Source: Candidatus Moraniibacteriota bacterium
GTDB taxonomy: Bacteria; Patescibacteriota; Minisyncoccia; Moranbacterales; UBA2206
Direction: 5' to 3'
DNA length: 64,000 nt
Assembly: GCA_049297495.1 (NCBI GenBank)
Contig: JBAQUL010000005.1
Coordinates: forward strand, 3,868-67,867
Shown: piece after piece, positions 1 through 64,000 of the stretch
Numbering within the stretch: position 1 is the stretch's first letter
Layout of the letters: every line of letters starts with the position of its first letter
Notes under the pieces: generated by a model
What the model was told of the DNA's origin: nothing
The model's database searches: none
The model's input: the letters and a program-made list of their open reading frames with translations, nothing else
Position numbers and translations under genes: made by a program

Positions 1-860
1 GGAGTAGCAATATTATTTGCAAATGAAAAAACGTGCTCTTTATAGGAATCGGTATATTGGACCGCTACCTCAACCAGAGTATCTTCTTGCTCTTTGCGTG
101 CATAAAAAGGCATTTCATTTTTAATCACTTTGCCCCGATTGAGAAATTTGATATATGACACTAGCCCACCATCAAACAAAAAACCATAGGCTCGCTCTTT
201 TTCTGCCTCACGTGTGTCATAAATTTTCACACTAATACCTTTAGTCAAATAAGACTGTTGGCGAAGATAAGCCAAGATTCGCTCCCAAGAATATGTAATT
301 TCGGGAAAAATTTGCGGATCAGCTTGAAAAATGATTTTTGTGCCTGTTTCCTTTGCTTTGCCCACCACAATTGGCTCCTTACTTTTCGGCTTGCCTCTTT
401 CAAATTCCATCGCATAAATTTTTCCATCCCGCTTCACCTCAGCGCGCAAATAGACCGAAAGAGCATTGACCACAGAAACACCCACGCCATGTAACCCGCC
501 TGATATCTTATACCCATTACCACCAAATTTTCCTCCCGCATGAAGAACGGTTAACACGGTTTCCAAGGTGGATTTTTTTGTCTGAGGATGCTTTTCCACT
601 GGGATACCACGTCCATCATCTTCCATTTCAATCATATTGTCAGGCAAAAGTCGCACAATAATGTTTTCACAATAACCCGCCATCGCCTCATCAATAGAAT
701 TATTCACAACTTCCCAAATCAAATGATGCAATCCATCAACGGATGTTCCCCCAATATACATACCTGGACGTTTGCGCACCGGTTCCAAACCTTCCAGAAC
801 TTGAATGGATTTAGCTGTATAATCCCCGTTACTTTTCTCCTTTTTTTTAACTTCTGCCAT
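1..860 (-). CDS. gyrB: DNA gyrase subunit B, N-terminal part (C-terminus runs off the window start)
   Basis: Reverse-strand translation from the ATG at 858-860 reads MAEVKKKEKSNGDYTAKSIQVLEGLEPVRKRPGMYIGGT...HHLIWEVVNNSIDEAMAGYC...ILHAGGKFGG...GLHGVGVSVVNALS, the canonical GyrB GHKL ATPase N-terminus. It is not in the ORF track because it is truncated by the window edge. Confidence 0.9.
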   Translation of the reverse strand, partial: MAEVKKKEKSNGDYTAKSIQVLEGLEPVRKRPGMYIGGTSVDGLHHLIWEVVNNSIDEAMAGYCENIIVRLLPDNMIEMEDDGRGIPVEKHPQTKKSTLETVLTVLHAGGKFGGNGYKISGGLHGVGVSVVNALSVYLRAEVKRDGKIYAMEFERGKPKSKEPIVVGKAKETGTKIIFQADPQIFPEITYSWERILAYLRQQSYLTKGISVKIYDTREAEKERAYGFLFDGGLVSYIKFLNRGKVIKNEMPFYARKEQEDTLVEVAVQYTDSYKEHVFSFANNIAT

Positions 861-898
861 ACGTTTTAAAATTTGATTTGTTAGAAATTATATTTACA

Positions 899-1080
899 TC
901 CCCTTCGCCCTCCGGGAGAAGGTGGCCCCGCCGCGGCGGGGATGAGGGCAAGGGTGTTATATTAAGCAAAAACTAAATTAGTCTAGATTATTCTTAATTT
1001 ATAGCCCTTGCCCTCACCTGTCACGTACTCGTGACATCCCTGCCTACCGCCAGGCAGGCTCTCCCGAAGGGCGAGGAGAA
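899..1080. repeat. GC-rich composite palindromic intergenic element (copy A): nested hairpins plus roughly 16-bp terminal inverted repeats around an AT-rich core
   Basis: The near-palindrome CCCCGCCGCGGCGGGG, GATGAGGGCAAGGG paired with CCCTTGCCCTCACC around an AT-rich loop of about 60 nt, GTCACGTACTCGTGAC, CCTGCCTACCGCCAGGCAGG, and ends TTCGCCCTCCGGGAGA versus TCTCCCGAAGGGCGA. About 65% GC in an AT-rich genome. A second copy lies at 10031-10209. Confidence 0.6.
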
Positions 1081-1104
1081 AATCCCTTGAAAATTATTTT
1101 TAAA

Positions 1105-1497
1105 TTATTCATCATCACGATCAGACAGAAAATAGAGTTCAATAAGAAATATCCCTGCCACAGTCAGAAGTCCATCCCACCACAAAAGCATGCGCAGTCC
1201 CTGAAGGACTAGTAGACTTGTCGCTAAAAGTGCCAAAAGTATTCCTTGACGCAAACTCAAGATGATATTTTCACCCACCAATTCTCCTCGCATCATGCGC
1301 CTGCGAAGTCTGAGCAGAAATAAGTTAAACAAGGAGCTTAGCAACAAGAAAAATGCTAGATAGAAGAATATTTTTATCCAAACATCTTTTTCTGGCTCAT
1401 TTTGAGTTATTATAAAAACCAAAGCCGAAAGTGAAAGAAGACCGATTATTCTTATGAGCCATAAATAACCTCTTGGTACCATATTTTTCTTCGTCAC
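1105..1497 (-). CDS. small integral membrane protein, hypothetical
   Basis: 130-aa ORF with three or four hydrophobic helices; no recognisable motif. Confidence 0.45.
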   Translation of the reverse strand: MTKKNMVPRGYLWLIRIIGLLSLSALVFIITQNEPEKDVWIKIFFYLAFFLLLSSLFNLFLLRLRRRMMRGELVGENIILSLRQGILLALLATSLLVLQGLRMLLWWDGLLTVAGIFLIELYFLSDRDDE

Positions 1498-1638
1498 ATA
1501 GTAGTCCCGATTTATCGGGGCGAAGCATAATTAACGAGCAACAAACAAAAAACCAAAGCAAGAATATGCTCTATTTTTGCTTATCTTGCGCCTCATTAGC
1601 GCCCTCCTATTATAGCCTTTTTTGGAAAATCATGCAAG

Positions 1639-2139
1639 CTAGCTTTTTTGAAATTTATCTTTTGGGGTGTGGCAAATTGGACAAAACTCCGGCGCTTCAG
1701 AAATCGCTGGATAACCACAAACGGGACAAATATAATAATCGACGTCGCCCAAATCCGCACCGGTTTCTAACTTTTCCAATGCCTCACGAAAAAGCTTCTG
1801 ATGAATCATCTCGACACTAAGAGCATTTTTAAAAGAGCCCTCTGCGCCACCTTCCTTTTCTTCTTGGGCTGAAGAAATAAACTCTGGATACATCGTATCA
1901 ATTTCATAGGTCTCGCCAGCCACCGCTGCTTTCAGATTTTCTGCCGTATCCTTGACTTCGCCTAATGTCTGCAAGTGTCGCAGAGCATGCACTGTCTCCC
2001 CTTCCGCCGCCGCGCGAAAAAGTTTCGCGATTCCAATTTTTCCTTCACTCTCGGCTTTTTTGGCAAAAGCCAAATATCGACGATTCGCCTGCGACTCTCC
2101 AGCAAAGGCCGCTTTTAAATTTTCCTTTGTTTTATTCAT
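1639..2139 (-). CDS. rbr: rubrerythrin
   Basis: 166 aa with a ferritin-like diiron region (E..E..H repeats: AEGETVHALRH, AGETYEIDTMYPEF) and a C-terminal rubredoxin-like CPVCG...CPICH motif. Confidence 0.85.
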   Translation of the reverse strand: MNKTKENLKAAFAGESQANRRYLAFAKKAESEGKIGIAKLFRAAAEGETVHALRHLQTLGEVKDTAENLKAAVAGETYEIDTMYPEFISSAQEEKEGGAEGSFKNALSVEMIHQKLFREALEKLETGADLGDVDYYICPVCGYPAISEAPEFCPICHTPKDKFQKS

Positions 2140-2248
2140 AGTTTGCTTACTTAATTCTTACAACACTAGTATACCAAAATTCAAACATCCCGGCAAAACA
2201 AATGAAAAAACGGGCAACCCTGCATTACGCAAAGTTGCCCGTGTTGAA

Positions 2249-2932
2249 CTAAAAGTTGAAAGTTAAACCAAGGCGAATTACATTAGCCTCGGTTGTCTTT
2301 GCTCCGCTGGGAAGATCCCACTCATGCGTCCAACGAACAAAAACTGAAATAGTCTTGTTGATGTTATAACCAACGAAAGGACCAATCATTGCCCACTGAT
2401 TGGAATTACTCCACCAGTAATCATAGACCGCATCCACTCCGACAAAAAACTTATCACCCAAAGGATAACTTACCTCCCAGAAACTATCCAAATAATTGAG
2501 AGATTTCGCGTCCAGACCAAAATAATTTCGCATATCAACGATGACGTTTAATTTGCCAAAACTATTGATGTACCATCCTCCAGCCTGAAAGAACTGTCCG
2601 CAATCGCCAAATGATGCGCCCCCGACAAGGTACCACGGTCCATCATTCCAGGTCGCGTACGGTTTTACCTGAATAGAATCAGCCGTCCGGCTTTCACTGA
2701 CAACAACGCCACCGCCCCAATCATGGAAGTGCGAATAAGAAAAAAATTCCTGCGTATCAAAACTCTTTCCACCATTGACGAAATGCCAATCATTTTTAAG
2801 TGTGATGCTGGTGGACACTCGGTCAACCAAGGAATCTTCCGCCCAAATAAAACTGGGGGTTACGACAAACATACAGGTAACAGCTATTGCAATAACGATA
2901 ACGATATTTTTTTTCATGTTTTTCTCCTTCAC
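2249..2932 (-). CDS. secreted beta-rich protein, porin/OMP-like, with a signal peptide and a C-terminal aromatic residue
   Basis: N-terminal hydrophobic signal (KKNIVIVIAIAVTCMFVVTPSFIWA), alternating aromatic and hydrophilic segments rich in W/Y/G, and a C-terminal ...RLGLTFNF ending in Phe, as in beta-barrel OMPs. Confidence 0.4.
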   Translation of the reverse strand: MKEKNMKKNIVIVIAIAVTCMFVVTPSFIWAEDSLVDRVSTSITLKNDWHFVNGGKSFDTQEFFSYSHFHDWGGGVVVSESRTADSIQVKPYATWNDGPWYLVGGASFGDCGQFFQAGGWYINSFGKLNVIVDMRNYFGLDAKSLNYLDSFWEVSYPLGDKFFVGVDAVYDYWWSNSNQWAMIGPFVGYNINKTISVFVRWTHEWDLPSGAKTTEANVIRLGLTFNF

Positions 2933-2995
2933 ATGCCGGAGAAAAACCGTTCTCCGGCTATTTAGTTATTAGCATAATTATCGACAAATCGAATG

Positions 2996-4141
2996 CTAAA
3001 CCAAATAGCCAGCAACTGGAACATGAAAAATTTTTTGCCATATCTCCTGCTTGATAAATCTTAATCTTTCGAGCTGAAATCTACTTACCGCAAGAATGTT
3101 TTGAAAGTTTATGTCTTCAACCACGAAAACACTTTCTCCAAAACTATCGACATGCGATGCTAAATTTCCAGCAACGTATTTCGCTGAATCAATGCTCATC
3201 CTTGGCAGATGTATTTCCGTCTGTTCAAAAATGAAACATTGACCAACTTTTGAAATGAAGCCTGCATCAGCGTCGACTGGTCTCGGTAAAACTGAGAAAA
3301 TCAATGTCACCAGAATAGCTGCTACAAAAGTATGCCGTGGTCGAAGTCCTTCTTGCAAAAGCATTCGACACCAAACCGAGATTGCCAATCTGCTTTTGGC
3401 AAATTGTTCAATCTTACCAACTTCCCTTTCGGAAAGATAAGTAAAATAATTTTCTTTTGTTTGGCGGTAACGTGCTTCGGCAATAAATTCACGCCGACCA
3501 TTACCAAACCATTCAAAAAACACTTTAGTGAGATAGAACGGATGCGCCACGACGCGCCAAACAAAACTTAGTGGTCTAGGGATCCCTTTTTTCTTCCTCT
3601 CATCAATTGCCCAAATTAGATACAGACAGATTGTTGGAAAAAGGTTTTTGAAATAAAACCAGACAAGCCATAAAAAAAATTTCTCCCAGCTTACCCGTTT
3701 TTCATTTTGCTTCTCACCACAAAGCCCAGACGCAATATCTACTTCTGGCCCATATATATCTCGAGCCAGAGAAATATCACTGCTTGAATAATATCCTCTT
3801 TTGATGCCATCCCACATGAGTTGGCTCAACGGATCAATCCAAAACTTGCCTTGAATCCGAATGCCCAAAGTTCTTTCTTTGTTGCCAACGGCAATCAGGT
3901 CTTCAAAGTAGTTATAGGGAGAATAAATCGCTCCCTGTTTGTCCCGCTCCTGCGCCAAAGCTATTCGATGTTTGGCGAAGCCTTCTGCCTCCTTTCTTTT
4001 GGATTCCGCCATAGAAACAGGCATTTCGCCCCGATCAATCACTCCGCGAACCCCCTGGATGATGCCAGTATTCAAGAAAATAGCAACTATCACCAAAAAT
4101 TTCAAAAATCCTGGCCTATATAAGCTTTTCAACGACCGCAT
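2996..4141 (-). CDS. hypothetical protein with an N-terminal membrane anchor
   Basis: 381-aa ORF with one N-terminal TM segment and several internal hydrophobic stretches; no motif recognised. Confidence 0.45.
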   Translation of the reverse strand: MRSLKSLYRPGFLKFLVIVAIFLNTGIIQGVRGVIDRGEMPVSMAESKRKEAEGFAKHRIALAQERDKQGAIYSPYNYFEDLIAVGNKERTLGIRIQGKFWIDPLSQLMWDGIKRGYYSSSDISLARDIYGPEVDIASGLCGEKQNEKRVSWEKFFLWLVWFYFKNLFPTICLYLIWAIDERKKKGIPRPLSFVWRVVAHPFYLTKVFFEWFGNGRREFIAEARYRQTKENYFTYLSEREVGKIEQFAKSRLAISVWCRMLLQEGLRPRHTFVAAILVTLIFSVLPRPVDADAGFISKVGQCFIFEQTEIHLPRMSIDSAKYVAGNLASHVDSFGESVFVVEDINFQNILAVSRFQLERLRFIKQEIWQKIFHVPVAGYLV

Positions 4142-4276
4142 ACAGCTTCACCTCCCTTCGTACCTTCATTAGATTGCATTATTAAGTTGGGAAGAAACAA
4201 TAGTCAACAGTACATTAAATATTGTTTTTTGTCAAGCCAAAAAAGGCCTTGCCAAATCGAAATCCAGAAAGGATAA

Positions 4277-5185
4277 TCATTCGACAATGATAACTGATTC
4301 CACTTTTTTATTCGTACCAAGTAGTATCACGCCAAAAATCATTGGAATAAATGCTAATAATTGAAATTTAGTTGGAATATTCCCGAGTAGTATCCACGCG
4401 AAAAGCAATGTCAAAAGCGGAGTAACACTATTTAGTGCGCTAGCTTTCGTCACACTAATTCGATGAATTCCCTCAACCCAAAGAATTTTGGAAAGACCCA
4501 AAAGAAAAAATCCATTGATAATCAAGAAAACAAAAGATTTTCCCAAGTCTAGTTCGGAAAAATTCACTCTCGTCAAATAGGCCAGTATGAATATGACTGG
4601 AGCGCTAATGAGACTCCTGATAAACAGAATTGTCTCGCTCTTGACTTGTTTCCTCGCTCGCCTTTGAAAATAATTTCCAAAAGGTGAAATAAAGCATGCT
4701 AACAAAATTAGCAAATCGCCAATCTGAATCCCGTGAATGCTTGGATAGAAAATAATTATTGATCCTGCTAACATCAAAATTGCTCCCGCAATATGCGCAA
4801 GAGAAAAATATTCCTTTCGCCAAATATTAAAAAACAAGAAGCTGAAAAAAATTTCCGTCAACTGAATCAGACTAGCATTACCCGCAGTCGTATAGCGCAG
4901 TCCGGTGAAAAATAGCCCGTAATAAACAATGCCAAGCAAAAAAGTTGTTATCAAAATGTCCTTAATCGCCGCTTTATTTCGCAGTTCCTTCCAGCCATTT
5001 TTAACAGATAAAACTATCCCGAAAAAAACGGCAGCAAAAAGCGTGCTCCAAGCCAAAGAGAGGAGCGGAGAAATATTTACAAGCGATAGAATTGTTATAA
5101 CCGGAAAAAGGCTCCACAAAATTGATTCGGAAAAAATAATCACTTCTCCCTGCCTTTCTCTTTCCAACCTCTCAAATCCAAACAT
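4277..5185 (-). CDS. DMT-superfamily (EamA-like) permease
   Basis: 302 aa, about 10 predicted TM helices in two repeated halves, typical of EamA/DMT transporters. Confidence 0.6.
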   Translation of the reverse strand: MFGFERLERERQGEVIIFSESILWSLFPVITILSLVNISPLLSLAWSTLFAAVFFGIVLSVKNGWKELRNKAAIKDILITTFLLGIVYYGLFFTGLRYTTAGNASLIQLTEIFFSFLFFNIWRKEYFSLAHIAGAILMLAGSIIIFYPSIHGIQIGDLLILLACFISPFGNYFQRRARKQVKSETILFIRSLISAPVIFILAYLTRVNFSELDLGKSFVFLIINGFFLLGLSKILWVEGIHRISVTKASALNSVTPLLTLLFAWILLGNIPTKFQLLAFIPMIFGVILLGTNKKVESVIIVE

Positions 5186-5225
5186 AGTTTTGCAATCTCC
5201 CCATCATACAATCTAATTATATTAT

Positions 5226-5900
5226 CTATGTTTTTTGCTCTAATTTTGCTATTCCAGTCGGACCACCATAAGCAGAGTAATCCTCCCGTGAATTTGGATA
5301 GACCCGTCTTGATACACTCACCTGAAATTCCTTCGAAAATTCCTTCGCTGCCTCCATCACACAGCCCGCCAACTCAGGTTCACCGTCACCATCCGGCCAA
5401 CTAATAACGAGGTTCATTCCCGCCAAAGTAACTTTTCTCGTACCGACAGATTTTAATTTTTCGAAAAGTGCTTCCCAGCTACCCTGCTCCGGGGTAGAAT
5501 CATCTGCATGTGTTCCCACAACAAGTGCAGGTGCGGATAAATCTGCCTTCAGCAAATTTTCCAACTCCGCCATCTTGCGCGCATCATGGAAAATAAAAAT
5601 TGGAGGATGCCCTTCTTTTTGACCGGCAAGCAATCTTTTTAATGCTTCCCGCATACCCTTCAAGCTATCCGCGCTCGCAAATCCTATATCAGTGTGAATT
5701 GATTCTTTTTTAGGATAATACGGATGGATAAAAGCGATTATCCCTCCCTCGCTCTTTTCAATTCGCTCCCGCAACCATTCCTCCTGTTCTTGAGATAATT
5801 CTTGAAAATTAACAAGTTCACCCTTCGGAGCACATTCTGTTTTAGCTTCTTTTTTCACCTCGGTTAATCTCTCAAAAGACCCCGCATTAAATTCTGCCAT
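5226..5900 (-). CDS. hypothetical protein
   Basis: 224-aa ORF with GC content slightly above its neighbours; no motif recognised. Confidence 0.4.
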   Translation of the reverse strand: MAEFNAGSFERLTEVKKEAKTECAPKGELVNFQELSQEQEEWLRERIEKSEGGIIAFIHPYYPKKESIHTDIGFASADSLKGMREALKRLLAGQKEGHPPIFIFHDARKMAELENLLKADLSAPALVVGTHADDSTPEQGSWEALFEKLKSVGTRKVTLAGMNLVISWPDGDGEPELAGCVMEAAKEFSKEFQVSVSRRVYPNSREDYSAYGGPTGIAKLEQKT

Positions 5901-5988
5901 ATGCGTTATAATTTAATTCTTTGGATTATCTGCTTTAGTATGCCATAAGCGATATGTCACATTACCACATACCAAAACCACAAAGTTT

Positions 5989-6639
5989 CTAGATATTCTT
6001 TTCACGCTTGGTTCCGATATAGGCTCTTATTTGCTTGTCTCCGTTTATGGCAAATGCCAACGATCGCATACATCCATCATCAATATCCCCTTTCATTTTG
6101 CGCATACCTTTGCGACAAGTTGTGATAGTTCCACCCGGAAGAATTATTGGCAACAAATATTTCTCTTTTTTTATAATTGTCCTCGAGTTTATTATTTCCA
6201 ACACAACTTTCATCGCTCTAATTCTTGATAGCTTGGAATCATTCTTTTTCAATTCATGAGACATCTCATTAGCTGAGTCGCGAAGTGATCCATAAGTCCA
6301 TGCCTTAGGAAGGCCACCAGCGCCCTTCCAGAGACCCACTTCAGATAAATCAACAAAACCAATATGCCAATCAACGCTGTCATAAGCTTTCAGTCTTTTT
6401 TTATATTCCGTGGAGATGATTAAATCAAGAGCAGTTTCTTTTAGCTTTAAGACTGCACGTTTATTTATTGCTATATTTTTTGAAAATGTTTCTTTGGTTG
6501 GTTTCGTGATCTGTTTTTTTAACGCGTCTTTACGCATCCTTTTTGACGTAAACCTATTAGAAAGCACAAAACACCTCTTAACCTCCAACCCTTTCACTTT
6601 TTTCAATAGTTTCATATTTATTGCATCAATACCCTTCAA
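5989..6639 (-). CDS. hypothetical basic protein next to the tRNA/homing-endonuclease cluster
   Basis: 216-aa K/R-rich ORF; no motif recognised; the true start may be an internal Met. Confidence 0.4.
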   Translation of the reverse strand: MKGIDAINMKLLKKVKGLEVKRCFVLSNRFTSKRMRKDALKKQITKPTKETFSKNIAINKRAVLKLKETALDLIISTEYKKRLKAYDSVDWHIGFVDLSEVGLWKGAGGLPKAWTYGSLRDSANEMSHELKKNDSKLSRIRAMKVVLEIINSRTIIKKEKYLLPIILPGGTITTCRKGMRKMKGDIDDGCMRSLAFAINGDKQIRAYIGTKREKNI

Positions 6640-6763
6640 TCCAATATTCCTCTGTTTTATTATATCACAGTTAGAATATAATTTTACACATGAAAAATAC
6701 GACCCATAAGAGCCGTATAGTTTGCGGAGACGGTCCCGCCGCAGCGGGATGACCTATTAACAA

Positions 6764-6840
6764 TGGCGGGGACGGCCGGACTCGAACCGGTGACCTACTG
6801 CGTGACAGGCAGTCGCTCTAACCAACTGAGCTACGCCCCC
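6764..6840 (-). tRNA. tRNA-Asp (GTC), CCA encoded
   Basis: The reverse complement folds as a cloverleaf: GGGGGCG/TA/GCTC-AGTTGGTTA-GAGC/G/ACTGC-CTGTCAC-GCAGT/AGGTC/ACCGG-TTCGAGT-CCGGC/CGTCCCC/GCCA. The anticodon loop CTGTCAC gives anticodon GTC. Confidence 0.85.
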
Positions 6841-6866
6841 AATGTATTATTCTATTTTAAATTTAC

Positions 6867-6922
6867 ACCTACTGCGTGGCAGTCCGCCGGCTGGCGGATC
6901 TAACCAACTGAGCTACGCCCCC
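6867..6922 (-). pseudogene. tRNA fragment: 5' half of the tRNA-Asp sequence fused to a GC hairpin, with no T-arm
   Basis: The reverse complement starts GGGGGCGTAGCTCAGTTGGTTAGA (identical to the tRNA-Asp 5' part), then the hairpin TCCGCCAGCCGGCGGA, then CTGCCACGCAGTAGGT. There is no T-arm or 3' acceptor strand. The same hairpin type recurs at 10543-10558. Confidence 0.6.
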
Positions 6923-7001
6923 AAATTGTATTATGTATCTGGTATTTAGTATCAAGTATTCATACAACATACTAGATACCTTATACTAAATACTATTTTT
7001 G

Positions 7002-7075
7002 TAGCAGGAGTGAGACTCGAACTCACGACCTCAACGTTATGAGTGTTGCGCTCTAACCGGCTGAGCTATCCTGCC
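7002..7075 (-). tRNA. tRNA with CAT anticodon (elongator Met or Ile2-type)
   Basis: Reverse complement GGCAGGA/TA/GCTC-AGCCGGTTA-GAGC/.../CTCATAA/.../GTGAG-TTCGAGT-CTCAC/TCCTGCT/A. C11:G24 indicates an elongator tRNA. One 31:39 mismatch was seen. Confidence 0.7.
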
Positions 7076-7091
7076 ATTTTAATCAATCATT

Positions 7092-7769
7092 TCAAGCAGC
7101 TTCGCCGAGAGCTTTCATCAAACCCATAATCTCATAGAACAATTCCGAACTTTTTGCGATTCTTATGCACAGCGTTCCATAATGCTGAAAATGATTTTCG
7201 TAAACTTTTTTATTTTCTGTTTTTATTAAAATCGGCTTTCTGAACTGCTTAACCGATACTCCTGTTATATTTGACCAATATCTATCAACTTCGCGCAATC
7301 TTTCCTTGTGAATTTCGTTTATTGCAACATGCATGGCAAATCTTTCATTTGGAATATGCAACGCTTCCCTAAACCATCTCATGGCAAATTTAACAATCAG
7401 CTGATCTGAATTATAGAATCTTACCCTTGGATCTCTCTTGCTCCCCTCTCCCCAATATAAAGCAAGTCCAGCAATAAGCAGCTCCCTCTTTTTCAGAGCA
7501 ACAATCTCTTTTCTTCCTTTTTCTATGTACTGTTCTATTTTTTGTAGTTTCCTGTTTTTTTGAGACAACGCTCCTTTCATGCGCCCTTCGTACCCGCCCC
7601 TCACCATTTTAACATGCAATTTTTTAATTTGTGCAACAGATAAGATAATATCCGAACACCAAACACTAACAGAACTCTTAGATACCTCGAGTTCTTTTGC
7701 GATGTCTTTGATGCTATAGCCTTTTTTTCTCAGGCCACGTGCTGCTACTATTTCTTTTGACTTTGCCAT
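7092..7769 (-). CDS. LAGLIDADG-family homing endonuclease with an N-terminal HTH
   Basis: 225 aa. N-terminal HTH (GYSIKDIAKELEVSKSSVSVW) followed by the motif LIAGLALYWGEGSKR, which is the LAGLIDADG signature. It sits between tRNA genes. Confidence 0.75.
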   Translation of the reverse strand: MAKSKEIVAARGLRKKGYSIKDIAKELEVSKSSVSVWCSDIILSVAQIKKLHVKMVRGGYEGRMKGALSQKNRKLQKIEQYIEKGRKEIVALKKRELLIAGLALYWGEGSKRDPRVRFYNSDQLIVKFAMRWFREALHIPNERFAMHVAINEIHKERLREVDRYWSNITGVSVKQFRKPILIKTENKKVYENHFQHYGTLCIRIAKSSELFYEIMGLMKALGEAA

Positions 7770-7835
7770 GGACTCCCCCTATATGGTTATACTATAATTA
7801 TACGGGAAGTTCTAAAATCAATCAACCTTATTATG

Positions 7836-7907
7836 TTGCGGGACCAGGATTCGAACCTGGAACCTTCTGGTTATGAGCCAGACGAGCTGCCATTGCTCCA
7901 TCCCGCT
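7836..7907 (-). tRNA. tRNA-Met (CAT), probably the initiator tRNA-fMet
   Basis: Reverse complement AGCGGGA/TG/GAGC-AATGGCA-GCTC/G/TCTGG-CTCATAA-CCAGA/AGGTT/CCAGG-TTCGAAT-CCTGG/TCCCGCA/A. The 1:72 A-A mismatch and A11:U24 are initiator hallmarks. The anticodon stem lacks the 3xGC run, so the initiator call is tentative. Confidence 0.7.
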
Positions 7908-7969
7908 ATCTTTTTGAACTATTCCCTATTCTAGCTCAAAAAATCCGAAACGTCAATTATTCTCAAAAA

Positions 7970-8509
7970 CTAATCGAACACCAAGAAAAATCTTAAGAAT
8001 TCCTCATAACAATCAAATGTCTTTAGGGCCTCTTCTCGAGTGAGCACAAAGCTATCATCATGAATAATGCGATTCCGAATCTCATGTGCACGTCGCAATT
8101 CTTCGATGTTCTCAATTTGACCGGGAGTGATATTGTCCAAGCGCTCAGTCATATTTTCACCCTTATAATTCATCTTAGCAATAAGATCCTCCACAATCTT
8201 ATCTGCTTCAATAATCGCCACCTTATACTCCGATTCGTTCTTGCTATTGAACCTCCTTTTCACTTTAGCCCACTTCACACGCAACTTTCCTTTCCGATAT
8301 GCGAGCTCTGGCGGAATATTCATTCCCACAAGTGTATCACGAATATCAGCGCCCAGGCCACGTTGTTTGAGCATCAATGCAAGATCAATAAACATCACAA
8401 TCACATACACTTCCAAGAAAAATTTCAAAAAAGAAAAAGTGAGCGAAGTGTAAAAAGCTTTTGCCAGTAACAATATTCCGGTGATAAAATTTTCCAAAAA
8501 AACGTCCAT
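7970..8509 (-). CDS. membrane-anchored hypothetical protein with a C-terminal R-x4-H (HEPN-like) motif
   Basis: 179 aa with an N-terminal hydrophobic region of two helices; the C-terminal segment ...ELRRAHEIRNRIIHDDSF contains RNRIIH, matching the HEPN Rx4-6H pattern. Confidence 0.35.
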   Translation of the reverse strand: MDVFLENFITGILLLAKAFYTSLTFSFLKFFLEVYVIVMFIDLALMLKQRGLGADIRDTLVGMNIPPELAYRKGKLRVKWAKVKRRFNSKNESEYKVAIIEADKIVEDLIAKMNYKGENMTERLDNITPGQIENIEELRRAHEIRNRIIHDDSFVLTREEALKTFDCYEEFLRFFLVFD

Positions 8510-8556
8510 TTTTTAGCTACTTTTCGCCAGTTTTTTATATTTTATTTTAGCGAAAA

Positions 8557-10011
8557 TTATTTACTAATCTCATAAGCATGCGCCGCGCGCAACATATTTT
8601 CCTCGTCAAACCATTTTGCCATTAATTGAAATCCAAACGGAAGTTTCTTTCCATCAACTTCAACCTCCGGCCCCGGAACAGAAATCGCTGGCACGCCGAC
8701 AATATTAGCTGTAATGGAAAACATATCAGCCAGATACATTTTTAAGGGATCTTCGTTTTTTTCTCCTATCTTAAAAGCTGGGGTAGGCGCAGTAGGAGCA
8801 AGAATCAAATCAACTTTTTCAAATGCTTTTTCAAAATCACTCTTAATCAGCGTTCGCACCTTTTGCGCCTTGAGATAATAGGCATCATAATAACCAGATG
8901 AAAGTGCGTATGTTCCAAGCATAATCCTTCTCTTCACTTCCTTACCAAAACCATATTGGCGAGAATCGAGATAGGTCTCCAAAAGTTTTTTAGGCATACC
9001 GTCCTCCCTCACACCAGAATCCTGCTTATCATCAACATTAAGCCCATATCTAATTCCGTCATATCTTGCTAGATTCGAACTGACTTCGCAAGGTTGAATG
9101 ATATAGTATGTCGCTAAGGAATATTTTGAATGTGGCAGTTCAATCTCTACAATTTCTGCCCCTAATTTCTTATAAGTTTCAATAACTTCAAGAATGGATT
9201 TCTTCTCTTTTTCATCCAGCCCATCAATATATTCAGCCACAATTCCAATCCTAAGTCCCTGGACTTCTCCGGTCAAATATTTCGTATAATCCTTTCCTGA
9301 GCTATGGGCTGAGGTAGCGTCCAGCTTATCCTGTCCGGCAATCGCACTAAGTACAATTGCTGCGTCTTCTACGTTTTTTGTTATTGGTCCAATTTGGTCA
9401 AGACTTGATGCCATCGCAATTGCCCCATGGCGCGAAACGCGACCATAAGTTGGCTTCAAACCGACTACTCCGCAGAAAGAAGCTGGCTCACGAATTGAAC
9501 CGCCCGTATCTGTCCCTAATGCCCAAGCGGCTTCGCCCGCAGCTACCGCTGCCGCTGAACCGCCAGATGAACCACCAGCTACACGAGTCAAGTCTAATGG
9601 ATTTTTTGTAACACCATAGGCGCTGTTTTCTGTCGATGATCCCATGGCAAATTCGTCCAGATTAGTTTTTCCCAAAAATACTGACCCAACCTCTTTCAAT
9701 CTTTCAATCACCGTCGCGTCATAGGGAGCGATATAGCTATCTAAAATCTTAGAAGCAGCCGTTGTTCTCACGCCAGAAATGCAAAGATTGTCTTTGATTG
9801 CTCCCGGAATCCCCTCTAAGAGTTCAATTTTTTCGCCTCGAACAATTTTTGCGTCCACTTTGCGGGCTTGTTCTAACGCCAAGTCTTTAGTTAAAGTTAG
9901 ATAAGCAAAAATATCTTTATCTTTTTCTTCAATACGCGCAAAATACTCTTCCGTCAATTTCACTGAAGTTATTTCACCTGATATTAATTTATTGTGGAGT
10001 TCTCTGATCAT
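8557..10011 (-). CDS. gatA: Asp-tRNA(Asn)/Glu-tRNA(Gln) amidotransferase subunit A
   Basis: 484 aa with the amidase signature GGSSGGSAAAVAAGEA...GTDTGGSIR and GatA-typical length and N-terminus. Confidence 0.9.
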   Translation of the reverse strand: MIRELHNKLISGEITSVKLTEEYFARIEEKDKDIFAYLTLTKDLALEQARKVDAKIVRGEKIELLEGIPGAIKDNLCISGVRTTAASKILDSYIAPYDATVIERLKEVGSVFLGKTNLDEFAMGSSTENSAYGVTKNPLDLTRVAGGSSGGSAAAVAAGEAAWALGTDTGGSIREPASFCGVVGLKPTYGRVSRHGAIAMASSLDQIGPITKNVEDAAIVLSAIAGQDKLDATSAHSSGKDYTKYLTGEVQGLRIGIVAEYIDGLDEKEKKSILEVIETYKKLGAEIVEIELPHSKYSLATYYIIQPCEVSSNLARYDGIRYGLNVDDKQDSGVREDGMPKKLLETYLDSRQYGFGKEVKRRIMLGTYALSSGYYDAYYLKAQKVRTLIKSDFEKAFEKVDLILAPTAPTPAFKIGEKNEDPLKMYLADMFSITANIVGVPAISVPGPEVEVDGKKLPFGFQLMAKWFDEENMLRAAHAYEISK

Positions 10012-10030
10012 GGATTCGCCTTATTCATAT

Positions 10031-10209
10031 CCCCTTCGCCCCTCAGGAGAAGCCTGCCTGCCGGTAGGCAGGGTGGCCCCGCCACGGCGGGGATGAGGGC
10101 AAGGGCGTTTGATATATTTATTACTATCTTATATACAACAATTTTTCCTTTAAATAAAACCCTTGCCCTCACCTGTCCTTCGGACATCCTCTCCCAAGGG
10201 GAGAGGAGA
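10031..10209. repeat. GC-rich composite palindromic element (copy B) lying between gatC and gatA
   Basis: Shares with copy A the blocks CCCCTTCGCCCCTCAGGAGAAG, CCTGCCTGCCGGTAGGCAGG, GTGGCCCCGCCACGGCGGGGATGAGGGCAAGGGCG, an AT-rich loop, and CCCTTGCCCTCACCTGTC, then the hairpins GTCCTTCGGAC and CCTCTCCCAAGGGGAGAGG. It fills the 221-bp gap between the gatC stop (10233) and the gatA start (10011). Confidence 0.6.
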
Positions 10210-10232
10210 CAGTTTTTATTGACTACTGAAAA

Positions 10233-10514
10233 CTATAATACTGACTTCACCTTATCATACCCATTTTTACTCTCCGGAAACAATTCAACAATTTTCTCTT
10301 TATTTAAAAAATCTTCCATCCGATCTTCTCTAGAAACATCATTCATGCCTGTAATATGCGCGGTTGGCAAAACTCCCGCCACATCCACCTCATCAAGCTG
10401 TTTTATCCAATCCAAAATCGACGACAAATCATGGGAAAATTTATCCATTTCTTTTTCGGTAATCCCGATTCTAGCTAAATTCGCGATGTGCTTTACTTCG
10501 TCCTTTGATAACAT
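10233..10514 (-). CDS. gatC: Asp-tRNA(Asn)/Glu-tRNA(Gln) amidotransferase subunit C
   Basis: 93 aa, MLSKDEVKHIANLARIGITEKE..., a typical GatC N-terminus. Confidence 0.85.
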   Translation of the reverse strand: MLSKDEVKHIANLARIGITEKEMDKFSHDLSSILDWIKQLDEVDVAGVLPTAHITGMNDVSREDRMEDFLNKEKIVELFPESKNGYDKVKSVL

Positions 10515-10679
10515 AAACGCAATAAATTAAAATTTCAATCCGCCAGCTGGCGGACAAATGCCAAATAAATTTCAAAGCTCAAAATTCAAAAACTTTGTCA
10601 TTTTAATTTTGGGCTTGATTTGACACCTGCCTGCCGGTAGGCAAGGTTAGAAATTTGGTTTTTGACTTTTTAAAAATCA

Positions 10680-12992
10680 TTACTGGATCATTCTTCTGAA
10701 TTCCTCCTCGTCTATAATCCTCACCCCCAACTCCTTCGCCTTGCCATATTTCGACCCAGGATTTTCCCCGGCAATCACATAGTCGGTATTTTTGCTAACA
10801 GATGAGGAAACACTTCCTCCTGCTTTTCTAATCATATCCTTTAGAACGTCTCTTGTAAAGTTTTCAGCCTCTCCGGTGAGCACAAATGTTTTTCCCCAAA
10901 TCTTTTCATTTACTTCTTTTTTCTCATTATCTATTAAAATTTCCACGCCAGATTCTCTCATTTTCTCTAGCATTTTCACATTTTCCATATCCGAAAACCA
11001 CTGATTCAGACTCTCCGCCGACTTATCTCCAATACCCTTGATTCCCATCCAATCTTCTTTTTTTATCAAAGGAAAAAACTTGATAATGTCCGCCAGATTT
11101 GTAATTTTAAAATTTGACATTTGGTCATTGATTTGAAATTGGAAATTTGGATTTTGAAATTCCCTGTTAATCGCCCCAGTGATTAACAGGGCAGTTTCTT
11201 CGCCAGCATAGCGGATCCCCAGGGCATAGAGAAATTTATCCAATGCAATATGTTTACTTTTTTCAATCGCCAAAATCAAGTTATCAGCTGACTTTTCGGC
11301 AAAGCGCTCAAGCGGTTCCAAATCTCCTTTTTTCAGTTCAAAGATTTCCGCCATATCAGAAATCACTCCCTCGCCAATCAGTTGCTCAACAATTTTTTCA
11401 CCCAATCCGTCAATATTAAAGCCTTTTTTGGAAACAAAATGAATAATTTTTTCTTTCTCCACCGCAAAACATTTCGGATTAGCACAATAGAGTGCAGCGC
11501 TCTCTGTTCCCCCGCCTGCAACGCTATGCTCGCCCGAAGCTGTTGCATCGCTACGAGCGGGCGTAGCATTGCGGGCAGGTTTTCCGCCAATAATTTCCTT
11601 TCTCACTGGCCCACCACAAATCGGGCAAACCTGAGGCATCACAAAAACCTTTTCTTTTCCCGTACGAAGGCCAACTAGTGCTTCGGTTATTTCCGGAATA
11701 ACATCTCCCGCTTTTTGCACAACCACCGTATCCCCGATTCGCACATCCAAACGGCGTATTTCATCTTCATTGTGCAGTGTCGCGCGACTTACCATTGAAC
11801 CAGCCACCAGTACCGGTCGCAGATGTGCTACTGGCGTGAGCGCTCCAGTACGCCCCACCTGCACCCCAATATCTTCTACAACTGTAGTCACTTTTTCAGC
11901 TGGAAACTTGTAGGCAATGCCCCAACGAGGGGATTTTCCCGTGTAACCCAATTTCTCTTGAATTAAGCGCGAATTGATTTTAACCACCACCCCATCAATC
12001 CCGAAATCCTCTTTATCTTTTTTCCTCGTCCACTCCTGGTAATAATTTTCAATCTCTTCGACACTTTCACACAAGCGATAATGCTCATTCACCCGAAAAC
12101 CCAATTCTTCTAGAAGCTCCAGTTCTTCAATCTGTGTTTGTGGTAGTTTAATATTACTTTCCTCTTTGACATTTGGATTTTTGATTTTATTTGACATTGG
12201 AAATTTGGATTTTGAAATTTCCAGCATATCAATATCATACACAAAACACTCCAGCCGACGCTCAGAGGCAACCTTTGGATCGAGCTGTCTGATTGATCCG
12301 GCAGCGGCGTTCCTTGAGTTAGCAAACAATGCCTCGCCTTTTTTCGCACGCAACTTGTTGATTCGCACCAATTCTTTTTTCCCCATAAAACACTCTCCTA
12401 CCACGATGCAATTTATCGGCTGATTTAATTTCAGAGGAATATTAAAAATCGTTTTCAAATTCTCTGTCACATCCTCGCCAATCACGCCATCACCCCGCGT
12501 CGCTCCACGCACAAAGTCACCATTTTCATAGGTCAGAATAACTTTCAACCCATCAATCTTGAGCTCGCAAACATAATCCGGTTTAGTATTTGGTATCGAA
12601 TCAGTATTAAAACCAAATTCTAATTTATTTTTGGGAATTGGAACTTTGGATTTTGAAATTAAGCGAAGCGTTTTTTCTTCCCATTTCACCATTTCCTCCA
12701 AATTGAAAGCATCATTAAACGACCATTGTCTGGTTTTGTGAAGCACTTTTTGAAATTTATCGAGCGGTTTCCCGCCGATTCTTTGGGTCGGAGAGTCGAG
12801 AAATTTCCACTGGGGATATTTCTCCTCCAGCCCTTTAAGCTCTGCCATGAGGGATGAATAAACCTCATCGGTCAGATCTGGCTTATCTAAGTCATGATAT
12901 TCGTGCCGCAATTTATTAATCTCAGCTGAGAGCTTCTGAATCCGCTGCCTAATTTGTTCGTTATTTTCTTGCATAAGGGTATTATAACACAC
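10680..12992 (-). CDS. ligA: NAD-dependent DNA ligase, unusually long at 770 aa, with in-frame repeat-derived insertions; the probable true start is Met7 at 12974
   Basis: Adenylation motif CELKIDGLK, an OB fold, the Zn finger CPICGG...CANPKC, HhH and a C-terminal BRCT domain are all present. The Met7 start MQENNEQIRQRIQKL fits LigA N-termini. Three AT-rich repeat copies (11105-11162, 12165-12222, 12618-12660) are translated in frame as ...EFQNPNFQFQIND..., ...ISKSKFPMSNKIKNPN... and ...ISKSKVPIPKNKLEF.... A GC-rich segment (about 11515-11585) inserts roughly 30 aa (KPARNATPARSDATASGEHSVAGGGTESAAL) between the Cys pairs of the zinc finger. Confidence 0.9.
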   Translation of the reverse strand: MCYNTLMQENNEQIRQRIQKLSAEINKLRHEYHDLDKPDLTDEVYSSLMAELKGLEEKYPQWKFLDSPTQRIGGKPLDKFQKVLHKTRQWSFNDAFNLEEMVKWEEKTLRLISKSKVPIPKNKLEFGFNTDSIPNTKPDYVCELKIDGLKVILTYENGDFVRGATRGDGVIGEDVTENLKTIFNIPLKLNQPINCIVVGECFMGKKELVRINKLRAKKGEALFANSRNAAAGSIRQLDPKVASERRLECFVYDIDMLEISKSKFPMSNKIKNPNVKEESNIKLPQTQIEELELLEELGFRVNEHYRLCESVEEIENYYQEWTRKKDKEDFGIDGVVVKINSRLIQEKLGYTGKSPRWGIAYKFPAEKVTTVVEDIGVQVGRTGALTPVAHLRPVLVAGSMVSRATLHNEDEIRRLDVRIGDTVVVQKAGDVIPEITEALVGLRTGKEKVFVMPQVCPICGGPVRKEIIGGKPARNATPARSDATASGEHSVAGGGTESAALYCANPKCFAVEKEKIIHFVSKKGFNIDGLGEKIVEQLIGEGVISDMAEIFELKKGDLEPLERFAEKSADNLILAIEKSKHIALDKFLYALGIRYAGEETALLITGAINREFQNPNFQFQINDQMSNFKITNLADIIKFFPLIKKEDWMGIKGIGDKSAESLNQWFSDMENVKMLEKMRESGVEILIDNEKKEVNEKIWGKTFVLTGEAENFTRDVLKDMIRKAGGSVSSSVSKNTDYVIAGENPGSKYGKAKELGVRIIDEEEFRRMIQ

Positions 12993-13021
12993 AAAAAGCC
13001 AGAAAATAAACTGGCTTTTTA
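12990..13021 (-). terminator. intrinsic terminator-like hairpin downstream of the repeat-protein gene and immediately upstream of ligA
   Basis: GCCAG-AAAATAAA-CTGGC followed by TTTTT on the plus strand; the reverse complement is also hairpin plus TTTTTGTGTG. A TATAAT hexamer (12980-12985, minus strand) lies just upstream of the ligA Met7 codon. Confidence 0.5.
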
Positions 13022-13042
13022 ATGCGTACTGTCAATCAATTT

Positions 13043-14242
13043 CTAATTGGAAAACTTCAAAATAAGCTCATCGCCGCCAATTTCACCCAAATCATCCGCT
13101 CCCACAAAAACGTGTTTTTTTCCATTAATTTCTCGCACAAAAGCAATATTTTTCCCATCAGTCGAAATAATAGGATTAGCACCATCGCCTAAATCTTTTT
13201 CATTATAAATTACATGCTTTTTGCCATCCACCGTCTTAACATAAGCGAAGCCTTCATCTCCGATCACGGGATCGGATCCCACGCCCAATTCTTTTCCATT
13301 ATGCACAACAACAGTCTCCCCTTTCTCATTTAATCGCATGAAAAAGAAATTGTTTTTTGCGATACCAATTTCCTTTTCCGGAGCAATATTTCCATAATCT
13401 TTCCCGTTAAAAATAACATGCTGCTCCCCATTAACACCTCTGCGATACAGATAATTCTCTCCCGAGCATTGCACGCCATATCCATTGCCAATTTCCTCTT
13501 TATTTCTAAAAACCAGTGGTTCCTTTATTTTATCTGAAAACGAAAGCGAGCTGGCAGGAGAAGAGTAGCACACATAATTATCATCTACAACAAAAGAAGA
13601 GCCGCTTGATCCTAAAGGTTCTCCCTTATACACAATGTGATTCATGCCATCTATTTCACGCAAAAAGGCAATGCTTTGTCCGCTCTTCGACAAAACAACG
13701 GTTTCGCCTTGCCCCATATCTTTTCCATTGTATATAATATGAACATTCCCATCTATTTTCTTTTTGTATGCAATATTATTCCCAGAAATAATAGCAAAAT
13801 TTCCATCTTCAGTATAAGTCTCTCCCAAGTCCTCATTATTGAAAATAAGGTGGGGAGAATTTTCAATATTGCGATAAAAAGCCAAGCTACTACCAGAAAG
13901 CAATGGATGAAAACCCTCGCCGATGTCCTTTCCATCAAAAACAATGTGACTGATTCCATCAACCTCCTTTTCAAAAACCAGCTTCCCCTCAGAAAACTCA
14001 AAATATTGACTGGCCACTTCTCCCAAATCTTCCCCATCATAAATCAAATGAAATTTATCATTCACTAATTGCACAAAAGCCACATCTTTTCGAGCTACAG
14101 CTACATTTGCGCCTTCTTTTTTGCTGCCAAATATTTCAAATCTTCCTTTTCCGAAACTAAGAAACCACACTAAAATTAAAATAGCAATCAAAAATACTGT
14201 AGCCAAAATAAGTACATTCTTACTTGATTTGATAGTTATCAT
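13043..14242 (-). CDS. membrane-anchored tandem-repeat protein with 8-9 repeats of about 37 aa (beta-propeller-like)
   Basis: N-terminal TM segment, then repeats of the form ..IAF.RE.DG..H.I(F/Y)NGKD.G.G (HIVFDGKDIGEG, HLIFNNEDLGET, HIIYNGKDMGQG, HIVYKGEPLGSS, HVIFNGKDYGNI, VVVHNGKELGVG, HVIYNEKDLGDG, HVFVGADDLGEI). Confidence 0.55.
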   Translation of the reverse strand: MITIKSSKNVLILATVFLIAILILVWFLSFGKGRFEIFGSKKEGANVAVARKDVAFVQLVNDKFHLIYDGEDLGEVASQYFEFSEGKLVFEKEVDGISHIVFDGKDIGEGFHPLLSGSSLAFYRNIENSPHLIFNNEDLGETYTEDGNFAIISGNNIAYKKKIDGNVHIIYNGKDMGQGETVVLSKSGQSIAFLREIDGMNHIVYKGEPLGSSGSSFVVDDNYVCYSSPASSLSFSDKIKEPLVFRNKEEIGNGYGVQCSGENYLYRRGVNGEQHVIFNGKDYGNIAPEKEIGIAKNNFFFMRLNEKGETVVVHNGKELGVGSDPVIGDEGFAYVKTVDGKKHVIYNEKDLGDGANPIISTDGKNIAFVREINGKKHVFVGADDLGEIGGDELILKFSN

Positions 14243-14292
14243 TTTTAAAAGTTAACCAATTAACACTTACATGATTTAACCATGAACATTCT

Positions 14293-17184
14293 TTATGGAA
14301 CGGTCACGATCCCAGTATTGCAAGTTCCGGTCGTGCCATCAGCCGCGTACGCGATCACAAAGCACTGATATTGCCCGCTAGCCCATGGACCGGTACCCAT
14401 ATACCATGAACCAGCACTAACACCTCCATAGTCTGGAGCAAATTGCAGGCCTGCCCAATAAGTCGTATCTACAGCCCAGCATCCACTAAAAACTAACCTA
14501 GCAGCATTTGTGGATACCCAAGTCAGTGCAAAATTTGACGTTGAAGAATATGTTGCAACAGGACTGTTAATTGATGTTCCCCACACTATACTACAAGTAG
14601 GCGCGCTTGAAACACAATTGCTTCCAACCCGAGTATACCCATTGGCACATTTATAGCGACAACTCGTAGTGCTTCCGGTTACATCATAGTCAGTTGTTGC
14701 ATCAGCTACAGGAGACCATGAACCACTCCAGGTTTGAGGATAAGAATCTACCGTATTATACATCGTAGTACTTCCGCCCGGTTTAGCGCTACAAGTAAAA
14801 GTCTGGGTGCTTCCCACACAATTCCAGCCATCCCAAGTATAATTGTTTGCGCATTTATAGCGACAGTCCCCAGATGAAGCCTCATCGCTATGAACAGCGC
14901 TTTTCGTTGATGGCTCCCACGTATCACCATCCCATGTCTGAGTGAATGTTGAGCTAGTATTCCAGACAGTTCCTGTTGCCGGCTTATCGTTGCAAGTTGC
15001 AGATCGAGTATTGGGAACACAAATTCCACCAGAACGAGTATAGTTAAAATCGCACTGAAAGTCACAATTATTGGTTATATTGTAATCTCCGCAGCTACGC
15101 TCAGAACAGTAGTAATTTCCCGTACGAGTACTATGCGCAGGAATGGCCTGAGTACAACCAGGATTAGTCCAATCTGAACACTTGTGATAACAGCAAGCCT
15201 TGCTGGTACCTGTAAAGATAGTCGGGTTTGTAACGCCATACTTCCCGGAGTCATAATCACAAACCAACCGACAACGCTCCGTAACGGTATACCCGGGATC
15301 GCCAGCATTGGCGCATTTCGTATTAGACGCGCAAGTACTGGTATTGACCCAACTCGTTCCGTGATATGGATCTAGGGTATAGTTACAAGCTCCTAGCGTA
15401 ACGGTTGGCGCATTATCATGCGATATAAATGGAGGGCTAACAGAAGGACAATTCTCAGAACAACACTTACCGCTTGGATACTCGGGATCGCCAGCATTAT
15501 TAAATGGATTATAATTCGTCGCACATGTCAAATTACATCGTTTAGTCAGAGTATACGGTCCACAGTTGTTATTATTTGCACAACTCGTATCCGCTGTATT
15601 CCAAGAAGCCTTTTTGAAAGGAGATATTGAACAATATGCGTCTGGATTACTTACGATAGTTGGAGGTGTACCGGACTTATCCGGGCACAACTGCTTGCAA
15701 CATCGGGGTTGCGATGGATCTGACTCGGTTGTGTGGTAAGTGGTAAATGACACTCCATCGTAATAACCATTCCTCGGATTCATATCAACATCTATTTTAT
15801 TTTGTGGCGACCATGAATTAGAATTGAGTTTTATTGATGGATCAGAACCTTCAGCTGCCGCCGGGCAAGTCAAACAATATCCCACCGTTCGATATGGATG
15901 CAAGCAAGCATCTCCAGGCACACAAGCCTGCGCTGTTTTACACCAACCAAGACCAGTAGTGATTCCATTTCCACTAGCTGTTACACCATTGGCGATACCA
16001 ACAGCAACAGTATCGGTAACGCTTGGATAATGACTAGAAGAAGATGTCAAATAGCCCTCTCTGTTAACACATTTTTGAAGCGCGCAATTTTCCTCTGGCA
16101 ATTGCGGCGTCCAATTAGGATCCGGCTGGAAGCATTCTGTCCCATTGCAACAGTTATATGATTGTGTCGCTGTAACAGTTCCCCGTGGCTGGCAACCAGC
16201 TTGCCCGGGACTAGTGCAAAGTTTGACACACTCAAGCCCACCCAAAAGATCTCCGGTGTTACAATCAGAAGTTGACTCAATCGTTATCTCCTTATTTGTT
16301 GTTCCAGCTCCAGTTCCACTCGTATCCAGATAAAGCGAATCAAGGCTCAAGGGATATTTATTTCTTGCTTTGATTGTAAAAAAATAATGCTCATTATATT
16401 GCCCGCCAGAATTGGCCAATGAACCGGGAGTAGAACCAAAAAGTGCTCCACTAAGTTTCTCGTCTCCATTTTTAAGTACCACACTAGAGCTAGGCGTCGT
16501 CACTGGCAACCAAAACGGAACAAACACGCCAGAAGCATTTCTATTTGTTGCTATCCACCAGCCATTACCCGAGACCGTATAATCAGCTTTCAAACTTCCT
16601 TGCATCGACTTTCTCACTTCATAATCTTGAATTTTTTTCGTTACATCAGCGCCACCACCGGGAGTGACAGATAGCTTCACATCACACCTATTCCATGTAC
16701 AAGGAGTAACGCCATCCCCGCAATTTGTCACCGTAAAATCACCACTTCCCAATCCACTATTAATCCGATCGCTCACATCTGCTTGAATTTTACGATTTAA
16801 TCCCTGACTAGCAGCATCGACACCTTGACTCCGAAGCTTATACACTTCTGAAAGATAACCGGAAACTATTTGCGTTGGTGAAGGAGAAGCTGCATTAAAA
16901 CATTTTATAGTATTCCCATCGCAAAAACCCGCTTCATTGTAACGTGCATTTTCCGGAATCCTATTCCCGGCAATATTATTATCCAAAGCTTTCAGATTGT
17001 TCAAAAAAACTTCCGCAGCTGAATCTGAAGCCTGATAGGCGCTATAGCCTTTTTTTGAATCAAGCGTGAGGATTGTTCCTTGAATTGCGCGATTGACAAT
17101 CGCGATTGAAATCGCTGAAATCACCAAAAACATAATCAGGACTCCAATCATAAAACTTCCTCGTTTGTTTTTTTGAATCTTCAT
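14293..17184 (-). CDS. giant Cys-rich extracellular protein with a pseudopilin-like N-terminus lacking Glu5; GspK/PilX-like putative pilus-tip protein
   Basis: 963 aa. N-terminus MKIQKNKRGSFMIGVLIMFLVISAISIAIV is prepilin-like but without F1/E5, as in GspK-type minor pilins. It is the last gene of the pilD/pseudopilin operon. It contains more than 60 Cys, repeated C..RC...C modules, and C..C.. modules shared with the 1364-aa and 733-aa proteins. Confidence 0.55.
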   Translation of the reverse strand: MKIQKNKRGSFMIGVLIMFLVISAISIAIVNRAIQGTILTLDSKKGYSAYQASDSAAEVFLNNLKALDNNIAGNRIPENARYNEAGFCDGNTIKCFNAASPSPTQIVSGYLSEVYKLRSQGVDAASQGLNRKIQADVSDRINSGLGSGDFTVTNCGDGVTPCTWNRCDVKLSVTPGGGADVTKKIQDYEVRKSMQGSLKADYTVSGNGWWIATNRNASGVFVPFWLPVTTPSSSVVLKNGDEKLSGALFGSTPGSLANSGGQYNEHYFFTIKARNKYPLSLDSLYLDTSGTGAGTTNKEITIESTSDCNTGDLLGGLECVKLCTSPGQAGCQPRGTVTATQSYNCCNGTECFQPDPNWTPQLPEENCALQKCVNREGYLTSSSSHYPSVTDTVAVGIANGVTASGNGITTGLGWCKTAQACVPGDACLHPYRTVGYCLTCPAAAEGSDPSIKLNSNSWSPQNKIDVDMNPRNGYYDGVSFTTYHTTESDPSQPRCCKQLCPDKSGTPPTIVSNPDAYCSISPFKKASWNTADTSCANNNNCGPYTLTKRCNLTCATNYNPFNNAGDPEYPSGKCCSENCPSVSPPFISHDNAPTVTLGACNYTLDPYHGTSWVNTSTCASNTKCANAGDPGYTVTERCRLVCDYDSGKYGVTNPTIFTGTSKACCYHKCSDWTNPGCTQAIPAHSTRTGNYYCSERSCGDYNITNNCDFQCDFNYTRSGGICVPNTRSATCNDKPATGTVWNTSSTFTQTWDGDTWEPSTKSAVHSDEASSGDCRYKCANNYTWDGWNCVGSTQTFTCSAKPGGSTTMYNTVDSYPQTWSGSWSPVADATTDYDVTGSTTSCRYKCANGYTRVGSNCVSSAPTCSIVWGTSINSPVATYSSTSNFALTWVSTNAARLVFSGCWAVDTTYWAGLQFAPDYGGVSAGSWYMGTGPWASGQYQCFVIAYAADGTTGTCNTGIVTVP

Positions 17185-17213
17185 TTTTTCAAAAATTATT
17201 GCTAAAAATCTGC

Positions 17214-17786
17214 TTAATTATCATCTCTATATTTCGCTCGCATCGAAACGGTCGTCTGTGCTGTCATCCTCGGAGGGCCAGCTTTCACGAGCACTGTCGT
17301 AATCCTTCCAATAAAGGCTCCTCTCACATAAAAATTTCCCGTGACATCACTCGCAATCACATAATTCGTTGGCGCGCCTACTGTTGGAGTCTCAGCTCTT
17401 GAGAGAGTCTTGGCTACGGAATCAAACGTATATGTCACTGTACTGCCAGTAGCATTATTTTTCAAATCAATAGGATTAGTCAGCCCACTTGGTATTGGCC
17501 CAGGAACAAAATCACTCATACGAATATCTTTTGCCAAAGAATTCAAAGCTAGTGACAATTCTTCATTATTGGCTTGATATCTCTTGATTGATGTACGATT
17601 ATTGAGGTAAGCAATAGTAACAGCCACAATCGCCATGGTCAAAATACTCATAACAGCAATGGCTATGAGTAGTTCAATGAAAGTCAGCCCTTGTCTTCCC
17701 GCAGACCCAGTCGAAGTGTTAGCATTGCAAGTAATAGAATACTTTTTATTTTTATTTAAAATATTTTTCATTTTAGTTTTTTGCAT
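17214..17786 (-). CDS. type IV pilin-like minor pseudopilin
   Basis: Class III signal ...GRQG|LTFIELLIAIAVMSIL. The start ATG overlaps the upstream stop in a TAATG arrangement, suggesting translational coupling. Confidence 0.75.
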   Translation of the reverse strand: MQKTKMKNILNKNKKYSITCNANTSTGSAGRQGLTFIELLIAIAVMSILTMAIVAVTIAYLNNRTSIKRYQANNEELSLALNSLAKDIRMSDFVPGPIPSGLTNPIDLKNNATGSTVTYTFDSVAKTLSRAETPTVGAPTNYVIASDVTGNFYVRGAFIGRITTVLVKAGPPRMTAQTTVSMRAKYRDDN

Positions 17787-18364
17787 TACTCTGTATTCCC
17801 CCATGAATAAATAGTATCAGTCATAGTCAAGGTTTTATTGCTAGTAGTCCCCCATGTTACCGTACTAGTTATTATCCTTGAGTCTGTCGCCGGTGTAGAC
17901 GGACCATTGACAAGAGTAATATTTCTTCTAAATGTTGTCACTGTCGTTCCCGCTCCGCATGCGTTACTATAAAAACCAGTCGTATTATTTCTACACAAAG
18001 TTGTCGCGCCACAAGTAGCTGTTGGAGCAATGCTACTAAAATCAGAGCTATAAAAAACACAAAAACCAGATCCATTACCAGGGAAAGGAGAGTCAAATGC
18101 GCTCTTATTCGCAGGACATGGTACGGTCCCATTGATGCATGTTTTCCAATTATTATCCCGAATATTTCTAACGATTTCAATCCCCTCCTGAGCCAAATTT
18201 GAAGCGATAATAATATCTCGTTTGGAAAATTCCGTACGATATGAAGCCGCCATTACAGTCAAAAAGGTGACAAGCACAATTCCCACAATGAAAGTAGCAA
18301 TCACCGCTTCAATGAGCATATATCCCAACCTGTTTTTTTTATTTTTAAAAACTCGCTTTTGCAT
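17786..18364 (-). CDS. type IV pilin-like minor pseudopilin
   Basis: Probable start at MQKRVFKNKKNRLG|YMLIEAVIATFIVGI, a prepilin cleavage/methylation motif; the longer ORF extension overlaps the upstream gene. A Cys-rich C-terminal domain follows. Confidence 0.7.
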   Translation of the reverse strand: MQKRVFKNKKNRLGYMLIEAVIATFIVGIVLVTFLTVMAASYRTEFSKRDIIIASNLAQEGIEIVRNIRDNNWKTCINGTVPCPANKSAFDSPFPGNGSGFCVFYSSDFSSIAPTATCGATTLCRNNTTGFYSNACGAGTTVTTFRRNITLVNGPSTPATDSRIITSTVTWGTTSNKTLTMTDTIYSWGNTE

Positions 18365-18386
18365 TTTATCTTTTTTGTTCAAAAAA

Positions 18387-18914
18387 CTACTTACATATTG
18401 CTTGATAAGGGGTAACTTCCACATTTCGACTTCCTCCATAGCCGGAGCAAGTGATAATCGAGGTTGCTCCACCACCAGGAAGGGTGCCAACGGCATTGGG
18501 AGTGGCATATGTAGCTGACCATGTCGGAGAAGCACAAGTGACTCCACCAGGAATATGAAACGTTTCACTTAACCCAACAGGATTATTAGAAACTATTTGT
18601 ATGGTACCGCCAGTTATTGTAATCGTGAAAGACTCTGGAACACTGCCGCCAAACCCGCCAGCCACCTTCCCCGACAAGGCATAGTTTCGCGTCTTATTAA
18701 TCATCGCTGACACCTGACCACAAGCATTATTTATGTTTGTCTTATTCTTCATTCCACTGAGCGCACTCCAAGACATCGCAGTGACTATGGTGACAACAGC
18801 GATAATCACAATCAGCTCTAAAATTGTAAATCCCTGATTGCCCGAAACAACCGTATTATAAGTAGACTCGTCTCCAGTTGTCACTTTTTTTTTCGAAAAC
18901 AAATTATCAAACAT
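18387..18914 (-). CDS. type IV pilin-like minor pseudopilin with a long leader
   Basis: ...VVSGNQG|FTILELIVIIAVVTIVTA, the canonical G|FTxxE motif. Confidence 0.75.
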   Translation of the reverse strand: MFDNLFSKKKVTTGDESTYNTVVSGNQGFTILELIVIIAVVTIVTAMSWSALSGMKNKTNINNACGQVSAMINKTRNYALSGKVAGGFGGSVPESFTITITGGTIQIVSNNPVGLSETFHIPGGVTCASPTWSATYATPNAVGTLPGGGATSIITCSGYGGSRNVEVTPYQAICK

Positions 18915-18926
18915 ACATAAGTAATA

Positions 18927-19712
18927 CTAAAATAAGTTCAGATACCAGCCCACAATTGGAACATAGTAGAAAAGAGCAAAAAATGTCCCAATAATCAAAA
19001 ATGGAGCAAAAGGAAGTTGACTCTTCATCTCTTTCTTCTTCATTCCAATAAGAATTATACCATAAATAGCACCAATTGCGAAAGCTAGAAAAAGCCCCAG
19101 AAGAATTCTTGGCCAACCCAAAATAAACCCAAGCAGGATAACGAGATAGGCGTCACCCATTCCCATCCATTTTTCCTTTGAGAAATAGGACAAGGAGAAA
19201 AAAAACAAAAATGCACCTCCACCAGCCATAATTCCAGAAACTGCCATTCGTTCCCAGACAGTTGAAAATGTTTGCCCAAAATCAAAATAAACATTGAAAA
19301 TCAAGACCAAAATGATTGCTGGCCAAAGAATCAAATTGGGAATTTCCATGTACAAAATGTCATAGATAAAAATTACCAAAAGAGCGCTAACGAGAGCAAG
19401 CATCACGCCAGTAATCAGCCAGGTCGCAGGATCTTCTAGTCTAAAATATTGATTTGCTAAAAGCGCAAAAACAACGCCCGTGAGCAACTCCACTAAAGGA
19501 TACTGCCAAGAAATTTTTTCTCCACACTCACGACATTTAAATTTCAGAAGGACAAAACTCAAAACCGGGATATTATCATACCAACGAATAGTTTTTTTGC
19601 ATTTTCGACAATGAGAACGCCCCATTATCGTTTCTGCCGTACGAATACGATAAATAACAACATTAAGAAAACTACCAATAATCAGACCGAAAAGAAAAAA
19701 AATGATAAGCAT
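18927..19712 (-). CDS. pilD: prepilin peptidase / N-methyltransferase (A24 family)
   Basis: 261 aa, polytopic membrane protein with CRKC...CREC zinc motifs in the first cytoplasmic loop and the layout of the A24 peptidase family. Confidence 0.85.
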   Translation of the reverse strand: MLIIFFLFGLIIGSFLNVVIYRIRTAETIMGRSHCRKCKKTIRWYDNIPVLSFVLLKFKCRECGEKISWQYPLVELLTGVVFALLANQYFRLEDPATWLITGVMLALVSALLVIFIYDILYMEIPNLILWPAIILVLIFNVYFDFGQTFSTVWERMAVSGIMAGGGAFLFFFSLSYFSKEKWMGMGDAYLVILLGFILGWPRILLGLFLAFAIGAIYGIILIGMKKKEMKSQLPFAPFLIIGTFFALFYYVPIVGWYLNLF

Positions 19713-19773
19713 TATTTTTGGATTAATTTTTTATTCAAACGCCATTAGTACTGCCCGTTTTCAACTAAAAAAC

Positions 19774-19803
19774 TCATTACCTCATCACAAAATCTCATGT
19801 CAA
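19774..19803 (-). promoter_or_regulatory. candidate sigma70-type promoter upstream of pilD
   Basis: Minus-strand TTGACA (19798-19803), an 18-nt spacer, then TAATGA (19774-19779). Confidence 0.25.
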
Positions 19804-19858
19804 GAATAGCATAATTCTTGTGGTAGGGCAAACTCTATTTCTCTATTCTACCATTATA

Positions 19859-20650
19859 TTATTTTTTATTTCTCAAGATAATCACATAACTTTCAGTGAA
19901 GCTGGCATAATACTTGGCATAAATTTCCTGAACAACCGCCCTACCACTAATTTTGAACAATATAAACGAGACTAGCAAAGCAACATTGTCAATCACAAGA
20001 GCCAATAAATTATTCATAACAAATAATGGAAAAAGCCAATATTTCGATCCGGGCAAATAATGCAAGAAATTATTCCAAAGAATTATGAGAGTTTTGAGGT
20101 AACCACTAAGTGGAACAATCCTAATCACCTCGAAACCTTTAAACAATTCTCTGAGACCATATTGAGTGAACCGATAATAATCATGCGGAATCTCATGTTC
20201 AGGAAAAGTCAGTGGCACCGAAATAAAAATCAGTCCTCCATTTTTAACAACCCGCCTAATCTCTCCAATGGTCTCTTGTATTTTTGATGTATGCTCCAAT
20301 ACTTGAGTCGAGATCAAAGCGTCAAATTCACTCTCTCCAAAAGGAAGCTCCCAATTAAACCCAAAAAAATCCGCTTTACTGTCCTGACTAACATCAAAAC
20401 CAACATACGCGTTTACTTTTGGGAATAGAGCTTGGTACGGTTTCGCTCCGCAACCCAGATCAAGAATTTTTCCAACCTTCTCCCGTTCAAGCATCCCAGA
20501 AAAAATCTTCACCTCTCCAAGTAATGCCCGAAGGCTTAAATATGCCCACTGCCATATTCGCGGAGTCGTTCTCTCAGAAATAATTTCCTTAACAGTTTTT
20601 TTCACAACTAAACCTTTGCATATCTCAATATCGATTGTATTATTTTGCAT
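19859..20650 (-). CDS. class I SAM-dependent methyltransferase
   Basis: 263 aa; motif I ILDLGCGAKPY and a methyltransferase-11/12-like fold. Confidence 0.75.
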   Translation of the reverse strand: MQNNTIDIEICKGLVVKKTVKEIISERTTPRIWQWAYLSLRALLGEVKIFSGMLEREKVGKILDLGCGAKPYQALFPKVNAYVGFDVSQDSKADFFGFNWELPFGESEFDALISTQVLEHTSKIQETIGEIRRVVKNGGLIFISVPLTFPEHEIPHDYYRFTQYGLRELFKGFEVIRIVPLSGYLKTLIILWNNFLHYLPGSKYWLFPLFVMNNLLALVIDNVALLVSFILFKISGRAVVQEIYAKYYASFTESYVIILRNKK

Positions 20651-20725
20651 AAAAGCGACAGAGTTGATAGACTAATTATACGTAAGCTAAGTAATGCTTT
20701 CAGTATAGCATAATTTGATCATTCT

Positions 20726-22618
20726 ATGTGCGGAATCACAGGAAAAATCCATCTCAACACAGGCCTTGTTTCAGTTGAAGATATCGAAAAAATGAACTTG
20801 GCTATCGCCCATCGCGGACCAGATGATAGTGGAACATACATCTCCCCTAACCAAAAAATTGGGCTTGGACATCAAAGACTATCCATCATCGATCTCTCCC
20901 ATTTTGGACATCAACCAATGAGTTATATGGATCGCTATTGGATCGTATTCAATGGTGAAATATATAATTTTCAAGCCTTAAAAAAAAATCTACAAAAAGA
21001 AAAAATTTACACCTTCAAATCAAATACTGACACAGAGGTAATCATGGCCCTCTATCACAAATACGGCACCGATTGCCTCCATCATTTACGAGGAATGTTT
21101 TCTTTCGCTATCTATGACGACAAAGAAAAAACCTTATTTTGTGCCAGAGATAGAGTTGGGAAAAAACCCTTTAAATATTACCTTGACGACAACGTTTTTA
21201 TTTTCGCATCAGAGCTCAAGGCAATCCTAACTCAAGCGGAATACAAAAAAGAACCGGATTATGCAGCTATCCGCCACTATTTAACGTTTCAATATTGTCC
21301 AGCGCCACTTACGGGCTTCAAAAATATCAAAAAACTTGAACCAGCCCACTACTTATTAATCGATCTCAAAACAAACCAGACCAAACTTGAACGTTACTGG
21401 AAACTAGATTATTCCGAAAGATTAGACCTATCTGTTAGCGACTGGAAAGAAAAAATTATCAATAAATTGGAGGAATCCGTAAAACTGCGTATGATCGCCG
21501 ATGTTCCTCTAGGGGCTTTCCTTTCCGGAGGAATTGACTCTAGCGCCATCGTTGGAATGATGAGCAAATTCAGTCCCACATCAATCAAAACTTTTTCCAT
21601 TGGATTTTCGGAAAAAAAATATGACGAGCTAGGATACGCGAAAATAGTAGCCCGTAAATTCAAAACTGATCACACCGAGTTTATCGTCAAGCCCGAGGCA
21701 ATGGAAATCCTGCCTGAGCTTGTCCGCCTTTATGAGGAGCCCTTTGCCGATCCCAGCGCCATCCCAACATATTATTTAAGTAAATTGACCCGCGCGCACG
21801 TTACGGTCGCCATGTCAGGAGATGGCGGAGATGAAAACTTCGCCGGATACTTCAGGTACGCCATCCAGAAACTGTCCCTTCAACTTGATTACTTGCGTTT
21901 TTTCAATAAACTCCCTGCCGATATTATTGCCAGGATTCCACTTGAAAATATAAAAAGTGAACTACTGTCCAAGATATTTCTTCTCTTAAGTCACCTGCCG
22001 CTAGATTATCGAAAGCGCTATGCAAGTTACATGTATCGCCAAAACAACCATATTGAAAATAACTTATTCGCCGAAAACTTTCAAAAAATCACATCCAGAG
22101 AAAATAGTCTTGAGTTAATAGTCAATAAATTCAATGAATCGGGAACTGAAAATAAATTAGACCAAACTCTCTATGCCGACTTCTCAACCTATCTACCAGA
22201 TGACCTAATGACAAAAGTGGATCTTGCCAGCATGTCCGTTGCCTTGGAAACACGATCGCCCTTCCTAGATCATGAATTTCTAGAGCTAACCGCCAAAATC
22301 CCGTCCAATTTAAAGGTTAAAAAATTCAATCAAACAAAATGGATTTTGAAAGAAACGCTTGAAGACCTCTTGCCTGACCAAATAATTAACCGGTCCAAAA
22401 AAGGCTTTGAAACACCCCTGAATATTTGGCTGAAAAATCAGCTGAAAGACTATTCCAATGAGCTACTCCTTTCTCAAAAATCCAAAAACAGAAACATACT
22501 TAATAGTGAGACTGTAAAAAAAATACTCGATATCCATCAAAACACTTCTGTCGATTTGTCGCATAAAATCTGGTCGATGATAATTTTAGAAAATTGGTTT
22601 AGGGAATATTTTGACTAA
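20726..22618 (+). CDS. asnB: asparagine synthase (glutamine-hydrolysing)-like amidotransferase
   Basis: 630 aa; N-terminal MCGI (Cys2 nucleophile) and a PP-loop SGGIDSS. Confidence 0.85.
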   Translation: MCGITGKIHLNTGLVSVEDIEKMNLAIAHRGPDDSGTYISPNQKIGLGHQRLSIIDLSHFGHQPMSYMDRYWIVFNGEIYNFQALKKNLQKEKIYTFKSNTDTEVIMALYHKYGTDCLHHLRGMFSFAIYDDKEKTLFCARDRVGKKPFKYYLDDNVFIFASELKAILTQAEYKKEPDYAAIRHYLTFQYCPAPLTGFKNIKKLEPAHYLLIDLKTNQTKLERYWKLDYSERLDLSVSDWKEKIINKLEESVKLRMIADVPLGAFLSGGIDSSAIVGMMSKFSPTSIKTFSIGFSEKKYDELGYAKIVARKFKTDHTEFIVKPEAMEILPELVRLYEEPFADPSAIPTYYLSKLTRAHVTVAMSGDGGDENFAGYFRYAIQKLSLQLDYLRFFNKLPADIIARIPLENIKSELLSKIFLLLSHLPLDYRKRYASYMYRQNNHIENNLFAENFQKITSRENSLELIVNKFNESGTENKLDQTLYADFSTYLPDDLMTKVDLASMSVALETRSPFLDHEFLELTAKIPSNLKVKKFNQTKWILKETLEDLLPDQIINRSKKGFETPLNIWLKNQLKDYSNELLLSQKSKNRNILNSETVKKILDIHQNTSVDLSHKIWSMIILENWFREYFD

Positions 22619-23762
22619 CAATATTATGAAAATACTTGTTTTCACCGCAATGTATCCCCCCTGCATTGGAGGACTGAGCAGTCATGCCGATGAATTCAAT
22701 AGACACTTGGCTAGTGAAGATACAAAAATCACTGTTTTTACCTGCCTACTCATCAAGGACTCGGCCGAATATGAAAAAATTAATGAGCATCTGGACATCA
22801 TCAGATTCCCAGCCTTTGAAATTGTTCCCAACTATCCCCTGCCCAAATTTTGGAAGTTTAAATTTTGGAAACTATATCTTAGCTTATTCAAAACAGACTA
22901 CGATCTCATCATCTCACGTATTAGATTTTTCAACACGTCTCTTTTGGCCATGCTGCTCGCCAAAATCAAAAGAACTAGATGGATCCACATCGAGCACACT
23001 TCCAACTTCACCATCCTATCAAGCCCACTAAAATCATTCGTCGCAAAAATCTATGACCTAACGATCGGTAGACTCATTTTCCGATCGTCAGATATGAATA
23101 TTTCCATCTCGAGAGCAGTTCAGAAGTTTGTCTATAAATTTGACAAAAGACATTCTCCAATCATTTACCGCGGGCTAAATTTGGACGCAATAGATTCCAT
23201 CCCTCCTGATATTGATTTCAAAAACAGATTCAAAGATAAGATAATCATTCTGACCGTAGCCAGACTCTATAAATGGAAAGGGATTGAATACAGCATAGAA
23301 GCAATCAAAAGCCTTCCGGAGAATATAAAAAAACAAATAATTTTTATTGTCATTGGTGATGGAGAAGATTTTTCCAGACTGCAAAAGTTATCCGACAAAT
23401 CAACCATCCTGCTCGGAAGCATGCCGAGAGAAAAAGCGATTGGGATAATAAAGGTATCAGACATCTATATCCATTCCGCCCTGCACGGTGGCGGACTTTC
23501 CACATCTCTTTTGGAAGCAATGTATTGCAACTGTGCAATCATTGCTACGCCAAATGAGGGAGCAGATGAAGTTATCAATTTGAGAGAAGACACTCTCATG
23601 GAAATTCCTCACATCCAAAAAATAAGCGCCACCATAACAAACATCATTTCCAATCAAGAAAAAAGAATCTCCACGGGGAAAGAAATGAGAAACAAGATAA
23701 TAGAAAATTTTAGTTGGGAAAAATCGATAAAATTGTATCAGAGAATACTAAAAAGAAACTAA
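22611..23762 (+). CDS. glycosyltransferase family 4 (GT-B)
   Basis: 383 aa; C-terminal GT4 signature ...HGGGLSTSLLEAMYCNCAIIATPNEGADEVI. Overlaps asnB by 8 bp, suggesting an operon. Confidence 0.75.
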   Translation: MTNNIMKILVFTAMYPPCIGGLSSHADEFNRHLASEDTKITVFTCLLIKDSAEYEKINEHLDIIRFPAFEIVPNYPLPKFWKFKFWKLYLSLFKTDYDLIISRIRFFNTSLLAMLLAKIKRTRWIHIEHTSNFTILSSPLKSFVAKIYDLTIGRLIFRSSDMNISISRAVQKFVYKFDKRHSPIIYRGLNLDAIDSIPPDIDFKNRFKDKIIILTVARLYKWKGIEYSIEAIKSLPENIKKQIIFIVIGDGEDFSRLQKLSDKSTILLGSMPREKAIGIIKVSDIYIHSALHGGGLSTSLLEAMYCNCAIIATPNEGADEVINLREDTLMEIPHIQKISATITNIISNQEKRISTGKEMRNKIIENFSWEKSIKLYQRILKRN

Positions 23763-23776
23763 AACACGCTCATTGA

Positions 23777-24343
23777 TCATTTTTTAACTACTCTAAAATG
23801 AAACTCTATTTCCTCAAATCCCCCTACCCAGTAACACCATATTCTTGAACACAAAAGAGGAGCTAGATTAGCAAAAAAATCTAAAATTTTCCCAGTTGAC
23901 ATGGCCATGAAATAAACAAGTGGAGATACGAGGGTTTTTTTCAAATAAGGCTGACACATCCAAGCAAGAGTTATCTTTTCTGGAACAAATTCAAATCCTT
24001 GATAACCTCCCTGAAAAGATGGGTTAAAATAATGGCAAAAGGCTAAGTCAAATCCTCTTTTGTGTTCTGGATGAGTAAATCCTCTTGAAAAATGAGGGAC
24101 TTTTAATTTTACCATCCCCCCATTTTCAACTATACGATGCAACTCCTTCATAACTCCAAATGGATTATTCAAATGCTCCAAAACATGATCCGCCTCAACC
24201 AAGATAAATTCATTGTCTACAAAGGGATATGGGAACATCTCCAGGTTATGTCGAATATCAGGCTCTGAAACTGAAAAATAATCCACATTAACAAATCCTT
24301 TCTTTTTGAATTCTCCGCATCCTAAATTTAGTTTTCTTATCAT
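23777..24343 (-). CDS. SAM-dependent methyltransferase
   Basis: 188 aa; LNLGCGEFKKKGFVNVD motif I. Confidence 0.7.
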   Translation of the reverse strand: MIRKLNLGCGEFKKKGFVNVDYFSVSEPDIRHNLEMFPYPFVDNEFILVEADHVLEHLNNPFGVMKELHRIVENGGMVKLKVPHFSRGFTHPEHKRGFDLAFCHYFNPSFQGGYQGFEFVPEKITLAWMCQPYLKKTLVSPLVYFMAMSTGKILDFFANLAPLLCSRIWCYWVGGFEEIEFHFRVVKK

Positions 24344-24372
24344 AGTAATATCGCCAGTTAAGTTATTTTATA

Positions 24373-25293
24373 TCACTCAATCCTCCTTTTTCTATTAATT
24401 ATAACCAGTAGCTCTTCATGCCTCCTTTTAATTGAGCTCAAAATCAATCCAGCAATAAAACTGATAAAAGCAGCGATCATTGAAAGGCCGGCAACAATTA
24501 ACGTTGGGATGCGCAAAACAATTCCCGTGTGTATATAATCTCGAATGCTATACCATCCAAGAAACATGCCCATCAGAAAAAAGATGGAACTCAAGAGTGT
24601 AAAAAATTGCAACGGCTTATAGTCACGAAATAAGGAGATGATTGTATAGAGAACAACTGTACCATCCCTTACTGCATTAAGCTTTGAAAGACTTCCTTTT
24701 TTTCTCAGATAAAGCGCTATTGGAACTTCCTCTATTCGTACGCCTCGCTCCAAAGCTTGGATAGTTAACTCCGGCTCAATCCCAAAGCCACCGGCCAAGA
24801 GAGCACTTGAATGAACAAACTTCTTATCAATTGCTCGAAAACCCGATTCCATATCTTGAAGCTTTGTCCCAAACAAGAAATTTAGTGATTTGGTGAGAAA
24901 TTTATTTCCCAACCAATGACTACCGGTAAAAATACTCTCATTCTTTGAGTGTATCCGATTTCCTACTACCATATCGGCATTATCCTCTAATACTGAAACT
25001 AACAAATTATGCACGTCTTTAGCTTCATAAGTGTCATCACCATCGACTAAAATAAGCACATCTCCATCAAATTCATCAAATATTTTTTGGACAGCGAACC
25101 CTTTGCCTTGCCTTTTTTCGCTAGTCACATCTGCCCCGGCTTTTCGGGCAATTTCTGCTGTCTGATCTTTTGAATTATTGTCCACAACCAAAATTCGCGC
25201 TTCCGGCAGCTCTCTTTTAAAATCTGTGATTACCTTGCCAATTGTCAATTCTTCGTTATAACAAGGAATTGCTACTACAATTTTATTATTCAT
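24373..25293 (-). CDS. GT2 polyprenyl-phosphate glycosyltransferase (DPM1/ArnC/GtrB-like)
   Basis: 306 aa; VVAIPCYNEE...LILVDGDD (DxD), a GT-A domain plus two C-terminal TM helices. Confidence 0.8.
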   Translation of the reverse strand: MNNKIVVAIPCYNEELTIGKVITDFKRELPEARILVVDNNSKDQTAEIARKAGADVTSEKRQGKGFAVQKIFDEFDGDVLILVDGDDTYEAKDVHNLLVSVLEDNADMVVGNRIHSKNESIFTGSHWLGNKFLTKSLNFLFGTKLQDMESGFRAIDKKFVHSSALLAGGFGIEPELTIQALERGVRIEEVPIALYLRKKGSLSKLNAVRDGTVVLYTIISLFRDYKPLQFFTLLSSIFFLMGMFLGWYSIRDYIHTGIVLRIPTLIVAGLSMIAAFISFIAGLILSSIKRRHEELLVIINRKRRIE

Positions 25294-26997
25294 TTATTTA
25301 AGTTTAAATACATCAACTTTTACATTCTCATTCTGCGCCTTGGCCTCATAATGATCTTCAATCAAATCAGGGTTTAATGCGATTATCTTGCTAAAGGCAT
25401 CAACGTCAGAAACAATAAATCGAGAACCGAATTCAGTCTTAACTGAATCAACCATCTTTCTTCCATTTTCCTTAGCATATTCTTTGCCAGCATCCTCCCC
25501 CTGTGTAGCCAATCTATCGCTAGTTGCTTTTACCAAATCCTCGCAATCCCGCGCTTCATCACAATAAAAATTATACCTATACATATTATACCAACGCCAA
25601 TACAGCTTCTGATCATATTGTTTCAGCGCAGTTGGATCCATCCCCATCGTATAAACATTCTTACTATCACCAAAAAATAATCGAGGAAAACTACCCCAAT
25701 CATGAATAAAAACTAATTCTTTTTCATTCGAATTGGACTCCAGCCACCTAGCAGCTTCAATATAGCTGGCATAGCGAATGTTACCAATTATTTTTTTTAG
25801 CTCAATAAAATTATTCAATGAAACCAGTGCAACAAATGCCACCAAGCCCACAGCCAGATACCTATACAGACCACTATTGAAAACGATTAGTCGCTCCTTT
25901 TGGAATATACTCACGATAACTGCCAACAAAAAAATTAGGGTGAACTGATAATAATCGTAAAATCGTCCAGAAACGACCATCGTTCCCAAGCTAAGAAGCA
26001 ACAGAAATATGAAAGAAGAATACGCTATGATATAGAATTCTGCCAATTCACAATCTTGACCCATACAAATCAAAGAATTTGGTTCCTTTTTTTGTCTTAT
26101 ATAGAAAAAGATTATTGTTGCAACACAAATAAGCGCGATAACAAAAAATACATCAACACCGATAAAACGTCCGCTAAAAGCATCTAGCGCCGACAGTTCC
26201 ATTCCGGACACCTTCGATGTTCTGTCTATCACGCTTGTCTGCGCAACAAAAATATTCCCAAGCCAAGTCCAAAGATTAGGAAAGTTAGGCAAAAAGACCA
26301 TCCCTGAAGCAGTCGCAAAAAAAACTGCAAAAAAATTATAATAAAAAAACTTCTGCAAAACCAGATATCGCGCCATCTCAACAATCCCTACTATCACAAG
26401 TGGAAGCCAAAATGTCGCATTATGCCAAAATAAATGCACCAATGTAAGCAAAAATAATTTTCGATACTCTTTCTTGACCGCTAAAAGCATTTCCAAAAAA
26501 ACCAGACCTATTGTTAAAATAAATGGCCGACCCATCAATAAACGATGGATCAAAAAAGGAGAAGTAAGTATGAAAAAAGTGAAAAATAGGGGATACTTTA
26601 TACTTGCCTTTTTTAAGGCATAATAAAAAAGCGCCAAAAGACTGGATGCGAAAAATATATCACTTAATTTTAATCCGGTTATGCTATCCTTGAAGAAAGT
26701 AAAAGGAGCGGTAGCGATATTAAACAAGGATAGTCCAAATTTGCTTTGCCCAGCTTCTGTTTTTAGCAGAAAACCCCCTGTGAAATTTTTCACTTCATCC
26801 CAACCACCTTTTCTTAAAATTTCAGCATACTTAAAATAATAAAAATGGTCATCAATAGTTGAAACTCCCGAGTTATCCAAATACGCCCACGAATAAAGCA
26901 GTGCTACAACCAAAAAAACACCTACGGAAATAAGTGCCGGATAATTTGAATATAAGAATCTAACTTTATTTAAAAATAGCCGTAAGCAAAGAAGCAT
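25294..26997 (-). CDS. GT-C family polytopic membrane glycosyltransferase (ArnT/PMT/TfpW-like)
   Basis: 567 aa, more than 10 TM helices, and a DD/DE motif in the first extracytoplasmic loop (TIDDHFYY). It abuts the DPM1-like GT2 (1-bp gap) and lies about 200 bp from the major pilin genes. Confidence 0.65.
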   Translation of the reverse strand: MLLCLRLFLNKVRFLYSNYPALISVGVFLVVALLYSWAYLDNSGVSTIDDHFYYFKYAEILRKGGWDEVKNFTGGFLLKTEAGQSKFGLSLFNIATAPFTFFKDSITGLKLSDIFFASSLLALFYYALKKASIKYPLFFTFFILTSPFLIHRLLMGRPFILTIGLVFLEMLLAVKKEYRKLFLLTLVHLFWHNATFWLPLVIVGIVEMARYLVLQKFFYYNFFAVFFATASGMVFLPNFPNLWTWLGNIFVAQTSVIDRTSKVSGMELSALDAFSGRFIGVDVFFVIALICVATIIFFYIRQKKEPNSLICMGQDCELAEFYIIAYSSFIFLLLLSLGTMVVSGRFYDYYQFTLIFLLAVIVSIFQKERLIVFNSGLYRYLAVGLVAFVALVSLNNFIELKKIIGNIRYASYIEAARWLESNSNEKELVFIHDWGSFPRLFFGDSKNVYTMGMDPTALKQYDQKLYWRWYNMYRYNFYCDEARDCEDLVKATSDRLATQGEDAGKEYAKENGRKMVDSVKTEFGSRFIVSDVDAFSKIIALNPDLIEDHYEAKAQNENVKVDVFKLK

Positions 26998-27113
26998 ATA
27001 AAGATTATCCAGAATAAATTAAACCGATAAAGATGGGCACTGCGAAATAAACTTTAAAAAAAATATCAAACAGCCATTTTCGAATAATCGCAAAAAACAC
27101 CTTTTTTTGTCGA

Positions 27114-27157
27114 CCCGCTCCGCAATAAATTTAAACAATCTGTCTATGCGGAGCGGG
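27114..27157 (-). terminator. GC-rich hairpin downstream of pilA1; possible terminator
   Basis: CCCGCTCCGCA...(22-nt loop)...TGCGGAGCGGG, an 11-bp stem; the U-tract is not immediately adjacent. Confidence 0.3.
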
Positions 27158-27199
27158 AAATCCATTAGCGTCTATCGACAAAAACATTCTCAAAATACT

Positions 27200-27634
27200 T
27201 TAGAGCCCTGTTTCAACATAGGTACATCCGGCTTCAGAACATGCAGCAGCCACCGTTCCAGTTCCAACATTACAAGTTAGATTGAGAAAAAATATACCAT
27301 CAGAATTGCTTGTAGTAGCATTAAAGGTTATTGGATTGATAAATGAACACGTTTTTGGAACTAGGTTCGGAAGCATGGAAACAGTTCCTGGGCAAACATT
27401 AGTTGTAGTTGTTCCAAAGCCAGCATTAGTTGGAGCAGCAAGGGTGGAACCCATATCTTCACACATCGCAAACGCCGGCACCAAGCTGGAAATACCAGCC
27501 TTAAACGATGCCGATTTTGCCTTCGCTCTCGCCGCATTCAAACTAACCAACACGATCGATGCCAAAATTCCAATGATCGCAATCACGATCAAAAGTTCAA
27601 TCAGCGTAAAACCTTTTAATTTTTTATTTTTCAT
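27200..27634 (-). CDS. pilA: type IVa major pilin (paralog 1)
   Basis: Start MKNKKLKG|[21 protein letters not shown], a canonical prepilin; 145 aa with C-terminal Cys pairs. Conserved 5' leader with RBS (AACTAGAAAGGTGGGTGAAATTATG). Confidence 0.85.
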   Translation of the reverse strand: MKNKKLKGFTLIELLIVIAIIGILASIVLVSLNAARAKAKSASFKAGISSLVPAFAMCEDMGSTLAAPTNAGFGTTTTNVCPGTVSMLPNLVPKTCSFINPITFNATTSNSDGIFFLNLTCNVGTGTVAAACSEAGCTYVETGL

Positions 27635-27786
27635 AATTTCACCCACCTTTCTAGTTTGCCTCTAAGTCACCAATAAGTAGATGACTAAAAGCATTATTTT
27701 TCCCACTAAATTCCGCTCTAGTCGGGTACCAGCTTCGCTGGACTTAGTAAGATTATTTCCTATGTAAAATCAAATCTTAATTCTTT

Positions 27787-28158
27787 CTATGGGCAGAGAT
27801 CAAAATTAACTCCGGCACTTGTAATAACTGCTCCTGTGCAAGTCGCAGGCAAACTAGCAGGATCAACTGGAGTCACATCAATATCATCAAAACTTCCCGA
27901 TCCATTGCACATATTGTCTGTTGAAGCTGGCGAACTCACAGATGGTGGAACCGCTGTAATGAGCATTGTGTTACCATCGTCAGAACTACATTCACTAGCA
28001 TAAGCAGATTTCAAGCTTGCAACTCCGGATTTGAAATCAGCTTGCCTGGCTTTCGCTCTCGCACTATTTAAACTAACCAAGACGATTGACGCCAAAATTC
28101 CAATAATCGCGATTACAATCAAAAGTTCAATCAAGGTAAAGCCTTTTTTATTTTTCAT
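27787..28158 (-). CDS. pilA: type IVa major pilin (paralog 2)
   Basis: MKNKKG|[31 protein letters not shown]...; the same N-terminal 45 aa and 5' leader as paralog 1 (AACTAGAAAGGCGGGTGAATTATG), with a divergent C-terminal domain. Confidence 0.85.
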
Positions 28159-28192
28159 AATTCACCCGCCTTTCTAGTTTTAAAAATCTTTT

Positions 28193-29416
28193 CTATTTTA
28201 TCTGTCCTGCAATATTATATATCGGCATAAGAACTCCCACGGCCATAAAACCGACACCGAGTCCAATCATAATCATTAAAATTGGTTCAATCAGCGTTGA
28301 CATATTTTTTGCCATCAATTCCACTTCTTGACTATAAAACTTAGTGATATGCCCAAGTACCGCGTCGACTTGACCAGAATCCTCACCAATTTTGATCATA
28401 TGCGAAACCATTGGGGGGAAAAGTGGACTTCTGCGCAAAATGTCACTCATCGTCTCTCCTCTTTTCACATTTTCCGCAGTACGCAAAAGCAACTCTTCAT
28501 AGGCCGAATTTCCAATCACCGCACTAACAATCGTAAGCGCTTTTATAATTGGAATACCACCTGCCAAAAGCACAGCTAAATTTTCAGAAAACCTTGTGAT
28601 ATAAACATACCGAAATAACGTCCCGATTACTGGCAACTTTAATTTAATCTGATCCCATTCTTTTTTCCCCTCTGGCGTGTTGAGATAGTAAGCAATACCA
28701 GCGATAGCGCCAAAAATAAGCACCAGCACTGCCCACCAATATTGCACCATGAAATCCCCGGTTTTGATGAGTACATTCGTATACCAAGGAACTTCTGCTT
28801 CCAACTCCTTAATCATTATAGTTAGCTTCGGGATAATCAGCGTAATTACCAAAAAACCGATAATGAAAAACACGACCATAATTATTGCAGGGTAAAGCAT
28901 GGCCGATTTCACCTTGTTACTCAGATTATAGTTTTTTTCGATATTATCCGCCACATATTCGACAGACTTTCTCAAATTTCCCGAGGCTTCGCCGGCTTTG
29001 ATGATATTGATGACCAAATTAGAAAAGACTTCTTTATGTTTAGCAAGCGCATCAGACAGTGGAACACCATCCTCGATGTCCTTCATTGCTTCAGCCAGAA
29101 TGATTTTCAAAAAACTGCTCGTCGTTTGCTCTCCGATAGCTGCGAGAGCCACCACAATCGGCACCCTTGCTTCAATCAAAATTGCCAGCTGTCGAAAAAA
29201 GATTACCAACTCCTTGCTCGTGACTTTGTCAAAATATTGAGCGACTACTTTTTTGACTGAACTCCCCACCTCTTCCTCAAGACTGATTGGAAAAAGCTCA
29301 TTTTTTTGCAAAATAGCCGCAGCCACATCACGACTAGCTGCGCTGATGTAGCCAGTATTAACTTCTCCTGTTTTTGTTTTAGCTTTAAATTTAAATTTCA
29401 TATTTTTCACCCTCAA
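28193..29416 (-). CDS. pilC: type IV pilus inner-membrane platform protein (GspF family)
   Basis: 407 aa with two GspF repeats and three TM segments. Confidence 0.85.
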   Translation of the reverse strand: MRVKNMKFKFKAKTKTGEVNTGYISAASRDVAAAILQKNELFPISLEEEVGSSVKKVVAQYFDKVTSKELVIFFRQLAILIEARVPIVVALAAIGEQTTSSFLKIILAEAMKDIEDGVPLSDALAKHKEVFSNLVINIIKAGEASGNLRKSVEYVADNIEKNYNLSNKVKSAMLYPAIIMVVFFIIGFLVITLIIPKLTIMIKELEAEVPWYTNVLIKTGDFMVQYWWAVLVLIFGAIAGIAYYLNTPEGKKEWDQIKLKLPVIGTLFRYVYITRFSENLAVLLAGGIPIIKALTIVSAVIGNSAYEELLLRTAENVKRGETMSDILRRSPLFPPMVSHMIKIGEDSGQVDAVLGHITKFYSQEVELMAKNMSTLIEPILMIMIGLGVGFMAVGVLMPIYNIAGQIK

Positions 29417-29507
29417 CCATTTTTTTTATTTTTCAGAAATTTCCAGTCTTATGACTTTTTTATTATACCATCATTTCAAATAAATAGAAAATTCAGTAAC
29501 TTCTCAA

Positions 29508-30578
29508 CTAGTATCTGAGCAGTGTTTCGAAATTTTTTGTGTCCCTTGCATAGGCCGAAGCGACTTCAAGAGAAACCAAACCTCTTCTGACTAAATCGGC
29601 CAGTGAGCGATCCATTGTCACCATCCCCTCTTGAGAACTCGTTTCAATCACATTACCAATCTGATAACTTTTGTTTTCTCGGATCAAGTTTTCCACCGCA
29701 TGATTTTTAATCATGATTTCAACCGCCGGAGACCGACCCTCGTCAACCCTGGGGATCAAACGCTGAGACACGACTGCCAAAAGCACGCTGGCCAATTGGG
29801 CTCGGACTTGATTTTGCTGATGCGCAGGAAAAACATCCACGATACGATCAATTGTTTGCGGGGCATCATTGGTGTGAAGTGTCCCAAAAATCAAATGCCC
29901 GGTTTCAGCCGCTGTCATTGCCGCGGAAATCGTGTCCAAGTCTCGCAGCTCACCAATAAGCACTACGTTCGCATCCTCGCGAAAAAGTCCCTTTAGCGCC
30001 AGCTGAAAAGAATTCGTGTCTTGATAGACTTCTCTTTGATTGATAATTGAGCGATCCTGCTCATAGACATATTCAATTGGGTCTTCAATAGTCAAGATAT
30101 GCTTTTCTTGGTTATGATTAATATCATCAATCATAGCGGCTAGTGTTGTCGATTTTCCATGCCCCACCGGTCCTACCATTAAAAATAATCCTTGCGAAAC
30201 TTTGGTGAAATCATAAAGAATTTCCGGCACACCCAATTCCTCCAACGTACGAATACCTTTGGAAATTAGACGAAATGCCATACTTGTATAGCCCTGTTGA
30301 AAAAAAGCATTAACGCGAAAACGCACCTTGTCCTCAAAATTATAGGAGAGGTCGACTTGCCCTTCTTTTTCTAATTGCTTTTTCTTCTCTTCATTCAAAA
30401 CAACATCGCAAATCTCACGTGTAACTTCAGGTGTAATTATTTCATCTTGATTGAGCGAGATGAGTTTTCCGTCAATTCGATAGGTCGGATAGCGACCAAC
30501 CACCAAATGCAAGTCTGATGCTCCGCGTTGCGCGGCGATTCTTAATAAATTTTTTATTTTTTGTTCAGTTCTTAACAT
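29508..30578 (-). CDS. pilT: twitching-motility retraction ATPase
   Basis: 356 aa; Walker A GPVGHGKSTT, Asp box, His box, and PilT length. Confidence 0.85.
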   Translation of the reverse strand: MLRTEQKIKNLLRIAAQRGASDLHLVVGRYPTYRIDGKLISLNQDEIITPEVTREICDVVLNEEKKKQLEKEGQVDLSYNFEDKVRFRVNAFFQQGYTSMAFRLISKGIRTLEELGVPEILYDFTKVSQGLFLMVGPVGHGKSTTLAAMIDDINHNQEKHILTIEDPIEYVYEQDRSIINQREVYQDTNSFQLALKGLFREDANVVLIGELRDLDTISAAMTAAETGHLIFGTLHTNDAPQTIDRIVDVFPAHQQNQVRAQLASVLLAVVSQRLIPRVDEGRSPAVEIMIKNHAVENLIRENKSYQIGNVIETSSQEGMVTMDRSLADLVRRGLVSLEVASAYARDTKNFETLLRY

Positions 30579-30584
30579 AAATGT

Positions 30585-30974
30585 TTAGCTATTACCAATA
30601 AGCAAATTTATTTTCTCCAAAACTTCTGATGGCGTGAAATGAGATTTGATCAAATAATCCTTCGCTCCCAATCCCATCCCCTTGTCAATCTCGGCCTTTT
30701 GACTTAAGTTAGTGAGCAAGATTACCGGGATATTCTTTAGTTTATCATCATTTTTTATCCGTTCCAAAACTTCTAGTCCGCCAAGATAGGGCATGATAAT
30801 GTCTAGCAAAATCAAGTCGGGAATTTGTTTTTCTTCTTGTAGTTTTTTTAGCGCGTCAATTCCATTATTCGCACTGATCACATCAAAGCCGGACTGCGTG
30901 AGTTTTGTGTGATAGATGTCCATGACGAAATAGTCATCCTCGATAATCATGATCTTCTTTTTCTGCTCTTCCAT
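30585..30974 (-). CDS. single-domain CheY-like response-regulator receiver
   Basis: 129 aa; MIIEDD...LILLDIIMP...K, with the conserved D/D/T/K positions of a REC domain. Confidence 0.75.
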   Translation of the reverse strand: MEEQKKKIMIIEDDYFVMDIYHTKLTQSGFDVISANNGIDALKKLQEEKQIPDLILLDIIMPYLGGLEVLERIKNDDKLKNIPVILLTNLSQKAEIDKGMGLGAKDYLIKSHFTPSEVLEKINLLIGNS

Positions 30975-31003
30975 AAAATTATAGTTAAAAAATAAAAATA
31001 TAC

Positions 31004-32677
31004 TTAATCGTTTTCCTCAGTCAGGGTTGTGAAATTGCACTCTGTTACTCGCTCTACCTCTTCAATTGTTGTGAGCCCTTGGATAATCTTCAATATTCCA
31101 TCCTGCTCAATCGTAATCACCCCCATCCGATCGCGCTCTTTTTTGAGCAATTCTTCACTGCCTCTTTTTTCAATAATAATATTCCTGATTTCCTCTGTCA
31201 CCGGGACTGCTTCATAGATCGCTACTCGCCCTTTAAGTCCCGTTCCGTTGCAAGCGTCACACCCAGCGCCATGATAAAACTTGAGTCCATCCGCCAATTT
31301 TATCCCATAATTCTCCAATTCTTTTTCGTCAATATTCTTTATTTTTTCCGCTATTCCGCCGCTAACCACAGGAGAAACCGTAATCTCTTTTTTGCATTTT
31401 TCGCAAATTCGCCGCACCAAACGCTGGGCAATCACCATTCTTAGTGACGAAGAAAGCAAGAATGGCTCAATTTTCATATCAATCAACCGCGGAATGGCGC
31501 CGATAGCTGTGTTTGTATGCAACGTAGAAAACATCAAATGCCCCGTAAGAGCAGCGTGAACCGCCAGCTCTGCTGTTTCGGCGTCACGGATTTCTCCCAC
31601 CATAATCACATTGGGATCTTGACGCAAAACCGTTCGCAGACCTGAAGCAAAAGTATAGCCTATTTCCGGCTTGATCTGGCTTTGATTCAGGCCTTCGATG
31701 AAATATTCCACCGGATCTTCCAGTGTTATGATATTTCGCTCTTCGTTATTTAAAATTTTTAAAAGAGTGTAAAGTGTGGTTGATTTTCCACTACCAGTCG
31801 GACCAGTCATCAAAATCATCCCATATGTCTCACGAATTGCCACACTAATATCATGCTTTGCCATCCCGACGAGTCCAAGATTATCAATACTACTCGTACC
31901 ACTATCCTTGTCCAAGATTCTCATTACAATCTTTTCTCCGCCAACAACAGGCAAAGATGAGACGCGAAAGTCGATATCTTTTTTGTTAAAATTCAGTCGA
32001 AACCGACCATCTTGCGGCTTTCTCTTTTCATCAATTTTCAAATTGGCCAAAATTTTTATGCGAGAAATCACCACCGGACCAATCTCGATCGGAAAAATCA
32101 AGCTGACATGCAGAACACCGTCCACTCGAAAACGGACACGATAATCTTTGTCCATCGGTTCAATGTGGATGTCGCTAGCCTTTCCTTCCACAGCATGACT
32201 AATAATCACTTCCACTAACTTCGTAACAGGCGCGTCTTTCAAAATTTCCGCTTCCTTTTTCTTTCCTGAAACAGCACTATTACTATCCTCAATCGCTAAT
32301 TGATCCTTTTCATCTTCGAAAGAGTCAACTGCTTCCTTCAACGCCTCATTCGTTTCATTATAGAAAGCAAATAAATCAGCGAATACTTTTTGCGAGACTG
32401 CATAAGTCTCAATTTTGCCCCTCTCTTTTTCCGCCACAAAATTCAAAGTGTTCAAAGCTTGCGCGTCTTCCGGATCAGTCATTGCCACCTTCAAAATATC
32501 TCCCGACTTACCAAAAACCATCATACCATATTTCTCTGCAACTTCCTTGGGAATCATATTGACAAGACTGCCCGCAACAGTTTTCGGCGCCTCACGCAAA
32601 ATATTCTGTCGAAGACCATCCGCAGCATTTCCATCGACAGCCTCTTCATTTTTCACATCATCATCTTTCGGAGTCAT
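31004..32677 (-). CDS. pilB: type IV pilus assembly ATPase (GspE family)
   Basis: 557 aa; N-terminal GspE_N domain, Walker A GPTGSGKSTT, and a C-terminal tetracysteine motif CEKC...CDAC. Confidence 0.9.
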   Translation of the reverse strand: MTPKDDDVKNEEAVDGNAADGLRQNILREAPKTVAGSLVNMIPKEVAEKYGMMVFGKSGDILKVAMTDPEDAQALNTLNFVAEKERGKIETYAVSQKVFADLFAFYNETNEALKEAVDSFEDEKDQLAIEDSNSAVSGKKKEAEILKDAPVTKLVEVIISHAVEGKASDIHIEPMDKDYRVRFRVDGVLHVSLIFPIEIGPVVISRIKILANLKIDEKRKPQDGRFRLNFNKKDIDFRVSSLPVVGGEKIVMRILDKDSGTSSIDNLGLVGMAKHDISVAIRETYGMILMTGPTGSGKSTTLYTLLKILNNEERNIITLEDPVEYFIEGLNQSQIKPEIGYTFASGLRTVLRQDPNVIMVGEIRDAETAELAVHAALTGHLMFSTLHTNTAIGAIPRLIDMKIEPFLLSSSLRMVIAQRLVRRICEKCKKEITVSPVVSGGIAEKIKNIDEKELENYGIKLADGLKFYHGAGCDACNGTGLKGRVAIYEAVPVTEEIRNIIIEKRGSEELLKKERDRMGVITIEQDGILKIIQGLTTIEEVERVTECNFTTLTEEND

Positions 32678-33465
32678 TATTTTGCAAGTATAAAAGGATT
32701 ATTCCCTCTTTTTTGTCCCGGCATAACATTATTAACATCAACATTTCGACTACTGCTTATTTTTCCAATAATCTGACTATCAAAACTTCCCGTCGAAAAA
32801 ATTTCATTACTAAGATCAGCATCAGTCAATCTCTTCGGTTCATTCAAATAATTAAACTCCAAAAGCATATTTGCTTGCAACGAATCACTTACCTCCTGAT
32901 TTTCTGTCATCAGCGTTTTTATCTCTAGTCCTGCAAATTTATTAAATCTTTTCAACTTTTGAATTTTCGCAATCAACACTTTTATATTATCATAGCCACC
33001 AACAACTGAGTATTTTACTTTCAATTTCTTTGGTACTAGCTTCGGTGCGTTAGGCACAATAGCTCCTGTGACAGGATCGGTAATCGGCGGTGCAATTGAA
33101 AGCGTACTAACCTCTGCAGCGACAGCAGCATCTGACAACTCGGAAACCGAAATTTCCAATACGGCCAAAGTGCTTCCTGTTGCCTGTAAGTTTAGATTTT
33201 CAATAATTTTTTCTTCCTCCTTGCTCTTGGGAATGTAATCAAAAACAACTGCATTTTGGGTAGTATTACTATTTAGCTCTGATCCCAATTTCTCTGCGTT
33301 ACTGATATTGCTATCCAGCTTAGCCATGAGCGCCTCTTGCTCTGCCATTTTCGCACTCCTTTCTCTGACACCATCCACGCCGTCATAGGCAGGATAGACG
33401 TACCAAATAATTGCGACTACGATAACAATGATTAGTCCCGGAGCTAATAGTATTTTTATTTTCAT
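32677..33465 (-). CDS. pilO: PilO-like pilus assembly protein
   Basis: 262 aa; N-terminal TM segment, a coiled coil, and a C-terminal alpha/beta domain. Its stop overlaps the pilB start. Confidence 0.6.
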   Translation of the reverse strand: MKIKILLAPGLIIVIVVAIIWYVYPAYDGVDGVRERSAKMAEQEALMAKLDSNISNAEKLGSELNSNTTQNAVVFDYIPKSKEEEKIIENLNLQATGSTLAVLEISVSELSDAAVAAEVSTLSIAPPITDPVTGAIVPNAPKLVPKKLKVKYSVVGGYDNIKVLIAKIQKLKRFNKFAGLEIKTLMTENQEVSDSLQANMLLEFNYLNEPKRLTDADLSNEIFSTGSFDSQIIGKISSSRNVDVNNVMPGQKRGNNPFILAK

Positions 33466-33470
33466 ATTTT

Positions 33471-33983
33471 TTATTTAATCGTTAAAACAACAGGGAAATT
33501 AATCATCCTTCTTTTCGCATCAAGCTTTGTCTCCCCTGCAAGGACAGTTGAAAAATAGTCATCCCCCTTAAAGCTCAAAATTTGCTTTGCCACCGTGTCA
33601 TAACTGTCAGCAAAGCAATCAATCTTAATTATCTTGGCCGCTTCATCATAGGTATAGGATTCAAGATATACGCCATCAATCATCACACTTTCGATATTTT
33701 CCAGATCCCTCCCATTATCCCGTTCCATTGCAAGAAGCTCATTTGAAATCGTCAATCTATTTTGAAAATCCAAAACTTTTTTGGAATCGCCAATGGTAAA
33801 CATATTAAATTTAGCCGCATACTCTTCTTTAGCAGTCGCTAAATCGGTCCCCAGCTTATTCCCATAAAAAATCATTCCTCCATAAATCAGCAAGACAACA
33901 AAGAATATCACTAAGAGAACAGTAGTGCCTGTTCCAAGCATTTTCGTATTTTCTCTGTCTGTAACTAAATTTATATTTGCCAT
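33471..33983 (-). CDS. pilN: PilN-like pilus assembly protein
   Basis: 170 aa; single TM segment plus a periplasmic domain. Confidence 0.6.
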   Translation of the reverse strand: MANINLVTDRENTKMLGTGTTVLLVIFFVVLLIYGGMIFYGNKLGTDLATAKEEYAAKFNMFTIGDSKKVLDFQNRLTISNELLAMERDNGRDLENIESVMIDGVYLESYTYDEAAKIIKIDCFADSYDTVAKQILSFKGDDYFSTVLAGETKLDAKRRMINFPVVLTIK

Positions 33984-34072
33984 TTTATTATTTCTACCTC
34001 GCTAAATTCGTCACTCATTCTGGACGACCCTGCCCAAAAGCAAGTTCAGCGAAATATCTTAAATTGTTTTAA

Positions 34073-35209
34073 CTATTTTTTATTTAAATTATCTTTCAAA
34101 TACTCGTCCACACCCTTCAATGCCAATCCAACCGCAATATTGAGATTATTTTGGATATCCGCAATGGTTGATTTTAACCGACTATCATAGCCGATTCGTG
34201 CAAAAGGATTGCCAATTGTTGTTTTTATCTTCAGCTTATTGGAAAAATAATCTGCAATGCCTGTCAATTTTGAAGTTCCGCCAGAAAGGATAATTTCCTC
34301 AATTTTATTCCGCTCACCATCCTTGCAATAAGCCCGAATCATTCGTTCTACCTCTCCCGTGATCAGTTCGAGTGTGAAAAAACTAATTGCCGATTCAGTT
34401 TCAAAAAAATTCTTACCAGAAATTTTGAGCGCCTCTGCTCTTTCCATGTCAATTCCCATTGCCTTTGCTATCGTCTTAGTCATTTCGATTCCACCCGCAT
34501 CAATATTTCGATTAATTCTGATTACCCCTTTTTCAACCAAGATGATATTGCAAACTCGCGCGCCAATATCCACAATAACGAAGCTACCTGTGTCATTACC
34601 CACTAGCGAGCGCACGACTGAAAAAGTTTCGATATCAATCGACTTCAAATCCAAGCCAGAAAGCTTGATCAGATTTTCATATTTCAAAACCTTTTTTCGT
34701 GAAGCAGCCACAAGTAAAACCTTAACCCGCACCCCGGAATCAGACTCCTTGACATCTCCACCAGCATCACCCGAAACCGGACGCTCTCTAATCAAAGACG
34801 CGGAATGGGTCTCTCTTTCGACAACCTCCCAACTAATTACCACTTCATCCAGTGAGGTTGGGATATATTTATGCGCCTCAAACTTAATTGCTTGCTCCAT
34901 GTCGCTATCAGCCATTTCAGGAAAATCAATGAGCGTTATGAGTCCTCCAAAAGCCGGCAAAGAAACATAGGCATCTCGCCCAGAAAACTTAGCCTTTTTA
35001 ATGACTCTTTTTAGGCATTGTGGCAGGATAACTTGAAAATATTCAACATTTTCATCTCCTTTTCCAGAATTGCTTCCATCCAGTGACATCCAGGCATAAT
35101 TAGAAAGCATCGGCCTTCCATCTACGACAGTAAGTTCAACCACCTTAATAGCAGCTGACCCAATATCAACACCCACAAATACATTTTTTTTGAAACTAAA
35201 ATCAAACAT
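34073..35209 (-). CDS. pilM: PilM, actin-like ATPase of the pilus alignment complex
   Basis: 378 aa; N-terminal VGVDIGSAAIKVV phosphate-1 motif. Confidence 0.8.
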   Translation of the reverse strand: MFDFSFKKNVFVGVDIGSAAIKVVELTVVDGRPMLSNYAWMSLDGSNSGKGDENVEYFQVILPQCLKRVIKKAKFSGRDAYVSLPAFGGLITLIDFPEMADSDMEQAIKFEAHKYIPTSLDEVVISWEVVERETHSASLIRERPVSGDAGGDVKESDSGVRVKVLLVAASRKKVLKYENLIKLSGLDLKSIDIETFSVVRSLVGNDTGSFVIVDIGARVCNIILVEKGVIRINRNIDAGGIEMTKTIAKAMGIDMERAEALKISGKNFFETESAISFFTLELITGEVERMIRAYCKDGERNKIEEIILSGGTSKLTGIADYFSNKLKIKTTIGNPFARIGYDSRLKSTIADIQNNLNIAVGLALKGVDEYLKDNLNKK

Positions 35210-35242
35210 TATTATAAGTAATTTTTTGCTTTTTATCTTTCT

Positions 35243-35290
35243 TTAAATTTATTATACCATACTTTTCAGAAAAACAAACACGAAATTCCT
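35243..35290 (-). promoter_or_regulatory. candidate sigma70 promoter with an extended -10 upstream of pilM
   Basis: Minus-strand ...GTTTGT-N17-TGGTATAAT... (-10 at 35251-35259) about 35 nt upstream of the pilM ATG. Confidence 0.35.
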
Positions 35291-35371
35291 CTCCAAGGAC
35301 AATAGCTAGAAATATGTCTCGGTTTTTTTGTCCAGCCCAACTTTCTATTTTTGTCTATTCTAGCTCAAACC

Positions 35372-35809
35372 CTATTTCTCTTGTACTTGAACTTTTGTTA
35401 CGGAAATTTCTGTCGCATTTTTCGTGGTCTTATCGTAAGTCACTTTGACAGAATCCCCCACCTTGAGATCAGACAATTGAGCAGTTCCCAAGCTTTTTCC
35501 ATCAAGACTAACATTTAGCACAGAGATTGAACTGCTCACGTTGACGGATACGGTTTCTCTCATCTGCCTTATGCTCAAAGTTTTTTCATCAATCGTACTA
35601 ATACTACCCATAATGCTCACGGTGTCGTCCTGTTTCACACTTTCCGCAGCTTGTTTTGATGAAGCAGTAACTTCTTTTTTTTCAGTAATCGTTTTTTGAG
35701 AAGGAACCGTTTTTTTATTCTTCTCATTGCTACTTCTGACTACCACAAAAAGTCCAACCAAAAGTACGAAAAGCGCAAAGCCTAAGATGAGAATTTTTTT
35801 TCTGTCCAT
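35372..35809 (-). CDS. small membrane-anchored hypothetical protein
   Basis: 145 aa; N-terminal TM segment and a Ser/Thr/Lys-rich ectodomain. Confidence 0.45.
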   Translation of the reverse strand: MDRKKILILGFALFVLLVGLFVVVRSSNEKNKKTVPSQKTITEKKEVTASSKQAAESVKQDDTVSIMGSISTIDEKTLSIRQMRETVSVNVSSSISVLNVSLDGKSLGTAQLSDLKVGDSVKVTYDKTTKNATEISVTKVQVQEK

Positions 35810-35833
35810 AAAATTATTATAATAAGTTACTTT

Positions 35834-38800
35834 TTAATGAGAAATCTCCTGCCAGCCTCCTGAATTACAAGGACAATAAATCGTTCCCGTGCAAGAAGTT
35901 GCGAGACATGGTGGAACACCACATCCAGGTGGAGCAACAGGAAGACATTCTTCATTTTGAACTCCGCAAACACCAGGAGTGCAAGTGGTCGGGTAGTAAC
36001 ATTGAGGAGTCATTGAGCAAGAATAATATTCACAAATTCCGCTTGCACCAGTGCAAGCACCAAAAGTTGCTTTGTTTGTCCATGGTTGCAAAGAGCTAAA
36101 ACCCGTCTCTTGAGTTCCTGGGCATTTTGTTGTTCCTGCTGGTGGAGTGACTGGATTACAACCAAATGTTCCAGCTGGAGTATAATATTCACAAATTCCG
36201 CTCACTCCCGTGCAAGCGGCAAGAGTTCCTTTGGGGGTCCATGGTTGAGCAGAACTAAAGCCTGCTTCTCGAGTTCCAGGACATTTTAGCGTTCCGACTG
36301 GTGGAGTGACTGGATTACAGCCGAATGTTCCACTAGGGATGTAATACTCGCACATTCCAAGCACCCCGGTGCAAGCAGCAAGAGTTCCCCGATTTGTCCA
36401 GGACTGAGGAGAAATAAATCCCGATTCTCTGGTTCCTGGACACTTCATTGTTCCGGTAGGTTGAGTTGTCGGCATGCAAGTGTACGAAGTCGTAGGAACG
36501 CAATGGCAACCATCACAACTTGTTCCCGATGGACAAGGCGTTCCACCACTAAATACCGTACTACATTCACAATCATCATTAACTAACACACTAGCAGAGC
36601 AAGGGGTACCTCTTGTTGCTCCCATGTATGGAGTGAATGTGCAGGTTTCCGTTCCAGTTTGTGAGGCAGTAAAATCAAATGGATAACCAGTAATATTAGA
36701 CAATCCGTAATCACCTTCTGGAATTGTTGCACCGATTCCAGAGCAAGTACCAAGCATCTTATCCGCATTGGAAGGAATCCATGTGAGCCTGGAAGTTCCA
36801 GGAGCGGTTAAACTCGTTGGTGAGAAATTTGCAACACAAGAAGGACTAGCGCAATCTATGGTTGTACTACAAGTCTTATTAGCGCCACCATTCAATCCTA
36901 AACATGTCCATCCCCACCATGTGCCAGAATATACCGTCGGCGCTCCTTGTAATGTACCCAGGGTGCAAAGATTACTAGTTGGCGCTAAACAGGAAATTCC
37001 TCCATTCGAAGAACCACAGACTGCATCAGCCCTCACGGAAACTGTTGCTTCGCAAGTAGCGCCTGGAGTTGCTCCATTGTACGGAGTAAAAGTACATACC
37101 TCTGTTCCAGTTTGGTCTACGGTAAAAGGAATCGACCCGGAACCACTGGCAGGATTAGCGACATTCATCGCAGGACTAATCGGCATTGGACCTGTGCAAG
37201 ACACTGTCATTGAATCACCGATGGAATCCCATTCAAGGACAGAACTAGCAGGAGTAGCTGATGTGGTAGTTATATTAGAAGGAGAGAACGAAGCATGACA
37301 TGAAGCTGGCTGGCAACTCTTAGTAGCAGAGCAACTCACGCTACCGCCACCATTAGCCCCCGCACAAGTCCAAAACCATGGACCAGAGCCAGTAACCGTA
37401 GAAGCGGTGCTTGATGAATCACAAAGATTAGCAGTCGGCTGTGTGCATGGGGATGTTCCATTAACAATGCCACAAACCCCTCGTGGCCTCACCAGTACAC
37501 TGGCGGAACAAGGAGTTCCGGCAGTTGCACCAATATATGGCGTGAAAGTACAAGTTTCCGTCCCACTATCCGTCGCGACAAAAGGAAAGGGAAAATTACT
37601 ATAAGACAGACCATAATCAGCCGCTGGAATCGCGCTCCCAATACCAGAACACGCGCCAATTGTCCTGTCCGCGTTGGAAGAATTCCAGGTAAGATATACC
37701 GTATCAGGAGCTTGAATGTCTGTGTCAGAAAATGAAACAGTACACGTAGGAGTGGGAATTACCGCGCTGACTACCGCAGAAGCATAACAAGCCGCGCCGG
37801 CCGTTGAACCATTATATGGAATAAACGTGCAACGAACAGTCCCTGTTTGATTCAAATAAATACCAAAGTTAGTGTAGCTGGCAGCGACATTGGGACCGTC
37901 TATGCTTGGCGAAAGTCCGCTGCAAAAAAGCATTCCATGTGTTGAATCATTCGTTGACCAAGTCAAAGGTCCCCAGCTATTAACATTATAGGAGCTAGCA
38001 CTAAAATGAATTTCACAAGTAGGATTGGAGGGAGGAGCAACCGTGTAATAAATATCGCCAGTCGCTAAATCAAAATTGCCACCACCAGATGTTGTGCCAG
38101 AGCAATTAGCGGCAACACCCCCAGAGCCTTCTCCAGTTATACAAGCCTTGAGAGAAATGACACCACTTGACGATGGCGCGTTACCAGCACTCCAAGAACC
38201 AAAATTGCTAACAGTACAACCGTTTTCAGCAGTGAATGCGCTATTGCCCTTCCAGCCAAAATCAGACCAGCTACCCGATGTGTTCGTTGCAGCTAATAGT
38301 GTAGTATTCCCACCAGAATAATTAACGCAACCAGTGAGGGCTGCACTTCCGTCATATGTCACGGATATCGCCTCTCCTGGGATATAAGTTCCTTTATTTA
38401 AATTCACAGAATAACTAAAAGCTCCCCAACTATTAAATGGCCTAGAAAGTGTAAGAGCCTCCACGCTTTGCAATCTCCAACCAAACAAAGCCCCAAACAA
38501 AAGCAAAAGCAATAACAAATTTTCAGTTTTGTTTTTCTTGTAAGAAAAAAGTGTTTTAACAACAATGGCAATCACCAAAAATAACAGGATTATGGATACT
38601 ATCAACAATACTGCTTTCTTGATATTATTTGGACTACTTTTTTGAGTTTCGCCTTCGCTGATTTTATCTTTTTGAAAATGCAAGTCTCTTTCCGCCAAGA
38701 CTTTACCTTGTTCATTTTTGAGGGTTATTTTAACATTCGGACTAGAGCAATCAATGTTGGATTTAAGCTCAAATTTAGCTATGTTTGAATTTTGATCCAA

Positions 38801-39928
38801 GGCTTGTCCCTGAATTTGCATGCAGAGTTGATTGGCTTGATTAGCTATTACCAAATCAGCTGTTACTTTTTTCCCAGCTGCATTGCCGATGTGCGAATCA
38901 TTGGAACCATCCACCAAGCCAGACCACAACAAAGTAACATTAATCATTTCGCCTTTTTGATAACTAATTTTATCCAGATCTAGTTTTTGAATCGTGGCAC
39001 TTTCGCCGGAAACAACATAGCGCAAAATTACTGGACGAGCGACAACTGCCAGGGCATTGCTTTTCAAAAAAGTAACTCTCGCTTCGTATGTCTGAGGTGA
39101 AGCGGGCTTATTAATCGTCAGATCGATAAATTTTTTCTCTCCTGGTTGGAGAGCTAGCTCCGCCCCTCGCTGGTCTTTGTCAGCCGAACTACCATAGAGA
39201 GAATGTTTGAAAGTGCTCAATAGAGGATAAACCGAAACAGATTCCTTGAAATGACTGGTAACTTCGCAGCTAAAAATCAAGCCTTCTTCTGGCTTAAGCG
39301 ATACCCCTTGAGGCAATGAATAAACCTTACCATTCCCATCTCCCTCGATTTTTAATCCGCAAGCATCGGTATTGATTTCCAGGTACTCACCAGAACCACT
39401 AAGCGCTATAGGCTTTTCTAATTTTAAAACAGCTAGCGGCAGGCCACTTTCATTTTTGGCTACTAGCCACAACTCAAAATCACCAGAGAGATAACTTGGA
39501 GCCTGGTAAGAAAAAACTTTTTGAGTAGAACTATTTCCCTCAATTGAAAGCACATCGGCGGAATACACTCTCTCGTCATACAACGTCTCATCCTTAATCA
39601 ATTGCACACCATAACGAATGCCGGCTTCGCTTTTGGAATAATTATTTTCCAAGCGGAAATAAAGATCTAAATTATTATTTTCTTGTTTTAAAAGAAGGGG
39701 GTCGCGAAAATTGATATCAGCAACAACATCCATCTGTTCTGACGCGATCGCCCCTCCTGGCTCGCGCTGTATTTCCAGAGCACTATCAGTGGGAGTGTTC
39801 GTTGAAGATTCCGCGGCGGCGACTGATTGGCCAAAGAAAATAAAAGATAACATGCACGCCATTACCAGGCCCTCATTTAATTTTTTTTTCATCTTTTTGT
39901 TTTGTAAGAAGTTGCCCCTCAACTTCAT
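35834..39928 (-). CDS. giant Cys-rich surface protein (1364 aa) with an N-terminal signal peptide, a mid-protein membrane hairpin and a C-terminal repeat array
   Basis: Signal peptide (MKKKLNEGLVMACMLSFIFFGQSVAAA). TM helix around aa 432-455, then a second hydrophobic segment (LLLLLLLFGALFGW) 14 aa later. C-terminal modules: CTFTPY(I/N/M)GAT.GT.C.A(S/T)V.V three times, CPGT(R/Q)E.GF.S.Q.WT.K.T..ACTG..G.CEYY three times, and ANLC...GPW.WTC.G.NGG motifs. Confidence 0.7.
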   Translation of the reverse strand: MKLRGNFLQNKKMKKKLNEGLVMACMLSFIFFGQSVAAAESSTNTPTDSALEIQREPGGAIASEQMDVVADINFRDPLLLKQENNNLDLYFRLENNYSKSEAGIRYGVQLIKDETLYDERVYSADVLSIEGNSSTQKVFSYQAPSYLSGDFELWLVAKNESGLPLAVLKLEKPIALSGSGEYLEINTDACGLKIEGDGNGKVYSLPQGVSLKPEEGLIFSCEVTSHFKESVSVYPLLSTFKHSLYGSSADKDQRGAELALQPGEKKFIDLTINKPASPQTYEARVTFLKSNALAVVARPVILRYVVSGESATIQKLDLDKISYQKGEMINVTLLWSGLVDGSNDSHIGNAAGKKVTADLVIANQANQLCMQIQGQALDQNSNIAKFELKSNIDCSSPNVKITLKNEQGKVLAERDLHFQKDKISEGETQKSSPNNIKKAVLLIVSIILLFLVIAIVVKTLFSYKKNKTENLLLLLLLFGALFGWRLQSVEALTLSRPFNSWGAFSYSVNLNKGTYIPGEAISVTYDGSAALTGCVNYSGGNTTLLAATNTSGSWSDFGWKGNSAFTAENGCTVSNFGSWSAGNAPSSSGVISLKACITGEGSGGVAANCSGTTSGGGNFDLATGDIYYTVAPPSNPTCEIHFSASSYNVNSWGPLTWSTNDSTHGMLFCSGLSPSIDGPNVAASYTNFGIYLNQTGTVRCTFIPYNGSTAGAACYASAVVSAVIPTPTCTVSFSDTDIQAPDTVYLTWNSSNADRTIGACSGIGSAIPAADYGLSYSNFPFPFVATDSGTETCTFTPYIGATAGTPCSASVLVRPRGVCGIVNGTSPCTQPTANLCDSSSTASTVTGSGPWFWTCAGANGGGSVSCSATKSCQPASCHASFSPSNITTTSATPASSVLEWDSIGDSMTVSCTGPMPISPAMNVANPASGSGSIPFTVDQTGTEVCTFTPYNGATPGATCEATVSVRADAVCGSSNGGISCLAPTSNLCTLGTLQGAPTVYSGTWWGWTCLGLNGGANKTCSTTIDCASPSCVANFSPTSLTAPGTSRLTWIPSNADKMLGTCSGIGATIPEGDYGLSNITGYPFDFTASQTGTETCTFTPYMGATRGTPCSASVLVNDDCECSTVFSGGTPCPSGTSCDGCHCVPTTSYTCMPTTQPTGTMKCPGTRESGFISPQSWTNRGTLAACTGVLGMCEYYIPSGTFGCNPVTPPVGTLKCPGTREAGFSSAQPWTPKGTLAACTGVSGICEYYTPAGTFGCNPVTPPAGTTKCPGTQETGFSSLQPWTNKATFGACTGASGICEYYSCSMTPQCYYPTTCTPGVCGVQNEECLPVAPPGCGVPPCLATSCTGTIYCPCNSGGWQEISH

Positions 39929-40123
39929 ATTGAATAATAAATTATATTATTTCCTAACTTCACCTAAACATTTCTCACCCTCAAAAGTACACATCCTTAT
40001 GAGCATATAATATCATAAAAGGCAAAAACTTCCAAATATTTATCCTACCCGCGCTACTATTTCTATTTTTTGCCAAATTATGCTAAATTATATTAATAGA
40101 CAAGCCTCCTGTTAGTTTTCAAT

Positions 40124-42613
40124 ATGACCAGAAAAAAAATCGACAAAAGAATGCCTCACTTGGAACCGAGCTTTCATGATATTTTGATTTGCAAAAAAAA
40201 TGATTGTCGCCCATTTATTGAAATACTAATCGAAGAACCAGAAAATATTTCACATCATAATCTGGGGACGCTGATGGGAATTTTCCAGATCGACGACAGA
40301 AGCGAGGATTCCTCCTATGTTGTGAATTACCTAATTTCCATCATTAAGAAAGAATATTTTTCCCGCGCCAATCGTGGTCCCGTTGAAAACTTTGAATCAG
40401 CTCTACACAAGGCCAACCTTGCCCTCGCCAAACTTGCCACGCATGAAAATATTGGCTGGATTGGGAGCATCAATGCTATTTGCGCTGTAATTGAAAAAAA
40501 TAATATTCTCCTCTCTCAAACCGGAAATGCCTCAGCTTTTCTTTTGCGCGGAAACACCTTCACCGAAATTACTGAAATTCAAGATGGAACTATCGATTCC
40601 AACCCCCTAAAAACGTTTCAGGACGTCATTTCAGGAAAAATCGAAAAAAATGACAAGCTACTACTCACTACGAAAGAAATTTTTGACATTTTTTCCCTGG
40701 AAGAAATCAAAAAAAGCGCACTCAAATTTTCACGTGAAAATTTCATCCAATTCCTAAATACCGCACTCGTCAACGAACTTGACCAGGTAGCCTCTCTCGT
40801 TATCGACATAGACGAAAAAACTGATGAGTTCCCCGAAACCCCACCAACTCCAAGAAGAGAAGATGTGAATGTTTTTAGTCAAACTGCCTTTCAAAAAGAA
40901 CTTTCTCCTAAAATATTAGAGAAAGAAAGGGCTAAGGAAGATATCTTGAGAAAAGAGCGGCAAGAAATAATCCAAGAGCTCAAAGATGAGGCAAAAGATT
41001 TTGTCGATAAAAAAACTGGACATATCTACATAAAAGAAGCTCACAATGCGCCCAAAGAAGCTCAGATTGAAAAAATTGAATTCGACCCACTCCCCTTTTT
41101 CAAGGAAAAATTCTCTGGCTTAAGACACTCTAGTGCAAAACTGCTCAAAAATGCAACAAGCATACTAAAAGATCAATCTGCTTCACTTTGGGAGAAAAGC
41201 CGCGCTAAAATCTCTCAAATTAAAGTTAAAAAAACTCCTCCAGAAATTGAGTTTTTAGACCGAAAGACTGAAAAAATCGATGAACCAAACACAGTCTTCG
41301 CTCAGACTGAGCCAGAAATCACCCCACTAGAAAGATTAAGCCATGCATATTCCAAACTAGAAATCAAAGCAAGAACCGAATCACTTGTAAAAAAAATCAA
41401 GCCAGGATTTGAATGGTTAGAAGAAAAAACTGCTGATGGATTAATTCTTATCCTGAGAAAGCCCACCAATCTCACCATACAATTGATTGAATCGCTGAAA
41501 AACAAATGGCGCAACCACAAAATTAAAAACCAAACCGAAATAAAGACCCAAGGATACCCCTGGGAAAACTCACCGGTCTCGTCTGACATAGGCCTCCAAA
41601 AAATCGCGACAACACCTCTGCAAAAAACCACAAATCTCGGTCAATTCATCGAGCCCAAGAAAATCCTGCCAAATTTTTCTCGTCTGAAACAAATCTCCAA
41701 AAGCCTTGATCGAAAACAAAAGCTATCAGCTTTGGCAGCGTTAGTTCTTCTTTTGGTTGTCCCATATTGGATCGTAAAATTAGAAAACAGAGAAATCGAG
41801 AAAAAACCGGAAATTGTCGAAGAAATCCCCGCAGTCATACTGCCACTGGAAAATGACTTGAACGTCCAACGCATTGAAAAACTAAACGAGATCTACGGCG
41901 GAAGTGTCTCGCGAATCATAAATCTCAACGATAAATTTTTCGCCCAAAAAGACTCCGAGATTATTGAGCTGGAAACGAAGAAAAGTTTTCCCCTTTCTCC
42001 AGATTTCCAAAATCCGGAATTATCGCTCGGAATGGACGATTTGAATTTAATTTTCATTGTTAAGAACAATAAAATCATATCCCTCGCGCCTACTTCAGGA
42101 AAATTCCAAGCCAATTCCATTGCGTTTCCCGAAAAAGCTAAAATAGCTGATGCCAAGACCTATCTTACCTATCTTTATTTGCTCGATGGAGCAAATAACC
42201 AGATCTATCGCTACCCAAGAGCTGAAGGCGGATTTGGCGAAAAAAACACCTGGCTAAAAGAACCTCTAGATCTATCCAATGCCAAAAGCCTCGCCATTAA
42301 TGAAAATATCTTCATTATAAATGGCCAAAGTATCATCAAATTATTTCGCGGAAAGAATCAGCCCTACATGCTGGAAAAAACCGCAACGCCCATCTCGCCA
42401 GATAAACTCAGTACCCAAAATGCTAGCACCAACCTATACATCCTAGATAAAACTAACTCGAGAATAATAAAACTGGACGGTGAGGGAAAAATTCTGGCCC
42501 AATACTATAATGCGGAAATCACCAACGCAACTGATTTTTCCGTCAGTGAAGAAAATAGCTTGGTTTATATCTCAGATACAAATGGAGTAAAAAGCTTCGC
42601 AATGAATCAATAG
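40124..42613 (+). CDS. large hypothetical protein with a mid-protein TM segment; the N-terminal domain weakly resembles PP2C/SpoIIE
   Basis: 829 aa; coiled-coil region, a TM helix around aa 535 (LSALAALVLLLVVPYWIV), and a C-terminal beta-rich domain. Confidence 0.45.
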   Translation: MTRKKIDKRMPHLEPSFHDILICKKNDCRPFIEILIEEPENISHHNLGTLMGIFQIDDRSEDSSYVVNYLISIIKKEYFSRANRGPVENFESALHKANLALAKLATHENIGWIGSINAICAVIEKNNILLSQTGNASAFLLRGNTFTEITEIQDGTIDSNPLKTFQDVISGKIEKNDKLLLTTKEIFDIFSLEEIKKSALKFSRENFIQFLNTALVNELDQVASLVIDIDEKTDEFPETPPTPRREDVNVFSQTAFQKELSPKILEKERAKEDILRKERQEIIQELKDEAKDFVDKKTGHIYIKEAHNAPKEAQIEKIEFDPLPFFKEKFSGLRHSSAKLLKNATSILKDQSASLWEKSRAKISQIKVKKTPPEIEFLDRKTEKIDEPNTVFAQTEPEITPLERLSHAYSKLEIKARTESLVKKIKPGFEWLEEKTADGLILILRKPTNLTIQLIESLKNKWRNHKIKNQTEIKTQGYPWENSPVSSDIGLQKIATTPLQKTTNLGQFIEPKKILPNFSRLKQISKSLDRKQKLSALAALVLLLVVPYWIVKLENREIEKKPEIVEEIPAVILPLENDLNVQRIEKLNEIYGGSVSRIINLNDKFFAQKDSEIIELETKKSFPLSPDFQNPELSLGMDDLNLIFIVKNNKIISLAPTSGKFQANSIAFPEKAKIADAKTYLTYLYLLDGANNQIYRYPRAEGGFGEKNTWLKEPLDLSNAKSLAINENIFIINGQSIIKLFRGKNQPYMLEKTATPISPDKLSTQNASTNLYILDKTNSRIIKLDGEGKILAQYYNAEITNATDFSVSEENSLVYISDTNGVKSFAMNQ

Positions 42614-42630
42614 CTAGTATCTTTTAAAAA

Positions 42631-42666
42631 ACAGGAACGGAGCTCATGGCTCGTTCCTGTTTTTTC
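42631..42666 (+). terminator. Rho-independent terminator
   Basis: ACAGGAACGGAGCTCATGGCTCGTTCCTGT followed by TTTTTT, a perfect 11-bp stem. Confidence 0.8.
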
Positions 42667-42685
42667 ATTAGTTTTATTTTTATCT

Positions 42686-42826
42686 CACGACTTACGCGTT
42701 TGTCAAAGAATTATTCGCACGCACAGCCTATTTAGCTGAAAAAGCCTTTGGTAAACCAGCAGTAAATAAACCAAAATGAGGAAGCGTCGCTTTCAAGAAT
42801 AATTATTTGGCAAACACGTAAGTCCT
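42686..42826. mobile_element. MITE-like element copy 1 (about 140 bp with roughly 22-bp terminal inverted repeats)
   Basis: 5' CGACTTACGCGTTTGTCAAAG and 3' TTTGGCAAACACGTAAGTCCT are inverted repeats. Same family as copies at 49543-49690 and 59411-59557. Confidence 0.55.
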
Positions 42827-42861
42827 ATATCTATAAATAACCGACGATAAATAAGCATTTT

Positions 42862-45321
42862 CTAAAATCTCGTCCGGGCGATGATTTCCTGATTGACGAC
42901 ATGTCGATCTCGGCCAAAAGTCAGACGAGACAGCTCCTTGATTGCATTAGCCACTTCCTGATCGCCTCTGGTCGGAGGAAAGCCCTGGATATTGAAAGGT
43001 TTGGTCAGTACGCCGTCAATTAGAACTTTCGCAAACCCTTTGTGATTATCCACATTCACTAAATCATTCTTTGAAAAAGTCGGCGCCACCTGTTTCTCCA
43101 GAAATTCCGCGTCTTCCGGACCGACGCGATAAAGAATCATAGAGCCAATATTGCCAAACACGGCCTTTGAAATCTCTTCCTTGAGTTGAGCGATAAATTG
43201 ATGAGCGATATTGAGACAGAGTCGATATTTTCTCGCTTCGCTGAGAATTTGGGCGATAGAATTGGTTGTCACATTTTGAAACTCATCAAGATAGAGATAA
43301 AAATCCACGCGATCATTCTCTGGAATATTAGTACGCGCAAGCGCTGACATCAAAATTTTTCCCACAATCACCATGCCCAAAAGTCGCGCGTTAATTTCCC
43401 CAATCTTTCCCTTGGAAAGAGCCACGAGTAGGATTTTCTTATTATCCATGATATCGCGAAAATTAATCGTGCTTTTTTGTTGAGAGATAATCGGACGCAT
43501 CATGTCATTGGAAATAAACGGAGTCAGTTTGGAGGTGATATAGGGCACCATATTGGCCAGTGCCGCTTCACCTCCGGCTTTTTCCGCTTCTTTGGTCCAA
43601 AAATCTATCACTGTCTGATTGGTACATTTGGAAAGTTTCATGGCGCGAAAATCCTCATCCGCCATCACCTTGGAAATTTCCATTAAAGTTGATCCTGAAT
43701 CCGGGTCGCTCATCACGAGAAACATCGCATTACGCATATATTGCTCAAACATCGGTCCACCAGTCGCTTTGAGATCATAGAGTTGATCAAAAATGCCAAT
43801 CATTTCGTTGATCACAAAGGTCATCTGCTCCGGATAGGCCGGATCATATTCCAGCATATTAAGCCCAAATGGCCGCTCAACATCCGATGGGTCAAATACA
43901 ACCACATCTTGTGCCCGCTCCTTAGGAATGCAGGCCAAAATATCCTCAATCGCATCGCCATGCGGATCAATAAAGCAAAAGCCCCGCCCTTCCTTGGCAT
44001 CCTGTTTGGCCATTTCTTGCAAGATAGTCGTCTTTCCTGTTCCAGTTTGACCAATCGCATAGAGATGCCGCCTGCGATCACTCTCAGTTAAACGAATATC
44101 CGTCTTTGCTCCACGATATTCATTGAAGCCGATAAGCACGCCTTCCGTAGGAATCCCGACCGGTGGTGGGGCAGCGTTCGCTTTGAGCCATTTAATTTTT
44201 GGTGCTTCGGTGGTGGAGATGGGAATGTGAAAAATACTGGAAATCTCTTCCACACCAAGAATCATTTTTTCTTCCGATTTAAAATTACGGAAAATAAAAT
44301 CAAAAGCAATCACTTTTTTATTTTTTCTTTGCACTTGAAAACAGTTTATATCCGCATTTTCATATTGCGCGAAAGCATTCTCAATATGCGCTAAGATTTC
44401 CTGGGCCCGCTCACTTGTCGCAGCTGACGTTACCAAGCGAATATTGGTTTCAAATCCAGTCTTTGAGGCTTTTTTTTCAATCCCCTTCACCAACTCTTGT
44501 TCTTCTGGAGTAAGCTGCACAGTTTTTTTGTCCCCCGACAGTGGATCATCTTTTTTCCCTGGAGTGATAATGGATAGCGCCGCAGAACCAAGTTCACTTC
44601 CCACTTTTGCCATAAAAGATTTATCCACGTCACGTAGTCTTTTCCCTTGCTGCATCTCGTGAGCGATGCGCCGCCCTTCCGCCCGCCAAGCTGTCCCAGC
44701 TGGACGCAAGACCAATTGGATAGCTGCTCCCTCGCTTACCGTGTCAAGCTTGCTGAGTGCATTAGCAATAGCATTCAGTGGATCCATTTCTTGATTTTCA
44801 TAGGTACGAATCGGCAAAGCAAATTTATTTTTCAACTTAATAATTGATGCCTCGGTCTTACTCCCAGGAAAGAAAATATTAAAATCGGTTGTCTTTTCCA
44901 AGGATGCATATGGAAAAAAACTATGAATCTGCTTTTCTATATTTTCCCTAAATTTTCTTGGCACCGCAATAAAAAAAACGATTTCCTCATTCTTAGAAGA
45001 ATTGGCAATCTCCAATGAGATTGCGGGTGAGCCATACAGTAATTTTTTGAAAAAACTCCGAGTATCTCTGATTGAGGAAAAAGCCGTGAGCATTTGCTCC
45101 ATCGCTCCAATCTCGCCCTTCCAATTCTCTCCTTCCTTAGTTTTCTCCTCCTCACTCTTATTGATTTTTGAAACGCGAATCACATCAAGATCCAAATTCA
45201 TTGATTGATTAACCTGAGCGCGAAAACCTAAAAAGCTTGACACAACAAGCCAAGCACCACTAAACAAAGTCGCTATTCCTGAGACCAAAAGTACGATATT
45301 AATTAAGCTAGAATAATCCAT
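42862..45321 (-). CDS. TraD/VirD4/TraG-family P-loop ATPase (type IV coupling-protein-like) with an N-terminal TM segment
   Basis: 819 aa; Walker A AIGQTGTGKTT, FIDPHGDA, Walker B YLYLDEFQNV, and the ...NIAHQF motif. Confidence 0.55.
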   Translation of the reverse strand: MDYSSLINIVLLVSGIATLFSGAWLVVSSFLGFRAQVNQSMNLDLDVIRVSKINKSEEEKTKEGENWKGEIGAMEQMLTAFSSIRDTRSFFKKLLYGSPAISLEIANSSKNEEIVFFIAVPRKFRENIEKQIHSFFPYASLEKTTDFNIFFPGSKTEASIIKLKNKFALPIRTYENQEMDPLNAIANALSKLDTVSEGAAIQLVLRPAGTAWRAEGRRIAHEMQQGKRLRDVDKSFMAKVGSELGSAALSIITPGKKDDPLSGDKKTVQLTPEEQELVKGIEKKASKTGFETNIRLVTSAATSERAQEILAHIENAFAQYENADINCFQVQRKNKKVIAFDFIFRNFKSEEKMILGVEEISSIFHIPISTTEAPKIKWLKANAAPPPVGIPTEGVLIGFNEYRGAKTDIRLTESDRRRHLYAIGQTGTGKTTILQEMAKQDAKEGRGFCFIDPHGDAIEDILACIPKERAQDVVVFDPSDVERPFGLNMLEYDPAYPEQMTFVINEMIGIFDQLYDLKATGGPMFEQYMRNAMFLVMSDPDSGSTLMEISKVMADEDFRAMKLSKCTNQTVIDFWTKEAEKAGGEAALANMVPYITSKLTPFISNDMMRPIISQQKSTINFRDIMDNKKILLVALSKGKIGEINARLLGMVIVGKILMSALARTNIPENDRVDFYLYLDEFQNVTTNSIAQILSEARKYRLCLNIAHQFIAQLKEEISKAVFGNIGSMILYRVGPEDAEFLEKQVAPTFSKNDLVNVDNHKGFAKVLIDGVLTKPFNIQGFPPTRGDQEVANAIKELSRLTFGRDRHVVNQEIIARTRF

Positions 45322-45490
45322 AATCTTGAACTATGATTTTTATGATTATCAACAAATTTCAAAATCCTAATATCAAATTTCCAATCAAGTCTTAAATTCA
45401 AATGACAAAATAATTTTCTGGCTTATTTTCTTGGATTTTGAATTTTGGTTTTTGTTTGACATTGAAAATTAGAAATTGAAAATTAATCCT

Positions 45491-45931
45491 TCATTCTTCT
45501 GTTATCATTCCCTTCTTTACCAACGCGTCATGCAAATCTGTCGCCAGGAGTCGATCATGCAATTCGTCAAGCAAATAATTATCCTCCATGTGTTGTGCCA
45601 CCTTGACTGCATGCACAACACCCTTCGCCTCAGCCAATTCGACTAATTTTATAATTTTATTTTCATAATCCGTCCCTTCGCCAGCTATTTTGGCGTCCGT
45701 CGAAACATCATTTTGGGCCACAGGATTCGAACTTTTCACCTTGGCAAGAATCTTGGCATAGGTGTCATCACGCTCCACCTTTCCCTCTTTCCTTTCCGGC
45801 GCTTCTGGGGTAGGAATAACTTCTGGGTCATCCTTGGGCGAACTGGACACAACACTCTTTTCACCCTCGGGACCACCTTTTAAGAATTTATTTTTCAAAT
45901 CCAAATCTCCATCTTCAATTGGCTCTAGCAT
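45491..45931 (-). CDS. acidic hypothetical protein
   Basis: 146-aa ORF, D/E-rich. Confidence 0.4.
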   Translation of the reverse strand: MLEPIEDGDLDLKNKFLKGGPEGEKSVVSSSPKDDPEVIPTPEAPERKEGKVERDDTYAKILAKVKSSNPVAQNDVSTDAKIAGEGTDYENKIIKLVELAEAKGVVHAVKVAQHMEDNYLLDELHDRLLATDLHDALVKKGMITEE

Positions 45932-46102
45932 ACGTTTTAGCTTAATTGTTTATACTGGTTTATCAAAAATATCATTATTTACATCATCCCTTTGAAAAAT
46001 ATAGTCAGTAATTTCCATTTTTTATCCAAAACGCACAGCTTCAATTCGAAAATTAAGAAATTTAAGCATTGTTTGGAAATTGGAAATTGGAAATTTCTCC
46101 CC

Positions 46103-46402
46103 CTACTCCACTTTCTTCATTTCTTCTTTGAAATCAGCAATAATCTTTTGCACCATTTCATCATAATTCAATACCTTTTCCTTCAGAAATTCACCGATTT
46201 TCTCTGGTTCGCTTTTTTCATCAACCATCTTCTCATACATCTCACGATCTGCCTCACTCAATCGCTCCATCGTTTCCACAAAGATTCTTTTCAAAAGCAC
46301 TTCCGTCATTTTAATCAGAATCTCATTTTGCTTATCCAGTGGAAGATTGGAAAGCCCCAATTCTTCCATTAGCTCTTTTTGCAATTGATCTTGATCAACC
46401 AT
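46103..46402 (-). CDS. small hypothetical protein
   Basis: 99-aa helical, E/K-rich ORF. Confidence 0.35.
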   Translation of the reverse strand: MVDQDQLQKELMEELGLSNLPLDKQNEILIKMTEVLLKRIFVETMERLSEADREMYEKMVDEKSEPEKIGEFLKEKVLNYDEMVQKIIADFKEEMKKVE

Positions 46403-46484
46403 TTTATTTTTGTTACCGCCAAATAATTCAGCGAGTAAGATTAATTTTTTAAATTGAACTTTTTTTATTTTTTAGCAAAGAAGC

Positions 46485-49367
46485 CTATTTTCCGCCACGA
46501 TCTAACAACTTAAAGTTTTTATACTCCACGCCACCGGCTTCAAGCGATGATTTGATCATTCTAGTCGTCCAAGAAAACATATTCTCTCCGGGAAGCGGAT
46601 TGGAAAAATTAGTTCCAAATTGTTTAGCAACGTATCCTTTTAATTCCACAATCTTTGAGCTCTGCCCATTTTCGCTACCCAAAAATTCGGCCGCCCCAAC
46701 AGCTTTTAGCCCCGCTACTCCACCCTCAATTTGTTGTCCCGCAAAAGTCTCTCTGGCAAGCGAATTAAAGGCCTTGGCGTAGGCTTTTTCATAACCACCT
46801 TTGGCTGATTCGAGCGCTGCCGCCCTTGCGCCACTAACATCATTAGTATCACTTACAGCTCTCGTATACGCCTCTTCCGCCGCAGCCTTTAACCTGCCAA
46901 GATCTAGTAATTCCCCTCTGTGTGATTGCATGGATTCTGGCATCGACTGAATATTTCTCAATATCTCAGCACCACCCTTGCCATACACTTTTTGATATTC
47001 ATTATTTAATTCTTGATGCATGCGATCTCCATCGGCCGAAGCATGTGATTGCGCATTTGAGTTCGGACTACTATTTTCTACACCTTCTTGCGCACGCACA
47101 CCACTATCAACCGAGCTGGAATGAGGTTCCACATCTGGCGCTACACCTGCTGAGACTGGTGCTTCTGGAGTAGGACTGACATCTGGTCCGACTGGCATCA
47201 CTTTTTCGACCGAAGGCTGATGAACTTCCGTTCCTCCTGCAGGCACATCCGGAGTGTTAACATGCGCACCAAGGATGCGGTCCACTTTGACAGTTCCTTT
47301 CTCCCAATCAACAATAACCTTTTGCCCCGGTTTGATTTTACCCAGCTCCTTAAGAGTTTCTTCATTATCAGGATTTGACGCTATCTGATGAGCCAATGTT
47401 TCTGCGTCATGAGGGCTCATGCCTTCTGCAATTTTCTGATTTATCATTATCCTCTCGACACTGTCACCCTTTGCCGCGACATACTCAGAGGCACCTTGCG
47501 CTGATACTGGCGCCTCAACCGAGCTAAACCTATCACCATCAGACGCTCCAGCATGCGTCGCTTCCATTTTTGGATTGAATCTGTCACCATCGGACGCACC
47601 AGCGTGTGTCGCTTCATGAGCAGAATCCGCATGATCAATAGGATTTGTGCCGACTTCAACCGGCGCCGGTTCACTAGCAAAAGCTAATCCTCCAGATTCG
47701 TCTGCGCCGCCCACATTCACATGTTCCCAAAGACTAGTTGCACCATCTTTCATTAGACCAAAACCCTTCCCGATGAGCCACCCTGCTGCCCCCGATCCTA
47801 CAGCAACAGCAACACCCGCCCCGATCAATTTTCTGTTTCTCGCTTGACTCTTCTCTTTTTGCAAACCATCATGATAAGTCTTCATTTCCTTACCACAATA
47901 TTCATTAAGCGCCTGAATATGTTCTTGAAGACTTCTTTCCACATTTCCCATCATCTCATTCTTGTCTTTTCCCGCTTTTTTGTTCACTTTATTCCTTGAA
48001 CGCGCCTCTAGCCCTGCCGTCACACTAGTGCCAAGCACTGCGCCACCAAGCCACCTTCGAACCAGATTAACGCCAGTTACACCAGCCACAGCTACAGCCG
48101 ATCCAGTGAATGCAGCATAACCTCCAGCTGCAAAAAGAGCTACCGCAATACCTGTTTTTATTCTTGGATCCAGCGTACGGTACTTATTAATCAATTCTGC
48201 GCCTATCTTCAAAGCTTTCTCGCCAAATCTTCCCATCTTCGTTTCTGACCAGGATGCTGTTCGCGCATCCGTCCTTGCTCCCGCCAAATCAAGTTTCTCG
48301 GTGAAGCCAAAATATGTTGCCATGTCACCCATCTCTTTTTTCATTTCCGTCATCGCCGCCGCTTTTTCCGCTGGTGGCAAACTATCCATGTTGGCATATT
48401 TATCTCGCATCGCTTGGATTTGCAAATTCCGCAACTCATTTAATGCTCCTTGATATTGCTGATAAGCAAATGAATCTTTGGCGCCAGTTGGCAAATTTTC
48501 AGTCTTCATACCCAGCACACTTTTGAGCTTTGTGAAAATATTCGTTGTTCTATAATCCTCAGCGGCATAACCTTTTCTTTTTTCTTCTACTAAAATTCTC
48601 AGCTCTTCGAGCTTGCCAAGCTTTTCTTTTTCTTCAGGACTATAAGCAGCATCTTTCTCTTCGCCCATCTTAAACCGACCATCATCTTTTTCCTCTATGC
48701 TCTTGCCAATTTTTCTGCCCATATTTTTCCGAGTCTCTCTCTTAGCGTCGGTCTTCTCTTTTTCTCCAGCAGGAATGATATCTCCAATTTCTCCTTGATA
48801 AGCGGCAAAAGCGCCTTCCTGCATCCCATCATCCTCTCTTCTTATAATATCCGCTTCAGGCTTAACACCCTCAGCTTTTTTCTTGCCAGTATCGCCAGTC
48901 TCTTCTTGGTAGGCCGCAAAAGCGCTTTCTTGCATTTCATCATCCTCTCTTCTGATGATATCTGCCTTCGCATCAATACCTTTCGAGACTGGATCAGTTT
49001 TTGTCCCACTTTCAACATCCTCCACCTGATAAGCTGCGAAAGCATTTTCTTGCATATCATCACCATCTCTTCTGATGTGATCCATCTTTGCATCAATACC
49101 CTTTGAGACTGGATCAGTCACCATCTTCTGCGCATCCTCTCCTTGGTAGGCCGCAAAAGCGCTTTCTTGCATTTCATCACCTTTTTTTCTAATCATATCC
49201 GCTTCCGTATCGACACCCACGTGTTTTTTTTCACCGCCAGCCATTCCCGCTTTTGCCCTAGCAAGTTCAAGCCGCTTTCTTTTTTCCTCAGTTTGAGGGA
49301 ACTCAATTATTTTATTTTTCTTAACCCCAGGTTTGGTCTCTGGCTTAAATGCAAAACTTTCCTTCAT
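46485..49367 (-). CDS. large membrane protein with about 5 tandem 27-aa repeats, Gly/Ala-rich TM helices and a LysM-like C-terminal segment
   Basis: 960 aa; repeats DPVSKGIDAK.D.IRR.(G/E)D(D/E)MQE.AFAAYQ (81-bp DNA tandem repeats at about 48770-49120); TM helices TGIAVALFAAGGYAAFTGSAVAVAG and LIGAGVAVAVGSGAAGWLIG; LysM-like ...GDSVERIM...LGKIKPGQKVIV. Confidence 0.6.
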   Translation of the reverse strand: MKESFAFKPETKPGVKKNKIIEFPQTEEKRKRLELARAKAGMAGGEKKHVGVDTEADMIRKKGDEMQESAFAAYQGEDAQKMVTDPVSKGIDAKMDHIRRDGDDMQENAFAAYQVEDVESGTKTDPVSKGIDAKADIIRREDDEMQESAFAAYQEETGDTGKKKAEGVKPEADIIRREDDGMQEGAFAAYQGEIGDIIPAGEKEKTDAKRETRKNMGRKIGKSIEEKDDGRFKMGEEKDAAYSPEEKEKLGKLEELRILVEEKRKGYAAEDYRTTNIFTKLKSVLGMKTENLPTGAKDSFAYQQYQGALNELRNLQIQAMRDKYANMDSLPPAEKAAAMTEMKKEMGDMATYFGFTEKLDLAGARTDARTASWSETKMGRFGEKALKIGAELINKYRTLDPRIKTGIAVALFAAGGYAAFTGSAVAVAGVTGVNLVRRWLGGAVLGTSVTAGLEARSRNKVNKKAGKDKNEMMGNVERSLQEHIQALNEYCGKEMKTYHDGLQKEKSQARNRKLIGAGVAVAVGSGAAGWLIGKGFGLMKDGATSLWEHVNVGGADESGGLAFASEPAPVEVGTNPIDHADSAHEATHAGASDGDRFNPKMEATHAGASDGDRFSSVEAPVSAQGASEYVAAKGDSVERIMINQKIAEGMSPHDAETLAHQIASNPDNEETLKELGKIKPGQKVIVDWEKGTVKVDRILGAHVNTPDVPAGGTEVHQPSVEKVMPVGPDVSPTPEAPVSAGVAPDVEPHSSSVDSGVRAQEGVENSSPNSNAQSHASADGDRMHQELNNEYQKVYGKGGAEILRNIQSMPESMQSHRGELLDLGRLKAAAEEAYTRAVSDTNDVSGARAAALESAKGGYEKAYAKAFNSLARETFAGQQIEGGVAGLKAVGAAEFLGSENGQSSKIVELKGYVAKQFGTNFSNPLPGENMFSWTTRMIKSSLEAGGVEYKNFKLLDRGGK

Positions 49368-49542
49368 TTTGTTGTTTCTAATTTTTTATAAATATTAAAA
49401 AGATAACTGTGACTTTCACTTGTTTAAATTATACAACAAAAAAACAATTCTTGCTACAAGACAAATAACTTCCTGCTGTGGATAACGTAAAAATATGATA
49501 TACTAATCTTACAATGAATTTAAAGATTAAAAAAAATGATCA

Positions 49543-49690
49543 GGACTTACGCGTTTGCCAAAAATAAGCTTTTCCATAGCCGGGGTTGATTAAAAAAAGC
49601 TTTGGTAGTTTTGGGCGTTAAGATAAACAAAAAACAAACTCTAAGTAACCACGCGCTTTAAAGATTGTTTTTGGTAAATGCGTAAGTCCT
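49543..49690. mobile_element. MITE-like element copy 2
   Basis: TIRs AGGACTTACGCGTTTGCCAAAAA and TTTTTGGTAAATGCGTAAGTCCT; about 75% identical to copy 3 over the whole element. Confidence 0.6.
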
Positions 49691-49716
49691 AATAATAAAA
49701 TAAATATATTAAACCT

Positions 49717-51573
49717 ATGTCAATCCAAAAATTTTTGGAAAAAAACTACAAGCTAGTTATTGGAATCATCCTCGCCTTCATCTTTACGGTTTCCGTCCTG
49801 AACGCTTGGTGGGACAGCGCCATTTTCGATGAAACTGCCCACATCCCTGCCGGCTATTCCTACCTGACAATGCATGACATGCGCCTTAATCCGGAACATC
49901 CACCCCTCCTGAAAGATCTTGCCGCATTTCCTTTGCTTTTTTTAAATTTAAACTTTGATACCACGCAAAATTTCTGGACCACCGATATTAACGGTCAATG
50001 GGTGGCCGGTCACAATCTTTTTTGGCTGAATGGTAACAATTCCGATCTGCTTATTTTTTGGGCGCGCATTCCTTTTGTCCTTCTTTCTCTGCTTTTTGGT
50101 CTGTTTATTTTCAAATGGAGCAAAGAACTCGCAGGAACGCTTGGCGGACTCCTTGCTCTAACCCTCTATGCCTTTGATCCAAACATCTTGGGCCATAACC
50201 ATTTCGTTACAACCGACCTCGGTATTGCCGGATTCATGATGCTGTCCTTTTATTATTTTTTGAAATTCATCAAAGATCCTTCCTGGAAAAATGTCACACT
50301 CGGCGGACTCTTCCTCGCCCTTGTCCAGCTGACGAAATTTTCCTCCATCATGCTCTTTCCAATCTTCGGTCTTGTCGCAGTTATCTACCCCTTGGTTAAA
50401 AAAATTCCCGCCGAAGAAAAGAGTGCTTGCCTTTTTAAACTAAAAAAAATAGGAGAATACTTGGGAAAAAGCATTGTCGCTCTCACTTTTTCGCTCCTGA
50501 TTGTTTGGCTATTTTATGCCTTCAATAATTTCGATATGCCAAAAGAAAAATTAGCTGAAACAATCAACTTCTATTTCACTCCCACAGACACAGAAAACGT
50601 CAAAAATATCTACACCAATAAAGTCCTTCTTGCTCTCAATGAGACAGCCCTGTTTCGTCCGTTATCAGAATATTTCCTTGGTATCGCCATGGTGTTTAAA
50701 AGAGTGGCGGGTGGCAATGGCGCCTACTTCATGGGCCAAGTTTCCAATGCTGCCTTTCCGGCCTATTTCCCAACAGTTTTCGCCCTAAAAGAGCCACTGA
50801 TTATCCTACTGCTCATGCTATTTGCTGCCGTTATCGGTTTTTGGAACAATCTTAAAGCGTTTTTTGATCGTTTCAAGGAATCCGCTCAAAAATCCCCATG
50901 GCTCACGGCGCTTAGCGACTACCTGAGACACAACATTGAAATCCTAGCAATGTTCGCCTTTATCCTGCTCTATGCCTACATCAGCATCACCGGAAATCTC
51001 AATATTGGCTTTCGCCATCTCTTCCCAATCTTGCCTTTTGCCTACATCCTTACTGCCAAAATCATCATCGATTTTTGCGAAAAAAGAAAAAATCTTCCCG
51101 CAAAAATACTATCCTTGTCAATCGTACTTATCTTTTCATTGCTACTTATTATTGAAACTGTGACTGCCTACCCCTATTACATGTCGTATTTCAATCAAAC
51201 CGCTGGCGGACCGAAAAATGGCTATAATTTTGTCACAGATTCCAATGCTGATTGGGGACAAGACCTAAAAAGATTGCAACCCTTCCTTGATGAGCACCCG
51301 GAAATTGATAAAATCCGTGTTGATTATTTTGGTGGAGCAGATATAAAATACTACGTCAAAGATAAATATATCATGTGGTATGACTCCAAACGTCCCCTAG
51401 AAGCTGGCTGGTATGCCATTTCAACCAATTTCCTTCAAGGCAGCATCTATGACGCAACAAAAAAAGACCAAACTACTTATCGCTGGACTCAAAAACTTAA
51501 ACCCCAATATCAAGTAGGAACATCTCTACTCATCTATCACGTCAGTGAGAATGATTTGAAAAACTTGAACTAA
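49717..51573 (+). CDS. GT-C family membrane glycosyltransferase (ArnT/PMT-like, GT39/83-type)
   Basis: 618 aa; the first loop carries the DE motif (AIFDETAHIPAGY), about 12 TM helices, and a C-terminal soluble domain. Confidence 0.65.
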   Translation: MSIQKFLEKNYKLVIGIILAFIFTVSVLNAWWDSAIFDETAHIPAGYSYLTMHDMRLNPEHPPLLKDLAAFPLLFLNLNFDTTQNFWTTDINGQWVAGHNLFWLNGNNSDLLIFWARIPFVLLSLLFGLFIFKWSKELAGTLGGLLALTLYAFDPNILGHNHFVTTDLGIAGFMMLSFYYFLKFIKDPSWKNVTLGGLFLALVQLTKFSSIMLFPIFGLVAVIYPLVKKIPAEEKSACLFKLKKIGEYLGKSIVALTFSLLIVWLFYAFNNFDMPKEKLAETINFYFTPTDTENVKNIYTNKVLLALNETALFRPLSEYFLGIAMVFKRVAGGNGAYFMGQVSNAAFPAYFPTVFALKEPLIILLLMLFAAVIGFWNNLKAFFDRFKESAQKSPWLTALSDYLRHNIEILAMFAFILLYAYISITGNLNIGFRHLFPILPFAYILTAKIIIDFCEKRKNLPAKILSLSIVLIFSLLLIIETVTAYPYYMSYFNQTAGGPKNGYNFVTDSNADWGQDLKRLQPFLDEHPEIDKIRVDYFGGADIKYYVKDKYIMWYDSKRPLEAGWYAISTNFLQGSIYDATKKDQTTYRWTQKLKPQYQVGTSLLIYHVSENDLKNLN

Positions 51574-52497
51574 TTATTTCTTTTTCTTTTCCTTCTTTTC
51601 TTCTTTTTTCACTTCTAGCACCACAACATTTTCCACTGCCTGAGACTGCTCAAGCCCCTCTTTAAATTTATAGAAAACCTTATTAGCGATGCGCAAATCC
51701 ACGTACTCGAGATCTTTTTGGCGCTCTTTTTCGATCTTATCAACAACCGCAGTCCTTAGCATCAAAATCTCCCGCTCTATGCCCACGGCCTCGCTAAAAT
51801 AGATTTTCCAACCATCCTCTGTCTCTACTTTCAAATCACCCGACATTCGACTCGGTGTCTCATATTGCTTTTTAAGAACAATTCCCGTACCGTCAAAGAC
51901 CGCTTTTTCTAGCTTCAAAATAAATTCCTGAAAAGAACTTTCAAGGGGGCTAGTTTCTGCATCAATCTGCGCATCACCCAAGTCATTAAGGGTTATGATA
52001 TTTTCCTTTTCCAGTTCTTCTGTGCTGAAATTCGAAGCTCCGTATGCCTCACCTTTCTCGTTCAGAACATAACAATTGCCCAGACTACAAAACAACATTG
52101 TAAGTTTCCTCTCTTCAATTGTCACACTCAAGCCATTTGGAAAATACTTATCAACCCGCACGGTTTTTATCCGCTTAAAATTATCCAAAAGCATCTCTGT
52201 CGTTTTTTTCCCACTAAACACAATCAAATTATCTCTACGGACTAATCCTAAATACTTACCCCGCAACTCATTCTCAATCACATTCCGGATCGGCGCCTCT
52301 TCTAATTTATTTAAACCAGCAATTCCTATGCTTGTTATTGTTAAATAATCAGAAAAAAATAGCGTAAAAATCACAGTTGCAAAAAACAATACCGCTACTA
52401 GACGATAAACCCATTTGCCAGAAAACGGCTTCTTGTTCCGTGGCAAATCAACCTTTTTTCGACGTTCCTTGTGATTTATTATTTTGAGCATACTCAC
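51574..52497 (-). CDS. ftsQ: cell division protein FtsQ/DivIB
   Basis: 307 aa; N-terminal TM segment and a POTRA-like domain (DNLIVFSGKKTTEMLLDNFKRIKTVRVDKYFPNGLSVTIEER); K/E-rich tail. Confidence 0.65.
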   Translation of the reverse strand: MSMLKIINHKERRKKVDLPRNKKPFSGKWVYRLVAVLFFATVIFTLFFSDYLTITSIGIAGLNKLEEAPIRNVIENELRGKYLGLVRRDNLIVFSGKKTTEMLLDNFKRIKTVRVDKYFPNGLSVTIEERKLTMLFCSLGNCYVLNEKGEAYGASNFSTEELEKENIITLNDLGDAQIDAETSPLESSFQEFILKLEKAVFDGTGIVLKKQYETPSRMSGDLKVETEDGWKIYFSEAVGIEREILMLRTAVVDKIEKERQKDLEYVDLRIANKVFYKFKEGLEQSQAVENVVVLEVKKEEKKEKKKK

Positions 52498-52585
52498 ACT
52501 GCCTTAACAAAAAAACCTCGTATTACGATTCCGCTCACGCGTAAAGAATCCTCATTTCAAAGCATCAACGTCATCAAATTAATAG

Positions 52586-53467
52586 TCAGAAAGCCAAAAC
52601 CAAATTTTCTACCACCAAGCGCACATTGGAATTCGTACTGTTGATTATTCGCCTACTCTCCTCTATTTTTTCTATCAGTTTCAATGCTTTTGCCGGAGAG
52701 CTCACAATCAAACTTTTTTGGCCCAAAATCACCCCGCGTAAAAGAATGATCCAAAGATCCATTTTTTCCAAGAGCAGTGGTGTGTTTTTGCTTAGGACCT
52801 CAGCACAAAGCAGCTTTTCATTTCCGCTCATAGAAAACAGCGCTTGCACCTCCCTGACTAGTTCGCGCCTTTCCTCTAGCTCAACTTTTTTATCTAACAA
52901 ATTACACGCCAAACCTGGACGACCCAGTGACCAAAAAATTAATTCTTCCCTGTTGGGCAACGCTTCATCAATCATTCCGCTCATCTCAGTTTCTGACAAA
53001 AGACTAAACCGCTTAATCTGACAACGAGAGATAATCGTTGGCAACAGTTTTTTCTCGTCTTCAGCAATAAGGATGATAATCGTATTTTCAGGTGGTTCTT
53101 CAAGTATTTTCAACAATGAATTTTGTGCTGATATATTTAACTTTTGCGCACTGCGAATAATTGCCACGCGATAATTTTTCGAAAAAGAAGTTAAACTGAA
53201 TTCTTTTTGCAATCTCTTGATTGATTCTAATTTAATTTCTTTCTCCTTGAGAATGCCATCTTTTTCTTCAATTTCCGGCTCGATTATGAGGAGATTCAAA
53301 TCTACCACGCCATCCCTATCCCCGGTCAGTTTTTCTGCAAATTCCTTGGCCACTAAAAATTTCCCGAGCCCCTCTGGACCACAAAAAAGATAACTTTGCA
53401 CAAAAACTTTTTTTTCTATCGCCCTATTCAGCGAATCGACAACCTTCTTATTTCCCAGAATTTTCAT
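52586..53467 (-). CDS. holB: DNA polymerase III subunit delta'
   Basis: 293 aa; ...HSYLFCGPEGLGKF... in the AAA+ clamp-loader delta' arrangement. Confidence 0.7.
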   Translation of the reverse strand: MKILGNKKVVDSLNRAIEKKVFVQSYLFCGPEGLGKFLVAKEFAEKLTGDRDGVVDLNLLIIEPEIEEKDGILKEKEIKLESIKRLQKEFSLTSFSKNYRVAIIRSAQKLNISAQNSLLKILEEPPENTIIILIAEDEKKLLPTIISRCQIKRFSLLSETEMSGMIDEALPNREELIFWSLGRPGLACNLLDKKVELEERRELVREVQALFSMSGNEKLLCAEVLSKNTPLLLEKMDLWIILLRGVILGQKSLIVSSPAKALKLIEKIEESRRIINSTNSNVRLVVENLVLAF

Positions 53468-54611
53468 ATATATTGCTAATAAACAACTCCAATTCCTTCA
53501 CAAACCGTTCTTCGCTAAATTCTTTGGCTCGCGCAATAATCACCTCCTTATTATAGGTATTTTCATTTTCCCGAAATCTACGCACACCATCAGCAATAAT
53601 CTCCGAAGTAACGCTGTCAAAAAACTCACCCGTCTTTCCTTCAAGCAGAATTTCTCTCATTCCGCCCATCCTAAGACCTAGCACGGGAACACCCTGCAAC
53701 ATCGCCTCCACTGGTGCAATACCAAAATCATCCAGTGCTGGAAAAATAAAGCCGCGCGCTCCAATATAGATTTTTGAAAGTTCCGCATCGGATTGAAAAC
53801 CTAAAAACTTAATATTTTTTTCTGCTATTGACCTAAGATATTTTTCCTGATCACCCGTGCCCACAATCACCAATGGCAACTCCAATTTATTAAACGCCTC
53901 CACGACCACATCAATTTTTTTATAGGCAGAAAGTCGTGAGACAACAAGAAAGTATTTCTCTTCTGCAAGTTTAGCGCCACTCGCTTCATTGATAGAAACT
54001 GGCGGGTCGATTCGCAACGCTTCGCATAGCGACACGGGCGGATAAATCACCGGGGCTTCACGATTATAGTATTTTTTAATCCTATCTTTCGTATAGTGAG
54101 AATTGGCAATTAAATATTCTGGTCGATCCGCAGCGGCAAAATCCCAAAGGCGGATATAATTCAACATATATCGACTGAAAAAATTGATGATGCCCCCTTT
54201 ATTTTGCTGACGCAAATATTCCCCGTTCATATCCCAAGCAAAACGCATCGGACTATGCAAATAGGAGACATGGATCGTATCGAGACGAGTCACGATTCCC
54301 TTGGACCATGCCCCAGAGCTAGAAATGATCAAATCAAAATCTCGCAGGTTAAAAGTTTCTGGCGCCACTGGCAAAAATGGCAAGAGCCACTTCTTTCTAT
54401 TGCGTAAGAACTTCGGCCACTTTTGCAAAAAAGAAACTTCCACTCTTCTATCCCTCAACCAATCGGGAAAGTTATCTTTCTCCGCAAGCAAGGTATAGAT
54501 TGGCGCGTTTGGAAACATTCCTGAAAGCGTTTTCAGGACTCGCTCCGCCCCACCAAATTCAACAAGAAAATCGTGCACCAAAGCAACTTTCAGCTCTTTT
54601 TTATCAAACAT
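53448..54611 (-). CDS. glycosyltransferase family 4
   Basis: 387 aa; GT4 C-terminal motif ...FPALDDFGIAPVEAMLQGVPVLGLRMGGMREIL. Confidence 0.75.
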   Translation of the reverse strand: MFDKKELKVALVHDFLVEFGGAERVLKTLSGMFPNAPIYTLLAEKDNFPDWLRDRRVEVSFLQKWPKFLRNRKKWLLPFLPVAPETFNLRDFDLIISSSGAWSKGIVTRLDTIHVSYLHSPMRFAWDMNGEYLRQQNKGGIINFFSRYMLNYIRLWDFAAADRPEYLIANSHYTKDRIKKYYNREAPVIYPPVSLCEALRIDPPVSINEASGAKLAEEKYFLVVSRLSAYKKIDVVVEAFNKLELPLVIVGTGDQEKYLRSIAEKNIKFLGFQSDAELSKIYIGARGFIFPALDDFGIAPVEAMLQGVPVLGLRMGGMREILLEGKTGEFFDSVTSEIIADGVRRFRENENTYNKEVIIARAKEFSEERFVKELELFISNIYENSGK

Positions 54612-54816
54612 AGCATTTAAGACCCAAATTGGTCATTTTAGACAATATTTCAGTAATTCCAATTCTAGCACAAATCAACAGTTTTTGCACCAAAACCGGA
54701 GACATGCTAAAATATCTTCAATAAGCTCTCTTTTGCATAAAGCCAAGTGGTTTGCAGCTGTATTCAATACGTCCTCAACGTAGCATTGATTAAATAATTA
54801 ATTTGATAGAAAAAAT

Positions 54817-55251
54817 ATGTTTTCAGAACATGCGCCAATGGCTAGCCCTGAAGAATTAAATCCTAACCCAAACAAAAGAGAGGGCAATACTAAGCCCGCA
54901 AATGATTTCACAAAAGAAGATATAAGGATAATTGAGGATGACAGAAATACGCTCGTGGCAAATGTTCACAATGCTAGTCGCCCAATAATGGATCAGTTGC
55001 TGAGAAAAAATAAACTTTCAAAAGTTGATGTTGCGCGGGCGGAAGCCGCTGCAATAAATGAAGAGCTGCGTAAAATCGAAGAAGGAGTAACCCGCATAAA
55101 CGAAGACCTCAAGCAGCTAGAAAACCAGAACGCCACAGAACAAACCGAGGCAGCTAATTCTGTCACTATCTTAAAATTGAAAACTGAACTGGAGACCCTC
55201 TCGGCTAGAAAAAGAGCTATAAAATCCGAACTTGAAATATTCGAGCCATGA
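54817..55251 (+). CDS. coiled-coil hypothetical protein
   Basis: 144-aa helical ORF. Confidence 0.35.
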   Translation: MFSEHAPMASPEELNPNPNKREGNTKPANDFTKEDIRIIEDDRNTLVANVHNASRPIMDQLLRKNKLSKVDVARAEAAAINEELRKIEEGVTRINEDLKQLENQNATEQTEAANSVTILKLKTELETLSARKRAIKSELEIFEP

Positions 55252-55295
55252 GCCATCTCGCTAGATCAAGACCCTACTCAAAAATCACACAAAAG

Positions 55296-56378
55296 TTACT
55301 CCGTCAAAACCGTCGCGATAAGATCGGCACAATTTTTCCAACTAAACCGCTTGATATTTTCATAACCCTTTTTAATCATATCTTTGGCCATTTTTTCATT
55401 CTGCACAAGAGTGATTATAGCTTCAGAAATCATTTCTGGCTCTGCTGGATCAACTAAATACGCGCTTCCATTGGCCACTTCGGGAAGCGATGATGTATTG
55501 GAAGTGATAACTGGAACGCCTTGACTTTGCGCTTCCAGAACAGGCAAGCCAAAACCTTCATAGAGTGTCGGAAAAAGAAAAACAGTTGCGTTTTTAAATA
55601 ATTGCCATTTTCTAGCGTCTTTCACATAACCCAGTATAATAATATCTTTTCTATACGCAGACCTCCCGATACGCTCCCGTATTTCAACATCTCCAAAACC
55701 AAATTTGCCACCCAAGACTAATTTGTGCTTAGCCTTGGTCTTTTTTTTAAATAAATCAAAAGCTTCCACTATACCTGAAATATTTTTGCGTTTTTCCAAG
55801 CGTCCCATAAAAAATAGGTATGGCTTCATCTCCTCAACCTCTCCATCATCTTCCCAGTCAAGCTCTCCTGTTTTATCTTCATAACCCTCATAGACAATAT
55901 TAATTTTATCTTCCGGAACCTCATAGAGGTTCATCAAATCTCTTTTAGTGTTTTTGGAAACACAAATAATCTTTGTTGCCCAACGGCAAGAATTTTTAAT
56001 CGAAAAGCGCATATAGAATCGCTCAAAAGGAGAATATGCTTCTGGCATAATTTCATACTCCAATCCATGTACCGTCACAACAGTTTTTTTCGGATGAAAA
56101 AACGGCACAGTGTGTGCCGGAACAAAAAGGACATCAATCGGATGAAGAAAAAGTTCCATGGATAGTCCGATTTGCGTCCAGAGGCGTGGAAATCGAATCT
56201 TTTTGATTTGCCAATTTTTGGGCACAGAAAAATCCACCTTCTGCGTCCCTCGCAGATAAAGAATAACGCGATGTTCTTTCAAGCGCGTACGCAACTGCCT
56301 AATCACCTGATAGGAATATTCCTCAACACCCGTTCTTTGTTTTAAAAAAGCCCGCGAACCATCAATACCGATTTTCAT
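55296..56378 (-). CDS. glycosyltransferase family 4
   Basis: 360 aa; ...FPTLYEGFGLPVLEAQSQGVPVITSNTSSLPEV. Confidence 0.75.
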   Translation of the reverse strand: MKIGIDGSRAFLKQRTGVEEYSYQVIRQLRTRLKEHRVILYLRGTQKVDFSVPKNWQIKKIRFPRLWTQIGLSMELFLHPIDVLFVPAHTVPFFHPKKTVVTVHGLEYEIMPEAYSPFERFYMRFSIKNSCRWATKIICVSKNTKRDLMNLYEVPEDKINIVYEGYEDKTGELDWEDDGEVEEMKPYLFFMGRLEKRKNISGIVEAFDLFKKKTKAKHKLVLGGKFGFGDVEIRERIGRSAYRKDIIILGYVKDARKWQLFKNATVFLFPTLYEGFGLPVLEAQSQGVPVITSNTSSLPEVANGSAYLVDPAEPEMISEAIITLVQNEKMAKDMIKKGYENIKRFSWKNCADLIATVLTE

Positions 56379-56402
56379 AAGAGTTTTTGAACTTTAGTTT
56401 TA

Positions 56403-56535
56403 TTATAAGACTAAGGACGTTTGTTTTCGAGTGCAGTTCGAGGCAAAATCGAGCAGCGAGTGAGACGTAATTACTGTTACGACGAACGAGTAGCGGAGGT
56501 TTTAACGAAGAAATGCGCCGAAAACAAACGTCCGT
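56403..56535. repeat. structured intergenic element bounded by a perfect 15-bp inverted repeat
   Basis: GGACGTTTGTTTTCG (56406-56420) and CGAAAACAAACGTCC (56518-56532) flank about 97 nt of GC-richer sequence with internal hairpins (for example CGTAA-TTACTG-TTACG). Confidence 0.5.
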
Positions 56536-57542
56536 TATTTCGAAAGCATCATTGTCCTCTTATACATATCCAGATTCTCCAGAGCAATCCCAATTCCTTT
56601 GATCACACAATAAAGTGCGTCATCTGCCACATAACACGGGACACCGATGGTTTTGGTAATTAGCTGATCAAGGTTGCGAAGGAGCGCCCCGCCACCAGAA
56701 AGGACCATGCCTTTGTCCATAATATCGGCCGCCAGCTCCGGCGGAGTTTCTTGCAATACCTTCTTGATGGCATTGATAACTTCTCGCAGCTCGTCTTGAA
56801 TCGCTTCCGTTACTTCATTAGAAGAAATGCGTACCGTTCGTGGTAAGCCTCCGGTCAAATCACGTCCTCGCACATCCATATAATCTTCCTTCACTTGAGG
56901 CAAAGCCGAACCAATCTTGATCTTTACTTCCTCCGCTGTACGATCTCCGATCGAAAGACTGTATTTTCGCTTGATATAATCGGCAATGGCTTGATCAATC
57001 TTGTTCCCGCCAACCCGTGCGCTATGCGCGGAAACAACACCACCGAGAGACACCACGGCTACTTCTGATGTTCCTCCTCCGATATCAATAATCATATTGC
57101 CCGCGGCATTGTTTATTGGAATCCCCGCACCGATTGCCGCTAGAATTGGCTCCTTCACAACATAGGCCATTTTCGCTCCCGCTCTGATTGTCGCATCAAT
57201 CACCGCCCTTCTTTCCGTGGAAGTCACACCGGCTGGAATAGAAACCATCACTTCAGGACGAATCAAGCGAAATCTTCCGCTGACTTTATTGATAAAATAC
57301 TTAAGCATCGCCTCAGTTATTTTATAATCAGCAATCACACCATCACGCATTGGACGACTCGCCACGATAGTGTCTGGCGTTCTTCCGAGCATTTCTTTGG
57401 CCTCATTGCCAATCGCAAGGACCTTGTTCTCCAAGAGCGATATCGCCACTACGGATGGCTCATTGGAAACAATCCCCTTGCCAGGGACAAAAACTAAAAC
57501 ATTGGCTGTGCCCAAATCTATTCCTATTTTCCGTACAAGCAT
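56535..57542 (-). CDS. mreB: rod-shape-determining protein MreB
   Basis: 335 aa; IGIDLGTANVLV..., actin-like ATPase motifs. Confidence 0.9.
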   Translation of the reverse strand: MLVRKIGIDLGTANVLVFVPGKGIVSNEPSVVAISLLENKVLAIGNEAKEMLGRTPDTIVASRPMRDGVIADYKITEAMLKYFINKVSGRFRLIRPEVMVSIPAGVTSTERRAVIDATIRAGAKMAYVVKEPILAAIGAGIPINNAAGNMIIDIGGGTSEVAVVSLGGVVSAHSARVGGNKIDQAIADYIKRKYSLSIGDRTAEEVKIKIGSALPQVKEDYMDVRGRDLTGGLPRTVRISSNEVTEAIQDELREVINAIKKVLQETPPELAADIMDKGMVLSGGGALLRNLDQLITKTIGVPCYVADDALYCVIKGIGIALENLDMYKRTMMLSK

Positions 57543-57552
57543 GATAATTTCC

Positions 57553-58008
57553 TTATTTTAACTTAATATATTTTCCAGCTAGATAATTTTTAATTGTTTC
57601 TCTTGTTGTCTGATTAAGCTTTCTCGGAAGTCTTTCTAGACTAAACCATTCAACTCCATCACATTTTTCCGGTTCCCGATTTTTTGGTACACCCGATTTA
57701 ATCTTAGCCAAATAATTAAACGCCACCCAGTGCTGTTTATCTTTTTTAATAATATGATCAGTATGTGGCAGATATCCCCAGATATCAACAACTATACCCA
57801 CCTCTTCTTTAATTTCTCTCTTTAGAGCCGCTTCTACTTTTTCTCCATAATCGACTCCTCCTCCTGGCTTTGACCACAAACCATCTTCATTTCTTGTGCC
57901 CTTTCTCCTCGCAAGAAGAACCTCTTTCTTATCATTGAATATTAAAATTCCACCGCCAACTCCGATATAGTCTTTCCCAGCTTTTAGCTTAGATTTTTCT
58001 GTAAGCAT
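57553..58008 (-). CDS. NUDIX hydrolase
   Basis: 151 aa; Nudix box GGGVDYGEKVEAALKREIKEEVGI. Confidence 0.8.
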   Translation of the reverse strand: MLTEKSKLKAGKDYIGVGGGILIFNDKKEVLLARRKGTRNEDGLWSKPGGGVDYGEKVEAALKREIKEEVGIVVDIWGYLPHTDHIIKKDKQHWVAFNYLAKIKSGVPKNREPEKCDGVEWFSLERLPRKLNQTTRETIKNYLAGKYIKLK

Positions 58009-58017
58009 AGATTCAAA

Positions 58018-59292
58018 TTATTTACTACTTTTTTCAGCGATTCTTCTGATATCAGCGCCCAATTTTTGCAATCGCTCTTCAATTTTTTCATAACCTCTAT
58101 CCACCTGATAAATTTCCTTTATTGTAGTTTTACCTTCCGCAATAAGTGCTGCAATAATCAGTGTTGCGCCAGCGCGCAAATCAAAACTAGTGATCGTTTT
58201 ACCTTTTAGTTGTGTTGGTCCGCTGATAAGCACTCGATGCGGATCAAGAATTTTCGCCTTAGCCCCCATCTTCCTTAGCTCCCCTACATAGTTAAAACGA
58301 CTTTCATAGAGCGAATCATGAATAAGCGTCTCCCCTTCGGCTTGCGTAGCCAGAACACCAAAAGGCGCTTGAACATCTGAAGGAACGCCAGGATAAGTTC
58401 TTGTGTCCACCTTGGAAACCGCCTTTAGTTTTTTTGCCGGAATAACTTCAATAGCATTTTTGCTAATCTTGAAATCTGCTCCAAATTCACGTAATTTCTC
58501 CAAAACCAAATCAAGATGCTCCTCCCTGGCATTTTTCACCACAATATTACTCCCCGTCGTTACACCTAAAATAAGAAAAGTAGCTGCCTCATTAGCATCC
58601 GGAATAATCGTATGACTTGCTTTGTGTGTTTTTTTTGCGCCAGTAATTTCTAAGCTATGCGTTCCCAAGCCTTTAATTTTTGCACCAAGTGACACCAAAA
58701 ATCTTCCCAGGTCTTCAACGTGTGGCTCGCAGGCTGTCGCTTTGATTATCGTTTTTCCCGGAAGAGCAGCAGCGAGCATCATTGCATTTTCAGTCGCAGT
58801 CACAGACATCTCTCCCAATGTAAACCTTGCGCATCTTCTATTTTTTGCCACCACCGAATAGCCCTGCTCACTTTGCAAGATATCCACTCCCATCTTCCTT
58901 AAAGCTTCAAAATGTGTACCAAGAGGCCTTGCACCAATTACACAACCACCAGGACGATAAAACTCAAACTTATCAAAACGCGCACTAAGAGAGCCTAGAA
59001 GTAAAATTGAAGAACGCAACTTTTTCACCGTTACAAGATCGATCTTTCTTGGATCAATCTTCTCATTTTTAATACTAATTTTTCTTTTTCCCAACCACTT
59101 TATTTCCGATCCCATACTCGTTAATATTTCAAGCATGCGATAAACATCTTCAATAAGCGGAATATTGGAGATAATACATTCTTCCTTGGTAAGCAGTGTC
59201 GCAGCAAGAATCGGTGTTGTCGCATTTTTCGAACCACGAACCTCAATCTCCCCCTTCAATTTCTTTCCTCCTAATATTTCAAAAGTTTCCAT
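58018..59292 (-). CDS. murA: UDP-N-acetylglucosamine 1-carboxyvinyltransferase
   Basis: 424 aa; METFEILGGKKLKGEIEVRGSKNA..., catalytic Cys loop and EPT family length. Confidence 0.9.
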   Translation of the reverse strand: METFEILGGKKLKGEIEVRGSKNATTPILAATLLTKEECIISNIPLIEDVYRMLEILTSMGSEIKWLGKRKISIKNEKIDPRKIDLVTVKKLRSSILLLGSLSARFDKFEFYRPGGCVIGARPLGTHFEALRKMGVDILQSEQGYSVVAKNRRCARFTLGEMSVTATENAMMLAAALPGKTIIKATACEPHVEDLGRFLVSLGAKIKGLGTHSLEITGAKKTHKASHTIIPDANEAATFLILGVTTGSNIVVKNAREEHLDLVLEKLREFGADFKISKNAIEVIPAKKLKAVSKVDTRTYPGVPSDVQAPFGVLATQAEGETLIHDSLYESRFNYVGELRKMGAKAKILDPHRVLISGPTQLKGKTITSFDLRAGATLIIAALIAEGKTTIKEIYQVDRGYEKIEERLQKLGADIRRIAEKSSK

Positions 59293-59410
59293 TGATTTAG
59301 CTTTAAAATATTATATCTCGCCCATATATCGACTATACACTAAACAAGGCTTTAAAGCAACCTTTATTAGAAGAGACGCTCCATAGTGGAGCGTCTCTTT
59401 TTATAAATAC

Positions 59411-59557
59411 AGGACTTACGCGTTTGCCAAAAACAAGCTTCCCTATAGCCAAGATTGGCCTGGAAAATTTCAGCAGTCTCGAGAGCTAAAAGAAGCAAAA
59501 GCAAGCTCTGGGCAGTCATGCGCTTTGAAGATTGTTTTTGGTGAACGCGTAAATCAT
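59411..59557. mobile_element. MITE-like element copy 3
   Basis: AGGACTTACGCGTTTGCCAAAAA ... TTTTTGGTGAACGCGTAAATCAT; internal similarity to copy 2 (AAGCTTCCCTATAGCC.., GCGCTTTGAAGATTGTTTTTGG). Confidence 0.6.
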
Positions 59558-59569
59558 TAAAAACTAAAA

Positions 59570-60787
59570 TTAATTCATCACCCGCTCATAATTATCTGCC
59601 CAATATAGCACTTTTTCACCATAATTGACACCTTTTGAATCGCAATATGCTGACCAATTGCCACCAGCTAAATACACGCAATAGGCCTTGGCTTCAGCGG
59701 ATTTCTTATGCTCCTTTACGCCGTCAACCTTTGTAAGTTTTATAGCCATTGCCACAACACCATCAGTCAGATCCCAGGGATCAGGCGGATTATGCCCGGT
59801 CACTGAAGCAATTGAACTTTTGTACCCGGCCCAAGTATCGGACATAAACTGCGCCACACCCATTGCGCCACCAGTCCCCTTGTATCCGGAAGGTGGACAA
59901 GAAACTTTTCTTTTTTTCCATTCATAATCCAGCTCACTGCAAATAGTTTTAAATATCCCCAAGCGATAACTACTCATATTGCTTTTATCGGCAGTACAAC
60001 CACCAGTATATCTTCCCAGATTAGATTCTACCACCAAAACACCCAGCAGATAATCTTTTCTAATTCCCGTTTTTTTAGCAGCAAAGGCCGCTGCATCTGT
60101 CACATTCTTAAAGCTGACTGAACTGGATAATAAGCTCGATAATTCACTTTTCAATTTATCAATTTTGGCGTTAAGTTCCGACAATGTGGCTTGCGCCTCT
60201 TTAATGTCAGTTTTTATCTCTACTTGTTGTCCTTGCTGAATAGCCACTAATTTCTCATGATCTTCTTTTTTTTCAGCAAGCTCTTCTTTCGTCTTGGAAA
60301 CATCTTCTTTGGCCTTTTTAATCTCACCAAGAGTGAGCACTATCTTTTCTTTCACATTTAAAATTTGATCGAAATCTCCTGACATCCCATAATCCCTAGT
60401 ATCACCCAAAAGTAAGCCCGAAAGAGGGTCCTCGTCGGCATAATAAGCTTCGAGGATATAGCCCTCTAGTATTTCACGATTCAATTTTATTCGCTGATTA
60501 AGGTTGTTAACTTCAATCTCCTTTCTTCCGATTTCACTCTGCGTTTTTTGCAATAAATTTTTTGTCACCCCCAACTCCGCATTCTTTTTTTGAAGCAATG
60601 TTTGAGAAGTATTCAGTTCTTTTTTCACTTTCTCAGCCTTACTTTGCACTTTTTCAATATCATCCTTAATGTCTTCTGCATCATCTGCCGCAAAAGCCTT
60701 TTCCTGATAAATCTTAAAATCAAAAACAACTAACCAGACCACGAAAATGGCTAACGCTAAATTTTTTATTATTCTTTGATAATTCAT
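59570..60787 (-). CDS. coiled-coil protein with a C-terminal lytic transglycosylase (MltB/SLT_2-like) domain
   Basis: 405 aa; N-terminal TM segment, a long coiled coil, and a C-terminal ...GTGGAMGVAQFMSDTW... resembling the MltB G.MQFMP.TW motif. Confidence 0.55.
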   Translation of the reverse strand: MNYQRIIKNLALAIFVVWLVVFDFKIYQEKAFAADDAEDIKDDIEKVQSKAEKVKKELNTSQTLLQKKNAELGVTKNLLQKTQSEIGRKEIEVNNLNQRIKLNREILEGYILEAYYADEDPLSGLLLGDTRDYGMSGDFDQILNVKEKIVLTLGEIKKAKEDVSKTKEELAEKKEDHEKLVAIQQGQQVEIKTDIKEAQATLSELNAKIDKLKSELSSLLSSSVSFKNVTDAAAFAAKKTGIRKDYLLGVLVVESNLGRYTGGCTADKSNMSSYRLGIFKTICSELDYEWKKRKVSCPPSGYKGTGGAMGVAQFMSDTWAGYKSSIASVTGHNPPDPWDLTDGVVAMAIKLTKVDGVKEHKKSAEAKAYCVYLAGGNWSAYCDSKGVNYGEKVLYWADNYERVMN

Positions 60788-60883
60788 ACTTCGATATTAT
60801 AGCAATATTTGGAGAAAAATAAAAGTGAAGACAAAAAAAGCTCTGCCTCCACCAAAAAACTTCTACAAACTCCCATCTTCCAC

Positions 60884-61612
60884 TCAGGATTGCGCCAAAA
60901 TTAAGCGAAAACTCTTGATAATATCGTCCGCCTCGGAAAAAACAGCCTCGTCAAAATCATCAGGAATCAATTCTGTTTTGCTCTTTTCCACTGCGTCCAA
61001 CTTATCATACCGTGTATATACGAATACAAATCTAGCATTTCGCCCCAATTCCCGATCGTCATTATCACAAAGAGGAAACTGCCTATTCTTATCGCGACAC
61101 GTTTTTTTCGAGTTCTCCAAATCGGCTACTGGCACCAACTCTATCCGAAATATCTCACTATAATCTTCTTTTTTAACCTTTTTCATCTCACTATCAGAAA
61201 AGGGTAATCCAAAAGTAACCGCCGAGTTCATTCCCTTAGGAGAAATTTCCTTGACCGCAAACCGCTTGCCATCTTTTGGCATGAGCAATTCAAAACCCAA
61301 GTCCTTATTAGTATAAACAATCTCATTATTTACCGCTTGATTTTCAAGTGAGTTATTTCTCTTTTTCAATGCGTTTTTTTCAGGCGAACTTTTTGTGAAA
61401 TTTATAGATGAGCAACTTCTTATTTGTTCATTCAAATGCCATGCCCATCCGCTAAAAAAAATAATCACAACAACCACAGCTACTAATACAAAAACTATTG
61501 AAATATCCTTATTCATTTTTTCACCCAATCCCACTATTTCTTTTTTGGGCGGGATTTCTTTTGGCAGATTCAATGTGACTACTTTTTTATTTTTTTTGAT
61601 TTCTTTTTTCAT
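60884..61612 (-). CDS. membrane-anchored hypothetical protein
   Basis: 242 aa; single TM segment (ISIVFVLVAVVVVIIFF). Confidence 0.4.
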   Translation of the reverse strand: MKKEIKKNKKVVTLNLPKEIPPKKEIVGLGEKMNKDISIVFVLVAVVVVIIFFSGWAWHLNEQIRSCSSINFTKSSPEKNALKKRNNSLENQAVNNEIVYTNKDLGFELLMPKDGKRFAVKEISPKGMNSAVTFGLPFSDSEMKKVKKEDYSEIFRIELVPVADLENSKKTCRDKNRQFPLCDNDDRELGRNARFVFVYTRYDKLDAVEKSKTELIPDDFDEAVFSEADDIIKSFRLILAQS

Positions 61613-61720
61613 ACTTATATTATACCAAGAAAATCCATTTACGCAAGAGTCAATCAGAAAAGTAATTCAAATCATCTACGCAAATCCTATTTTTTTCTGA
61701 CACACAGTTCAATCCTAATG

Positions 61721-63922
61721 TTACGGGCAATTCTTTGTCCCCTGTCGCCGCTGGCAACCATCAAAACAAACAAGCTCTTTGCAGGTATGCGCAGCGCAAT
61801 CCGGATTATCTGGTTGACAGCTAGTTTTCGTATCTGAAATCACACAATTGCAATTCGTACAGCTTTTTCCTGCTGGACAAAGCTGCTCAATTCCGTCACA
61901 AGTCTCACCAGAATCAATCACGCCATTGCCGCATTTCTCATTTGATTTACACGCATAAATAGCACAACCGCTGCCATCCATTCCGGTTGTTATGATATCC
62001 GCCTCGCCACCTGGACAAAAATTCGCTCCGGGAAAATTATCGCATCCGGAAGTCTGAGCGGCGATTGTCGAAATCGTATCATCCGGATCGCCGTTGGAAA
62101 GCCAAGTAGCAGAAGCGTACCATTGCTTATAGCTGCCAACGTCAAAAACAGAGCCATATTGATATGTAGTCACTGTTCCTGATTCAGGACTGACTATATC
62201 AGGGAAATTGCCACGCAATATTTTCACATATAACCAGCCTCCTTCACTAATCATGGGGCTATAGCTAGATCGCCCTACCGTTATTACTCCTCCGGCATTT
62301 CTCGCATATTGAGTAGCTTCCTTTAATTGAGAAATTGAAGCCCCGCTCGTGGGCATACTATTATAATTTGGAATAGCTGAAATGTCAGGCAACTGACCAA
62401 ATCTTGCTGCAGTGGCAATTTGCGCCTCCCTAGTCATACCCAAAAGATCCAGCGAAGCCCGAACGGCGCCAGCAGGCACATATACCTTGAAACTATCTGA
62501 AATGGTTTTATCAAGAATATTTCTACTCAGACCAAGCTGTCCATTTTCAGGTAAGTTGCAAGATGTTTGTCCATAGCAATAAATCCGGGGGTCATTAATA
62601 TTATATTGCGCCTTATAGCCAATAAAATTGTCATAGCATTTACTCTCCCCGGCATTGCAGTTGATCACACCTTCATTATTGCAAGCTCCTGCGCTACAAA
62701 AATTAATTTTCTGCGGAGTCTGATGATACGATTCATAGCCACTATCATCAACCTTGGTTCGACAACTTGCTGTCGTTCCACTATTTGTTCCTGTGCAAGT
62801 CCAACTCCAAGGCCCCGCTCCCGTAACCGCAGAAGCTGTTCCAGTCGCACAAAGATTAGCAGTTGGAGCAGCCGAAGCCATTTTTCCGGCCGCACTGCCG
62901 CAGACACCATTTATGCCAACGGCACCAGTTGGCTTTTTAACCTCAATTCTAATCAAAGATGGTGTCCCGGGAAGACCATCAGATCTATTAGTCGGATAAA
63001 AACTGCAAACTTCAACGCCTGATACGCCGATATTAAACCAAGCAGGATAACCATCAGTAGCAGTTTTGGCAAAGGGAAATGAACCATTTTGGGCACCATA
63101 CCAATCCGTGCTGCTCAGAAAAAAAAGTGTTCGCGGGATAATCACCGGTCCATCGCAAGCCAAGTCTGTTTTTGAGGCGTCAGTAGAACTCCAAGTAAGC
63201 CAGGAAATATTAGCATCAGTTGGTTGATCTTTAATCGATACCGATTCAACAAGGCCGGGATTAGCTTTAGTAGCTATACCTGAGCAAGCCGCTGTTTTCG
63301 CACCGGGAATCCAGACTGTGCCATTCCAACAAGAATTGCCAAGACAAACCTTTTGATCACAGCCAGGACCAGTTGGAAGAGCTGGAGCAGCCACGCCTTC
63401 GCAAGTTCCATTGCACTCATCTGAGCAAACAGAGCCCATGGGAGTTGTCGTGGCGCAAGAGCAATTAGGCACGCAAGAAGAACTCGACTCATCGGGATCA
63501 CCATCAGAAAGCCAAGTGGCAGAATCATACCAGTTTTTGAAAGTGTCATAATCAGCAACACCACCAGAATTGCTATATAGCCATGGCTTAGAGCCATCGA
63601 AAGATAAAATTTTCACATACAACCAACCACCCTCAGCTAAAGTCGGAAAGTGCTGGTCAGCTGAAACTATCAATGGTTGTTGGCTAGCTCTGACAAACTG
63701 TTGCCCTTCTTTCAGTTCGGGAATAGTGTGTCCAGCTAAGTTTGCGCCAATGCCAGTGGAAAATTCATTCCAGGTAAGGCCTGCGGGCATTTCATATTCT
63801 GGAGGAGAACCAAATTTAGCCACCGCTCCCACCTGGGCATGATTAAAAACTTGAAATGAAACAGGAAAACTCTTTGACCCGGCCGGCACATAGAACTTAA
63901 TTTTATTCCCAACAAAATCCAA
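61721..63922 (-). CDS. Cys-rich secreted-type protein with an internal domain duplication; shares the ANLC..GPW.WTC module with the T4P-associated giants
   Basis: 733 aa; duplicated domain (..GGWLYVKIL..ATWLS(D/N)GDPD..) at aa 1-140 and again at about aa 470-600; ...PTANLCATGTASAVTGAGPWSWTCTGTNSGTTASC...; C-terminal Cys-rich region. No signal peptide at the annotated Met, so the N-terminus may be mis-called. Confidence 0.55.
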   Translation of the reverse strand: MDFVGNKIKFYVPAGSKSFPVSFQVFNHAQVGAVAKFGSPPEYEMPAGLTWNEFSTGIGANLAGHTIPELKEGQQFVRASQQPLIVSADQHFPTLAEGGWLYVKILSFDGSKPWLYSNSGGVADYDTFKNWYDSATWLSDGDPDESSSSCVPNCSCATTTPMGSVCSDECNGTCEGVAAPALPTGPGCDQKVCLGNSCWNGTVWIPGAKTAACSGIATKANPGLVESVSIKDQPTDANISWLTWSSTDASKTDLACDGPVIIPRTLFFLSSTDWYGAQNGSFPFAKTATDGYPAWFNIGVSGVEVCSFYPTNRSDGLPGTPSLIRIEVKKPTGAVGINGVCGSAAGKMASAAPTANLCATGTASAVTGAGPWSWTCTGTNSGTTASCRTKVDDSGYESYHQTPQKINFCSAGACNNEGVINCNAGESKCYDNFIGYKAQYNINDPRIYCYGQTSCNLPENGQLGLSRNILDKTISDSFKVYVPAGAVRASLDLLGMTREAQIATAARFGQLPDISAIPNYNSMPTSGASISQLKEATQYARNAGGVITVGRSSYSPMISEGGWLYVKILRGNFPDIVSPESGTVTTYQYGSVFDVGSYKQWYASATWLSNGDPDDTISTIAAQTSGCDNFPGANFCPGGEADIITTGMDGSGCAIYACKSNEKCGNGVIDSGETCDGIEQLCPAGKSCTNCNCVISDTKTSCQPDNPDCAAHTCKELVCFDGCQRRQGTKNCP

Positions 63923-64000
63923 TGGTGTAAAACTTTCCGGATTACTATGATTAGGATATGAATAATGCCATAAGTAGCCATGGTCACCAGCAAACGTCGT

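Follow-up and report, generated by a model that had tools for sequence, protein, structure and literature searches.

A large cysteine-rich protein at the PilX/GspK position of a type IVa-like pilus locus in a Moraniibacteriota bacterium: a candidate modular tip pilin

1. Large Minor Pilins and Tip Adhesins of Described Systems

Among the closest described counterparts are two proteins of Nanosynbacter lyticus TM7x (Saccharibacteria). PilX1 and PilX2 are large minor pilins whose signal peptides are non-canonical and whose C-terminal domains are lectin-like or form a β-propeller, and host binding requires PilX2 (PMC11623550). They share with the 963-aa protein described here a CPR origin, the rank of largest minor pilins of their loci, the non-canonical signal peptide, and a "lollipop" N-terminal helix supplemented by an extra C-terminal domain. 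A role in host binding is proposed for all of them and has been demonstrated genetically for PilX2. However, no sequence relationship between the TM7x proteins and the 963-aa protein was found, and the modules differ: a β-jelly-roll/lectin-like domain and a 7-bladed RCC1 β-propeller in TM7x, tandem Cys-rich modules and a β-sandwich, borne by a carrier with an Fn3-like domain, in the 963-aa protein.

The same general design, a carrier pilin with grafted effector modules and an expected location at the tip, is that of the modular type IV pilins, as exemplified by PilB and PilC of Streptococcus sanguinis; these are widespread and include CPR members with multiple repeats (Raynaud et al. 2021, PMC8179133). 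In S. sanguinis PilB, the class III signal peptide is canonical, with Glu5, and a vWA module can be recognised; the 963-aa protein, by contrast, lacks Glu5, an N_methyl match and any module that InterPro defines. The survey in PMC8179133 would have missed it, since IPR012902 was required.

GspK of the type II secretion system (T2SS), PilX of the Pseudomonas type IVa pilus (T4aP) and ComGG provide a third comparison: the 963-aa gene is likewise the fourth of a probable minor-pilin quartet, lacks Glu5 and encodes the largest subunit, and its product may likewise cap the tip. Tip pilins of the GspK/PilX type are expected to lack Glu5. In contrast to GspK and PilX, the 963-aa protein displays no T2SSK or PilX_N match and is about three times longer; the α-domain of GspK is missing, the predicted globular part being a small sheet and an Fn3-like sandwich. 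PilY1/PilC resemble it in proposed function, that of a large adhesin on a minor-pilin tip complex. PilY1, however, is a non-pilin defined by a C-terminal β-propeller (PF05567), to which the 963-aa protein has no match, and the latter carries a pilin-type helix of its own. Finally, Peribacteria (CPR) encode large, strain-variable Cys-rich extracellular proteins with a proposed role in attachment (PMC4736985). Very high Cys content, large size and predicted extracellular location are common to these proteins and the 963-aa protein; the former are not linked to pilins, whereas in the present pilus operon a minor-pilin carrier bears the Cys-rich modules in one polypeptide.

2. Organization of the Locus

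The window, a stretch of 64,000 nucleotides from an ultrasmall, uncultured Moraniibacteriota (CPR) bacterium, harbors on its minus strand a string of co-directional genes (19712..13043) coding for PilD, three prepilin-type minor pilins, the 963-aa protein and a 399-aa repeat protein (Table 1). An earlier note on this DNA had outlined such a string, with pilD, pseudopilins, a giant Cys-rich protein and a repeat protein; the genes are real and the outline is largely right, although several details are not. The locus probably encodes the proteins that prime a type IVa-like pilus and form its tip, with the 963-aa protein as its tip minor pilin at the PilX/GspK position, bearing an adhesive tail. 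As such, the 963-aa protein would be a further form of the modular pilin design already described, and the locus does not amount to a new kind of system or machine.

Table 1. Features of the pilus locus and of the associated machinery. Positions are those of the window; a slash in a motif follows the Gly that ends the leader.
Feature	Position	Strand	Description
pilD	18927..19712	-	bifunctional prepilin peptidase, 261 aa; Pfam A24_N_bact + Peptidase_A24
pp1	18387..18914	-	minor pilin 1, 175 aa, GspH/FimU position; 28-aa leader, then G/FTILE
pp2	17786..18364	-	minor pilin 2, 192 aa, PilV/GspI/ComGE position; leader MQKRVFKNKKNRLG, then YMLIE
pp3	17214..17786	-	minor pilin 3, 190 aa, GspJ/PilW position; G/LTFIE start; ATG at 17786
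963-aa protein, residues 1-288	16321..17184	-	conserved carrier domain; leader MKIQKNKRG, then SFMIG (no Glu5)
963-aa protein, residues 291-493	15706..16314	-	family-conserved Cys-rich region, 14 Cys; motifs YNCCNGTEC, CALQKC, PYRTVGYC
963-aa protein, residues 494-722	15019..15705	-	three tandem 'CC...C' modules, 59-90 aa, 25 Cys in total
963-aa protein, residues 723-857	14614..15018	-	two tandem 4-Cys modules of ~68 aa; TC..KP..WNT..QTW.G.W.P...CRYKCA.GYT..G..C
963-aa protein, residues 858-963	14296..14613	-	C-terminal β-rich domain, 4 Cys; probably Ig/PKD-like sandwich
399-aa protein	13043..14242	-	membrane-anchored repeat protein; repeats ..IAF....DG..H[IV]I[YF]NGKDLG..; probable β-propeller
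hairpin	12992..13021	-	terminator-like, 11-bp stem, just 3' of the 399-aa gene; candidate transcription-unit end
pilus machinery	27200..35209	-	type IVa-like; Pfam PilM_2, PilN, PilO, T2SSE (two genes), T2SSF; genes below in transcription order
pilM	35209..34073	-	
pilN		-	
pilO		-	
pilB	32677..31004	-	
response regulator gene		-	
pilT	30578..29508	-	
pilC	29416..28193	-	
candidate major pilin	28158..27787	-	MKNKK..G/FTLIELL
candidate major pilin	27634..27200	-	MKNKK..G/FTLIELL

The hairpin that may close the transcription unit is favoured by its position only, since the region as a whole has no more such sites than its shuffles. The rest of the pilus machinery is encoded elsewhere in the window, and the presence of PilT and PilM/N/O points to a retractile pilus of the T4aP type.

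3. PilD and the Three Small Minor Pilins

Both domains of PilD match Pfam above the cutoff (A24_N_bact, PF06750, 1.2e-33 and 115.5 bits; Peptidase_A24, PF01478, 3.1e-14 and 53.7 bits), and a CxxC...CxxC pattern is seen in the sequence. Peptidase_A24 preceded by an N-terminal A24_N_bact methyltransferase/Zn-finger domain is the arrangement of the MEROPS A24 prepilin peptidases.

The three small proteins display class III signal peptides (PF07963/TIGR02532), composed of a basic leader ending in Gly, about 20 hydrophobic residues and Glu at +5. The junctions read MFDN...GNQG/FTILE in pp1, ...NRLG/YMLIE in pp2, where the motif was recognised by eye, and ...GRQG/LTFIE in pp3. They had been described as three canonical G/FTxxE pseudopilins; this is only partly true, because Gly-1 and Glu+5 occur in all three and Phe+1 is restricted to pp1. 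Against the Pfam N_methyl model, with its cutoff of 21.2 bits, pp1 and pp3 score 21.9 and 21.3 bits, respectively, and pp2 gives no match. The NCBIfam matches are sub-threshold: GspH (1.4e-5) and ComGD for pp1, on the N-terminal helix only; ComGE (2.6e-4) and PilV for pp2; PRK10557 (5.4e-6), GspJ (9.7e-5) and ComGF for pp3. In gene order, the best of them run GspH, ComGE/PilV and GspJ, which leaves the K/X slot to the 963-aa protein; the H, I and J assignments are thus based on sub-threshold N-terminal matches.

Translation of pp2 starts at the ATG at 18364, 22 nt past the pp1 stop, and not at the GTG at 18568. Its C-terminal half contains 6 Cys, and its orthologue in the closest relative (locus L005) has 196 aa. 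The TAATG overlap between the pp2 stop and the pp3 start, mentioned in the earlier note, is read at 17788-17784, and the gene coordinates in L005 give the same one-base overlap.

4. The Carrier Domain of the 963-aa Protein

The ORF of the 963-aa protein lies at 14293-17184 and its N-terminus is MKIQKNKRGSFMIGVLIMF, both as described before. Leader and Gly are present, with Ser at +1 and Gly at +5. The carrier domain is composed of an α1 helix (residues 8-69), a small β-sheet (93-136) and an Fn3-like sandwich (150-275). A pilin-like N-terminal helix had been announced, and AlphaFold2 (AF2) indeed predicts one of 62 residues (8-69), with a pLDDT >90 over most of its length and of 85.4 over residues 1-288, followed by a β-sheet.

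Sequence searches of Pfam, NCBIfam and the PDB with the 963-aa protein yielded no match; N_methyl, TIGR02532, PilX_N, T2SSK and all NCBIfam pilin models were negative. Pfam and NCBIfam scans of the protein together with 14 homologues gave nothing meaningful, and in PDB sequence searches neither the N-terminal profile nor the tail matched anything save uL30, by chance (E 0.14). A GspK or PilY1 fold is not borne out: when the confident N-terminal model is the query, Fn3 domains alone come up in fold searches, and no pilin, GspK, PilX or ComGG. GspK is marked by T2SSK matches and by an α-domain inserted into its pilin fold, both absent from the 963-aa protein, and the PilY1/PilC family (PF05567) is matched by neither the 963-aa nor the 399-aa protein. 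As judged from sequence and models, the protein does have the predicted make-up of a modular pilin, a long-α1 pilin module with extra non-pilus modules (PMC8179133), its incorporation into the pilus being putative.

5. Relatives, Synteny and the Case for a Fourth Minor Pilin

The carrier domain has 108 relatives, many of them stand-alone proteins of 240-370 aa. Proteins of <=400 aa account for 40 of 72 relatives; the remainder carry differing tails, with Fib_succ_major in that of P0080. In 58 of the 68 relatives with a hydrophobic N-terminus, a basic leader of median length 12 aa ends in Gly. Among the scored N-termini, Ser occupies +1 in 41 cases and Phe in 15, and Glu+5 is absent family-wide (0/58 scorable N-termini). 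Of the Pfam families, PilX_N (PF14341) turns up most often in the relatives. It is matched by 5 of 41 distant members, over profile positions 1-44 of 51 and always on the N-terminal helix (residues 12-55 in P0089, for instance), the best match (22.5 bits, E 1.2e-4) staying below the 25.5-bit cutoff; neither the 963-aa protein nor any of its 14 close homologues has one. Only 6 species-representative genomes hold the family (alignment A2 search), at least 3 of them labelled Moraniibacteriota.

Synteny with pilins, on which the earlier note had made its reading depend, is conserved: wherever upstream sequence is present, the big gene comes fourth after three small genes. The order pilD-pp1-pp2-pp3-big is kept by tblastn in all loci with upstream sequence (L001/L002, L003, L004, L005/L008, L009, L010, L012 and L013), with pilD directly 5' of the minor pilins at 63-94% identity. 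The sole exception to the pilD-first order is L015, whose gene table contains no A24 peptidase. Distant stand-alone relatives also stand fourth after three small genes, P0089 and P0047 behind pilD and P0071 in a locus without pilD. The gene order and Glu5 loss of the core minor-pilin quartet (FimU/PilV/PilW/PilX, equivalent to GspH/I/J/K) are both present and conserved.

Could the 963-aa protein instead be an uncleaved bitopic membrane protein, either a surface adhesin or a part of the assembly platform, that is co-regulated with the minor pilins and never enters the filament? It has no Glu5, Phe1 or N_methyl match, its fold searches yield no pilin, and the analogous TM7x PilX1/PilX2 are not predicted PilD substrates (PMC11623550). 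However, the basic leader and Gly are retained in most relatives, a 62-residue helix far exceeds what a membrane anchor needs, and the fourth place in the minor-pilin string is strict, even in the distant stand-alone relatives. Moreover, the loss of Glu5 is exactly what GspK/PilX-type tip pilins would show. An uncleaved protein outside the filament is thus unlikely, and the observations support a 963-aa protein that behaves as the fourth (PilX/GspK-position) minor pilin of its lineage, devoid of a GspK or PilY1 fold.

6. The Cysteine-Rich Tail

The 963-aa protein contains 56 Cys (5.8%), fewer than the "more than 60" announced earlier. This is the highest Cys fraction among the 43 ORFs of the window (median 0.83%), with a binomial P of ~2e-25 against the pooled rate. 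A different protein, of 1364 aa (35834-39928), has 65 Cys.

Past the carrier, the tail is built of successive regions. In the first (residues 291-493), Cys 308, 319, 345, 346, 351, 367, 372, 415, 421, 427 and 437 are invariant or near-invariant (alignment A1); the region has no database match and low AF2 confidence. The three CC modules that follow are related to each other, with z-scores of 8.6 (CC1-CC2), 4.9 (CC1-CC3) and 4.1 (CC2-CC3) in Smith-Waterman comparisons against 300 shuffles. By the same measure, the two 68-aa modules, W1 and W2, reach 15.2, and their DNA copies are 73% identical over 70 aligned nt. Copies of the 68-aa module are found in other proteins: 6-7 in P0139, which also has a C-type lectin domain, 3 in P0140, a canonical N_methyl prepilin, and 3 in P0141, a CARDB protein. 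The tail is thus modular, and its modules are shuffled among proteins. TRF detects no DNA tandem array, all repeats being visible at the protein level only.

The terminal region (858-963) shows β-strands only in the full-length model (pLDDT ~46-64) and a weak match with the repeats in the 1364-aa protein (E 0.007). The full-length AF2 model, built from 15 sequences, has a pLDDT of 56 and a pTM of 0.30 and is unusable for the tail; Foldseek returns weak Ig/PKD/Fn3 matches for it, none at E<=1e-3. No binding fold was identified for the tail, because its model is unreliable. In identity, the tail trails the carrier in L005 (67% vs 81%) and in L009 (59% vs 72%), and is the faster-diverging part.

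Several relationships were considered and rejected. Homology of the CC modules to the 68-aa modules is one: the 68-aa HMM misses the former, and the only signal is a weak one between CC3 and W2 (z 4.2). A likeness of the CxxGYxxxGxxC motif to Sushi or EGF domains, seen by eye, was discarded because Cys order and spacing are not collinear; the Sushi match of P0141 is weak (22.0 bits), and no single matched stretch passes alone. As for a diversity-generating retroelement, no template/variable repeat pair touches the 963-aa gene, and no reverse transcriptase match was found among the ORFs scanned. The cysteines of the tail probably form disulfides; no disulfide-forming enzyme was identified in the window.

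Tail composition bears on what the protein might capture. Charge is acidic to neutral (pI 4.1-6.9 per segment), the last 106 residues contain only 1 Lys/Arg, Ser/Thr/Asn/Gly make up 38-46% of residues, and aromatics range from 6 to 15% by segment, with the last two segments highest. Lacking nucleotide synthesis, CPR bacteria are believed to import DNA via pili, and ComZ of Thermus acts in DNA uptake. The system might accordingly be mainly a DNA-uptake (competence) pilus, its large minor pilin being ComGG/ComZ-like, with a tail that captures DNA and not a cell; the sub-threshold ComGD, ComGE and ComGF matches of pp1, pp2 and pp3 go in this direction, as does ComZ, cited as a large modular minor pilin (PMC8179133). 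Yet an acidic to neutral tail with a nearly Lys/Arg-free end is unfavourable for DNA binding, the 68-aa module co-occurs with a C-type lectin domain, and PilT and PilM/N/O suggest a T4aP-type retractile pilus, although such pili can take up DNA. A competence role as main function is hence quite improbable, and the properties of the tail are better accommodated by an adhesin role of the 963-aa protein, which we infer from them.

7. The 399-aa Repeat Protein

The last gene of the string begins 50 nt past the end of the 963-aa gene, and the gap contains no terminator-like site. Instead of the 8-9 tandem repeats of 37 aa counted before, an ad hoc repeat HMM finds 9 clear repeats and 1 degenerate one, with a period of ~34 aa (31-42). 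Pfam PD40 (PF07676) matches one of them (residues 352-380) at 24 bits, above its cutoff of 20.9, as in PD40/WD40-like repeats. The membrane anchor is confirmed as a single N-terminal hydrophobic segment of ordinary type, without the Gly cleavage motif.

With a gene in fifth place after four minor pilins and repeats of β-propeller-like PD40 type, the 399-aa protein could be taken to play the part of PilY1, as a β-propeller adhesin seated on the complex of minor pilins, in which case the operon would mirror fimU-pilVWXY1; TM7x PilX2 also bears a β-propeller. However, the gene adjoins the big gene only in the closest relatives (L005/L008 and L009) and is absent downstream of it in L001, L003, L004, L010 and L013, and in L006 and L007 the homologues have no type IV pilus gene nearby. 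The protein also has no PilY1/Neisseria_PilC match, and its anchor lacks the Gly motif. A PilY1 analogue is very improbable on these grounds. Its inclusion in the operon proposed earlier is accordingly not conserved: the 399-aa protein is not a core component of the module and is a lineage-specific accessory neighbour, probably co-transcribed and β-propeller-like.

8. Proposed Function and Significance

In the proposed mechanism, PilD would cut pp1, pp2 and pp3 behind their conserved Gly and would probably also process the 963-aa protein. The four proteins would join via their N-terminal helices into a complex that starts pilus polymerisation and ends at the distal tip of the pilus. The 963-aa protein would fill the PilX/GspK/ComGG position and cap the filament: lacking Glu5, it would need no partner above it. 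Its pilin-type helix and Fn3-like domain would serve as carrier, and the 670-residue, presumably disulfide-rich tail, with its conserved Cys region, three CC modules, two 68-aa modules and terminal β-sandwich, would project from the tip as the ligand-binding part. The likeliest ligand would be a glycan or protein on the surface of a host or of a partner cell, and retraction driven by PilT would draw the cells together.

A bolder proposal, which we hold only tentatively and with considerable doubt, extends this mechanism. The CC and 68-aa (WNT..QTW..CRYKC) modules may constitute an undescribed family of small disulfide-stabilised recognition units, shuffled by Moraniibacteriota and neighbouring CPR among tip pilins, lectin proteins and other surface proteins. 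The set of modules borne by the PilX-position pilin would then decide which host cell is bound, and the carrier, pilin helix plus Fn3-like domain, would represent a CPR-specific fourth minor-pilin family missed by pilin signatures.

Much of bacterial diversity belongs to the CPR/Patescibacteria, which live attached to other cells and whose host recognition is largely unexplained. From the work on TM7x, type IV pili are their best-supported attachment device, and the present locus offers a concrete tip-adhesin candidate for a lineage without a cultured member. That a fourth minor pilin family escapes standard pilin signatures matters for annotation, and the portable Cys-rich modules identified here can be expressed and assayed for ligand binding. 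If the bolder proposal is true, the 963-aa gene would be a host-range determinant of this uncultured lineage.

A conserved minor-pilin gene string

Six co-directional genes occupy positions 13043-19712 of the minus strand. The operon outlined in the earlier note is mostly upheld, apart from the cysteine count of its large protein and the repeat period of its last one. Once the starts of the three small minor-pilin genes (pp1, pp2, and pp3) are fixed from the DNA, with an ATG adopted for pp2 instead of the overlapping ORF that the mechanical list begins at a GTG, the proposed "G/FTxxE" signature holds in all three for Gly-1 and Glu+5, and in pp1 alone for Phe+1. The suggested TAATG coupling is borne out, the pp3 ATG and the pp2 stop codon having one A in common. 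Pfam N_methyl matches pp1 and pp3 above cutoff and does not match pp2; the best NCBIfam matches, all sub-threshold, are GspH (pp1), ComGE/PilV (pp2), and GspJ (pp3).

Features of the window and of the 963-aa protein (a slash follows Gly-1)
Feature	Position	Strand	Remarks
pilD	18927-19712	-	bifunctional prepilin peptidase, 261 aa; Pfam A24_N_bact 1.2e-33, Peptidase_A24 3.1e-14
pp1	18914..18387	-	MFDN...GNQG/FTILE; start from DNA reading
pp2	ATG at 18364	-	MQKRVFKNKKNRLG/YMLIE; start from DNA reading
pp3	ATG at 17786	-	...GRQG/LTFIE; start from DNA reading
963-aa ORF	17184..14293	-	next gene after pp3
399-aa ORF	14242..13043	-	50-nt gap after 963-aa ORF
Hairpin	13021..12992		well placed, beyond 399-aa ORF
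Carrier helix	residues 8-69		AlphaFold2 model; 62 residues
Carrier small sheet	residues 93-136		AlphaFold2 model
Carrier β-sandwich	residues 150-275		AlphaFold2 model
Tail	residues 291-493		conserved in close family; invariant Cys; YNCCNGTEC, PYRTVGYC
Tail	residues 494-722		three related "CC...C" modules; z 8.6, 4.9, 4.1 vs shuffles
Tail	residues 723-857		two 68-aa four-Cys modules; z 15.2; DNA copies 73% identical
Tail	last 106 residues		β-rich, four Cys
Glycosylation island	19859-26997		between major pilin genes and pilD
1364-aa ORF	35834-39928	-	tandem 159-nt repeats at 36020-36496
819-aa ORF	42862-45321	-	TrwB/TraG-D coupling-protein domains (E 7e-7, 3e-6)
733-aa ORF	61721-63922	-	duplication 62070-62150 / 63480-63560
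AT-rich short repeats	11075-12654; 45344-46096		inside ligA coding region; intergenic
Direct-repeat pairs	49541-49695; 59410-59562		9.87 kb apart; 48 nt at 85%, 66 nt at 77% identity

By tblastn of the window proteins against all loci compared, the order pilD-pp1-pp2-pp3-big gene is found in every locus that includes the upstream sequence (L001/L002, L003, L004, L005/L008, L009, L010, L012, and L013), with ligA-gatC-gatA downstream in most; the synteny with pilins expected by the earlier note thus holds. Distant stand-alone relatives of the N-terminal part of the 963-aa protein occupy the same place: P0089 (333 aa) and P0047 (240 aa, preceded by an inserted AAA-domain gene) are fourth after pilD and three ~165-aa genes, and P0071 (294 aa) follows three small genes in a locus where no pilD is seen. 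Gene order, this fourth position, and the order of the pp1-pp3 matches mark the family as probably the lineage’s minor pilin of the PilX/GspK/ComGG position.

Besides an ordinary N-terminal anchor, the 399-aa protein contains PD40-like repeats, nine clear and one degenerate, with a period of ~34 aa instead of the 8-9 repeats of 37 aa first read. Its gene, probably co-transcribed here with the big gene, follows it in no relatives but the closest ones, L005/L008 and L009, and is missing from that place in L001, L003, L004, L010, and L013; more distant homologues lie in unrelated neighbourhoods. It is outside the conserved module, and this patchy distribution makes a role as PilY1 analogue very improbable.

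In the surrounding DNA, LigA is 770 residues long (688-733 in relatives), and its gene contains part of the AT-rich repeat family ("TTTGACATTGGAAATTTGGATTTT"-like; D3, I1, I2). Unusual in-frame segments of the protein, among them FQNPNFQFQINDQMSNFKI and KSKFPMSNKIKNPNVK, suggest small, tolerated in-frame insertions. One direct-repeat set precedes a PMT_2-like glycosyltransferase gene, and the other a 405-aa ORF (59570-60787).

The carrier domain

The 963-aa protein has no sequence match in Pfam, NCBIfam, or the PDB, and only 15 full-length homologues among 5.8 billion proteins. Their alignment displays a well-conserved N-terminal part of 290 residues, with the motifs IPEN, KARNK, and LDSLY, followed by a variable Cys-rich remainder. 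A profile of the N-terminal part retrieves 108 relatives from 1.84 billion representatives (65 with E<=1e-10). As 40 of the 72 examined are at most 400 residues long, this part is a self-contained protein and the tail an add-on. Of 68 relatives, 58 have a basic leader (median 12 aa) whose final residue, directly ahead of the hydrophobic stretch, is Gly; Ser stands at position +1 in 41 family N-termini and Phe in 15, and Glu never stands at position +5.

AlphaFold2 yields a confident model of the carrier domain (residues 1-288; 41 sequences, pLDDT 85.4, pTM 0.75), with the N-terminal helix that the earlier note had anticipated. PilX_N is the commonest Pfam family in the 41 aligned relatives (five members, best 22.5 bits for a cutoff of 25.5), its matches sitting on the N-terminal helix of each protein (residues 12-55 in P0089). 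That the 963-aa protein is instead an uncleaved, membrane-anchored surface protein is unlikely, given the conserved leader Gly, the long helix, and the fixed gene position.

The Cys-rich tail

With 56 Cys (5.8%), and not the more than 60 first reported, the 963-aa protein is the most Cys-rich of the 43 window ORFs (median 0.83%; P ~2e-25). An HMM of the 68-aa module, whose copy number varies among family members and which some lack, detects it in P0139 (6-7 copies, with a C-type lectin domain), in P0140 (three copies, a canonical N_methyl prepilin with a Gly_rich_2 domain), and in P0141 (three copies, with CARDB). This same CPR carrier domain is joined in P0080 to a Fib_succ_major domain; this fusion and P0140 show module shuffling among CPR pilins.

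The tail is acidic to neutral, rich in Ser, Thr, Asn, and Gly, with 6-15% aromatics by segment, peaking in the last two. It diverges faster than the carrier (67% versus 81% and 59% versus 72% identity), and a search for a diversity-generating retroelement found none. The full-length model (pLDDT 56) is too poor for fold assignment. A role in capturing DNA at the tip of a competence pilus is quite improbable, the tail being acidic and its module associated with a lectin domain.

Two other Cys-rich proteins without Pfam match are encoded in the window. The 1364-aa ORF (65 Cys), directly upstream of pilM, has hydrophobic segments near its N-terminus and around residues 441-461, and repeated "PTC...LTW.S.NA" domains weakly like the domain that ends the 963-aa protein (E 0.007). 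This ORF could encode another Cys-rich surface protein associated with the pilus cluster, and may also be the origin of the earlier cysteine count. The 733-aa protein (38 Cys, 5.2%) shares with it the motif "VCGSAAG...LC..G.....GAGPWSWTC".

Pilus machinery and proposed role

A complete type IVa-like pilus machinery lies upstream on the same strand (PilM, PilN, PilO, PilB, a response regulator, PilT, and PilC), with two candidate major pilins (MKNKK..G/FTLIELL). The island preceding pilD encodes methyltransferases, a 630-aa AsnB-like amidotransferase, GT4 and GT2 glycosyltransferases and, directly after pilA2, a 567-aa polytopic membrane protein without Pfam match; the whole is possibly a cassette for pilin glycosylation. 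In L005, the closest relative, pilD is likewise preceded by most of the island genes; pilC-pilA-pilD are contiguous in L001, L003, L004, L010, and L013. The coupling-protein domains of the 819-aa protein hint that a system of conjugation type, or one for DNA transfer, may lie close to the pilus genes.

GspHIJK and FimU-PilVWX are the established model for a four-protein priming complex at the tip. By analogy, pp1, pp2, pp3, and the 963-aa protein, presumably cleaved by PilD, would form such a complex and end up at the pilus tip, topped by the subunit without Glu5. The tail, probably disulfide-bonded, would then face distally as a ligand-binding device for adhesion, and PilT retraction would draw cells together. 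As a whole, we consider this tip minor-pilin account rather likely.

In TM7x, the large minor pilins PilX1 and PilX2 combine non-canonical signal peptides with modules of lectin-like or β-propeller type, and host binding requires PilX2 (PMC11623550). Modular pilins are reported to be widespread, CPR included (PMC8179133), and an attachment role has been proposed for large Cys-rich extracellular CPR proteins (PMC4736985). Membership tests place the 963-aa protein outside the N_methyl pilins, GspK, and PilY1, and it would work like a modular tip pilin. The design principle is already known; the carrier domain, which joins a pilin helix to an Fn3-like domain, and the Cys modules both represent undescribed families.

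Follow-up and report, generated by a model that had tools for sequence, protein, structure and literature searches.

Between the major and minor pilin genes of a type IV pilus cluster from a Candidatus Moraniibacteriota bacterium lie six genes, encoding predicted glycosyltransferases, methyltransferases and an amidotransferase. The question they raise is whether their products glycosylate the pilins. Cells of the Patescibacteria (CPR) are ultra-small, their genomes are stripped down and most of them live as episymbionts; the type IV pilus is one of the surface machines they conserve best, and in cultured Saccharibacteria it drives host binding. We found pilin glycosylation in Patescibacteria discussed in one place only, where it is predicted from motifs and a search for the enzymes is urged (PMC11623550), and we found no description of a GT-C/GT2 pilin module in the literature searched. 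Our analysis favors, as a reasonably likely reading, a dedicated pilin glycosylation system of two or three steps that would work in the manner of TfpW and use a new GT-C family.

We called genes by ORF finding in the window, the whole 64,000-nucleotide stretch of DNA analyzed, scanned the island proteins and flanking proteins with Pfam and NCBIfam, and used the window proteins as references for related loci. All genes named here are on the minus strand unless stated otherwise. Upstream of the pilins lies the pilus machinery (28193–35209), consisting of PilM (34073–35209), two small genes, PilB (31004–32677), a REC-only regulator (30585–30974), PilT (29508–30578) and PilC (28193–29416), all with orthologues whose order is kept in nearly all related loci. 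Two tandem major pilin genes follow: pilA1 (27787–28158; 123 aa; N_methyl PF07963, E 4e-11, and TIGR02532) and pilA2 (27200–27646), whose ORF opens at a GTG at 27646 but probably starts at the ATG at 27634, as in the relative L001, to give 144 aa. By the ORF calls, 202 bp separate the pilA2 stop from the start codon of the downstream gene for the 567-aa GT-C protein (25294–26997), confirming the spacing of about 200 bp given in an earlier note on this DNA. The GT-C stop codon abuts, with zero intergenic bases, the start codon of a 306-aa GT2 with two C-terminal TM helices (24373–25293; Glycos_transf_2, E 6e-24). The final gene of this pilA-GT-C-GT2 operon encodes a short, 188-aa class I SAM methyltransferase (23777–24343) with a weak Methyltransf_11 match (24.4 bits, cut-off 21.2). 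On the plus strand, a 630-aa AsnB-type glutamine amidotransferase (20726–22618; Asn_synthase, E 3e-101) is directly followed by a GT4 glycosyltransferase (22611–23762; Glycos_transf_1, E 7.5e-28; probable ATG at 22626, 378 aa). A 263-aa SAM methyltransferase (19859–20650; Methyltransf_11 and Methyltransf_23, E ~1e-10) sits upstream of pilD. The prepilin peptidase PilD (18927–19712; A24_N_bact E 1e-33, Peptidase_A24 E 3e-14) marks the far edge of the island and, with three minor pilin genes (17214–18914; individually 18387–18914, ~17786–18365 and 17214–17804) that have N_methyl or GspH-type N-termini, flanks it on that side. Thus the six island genes, the tandem pilins, PilD and the minor pilin genes were all found where the earlier note had placed them.

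Linkage of the GT-C gene to the pilus is kept far beyond this genome. A pilin, PilC or PilD gene lies within 3 kb of 48 of the 52 GT-C genes of the clade (~45 species), and all 48 fall in a single neighbor-joining clade of 52. The usual position is directly after pilA, with a pilin gene at most 300 bp from 33 of the 52 GT-C genes and PilC at most 3 kb from 38. Relatives of the window GT-C at 95, 54, 35 and 25% identity each adjoin pilin or PilD genes, and linkage of GT-C plus GT2 to pilins was seen in ~45 species-level relatives, down to 23–28% identity. In 44 genomes, each representing a species, the genes usually run PilM..PilB-RR-PilT-PilC-PilA-(GT2)-GT-C-(GT2)-pilin-PilD-minor pilins. Locally this order varies: GT2 may precede or follow GT-C, the two may be fused, and GT-C may occur in tandem copies. 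GT2 is adjacent (at most 300 bp) to GT-C in 26/52 loci and fused to it in 10/52; among cluster representatives there are four GT2-GT-C fusions, and one fused cluster representative, additional to the 10 fused loci, scores as pilus-type. Of the four unlinked clade members, two (L012, L047) lie at contig ends and two (L046, L052) are genuinely unlinked.

A sister subfamily of the GT-C, sampled as 80 loci (1.03 Mb), often has an adjacent GT2 and contains zero pilin, PilC or PilD genes. Pilus adjacency was thus 48/52 in the clade versus 0/75 in the sister subfamily (Fisher p ~1e-30), a split partly built into the sampling since each locus set was drawn with its own peptide motifs, although neighborhoods were not selected for. 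The arrangement is far from chance. Because the sister subfamily has GT2 neighbors without pilus genes, the chemistry of this fold plus a GT2 is not intrinsically pilin-specific. The GT-C and GT2 could decorate a cell-wall polymer, an S-layer protein or a membrane lipid, as Gtr, ArnC/ArnT or CsbB/YfhO do for other envelope targets, with their place in the pilus cluster reflecting co-regulation or inherited synteny. We consider such envelope modification unlikely, since the position after pilA is kept down to 23–28% identity despite local changes of order and since all linked genes fall in one clade. On the best reading, the GT-C family extends throughout Patescibacteria, and in one of its clades GT-C and GT2 form a core that has belonged to the type IV pilus cluster ancestrally.

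The 567-aa protein had zero sequence matches in Pfam, NCBIfam or the PDB, so that its GT-C label could be tested by structure alone. An AF2 model (pLDDT 93.4) compared with solved GT-C enzymes has the GT-C architecture, with ~12–13 TM helices and a C-terminal extracytoplasmic alpha/beta domain of 160 aa, and the label passed this test. The longest structural alignments extended over 470 residues of DPY19, 465 of STT3B, 445 of PglB and 428 of AglB at 3.5 A, while the match to PMT was confined to the membrane core (~340 residues). The best-covered matches are protein-modifying GT-Cs (AglB/STT3/PglB and DPY19), which again argues against envelope modification, and the best match of the C-terminal domain alone was that of AglB. 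All structural neighbors are glycosyltransferases with an acidic motif in loop 1 and an extracytoplasmic C-terminal domain. The earlier note had named an outcome that would refute pilin glycosylation, namely clustering of the GT-C with cell-wall or lipid enzymes together with absence of pilin linkage in relatives; the idea survived this test.

The acidic motif itself is conserved. D49 and D50 sit just before the first loop helix, after TM1. D50, in the first extracytoplasmic loop, is invariant in alignments of 8, 22 and 81 sequences and conserved in at least 90% of a 104-sequence alignment; D49 is invariant in the first of these and at least 90% conserved in the second. At least 90% of 81–104 diverse family members share R152, G265/E267 and R345, and C479 and C485 of the C-terminal domain are invariant in the closest relatives. 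With both fold and loop-1 acidic motif present, the protein is a member of the GT-C superfamily at the fold level. Neither it nor the family members matched Wzy_C/O-antigen-ligase, PMT/PMT_2, MIR or arabinosyltransferase profiles in Pfam, and the protein has no Pfam TPR match, its C-terminal domain being alpha/beta and AglB-like. We read the family as new and absent from Pfam and NCBIfam, set apart from TfpW by described features rather than by sequence alignment.

The GT2 is predicted from its homologs to make the lipid-P-sugar donor. Its top NCBIfam match was AglJ (TIGR04182), at 224 bits and below the equivalog cut-off of 325, followed by Dol-P-hexose transferase, PpgS and ArnC; in the PDB it matched Dol-P-Man synthase (5mlz, E 1.6e-9) and ArnC. 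The same ranking, with AglJ on top, was obtained for 8/8 pilus-linked GT2 partners tested, one of them a fused domain. The suggestion of a DPM1-like enzyme therefore holds, in that the GT2 is of the polyprenyl-phosphate sugar synthase type. Methyltransferases turn up again in 16 loci; in 7 of these the domain is fused to the pilus-linked GT2 and in ~9 more the gene stands beside GT-C. The short methyltransferase of the window probably modifies the sugar.

An AglJ-like GT2 next to an AglB-like fold raises a second alternative, in which an oligosaccharide is begun by the GT2 on a polyprenyl monophosphate carrier and completed by cytoplasmic glycosyltransferases, methyltransferases and the amidotransferase; after flipping by a Wzx-like protein, it is moved en bloc by the GT-C to the Asn of pilin N-x-S/T sequons. 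The pilus GT-C clade would then be a very divergent AglB/STT3 relative, and Patescibacteria would have an archaeal-style N-glycosylation dedicated to pili; we think it quite improbable that the clade has this origin. An hhalign comparison with PglB (Prob 72%, E 3.5e-5) paired R152, E267 and R345 with columns that we take to be R147, E319 of the TIxE loop and R375. That probability is only 72%, however, and N- or C-terminal slices alone were not significant. The STT3 profile PF02516 was unmatched by the GT-C and by 81 family members, with one faint AglB_core-like match (E 0.095), and the family profile found no oligosaccharyltransferase in the PDB at E <= 10. The WWDYG motif is absent as well: the window protein has IHDWGSFP, and the family a consensus of WDxFP. 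In relatives the cassettes do include a Wzx-like flippase along with GT4s, GT2s and methyltransferases, and the genes scanned showed no initiating phosphoglycosyltransferase, which parallels the Haloferax Agl pathway (PMC3871713). Most loci, however, have GT2 and GT-C only, which fits transfer of a single sugar.

The pilins themselves were examined as acceptors. PilA1 has a class III signal peptide (KKG|FTLIELL), a Ser/Thr-rich patch of 13 residues and one N-x-S/T sequon (NGS), while PilA2 has the Thr-rich patches GFGTTTTN and FNATTSNS and two sequons (NAT, NLT). The earlier note had proposed a check for Ser/Thr-rich patches in the pilin C-terminal domains; such richness is generic for pilins. 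At least one sequon occurs in 46/47 major pilins, and N-x-S/T outnumbers the reversed pattern by 131 to 89, only at that spacing and with no excess in minor pilins, as the AglB-like alternative would have it. Against it, the excess was not significant after clustering the pilins at 40% identity (10 clusters, 5 up, 3 down). We found no conserved acceptor motif. Overall the en bloc N-linked transfer seems to us rather unlikely. Of the earlier proposal of pilin O-glycosylation, a dedicated pilin glycosylation is supported by gene order, gene fusion and fold, but the "O-" is not established, as sequence does not decide between O- and N-linkage.

The island does not behave as one conserved unit. 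GT-C and GT2, often with a methyltransferase, are conserved, but three genes, namely those for the AsnB-like enzyme, the GT4 and the 263-aa methyltransferase, are strain-level accessories found only in the 95% relative (L001/L002); weak relatives of the 263-aa methyltransferase adjoin GT-C in L031 and L045. In the remaining relatives this site is occupied by other cassettes, with GT4s, GT2s, methyltransferases, a Wzx-like flippase and an epimerase. The best reading of these remaining genes is a hypervariable cassette that diversifies the glycan. The AsnB-type enzyme scored 499 bits with TIGR01536 (above cut-off) and 590 bits with TIGR03108, an EPS-type amidotransferase (below cut-off); it possibly amidates a uronic acid of the glycan, but it could be a plain asparagine synthetase. 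Besides the six genes, no free ORF of at least 80 aa is found in 19859–26997, and no GtrA-, SMR- or MATE-type flippase is among the island genes. An EamA transporter is encoded 15 kb from the island. That the GT-C is a Wzy/EpsG-type polymerase of a Wzx/Wzy surface-polysaccharide locus inserted by chance in the pilus cluster, as weak EpsG (PF14897) matches in 9/81 family members (best E 8.5e-9) and the Wzx-like flippases and several glycosyltransferases beside GT-C in relatives might suggest, is highly improbable, since most pilus-linked members have just a GT2, sometimes fused, without Wzx or extra glycosyltransferases, neither an initiating phosphoglycosyltransferase nor a chain-length regulator was seen in the genes scanned, and no O-antigen ligase, polymerase or SEDS protein was among the top structural matches.

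We therefore return to dedicated pilin glycosylation. Since the GT-C and its predicted donor enzyme are kept in the pilus cluster of dozens of species, the pili are very probably sugar-coated by their own machinery. We infer pilin modification from gene order, gene fusion and fold, and the acceptor from gene neighborhood only. On the cytoplasmic face, the GT2 would use a nucleotide sugar to charge polyprenyl phosphate with a sugar, as its homology suggests, and the small methyltransferase, given its recurrent adjacency and fusion, would probably methylate that sugar. Further extension or modification of the lipid-linked glycan in this strain may be due to the GT4, the AsnB-like amidotransferase and the second methyltransferase. 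Some flippase would turn the lipid-linked sugar outward, where the GT-C, through its DD motif (invariant D50) and R152, E267 and R345, would transfer it to the globular domain of the pilins. Transfer would precede assembly by PilB and PilC, at a stage when the N-terminal helix of each pilin still keeps it in the membrane, and the expected product is a glycan-coated pilus. Any role of the coat in host recognition, phage evasion or surface variation is speculative.

Candidate enzymes can now be named: an unnamed GT-C family, an AglJ-like GT2 partner (sometimes fused) and a recurring methyltransferase, all encoded within pilus clusters across dozens of species. If our reading is right, pilus glycosylation would be an ancestral trait that these organisms kept while shedding most of their biosynthesis. 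The variable cassette could account for surface differences between strains, which might in turn affect phage evasion and host specificity, and the GT-C would be the founder of a new CAZy GT-C family that acts on protein. Were the archaeal-style alternative true instead, it would be relevant to whether archaea and these bacteria inherited the glycosylation of type IV filaments from a common ancestor.

Several known systems invite comparison. Actinobacterial Ppm1/PMT protein O-mannosylation (GT39) serves many Sec substrates and its gene is not pilus-linked; the GT-C described here differs in having no PMT/PMT_2 or MIR match and in resembling PMT in the membrane core only. PglL and TfpO (PilO) are pilin O-oligosaccharyltransferases of the Wzy_C/O-antigen-ligase type that use Und-PP-linked oligosaccharides from LPS or general glycosylation pathways. 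They share with our system the outcome of a glycosylated pilin, and the TfpO gene also adjoins pilA, but they belong to another protein family, whose Wzy_C/O-antigen-ligase domain is absent here. Thus of the likeness to TfpW, TfpO and PglL drawn earlier, only TfpW is the right analog.

Closer in chemistry are the three-component extracytoplasmic systems GtrA/GtrB/Gtr*, ArnC/ArnEF/ArnT, CsbB/GtcA/YfhO and the GT136 system of Citrobacter (PMC11127046). These pair a GT2 polyprenyl-phosphate sugar synthase with a GT-C acting outside the membrane, both of which are present here, and our GT-C lacks sequence similarity to established families, as did the GT136 founder. However, their targets are O-antigen, lipid A and teichoic acids while the conserved neighbor here is a pilin, the island has no GtrA, SMR or MATE flippase, and single-chain GT2-GT-C fusions occur. 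Archaeal Agl N-glycosylation uses AglJ, further glycosyltransferases, the AglP methyltransferase, the AglR flippase and the AglB oligosaccharyltransferase (PMC3871713), and the substrates of AglB include the type IV pilins and archaellins of archaea (PMC5131992). Alike are the AglJ-like first enzyme, the methyltransferases and (in relatives) the Wzx/AglR-like flippase of the cassette, the AglB/STT3-like architecture and C-terminal domain, and type IV pilins as the presumed substrates. The absence of an STT3 Pfam match and of WWDYG, and a GT2 score under the AglJ cut-off (224 vs 325 bits), set our system apart, and the many loci with GT2 and GT-C only suggest a single sugar, unlike the Agl pathway.

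TfpW of Pseudomonas aeruginosa group IV (Pa5196/PA7) is a GT-C whose gene comes directly after pilA and which adds O-linked arabinose to the pilin (bioRxiv 10.1101/2020.04.19.049825). In both systems a polytopic GT-C gene immediately follows the major pilin, and an acidic DD(x) motif lies in periplasmic loop 1. Both would draw on a lipid-monophosphate sugar donor from separate cytoplasmic enzymes, here predicted from the GT2 neighbor, and in both the flippase is uncertain. TfpW differs in having 11 TM helices and a C-terminal periplasmic TPR domain, compared with ~12–13 TM helices and an AglB-like alpha/beta domain. Its donor route runs through DPPR synthase and DprE1/E2 to D-Araf; neither DPPR synthase nor DprE1/DprE2 was found among the island genes or ten flanking window proteins scanned, and the donor enzyme here is an AglJ/DPM1-type GT2, often fused, with a methyltransferase. 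Finally, TfpW is confined to a subset of strains, whereas the module described here extends across a large part of a bacterial radiation.

The fragment is from Patescibacteria and its GC content is low, at about 0.40 over the window. An ORF listing combined with profile scans bore out the gene inventory that the earlier note had given for a putative glycosylation island at 19859-26997. On the minus strand the genes are transcribed in the order PilM through PilB, a REC-only regulator, PilT, PilC, pilA1 (27787-28158), pilA2 (27200-27646), a polytopic protein of 567 amino acids (25294-26997), a GT2 glycosyltransferase (24373-25293) and a short methyltransferase of 188 amino acids (23777-24343). 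The gene for the 567-aa protein lies 202 bp from pilA2, and its stop codon adjoins the start of the GT2 gene. An AsnB-like amidotransferase (20726-22618) and a GT4 (22611-23762) are on the plus strand, convergent to the minus-strand genes, and are followed, again on the minus strand, by a 263-aa methyltransferase (19859-20650) and PilD (18927-19712), after which come the minor pilins. A scan of 19600-28400 for promoters and terminators returned the counts expected from shuffled sequence. Since the GC content of the island (0.37-0.40) agrees with that of the window, we rejected the possibility that the island was acquired horizontally.

Almost all genes of the window are on the minus strand, and the GC skew is uniformly and strongly negative (-0.1 to -0.3). 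The only GC-rich stretch (0.475 versus about 0.40) is occupied by a 1364-aa protein with no Pfam match, encoded upstream of PilM (35834-39928, minus strand) and also carried by one locus of the 95 %-identical relative (L001). The REC-only response regulator (30585-30974, minus strand) keeps its position between PilB and PilT in nearly all of 44 Patescibacteria pilus loci (L007, L010-L053). Directly after the minor pilins is a 963-aa Cys-rich protein (14293-17184, minus strand) with no Pfam match, a PilX-like N-terminal TM segment, repeated C-x3-C...Y modules (CRYKCANNYTW, CDFQCDFNYTR, CRLVCDYDSGKY) and 10 N-x-S/T sequons; it is probably a pilus tip adhesin. An NAD-dependent DNA ligase and GatA/GatC (8557-12992, minus strand) come after the minor-pilin operon in the window and in the relatives whose GT-C is 54 % and 35 % identical (L004, L006), thus synteny reaches beyond the pilus cluster.

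As a single sequence the 567-aa protein had no Pfam, NCBIfam or PDB match, and a PDB search with a 104-sequence profile returned nothing usable; the sole sequence hit, to a designed repeat protein, was judged spurious. No STT3, PMT or Wzy_C profile matched it, no TPR domain was found in it, and a Pfam scan of 81 family members gave weak EpsG matches in only 9. The protein is 95 % identical to one from a Candidatus Moraniibacteriota MAG. Only 8 relatives came up in a word-indexed search; searching exhaustively with a profile yielded 3034 cluster representatives at E <= 1e-3 (1149 at E <= 1e-30), so that the family is large and uncovered by curated libraries. The GT-C label in the earlier note, which sequence scans could not verify, was confirmed by structure. 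An AlphaFold model built from 104 diverse members (pLDDT 93.4, pTM 0.93) was compared with the PDB using Foldseek, and the best 20 matches were all GT-C enzymes (STT3/PglB, DPY19, ALG9/12, AftA, ArnT). D50 is invariant in alignments of 8, 22 and 81 sequences; D49, R152, G265/E267, R345 and W434 are conserved in at least 90 % of members, and C479 and C485 are invariant in the 22 closest relatives. Its predicted fold makes the 567-aa protein a genuine GT-C, within the OST/PMT/ArnT structural class and outside every named family.

The partner GT2 matched AglJ best among NCBIfam models (224 bits, E 2e-66, under the 325-bit cut-off), followed by haloarchaeal Dol-P-hexose transferase, PpgS and ArnC. 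Its PDB sequence matches were only Dol-P-mannose synthase and ArnC, and it ends in two TM helices, as do enzymes of that type. When eight GT2 partners encoded at other pilus-linked loci were scanned, one of them as the N-terminal part of a fusion protein, NCBIfam models ranked in the identical order.

The decisive evidence comes from comparative genomics. The GT-C gene adjoins pilin and PilD genes in contigs of relatives of 95, 54, 35 and 25 % identity; in a relative of 22 % identity it was not beside these genes. One genome per GTDB species was scanned with a loop-1 peptide motif based on 22 closer sequences. This yielded 44 loci, almost all of them labelled Patescibacteria, whose genes we annotated by comparison with the proteins of the window and by a regular expression for prepilins. 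These loci usually read PilM..PilB-RR-PilT-PilC-PilA(x1-4)-[GT2]-GT-C-[GT2]-(pilin)-PilD-minor pilins. A pilin gene is within 300 bp of the GT-C gene in 33/52, PilC within 3 kb in 38/52 and a GT2 within 300 bp in 26/52. Single-chain GT2-GT-C fusions account for 10/52 and are also present in four cluster representatives; with the N-terminus of the GT-C in the cytoplasm, such a fusion makes topological sense. In 7 loci the GT2 carries a fused methyltransferase domain, and about 9 others have a methyltransferase next to the GT-C, which supports counting the 188-aa methyltransferase into the pathway. In some relatives from Moraniibacteriota the pilus-linked GT-C occurs twice, in tandem in L013 (8179-11644) and L015 (9965-13449), the latter with four major pilin paralogues, and about 1.1 kb apart in L014 (7019-11578).

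As a control, metagenomes were scanned with motifs from a divergent subfamily, giving 80 loci (1.03 Mb) in which we found no pilin-like ORF, PilC or PilD; GT2 genes were often adjacent. In a neighbor-joining tree 48/48 pilus-linked genes fell inside one clade of 52 and 75/75 control genes outside it (Fisher p about 1e-30 for pilus linkage, clade versus control), where the two sets were drawn with different motifs and the split in sequence is partly built in, the neighborhoods being unselected. The glycosyltransferase neighborhood beside pilA, for which the earlier note had proposed a check in relatives, is thus kept in most of this clade. When 156 representatives were scored, 64 were pilus-type, 53 belonged to the other subfamily and 39 were ambiguous. 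This sister subfamily (L009 10001-21560; L054-L133) is surrounded by arrays of two or three GT2 genes, a DUF2079 protein and several unannotated 553-aa proteins, which may be paralogues; one representative (P0154) carries a C-terminal GDPD phosphodiesterase domain. That a subfamily exists without pilus linkage, and that AftA is among the structural matches, would fit a GT-C/GT2 pair that modifies the envelope rather than pilin, a reading that we consider unlikely beside the conserved linkage to pilin genes.

We also consider it quite improbable that the GT-C is an AglB-like enzyme transferring glycans en bloc to asparagine. The GT2 is AglJ-like, the C-terminal domain of the GT-C is AglB-like, and the GT-C family aligned moderately with real PglB sequences in a profile-profile comparison (hhalign, Prob 72 %, E 3.5e-5, 235 columns). 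In that alignment R152, E267 and R345 pair with columns that we take to be R147, E319 (TIxE loop) and R375 in C. lari PglB numbering. N- and C-terminal slices alone were not significant (Prob 0.2 % and 26 %). The GT-C ends in VDVFKLK (25294-25320) where C. jejuni PglB ends in AKVFKLKI (Prob 26 %, not significant), and a relative (P0007) has DAKIFEV at DAKVFKL of PglB, in an alignment that is statistically not significant. The cassettes found near the GT-C are also Agl-like (PMC3871713). However, signature motifs of the OST family are missing, including WWDYG, which is absent from the 567-aa protein. The major pilins beside the GT-C have a mean of 2.8 sequons, with at least one in 46/47, and N-x-S/T occurs 131 times versus a shuffled expectation of 108 (z 2.7) and 89 for the reversed pattern, the excess being only at the +2 spacing. 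Minor pilins have no such excess. Since the effect vanished when the 47 pilins were clustered at 40 % identity (10 clusters), we dropped it as evidence for N-glycosylation. Ser/Thr-rich patches, proposed earlier as possible acceptor sites, are present in the window's pilins alongside sequons.

The rest of the island is not conserved. Of the relatives, only the 95 % one shares the AsnB-like gene, the GT4 and the 263-aa methyltransferase. In the 54 % relative the order is GT-C-GT2-PilD, no genes intervening, and at this position other relatives of Moraniibacteriota type have cassettes of different content, with GT4s, more GT2s, methyltransferases, a Wzx-like (Polysacc_synt) flippase, an epimerase/dehydratase and a pyruvyl transferase. 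Thus, of the island first described, GT-C and GT2 (with the methyltransferase) stand as a conserved core, and a hypervariable glycan cassette fills the region from this core to pilD. Among the genes scanned we found no initiating phosphoglycosyltransferase. Between the 263-aa methyltransferase and PilD the 95 % relative has two MNT/HepT toxin-antitoxin pairs and an AAA/DUF4143 gene (L001 17222-20482; L002 9846-13106); the window has none of these, which marks the site as a hot spot for insertions. In the window the GT4 begins within a few bases of the AsnB-like gene, and the two resemble amidotransferase/GT4 pairs of exopolysaccharide loci (TIGR03108, TIGR03088), which favors a glycan role, with plain asparagine synthesis as a less likely alternative. 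A Wzy/EpsG polymerase is very unlikely, since many loci possess the GT2 alone and the structural neighbors of the GT-C fit poorly.

A TfpW-like or Gtr-like route is best supported. The GT2 would make a polyprenyl-P-sugar, which may be methylated and, in some strains, extended by the accessory enzymes. The GT-C would then move the sugar to membrane-anchored pilins, its probable acceptors, outside the membrane and before assembly. Of the proteins scanned in the window, only one of transporter type could conceivably act as a flippase for a lipid-linked sugar, an EamA/DMT-family member (4277-5185, minus strand) 15 kb from the island; ArnE and ArnF belong to the same superfamily.

Glycosylation of CPR pili has been predicted from sequence motifs, with no enzyme named (PMC11623550). 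Among open-access papers and preprints this was the only work on CPR pilus glycosylation that we found, and none described a glycosyltransferase in CPR pilus clusters. The system would be a pilA-linked GT-C glycosylation by a new GT-C family, one that is coupled or fused to the synthase of its donor and is retained throughout a radiation. The earlier note had likened the system to TfpW, TfpO and PglL. PglL/TfpO belong to a different protein family, and that part of the analogy falls away. Three-component systems share a common logic with the GT-C/GT2 pair but differ in acceptor (PMC11127046). TfpW, the pilA-adjacent pilin arabinosyltransferase of P. aeruginosa, stands as the closest functional analogue, although it is unlike the GT-C of the window in domain architecture, donor pathway and distribution (bioRxiv 10.1101/2020.04.19.049825).

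Follow-up and report, generated by a model that had tools for sequence, protein, structure and literature searches.

A probable two-part surface-protein precursor with a predicted internal signal peptide in an unannotated family of Parcubacteria

Introduction

How is the second half of a protein exported when its first half already ends in a membrane anchor? This question is raised by a large open reading frame (ORF) of a Candidatus Moraniibacteriota bacterium, found in a stretch of 64,000 nucleotides that was analysed as a whole (the window). A signal peptide and an ectodomain lead there to a transmembrane helix (TM1) and, after a short basic loop, to a second hydrophobic stretch that again looks like a signal and opens a long Cys-rich C-terminal half. 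Substrates of signal peptidase I are defined by the n-h-c build of their signal peptides and by the (-3,-1) rule. Here, we compare the junction among the members of the family and argue that the protein is probably a two-part surface-protein precursor, belonging to a large unannotated family of Parcubacteria (CPR), whose C-terminal half would be re-exported and then probably cleaved off.

Results

The target ORF is one unbroken reading frame, without frameshift, and is a genuine gene, not an artefact. Two ATGs might start it. We prefer the one at M13, because the NCBI model (P0001) begins there and the homologues begin with MKKK...; a strong ribosome-binding site was found at neither ATG. The host of the gene is an ultrasmall (CPR) bacterium. 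A search of Pfam-A gave no family at E <= 0.1, and a search of NCBIfam gave two matches, which cover only the TM region and lie far under the curated cut-offs. An earlier inspection of the letters alone, hereafter the sequence-only reading, had picked out a surface-type ORF of 1364 aa with a signal peptide, and this was borne out: the N-terminal signal peptide (aa 13-39) has a basic n-region, an uncharged hydrophobic run and an A-x-A c-region, and its counterparts across the family show uncharged runs with a median of 21 residues. The expected order of ectodomain and TM helix also held, the ectodomain being of about 400 aa. TM1 reaches a hydropathy of up to 3.6 in the target and is found in every long form of the family, with a median uncharged run of 21 residues.

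Table 1. Features of the target gene, its downstream neighbour and a second module-bearing ORF (window coordinates)
Feature	Position	Strand	Residues	Description
Whole ORF	35834..39928	-	1-1364	1364 aa + stop; probable true start M13 at 39892 (1352 aa)
N-terminal signal peptide	39812..39892	-	13-39	Sec-type; MKKKLNEGLVMACMLSFIFFGQSVAAA, followed by E
N-ectodomain	38618..39811	-	40-437	three tandem beta-sandwich domains; conserved, defines the family
TM1	38558..38614	-	439-457	A439-V457, AVLLIVSIILLFLVIAIVV; stop-transfer anchor of the N-terminal half
Basic loop	38519..38557	-	458-470	K458-N470, 13 aa, KTLFSYKKNKTEN; predicted cytoplasmic
Internal signal peptide, h- and c-regions	38456..38518	-	471-491	LLLLLLLFGALFGW-RLQSVEA; predicted cut between A491 and L492
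Post-signal domain	38024..38455	-	492-635	conserved 8-strand beta-sandwich; near-invariant C534 and N536
Module I copy 1	37763..38023	-	636-722	Ig-like, 4 Cys
Module I copy 2	37484..37750	-	727-815	HMM
Module II copy 1	37307..37483	-	816-874	VCG..NLC..GPWFWTC..NGG..C; BLASTP, HMM
Module I copy 3	37028..37306	-	875-967	HMM
Module II copy 2	36845..37027	-	968-1028	BLASTP, HMM
Module I copy 4	36578..36844	-	1029-1117	HMM
Module III, three copies	36020..36478	-	1151-1203, 1204-1256, 1257-1303	i-E 1e-26 to 1e-35
C-terminal tail	35837..35875	-	1352-1364	CPCNSGGWQEISH; conserved in the target subfamily
Small N-anchored protein	35372..35809	-		145 aa; downstream neighbour, conserved in the Moraniibacteriota subfamily
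5'-truncated large ORF	61721..64000	-		one module I (62981-63208), one module II (62753-62911)

The C-terminal half is Cys-rich and repetitive over some 870 aa, as had been noticed, and 61 of the 65 Cys of the protein lie past aa 491. Its repeats were described earlier as three copies each of two modules. This count has to be revised: HMMs built from the target's own copies (module I of ~90 aa, II of ~59 aa and III of 53 aa, the whole array spanning aa 636-1303) give four copies of module I (i-E of 1e-31 to 1e-38), two of module II and three of module III. The last follows the pattern C.P..P.GT.KCPGT.E.GF...W....ACTG..G.CEYY and is rare in the family (7 of 155 representatives). The end of the chain recurs more widely, since W-x-E occurs within the last 14 aa of 75 of 140 family representatives, typically as NW[KRQ]EV[AST]P-COOH. 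No LPXTG or TM-containing sorting signal was found in the target, which ends in its tail without a hydrophobic segment. The N-ectodomain and the post-signal domain are generic beta-sandwiches, without a diagnostic ligand site. Together with the W-x-E tail they are the conserved units of the family, which the sequence-only reading had overlooked.

The N-domain defines a family that extends across the Parcubacteria and counts 1,790 cluster representatives. Conservation was counted in the best 154 of these, at a pairwise identity of at most 50%. Among them, the succession of TM1, basic loop and second hydrophobic stretch is present in all 139 long forms. It agrees with the TM helix, short gap and second signal-like stretch first seen in the target, where the loop of 13 aa is followed by a stretch of 14 residues (L471-W484) and then by RLQSVEA up to the predicted cut. 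The loop is basic throughout the family: four aligned columns hold K or R in at least 79% of the sequences (three of these in at least 84%), and the net charge, with a median of +4, is +2 or more in 98.6% of the members, for a median length of 7 aa.

We then aligned the junctions of 140 sequences, anchored on the downstream domain and without imposing any cleavage rule. Position -3 is A, V, T or S in 137 of the 140 (91, 35, 7 and 4, respectively; V489 in the target) and position -1 is Ala in 132 and Gly in 4, hence one of the two in 136 (A491 in the target). Upstream, the alignment shows the four K/R-rich columns and a Gly-rich end of the h-region; downstream, Asp at +1 (75 sequences), Thr at +2 (112 sequences) and Phe, Leu or Trp at +3. 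By its sequence, the aligned junction is a canonical signal-peptidase-I site. The folded post-signal domain starts 1-2 residues past the predicted cut, and its first beta-strand is made of positions +1 to +3 (D-T-F), so that the conservation of the junction is partly structural and not driven by the protease. The uncharged run of the internal segment has a family-wide median of 20 residues (interquartile range 18-22), which matches the median of 21 in these proteins' own N-terminal signal peptides. A motif scan, the sole means used, found no signal peptidase gene in the window.

In the target, the internal segment begins at residue 458 and is not N-terminal. It is N-terminal only in relatives in which the two halves are split. 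Short forms, ending right past TM1, make up about 8% of the members, and in the three that were checked at the DNA level (L009, L011 and L012) the loop is where gene 1 ends; a second gene follows, overlapping gene 1 by 4-11 nt. Gene 2 opens with Met, K-rich residues, a hydrophobic core and AxA, e.g. MNLKNFKILLFVVAFLILLPAGSAKA ahead of DSF, and keeps the post-signal domain in two of the three loci (L011, E = 1e-18; L012, E = 3e-6). By its position, the internal segment of the target thus corresponds to a real N-terminal signal peptide, and the natural split versions suggest that no covalent link is needed for the two halves to work. The basic loop is at once the predicted n-region of the internal signal peptide and the break point of the split forms. 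In a neighbour-joining tree, the splits are scattered among fused forms, the 12 short forms requiring no fewer than 11 changes. Fused and split layouts form an evolutionarily interchangeable pair, with the caveat that assembly frameshifts in the A-rich DNA encoding the loop could account for some of the short forms. The sequence-only reading had opposed re-export through a hairpin to the fusion of two genes. Each proposal contained part of the answer: the second stretch of the hairpin corresponds to the signal peptide that opens gene 2 of the split forms.

These results leave two ways of using the second stretch. It might be cut, as we favour, or it might restart export and stay in the membrane as a TM helix, so that two ectodomains would be carried by one TM-loop-TM chain. 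A signal-anchor of this kind could span the membrane, as its uncharged run (a median of 20 that includes the Gly/Ser-rich end) falls just under the median of 21 of TM1, itself of 19-23 residues, and the positive-inside loop suits a stable hairpin. We nevertheless find this outcome doubtful, if clearly worth considering. Signal-anchors have longer h-regions than cleaved signals (PMC2120157), and in the target subfamily the uncharged run has just 13-17 residues, which is short for a stable TM helix. It is not obvious what the near-invariant small residues at -3 and -1 would do in a permanent TM segment. Moreover, gene 2 of the split forms opens with this segment as an ordinary N-terminal signal peptide bearing an AxA site, and the N-terminal half functions there without it.

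The gene immediately precedes, on the same strand, pilM-N-O-B, a response regulator, pilT, pilC and pilin genes, and the adjacency to pilMNOBTC is repeated in the same order in the closest relatives (P0002 and P0003). The protein might then be a component of type IV pili, either a pilus-associated tip adhesin or an assembly factor working with pilMNOBTC. This is improbable. Four neighbouring pilins match Pfam N_methyl whereas the target does not; it lacks a prepilin signal, and both its N-terminus and its internal signal are of the signal peptidase I type. Linkage to pilus genes is absent at P0006, which lies among cell-wall and ribosome genes, at P0013, next to ftsA/ftsZ, and at P0041. At P0009 the sole pilus gene is a PilM-PilN fusion, found upstream of the target homologue at a distance of about 2.5 kb. 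The family extends far beyond the synteny with pil genes. Another neighbour is conserved in the Moraniibacteriota subfamily: in five contexts a gene for 138-177 aa lies directly downstream of the target homologue, and the 145-aa protein of the window is 26-31% identical to the L001 and L003 copies, with the same build of a TM segment and a small beta-domain.

The modules had also been proposed to tie the target to the pilus locus, by way of a NLC..GPWxWTC motif (that of module II) common to two other large proteins. For the ORF at 61721-63922 the motif was confirmed (BLASTP, E = 3e-17; HMM, E = 1e-14), and a single module I is found beside it (E = 3e-5). This ORF runs on to the edge of the window without closing (61724-64000 from stop to stop), hence the 733 aa attributed to it are a truncated length, and its in-window part yielded neither the N-domain nor the post-signal domain. 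The 963-aa protein of the pilus operon (14293-17184) gave no BLASTP match and, for the three modules, no HMM match at E <= 1; the best that hhalign gives is half of a module I over aa 862-900 (E = 0.018, probability 2.6%). The motif is not lineage-specific, as the module II profile also matches Candidatus Peribacteria and a Syntrophobacteraceae protein, and a tie of the domain family to the pilus locus is not supported, given that the 963-aa protein lacks the motif and that only the two closest relatives share the pilus adjacency.

Could the C-terminal half be translated on its own, besides or instead of the full chain, from a start codon in the loop? Gene 2 of the split relatives begins exactly there, and TTG codons occur in the Leu run of the target. 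Yet, the junction has no ATG and no ribosome-binding site, including near 38540, where the sequence-only reading advised looking for them; in or near the loop there is also no GTG and no Shine-Dalgarno-like sequence upstream. Promoter-like sites in the junction region are not commoner than in shuffled sequence. Since the TTG codons fall within the h-region, initiation at one of them would give a product without the basic n-region. Such an internal start is very improbable. Still less credible is an artefact or a non-functional recent fusion, by which a sequencing or assembly frameshift, or else a lost stop codon, would have joined two neighbour genes: some relatives do carry the locus as two genes, which the sequence-only reading would have taken as the sign of such an event, and the A-rich DNA of the loop is prone to indels, but this reading is effectively refuted by the continuous frame, the strongly conserved junction and the fused majority, a layout found in 139 of the 154 diverse representatives, in every Moraniibacteriota homologue from independent assemblies, and down to about 30% identity.

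Discussion

We propose that the precursor is made in two rounds of export. The N-terminal signal peptide would direct the chain to Sec, the three-sandwich N-ectodomain would be exported, and TM1 would halt the transfer. The short Lys/Arg-rich loop would remain in the cytoplasm and, together with the next hydrophobic stretch, form a second, internal signal peptide through which export would resume for the ~870-aa C-terminal half. Signal peptidase I would most likely cleave past A491 (between V-E-A and L-T). Two products would result. The membrane-anchored base would retain the spent signal peptide along with the N-ectodomain, TM1 and the loop, and the free extracellular chain would comprise, in this order, the conserved beta-sandwich, the variable array of disulfide-rich modules and the conserved W-x-E tail. 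Since the layout is conserved and is sometimes encoded by two separate genes, cleavage that yields an anchored base and a variable Cys-rich head is probable. We infer that cleavage takes place and that the free chain is held at the cell surface by binding the base. It would presumably be a variable adhesin or host-recognition head, a role suggested by analogy only, as the conserved domains have no diagnostic ligand site.

One might speculate further that the family is an undescribed display system of the Parcubacteria at large, in which a precursor cut by signal peptidase I gives a conserved three-sandwich base and a detachable head, the latter re-docking via its first domain and/or the N-W-K-E-V-A-P tail while its middle is swapped like a cassette. 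We hold this idea tentatively. Cassette-like exchange of the disulfide-rich middle is suggested by tandem paralogues whose 5' halves are 97% identical and whose 3' halves are unrelated. If true, the system would serve episymbiotic CPR bacteria as a modular device for host recognition, and its proteins would form the first large natural bacterial family with two Sec signal peptides per chain.

Parts of this scheme have precedents. The FbcH protein of Bradyrhizobium japonicum, attributed to Thony-Meyer et al. (1989 and 1991), is reportedly a cytochrome b/c1 precursor encoded by a single ORF, in which an internal signal peptide is said to come after a membrane-embedded N-terminal part and to start export anew for the C-terminal part; a signal peptidase reportedly cuts the precursor into two polypeptides that are both kept in one complex. 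In other bacteria the two parts are separate genes. In the target family, too, the internal signal peptide comes after a stop-transfer TM, and other genomes encode the halves as separate genes. However, FbcH is a respiratory enzyme with a polytopic N-terminal part, whereas the target is a surface protein whose N-terminal part is an exported ectodomain with its own signal peptide; the target chain thus has two signal peptides, unlike FbcH, its cleavage is predicted, and the sequences are unrelated.

The precursor of Clostridioides difficile SlpA is cut by Cwp84 into the HMW and LMW S-layer proteins, which are non-covalently associated. The resemblance lies in a conserved anchoring subunit and a variable exposed subunit from one exported precursor. 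Yet, SlpA is cut by a wall cysteine protease and not at an internal signal peptide, its anchor consists of cell-wall-binding repeats instead of a TM helix, and its chains do associate, whereas for the two chains of the target this is presumed. Literature matches for "internal signal peptide" are of the viral glycoprotein polyprotein kind. The flavivirus prM-E, bunyavirus Gn-Gc and alphavirus E2-6K-E1 polyproteins show the same alternation of ectodomain, TM, loop, internal signal and ectodomain, and are cut at their internal signal peptides by the host signal peptidase into products that often stay associated at the surface. These are substrates of the eukaryotic ER translocon and signal peptidase complex, whereas the target belongs to a bacterial chromosomal family that would use Sec and LepB, and there is no homology between them.

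The hairpin with a positive cytoplasmic loop is also that of the E. coli leader peptidase (Lep; H1-P1-H2-P2) and of the internal signals engineered by the von Heijne laboratory; in the Lep model, as is predicted for the target, the second hydrophobic segment is the internal signal by which a large C-terminal domain is exported, and cleavage of the constructs is set by h-region length and the -3/-1 residues (PMC2120157). In native Lep, however, H2 is uncleaved and the N-terminus has no large ectodomain, the cleaved versions being laboratory constructs. Finally, the CARDB and Ig-like beta-sandwich domains of surface proteins are a further close parallel.

Architecture and extent of the family

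The open reading frame read from the sequence as a giant surface protein is present on the minus strand. The NCBI model of an identical protein (P0001, from Candidatus Moraniibacteriota) and the homologues all begin at M13 (MKKK...), and 1352 aa is therefore a likelier length than 1364 aa. Hydropathy and direct inspection of the sequence give the layout listed in the table, and 61 of the 65 cysteines fall within the last ~870 residues. Scans of this protein, of the 733-aa ORF at 61721-63922 and of the 963-aa pilus-operon protein returned no usable Pfam or NCBIfam match.

Coordinates of the features discussed in the text
Feature	Located in	Position	Strand	Remark
Surface protein	window	35834-39928	-	1364 aa
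N-terminal signal peptide	surface protein	aa 13-39		hydropathy and direct reading
N-ectodomain	surface protein	aa 40-437		~400 aa; hydropathy and direct reading
TM1 (first transmembrane helix)	surface protein	A439-V457		hydropathy and direct reading
Basic loop	surface protein	K458-N470		hydropathy and direct reading
Second hydrophobic stretch	surface protein	L471-W484		then R-L-Q-S-V-E-A491 / L492; hydropathy and direct reading
Post-signal domain	surface protein	aa 492-635
C-terminal tail	window	35837-35875	-
5'-truncated large ORF	window	61721-64000	-	stop-to-stop 61724-64000, 759 codons, no in-frame stop before window edge
963-aa protein	window	14293-17184	-
pilN	window	33471-33983
pilM	window	34073-35209
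829-aa protein	window	40124-42613	+	no family match
VirD4/TraG-like coupling ATPase	window	42862-45321	-	within 40124-49367
960-aa protein	window	46485-49367	-	no family match
PilM-PilN fusion	L003	2806-4428		single 540-aa protein
Tandem paralogue 1	L003	7001-10870
Tandem paralogue 2	L003	11406-14219
Thioredoxin/DsbA-like protein	L003	14335-15480		membrane-anchored; SYCPYG motif

In 13 homologues from independent assemblies (34-100% identity) the same order is kept: signal peptide, N-domain, TM helix, basic loop, second hydrophobic stretch, a small-x-Ala motif and a Cys-rich region. The family is much larger than this. A profile of the N-ectodomain alignment alone, run against 1.84 billion cluster representatives, matched 1,790 proteins at E <= 1e-3 and 942 at E <= 1e-30. 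Among the best 154 representatives of the 1,790, with no pair more than 50% identical, the hairpin of TM1, basic loop and second hydrophobic stretch is found in all 139 long forms. TM1 has a core of ~20 residues in these, and the loop is short (median 7 aa) and positively charged (median net charge +4, at least +2 in 98.6% of members). Where members are named, they belong to Moraniibacteriota, Campbellbacteria and the 'Parcubacteria group', and all are annotated as hypothetical, save one labelled CARDB-domain. A profile search of genome contigs with the N-domain alignment yielded seven loci, all in close Moraniibacteriota, because it depended on exact peptide patterns. In a few members (P0025, P0047, P0131 and P0138) the N-ectodomain begins 210-470 residues into the protein, with extra N-terminal domains ahead of it; P0025 stops after TM1.

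The junction between the two halves

Substrates of signal peptidase I are defined by their n-h-c organisation and by the (-3,-1) rule. We built an alignment of 140 sequences that begins where the N-domain ends, and took the register from conserved flanks and from no cleavage rule. The position of V489 (-3) holds A, V, T or S in 137 sequences, and that of A491 (-1) holds Ala in 132 and Gly in 4. Past the junction, +1 is Asp in 75/140, +2 is Thr in 112/140 and +3 is Phe, Leu or Trp; upstream lie four K/R-rich columns, twelve hydrophobic columns and a Gly-rich boundary. By its sequence, the junction has the n-h-c build and the (-3,-1) pattern of a signal peptidase I substrate. The internal segment has the n-, h- and c-regions of a signal peptide and differs from one in lying far from the N-terminus. 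The predicted cut, between A491 and L492, would leave the N-terminus LTLSRPFNSWGAFSYSVNLNK in this protein and DTF... in relatives.

Split forms

Short forms (414-474 aa) make up about 8% of the representatives and end a few residues past TM1, in a basic tail. We inspected three of them at the DNA level, and in each (L009, L011 and L012) the first gene shares its last 4-11 nt with the gene that follows. The product of this second gene starts at a Met, runs through a K-rich n-region and a hydrophobic core to an AxA site, and continues as Cys-rich sequence; the N-termini, with a slash at the predicted cut, are MKKSLYIFSVISFVFLGIILSFLYSAQDADA/SG, MNLKNFKILLFVVAFLILLPAGSAKA/DSF and ...LNLFSMKQAKA/STY. 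A profile of the post-signal domain of the fused protein matches the second-gene products right after the signal peptide (E = 1e-18 in L011, 3e-6 in L012). By position, then, the internal segment corresponds to a standard N-terminal signal peptide, and each half can function as a polypeptide of its own.

The nearest relative is a fused protein for 11 of the 12 short forms, and a rough neighbour-joining tree requires at least 11 changes from fused to split. Hence, breakage at the loop seems to have happened repeatedly and to be tolerated. The loop is coded by A-rich Lys/Asn codons, and in such DNA out-of-frame stops and ATG codons would arise easily. These scattered variants resemble repeated natural gene-splitting experiments, and they point to the place of the functional boundary.

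Proposed export and processing

Four lines (the junction, the split forms, their repeated origin and the length of the segment) point to the second hydrophobic stretch being a Sec signal peptide. Its uncharged run has a median of 20 residues, against 21 for the N-terminal signal peptides of the same proteins, and is only 13-17 residues in the subfamily of the protein studied here. PMC2120157 describes h-regions as shorter in cleaved signals than in uncleaved signal-anchors. In our data, h-region length separated signal peptide from TM helix in this subfamily, but failed to do so family-wide. The length of the second segment across the family favours the main alternative, a hairpin that stays uncleaved in the membrane. 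Yet such a hairpin fits poorly with the conserved residues at -3 and -1 and with the split forms, and we regard it as possible but doubtful. What the data establish is the layout, how well it is conserved, the signal-like nature of the junction and the equivalence of fused and split versions. Cleavage at the internal signal peptide is in our view the rather probable outcome.

We propose that Sec would export the N-ectodomain, that TM1 would halt transfer and that the basic loop would remain inside the cell. The internal signal peptide would then restart export of the C-terminal half, and signal peptidase I would cut at A491/L492. The products would be an anchored base and a free chain in which a conserved docking domain and a conserved tail enclose a variable Cys-rich array, with the C-terminal half presumably held at the surface through the base. 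A motif scan of the window revealed no signal peptidase I gene or dedicated paralogue. A search at the junction for an internal start or ribosome-binding site, which had been proposed as a check, found no ATG, GTG or Shine-Dalgarno-like sequence there, and promoter-like sites near it are no commoner than in shuffled sequence; translation is thus unlikely to start at the junction. That the fused gene is an artefact, by frameshift or recent fusion, is unlikely too: with 139 of the 154 diverse representatives fused, and every one of these long forms carrying the hairpin, fusion is the normal state of a large family and not a frameshift or recent accident.

Cleavable internal signal peptides are, to our knowledge, very rare among natural bacterial proteins, and the textbook case is the cytochrome b/c1 precursor FbcH. 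The protein described here would be like FbcH of Bradyrhizobium and like viral glycoprotein precursors in being a polyprotein processed by signal peptidase, and like SlpA of C. difficile in giving a two-subunit surface protein from one precursor; it is homologous to none of them, and its own cleavage is predicted. An internal-signal build kept in 139/139 full-length members examined, in a family of ~1,800 clusters, bears on our understanding of protein export. It also has a practical side, as gene callers and topology predictors will mislabel such proteins as plain 'two-TM membrane proteins'. Pfam and NCBIfam contain no model for either conserved domain or for the C-terminal tail, and literature searches returned no description of the family, or of such an architecture in CPR bacteria. 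This is an unannotated and widespread family of CPR surface proteins built around an internal signal peptide.

Conserved and variable parts of the C-terminal half

The ~145 residues past the junction are conserved family-wide (Y.V.L[DN]K..Y.PGE.I..G..C.N), with the Cys present in 129/140 members and the Asn in 125/140. The model of this domain is an eight-strand beta-sandwich (pLDDT 84.4, pTM 0.78). Its first strand begins 1-2 residues past the predicted cut, and the structural matches are generic. The other end is also conserved. A W-x-E lies inside the last 14 residues of 75/140 members, typically as N-W-[K/R/Q]-E-V-[A/S/T]-P-COOH, and many of the remaining tails, read by eye, show aromatic (Y/F) variants. 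Our protein ends in CPCNSGGWQEISH. The tail contains no hydrophobic segment and we know of no sorting signal that it resembles; a role as a tag for docking or sorting is possible.

Between these two ends the sequence is hypervariable across the family. HMMs built from the repeats of our protein find four copies of module I (~90 aa), two of module II (~59 aa) and three of module III (53 aa), where the sequence-only reading had counted two modules with three copies each. Module II bears the NLC...GPWxWTC...GG..C motif, and as claimed this is common to the ORF at 61721-63922 (BLASTP E = 3e-17; module II HMM E = 1e-14), in which the match to module I is weaker (HMM E = 3e-5). The 963-aa pilus-operon protein, to which the motif had also been ascribed, contains none of the three modules: BLASTP and HMMs found no match, and the best hhalign match has E = 0.018 and 2.6% probability. 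Of 155 family representatives, 37 have module II, 24 have module I and 7 have module III. Nor do the modules keep to the lineage. The module II profile was searched against a 5.8-billion-protein database and 433 short candidates were scored, which gives presence outside the lineage and not prevalence; it also matches Candidatus Peribacteria and a Syntrophobacteraceae protein. For this reason the modules appear to be a widely shared pool instead of the lineage-specific family bound to the pilus locus that had been proposed.

The large ORF containing the 733-aa frame is open to the window edge, so that 733 aa is a truncated length. Modules I and II are each present once in it, along with an unrelated ~120-aa segment that was spotted by eye and occurs twice (KF/VYVPAG...EGGWLYVKIL...WY.SATWLS.GDPD). 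GC content is 0.475 at window 36001-38000 and 0.455 at 62001-64000, against ~0.40 elsewhere. These peaks coincide exactly with the Cys/Gly/Thr/Ser/Pro-rich module arrays, and the raised GC seems to reflect the composition of the repeats and not foreign DNA.

One locus in a relative (L003, GCA_021833765.1) holds two tandem paralogues with a small 167-aa gene between them. Their first 1,830 nt, which cover the N-domain, hairpin and post-signal domain, are 97% identical in DNA; the rest is unrelated, which suggests cassette-like replacement or gene conversion of the exposed half. Directly downstream of these Cys-rich paralogues lies a thioredoxin/DsbA-like protein, plausibly a disulfide-forming helper.

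Current work on host recognition and attachment in CPR bacteria centres on type IV pili (PMC12206443). A conserved anchored base paired with an exposed chain that is hypervariable and rich in disulfides is a plausible candidate for host recognition in these ultrasmall, host-dependent bacteria, and the family may act as adhesins or in host recognition.

Genomic context

The gene heads a minus-strand cluster that continues with a 145-aa N-anchored protein, pilM, pilN, pilO, pilB, a response regulator, pilT, pilC and pilins, and farther downstream with a prepilin peptidase, minor pilins and the 963-aa protein. Within the Moraniibacteriota subfamily, the small gene downstream is kept as a partner. 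The supposed tie to the pilus locus does not extend much further: linkage is seen only in the closest relatives and is absent for three other homologues (P0006, P0013 and P0041), and the locus of a fourth (P0009) has a PilM-PilN fusion gene ~2.5 kb upstream and no other pilus gene. A role as a pilus component would suit the neighbourhood of the gene here and in its closest relatives; a Pfam scan found no prepilin signal in the protein, and we consider such a role unlikely. A PilM-PilN fusion is also found in L003, and the window has separate pilM and pilN genes.

The 963-aa protein comes after three N_methyl minor-pilin-like genes. It opens with a pilin-like segment, MKIQKNKRGSFMIGVLIMFLVISAISIAI, but the protein has no Pfam match, and its C-terminal half has Cys-rich repeats of its own (C.YKCAN.YTW.G..C), which weakly match variable regions of other family members (E ~5e-5 to 6e-4 in the 155-protein set). 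The protein is a candidate giant minor pilin or tip adhesin. On the other side of the surface protein gene, the region 40124-49367, with its VirD4/TraG-like coupling ATPase and two large flanking proteins, could be a DNA-transfer or uptake module; the same 829-aa and 819-aa pair lies upstream of the homologue in two relatives' loci (L007 and L008).
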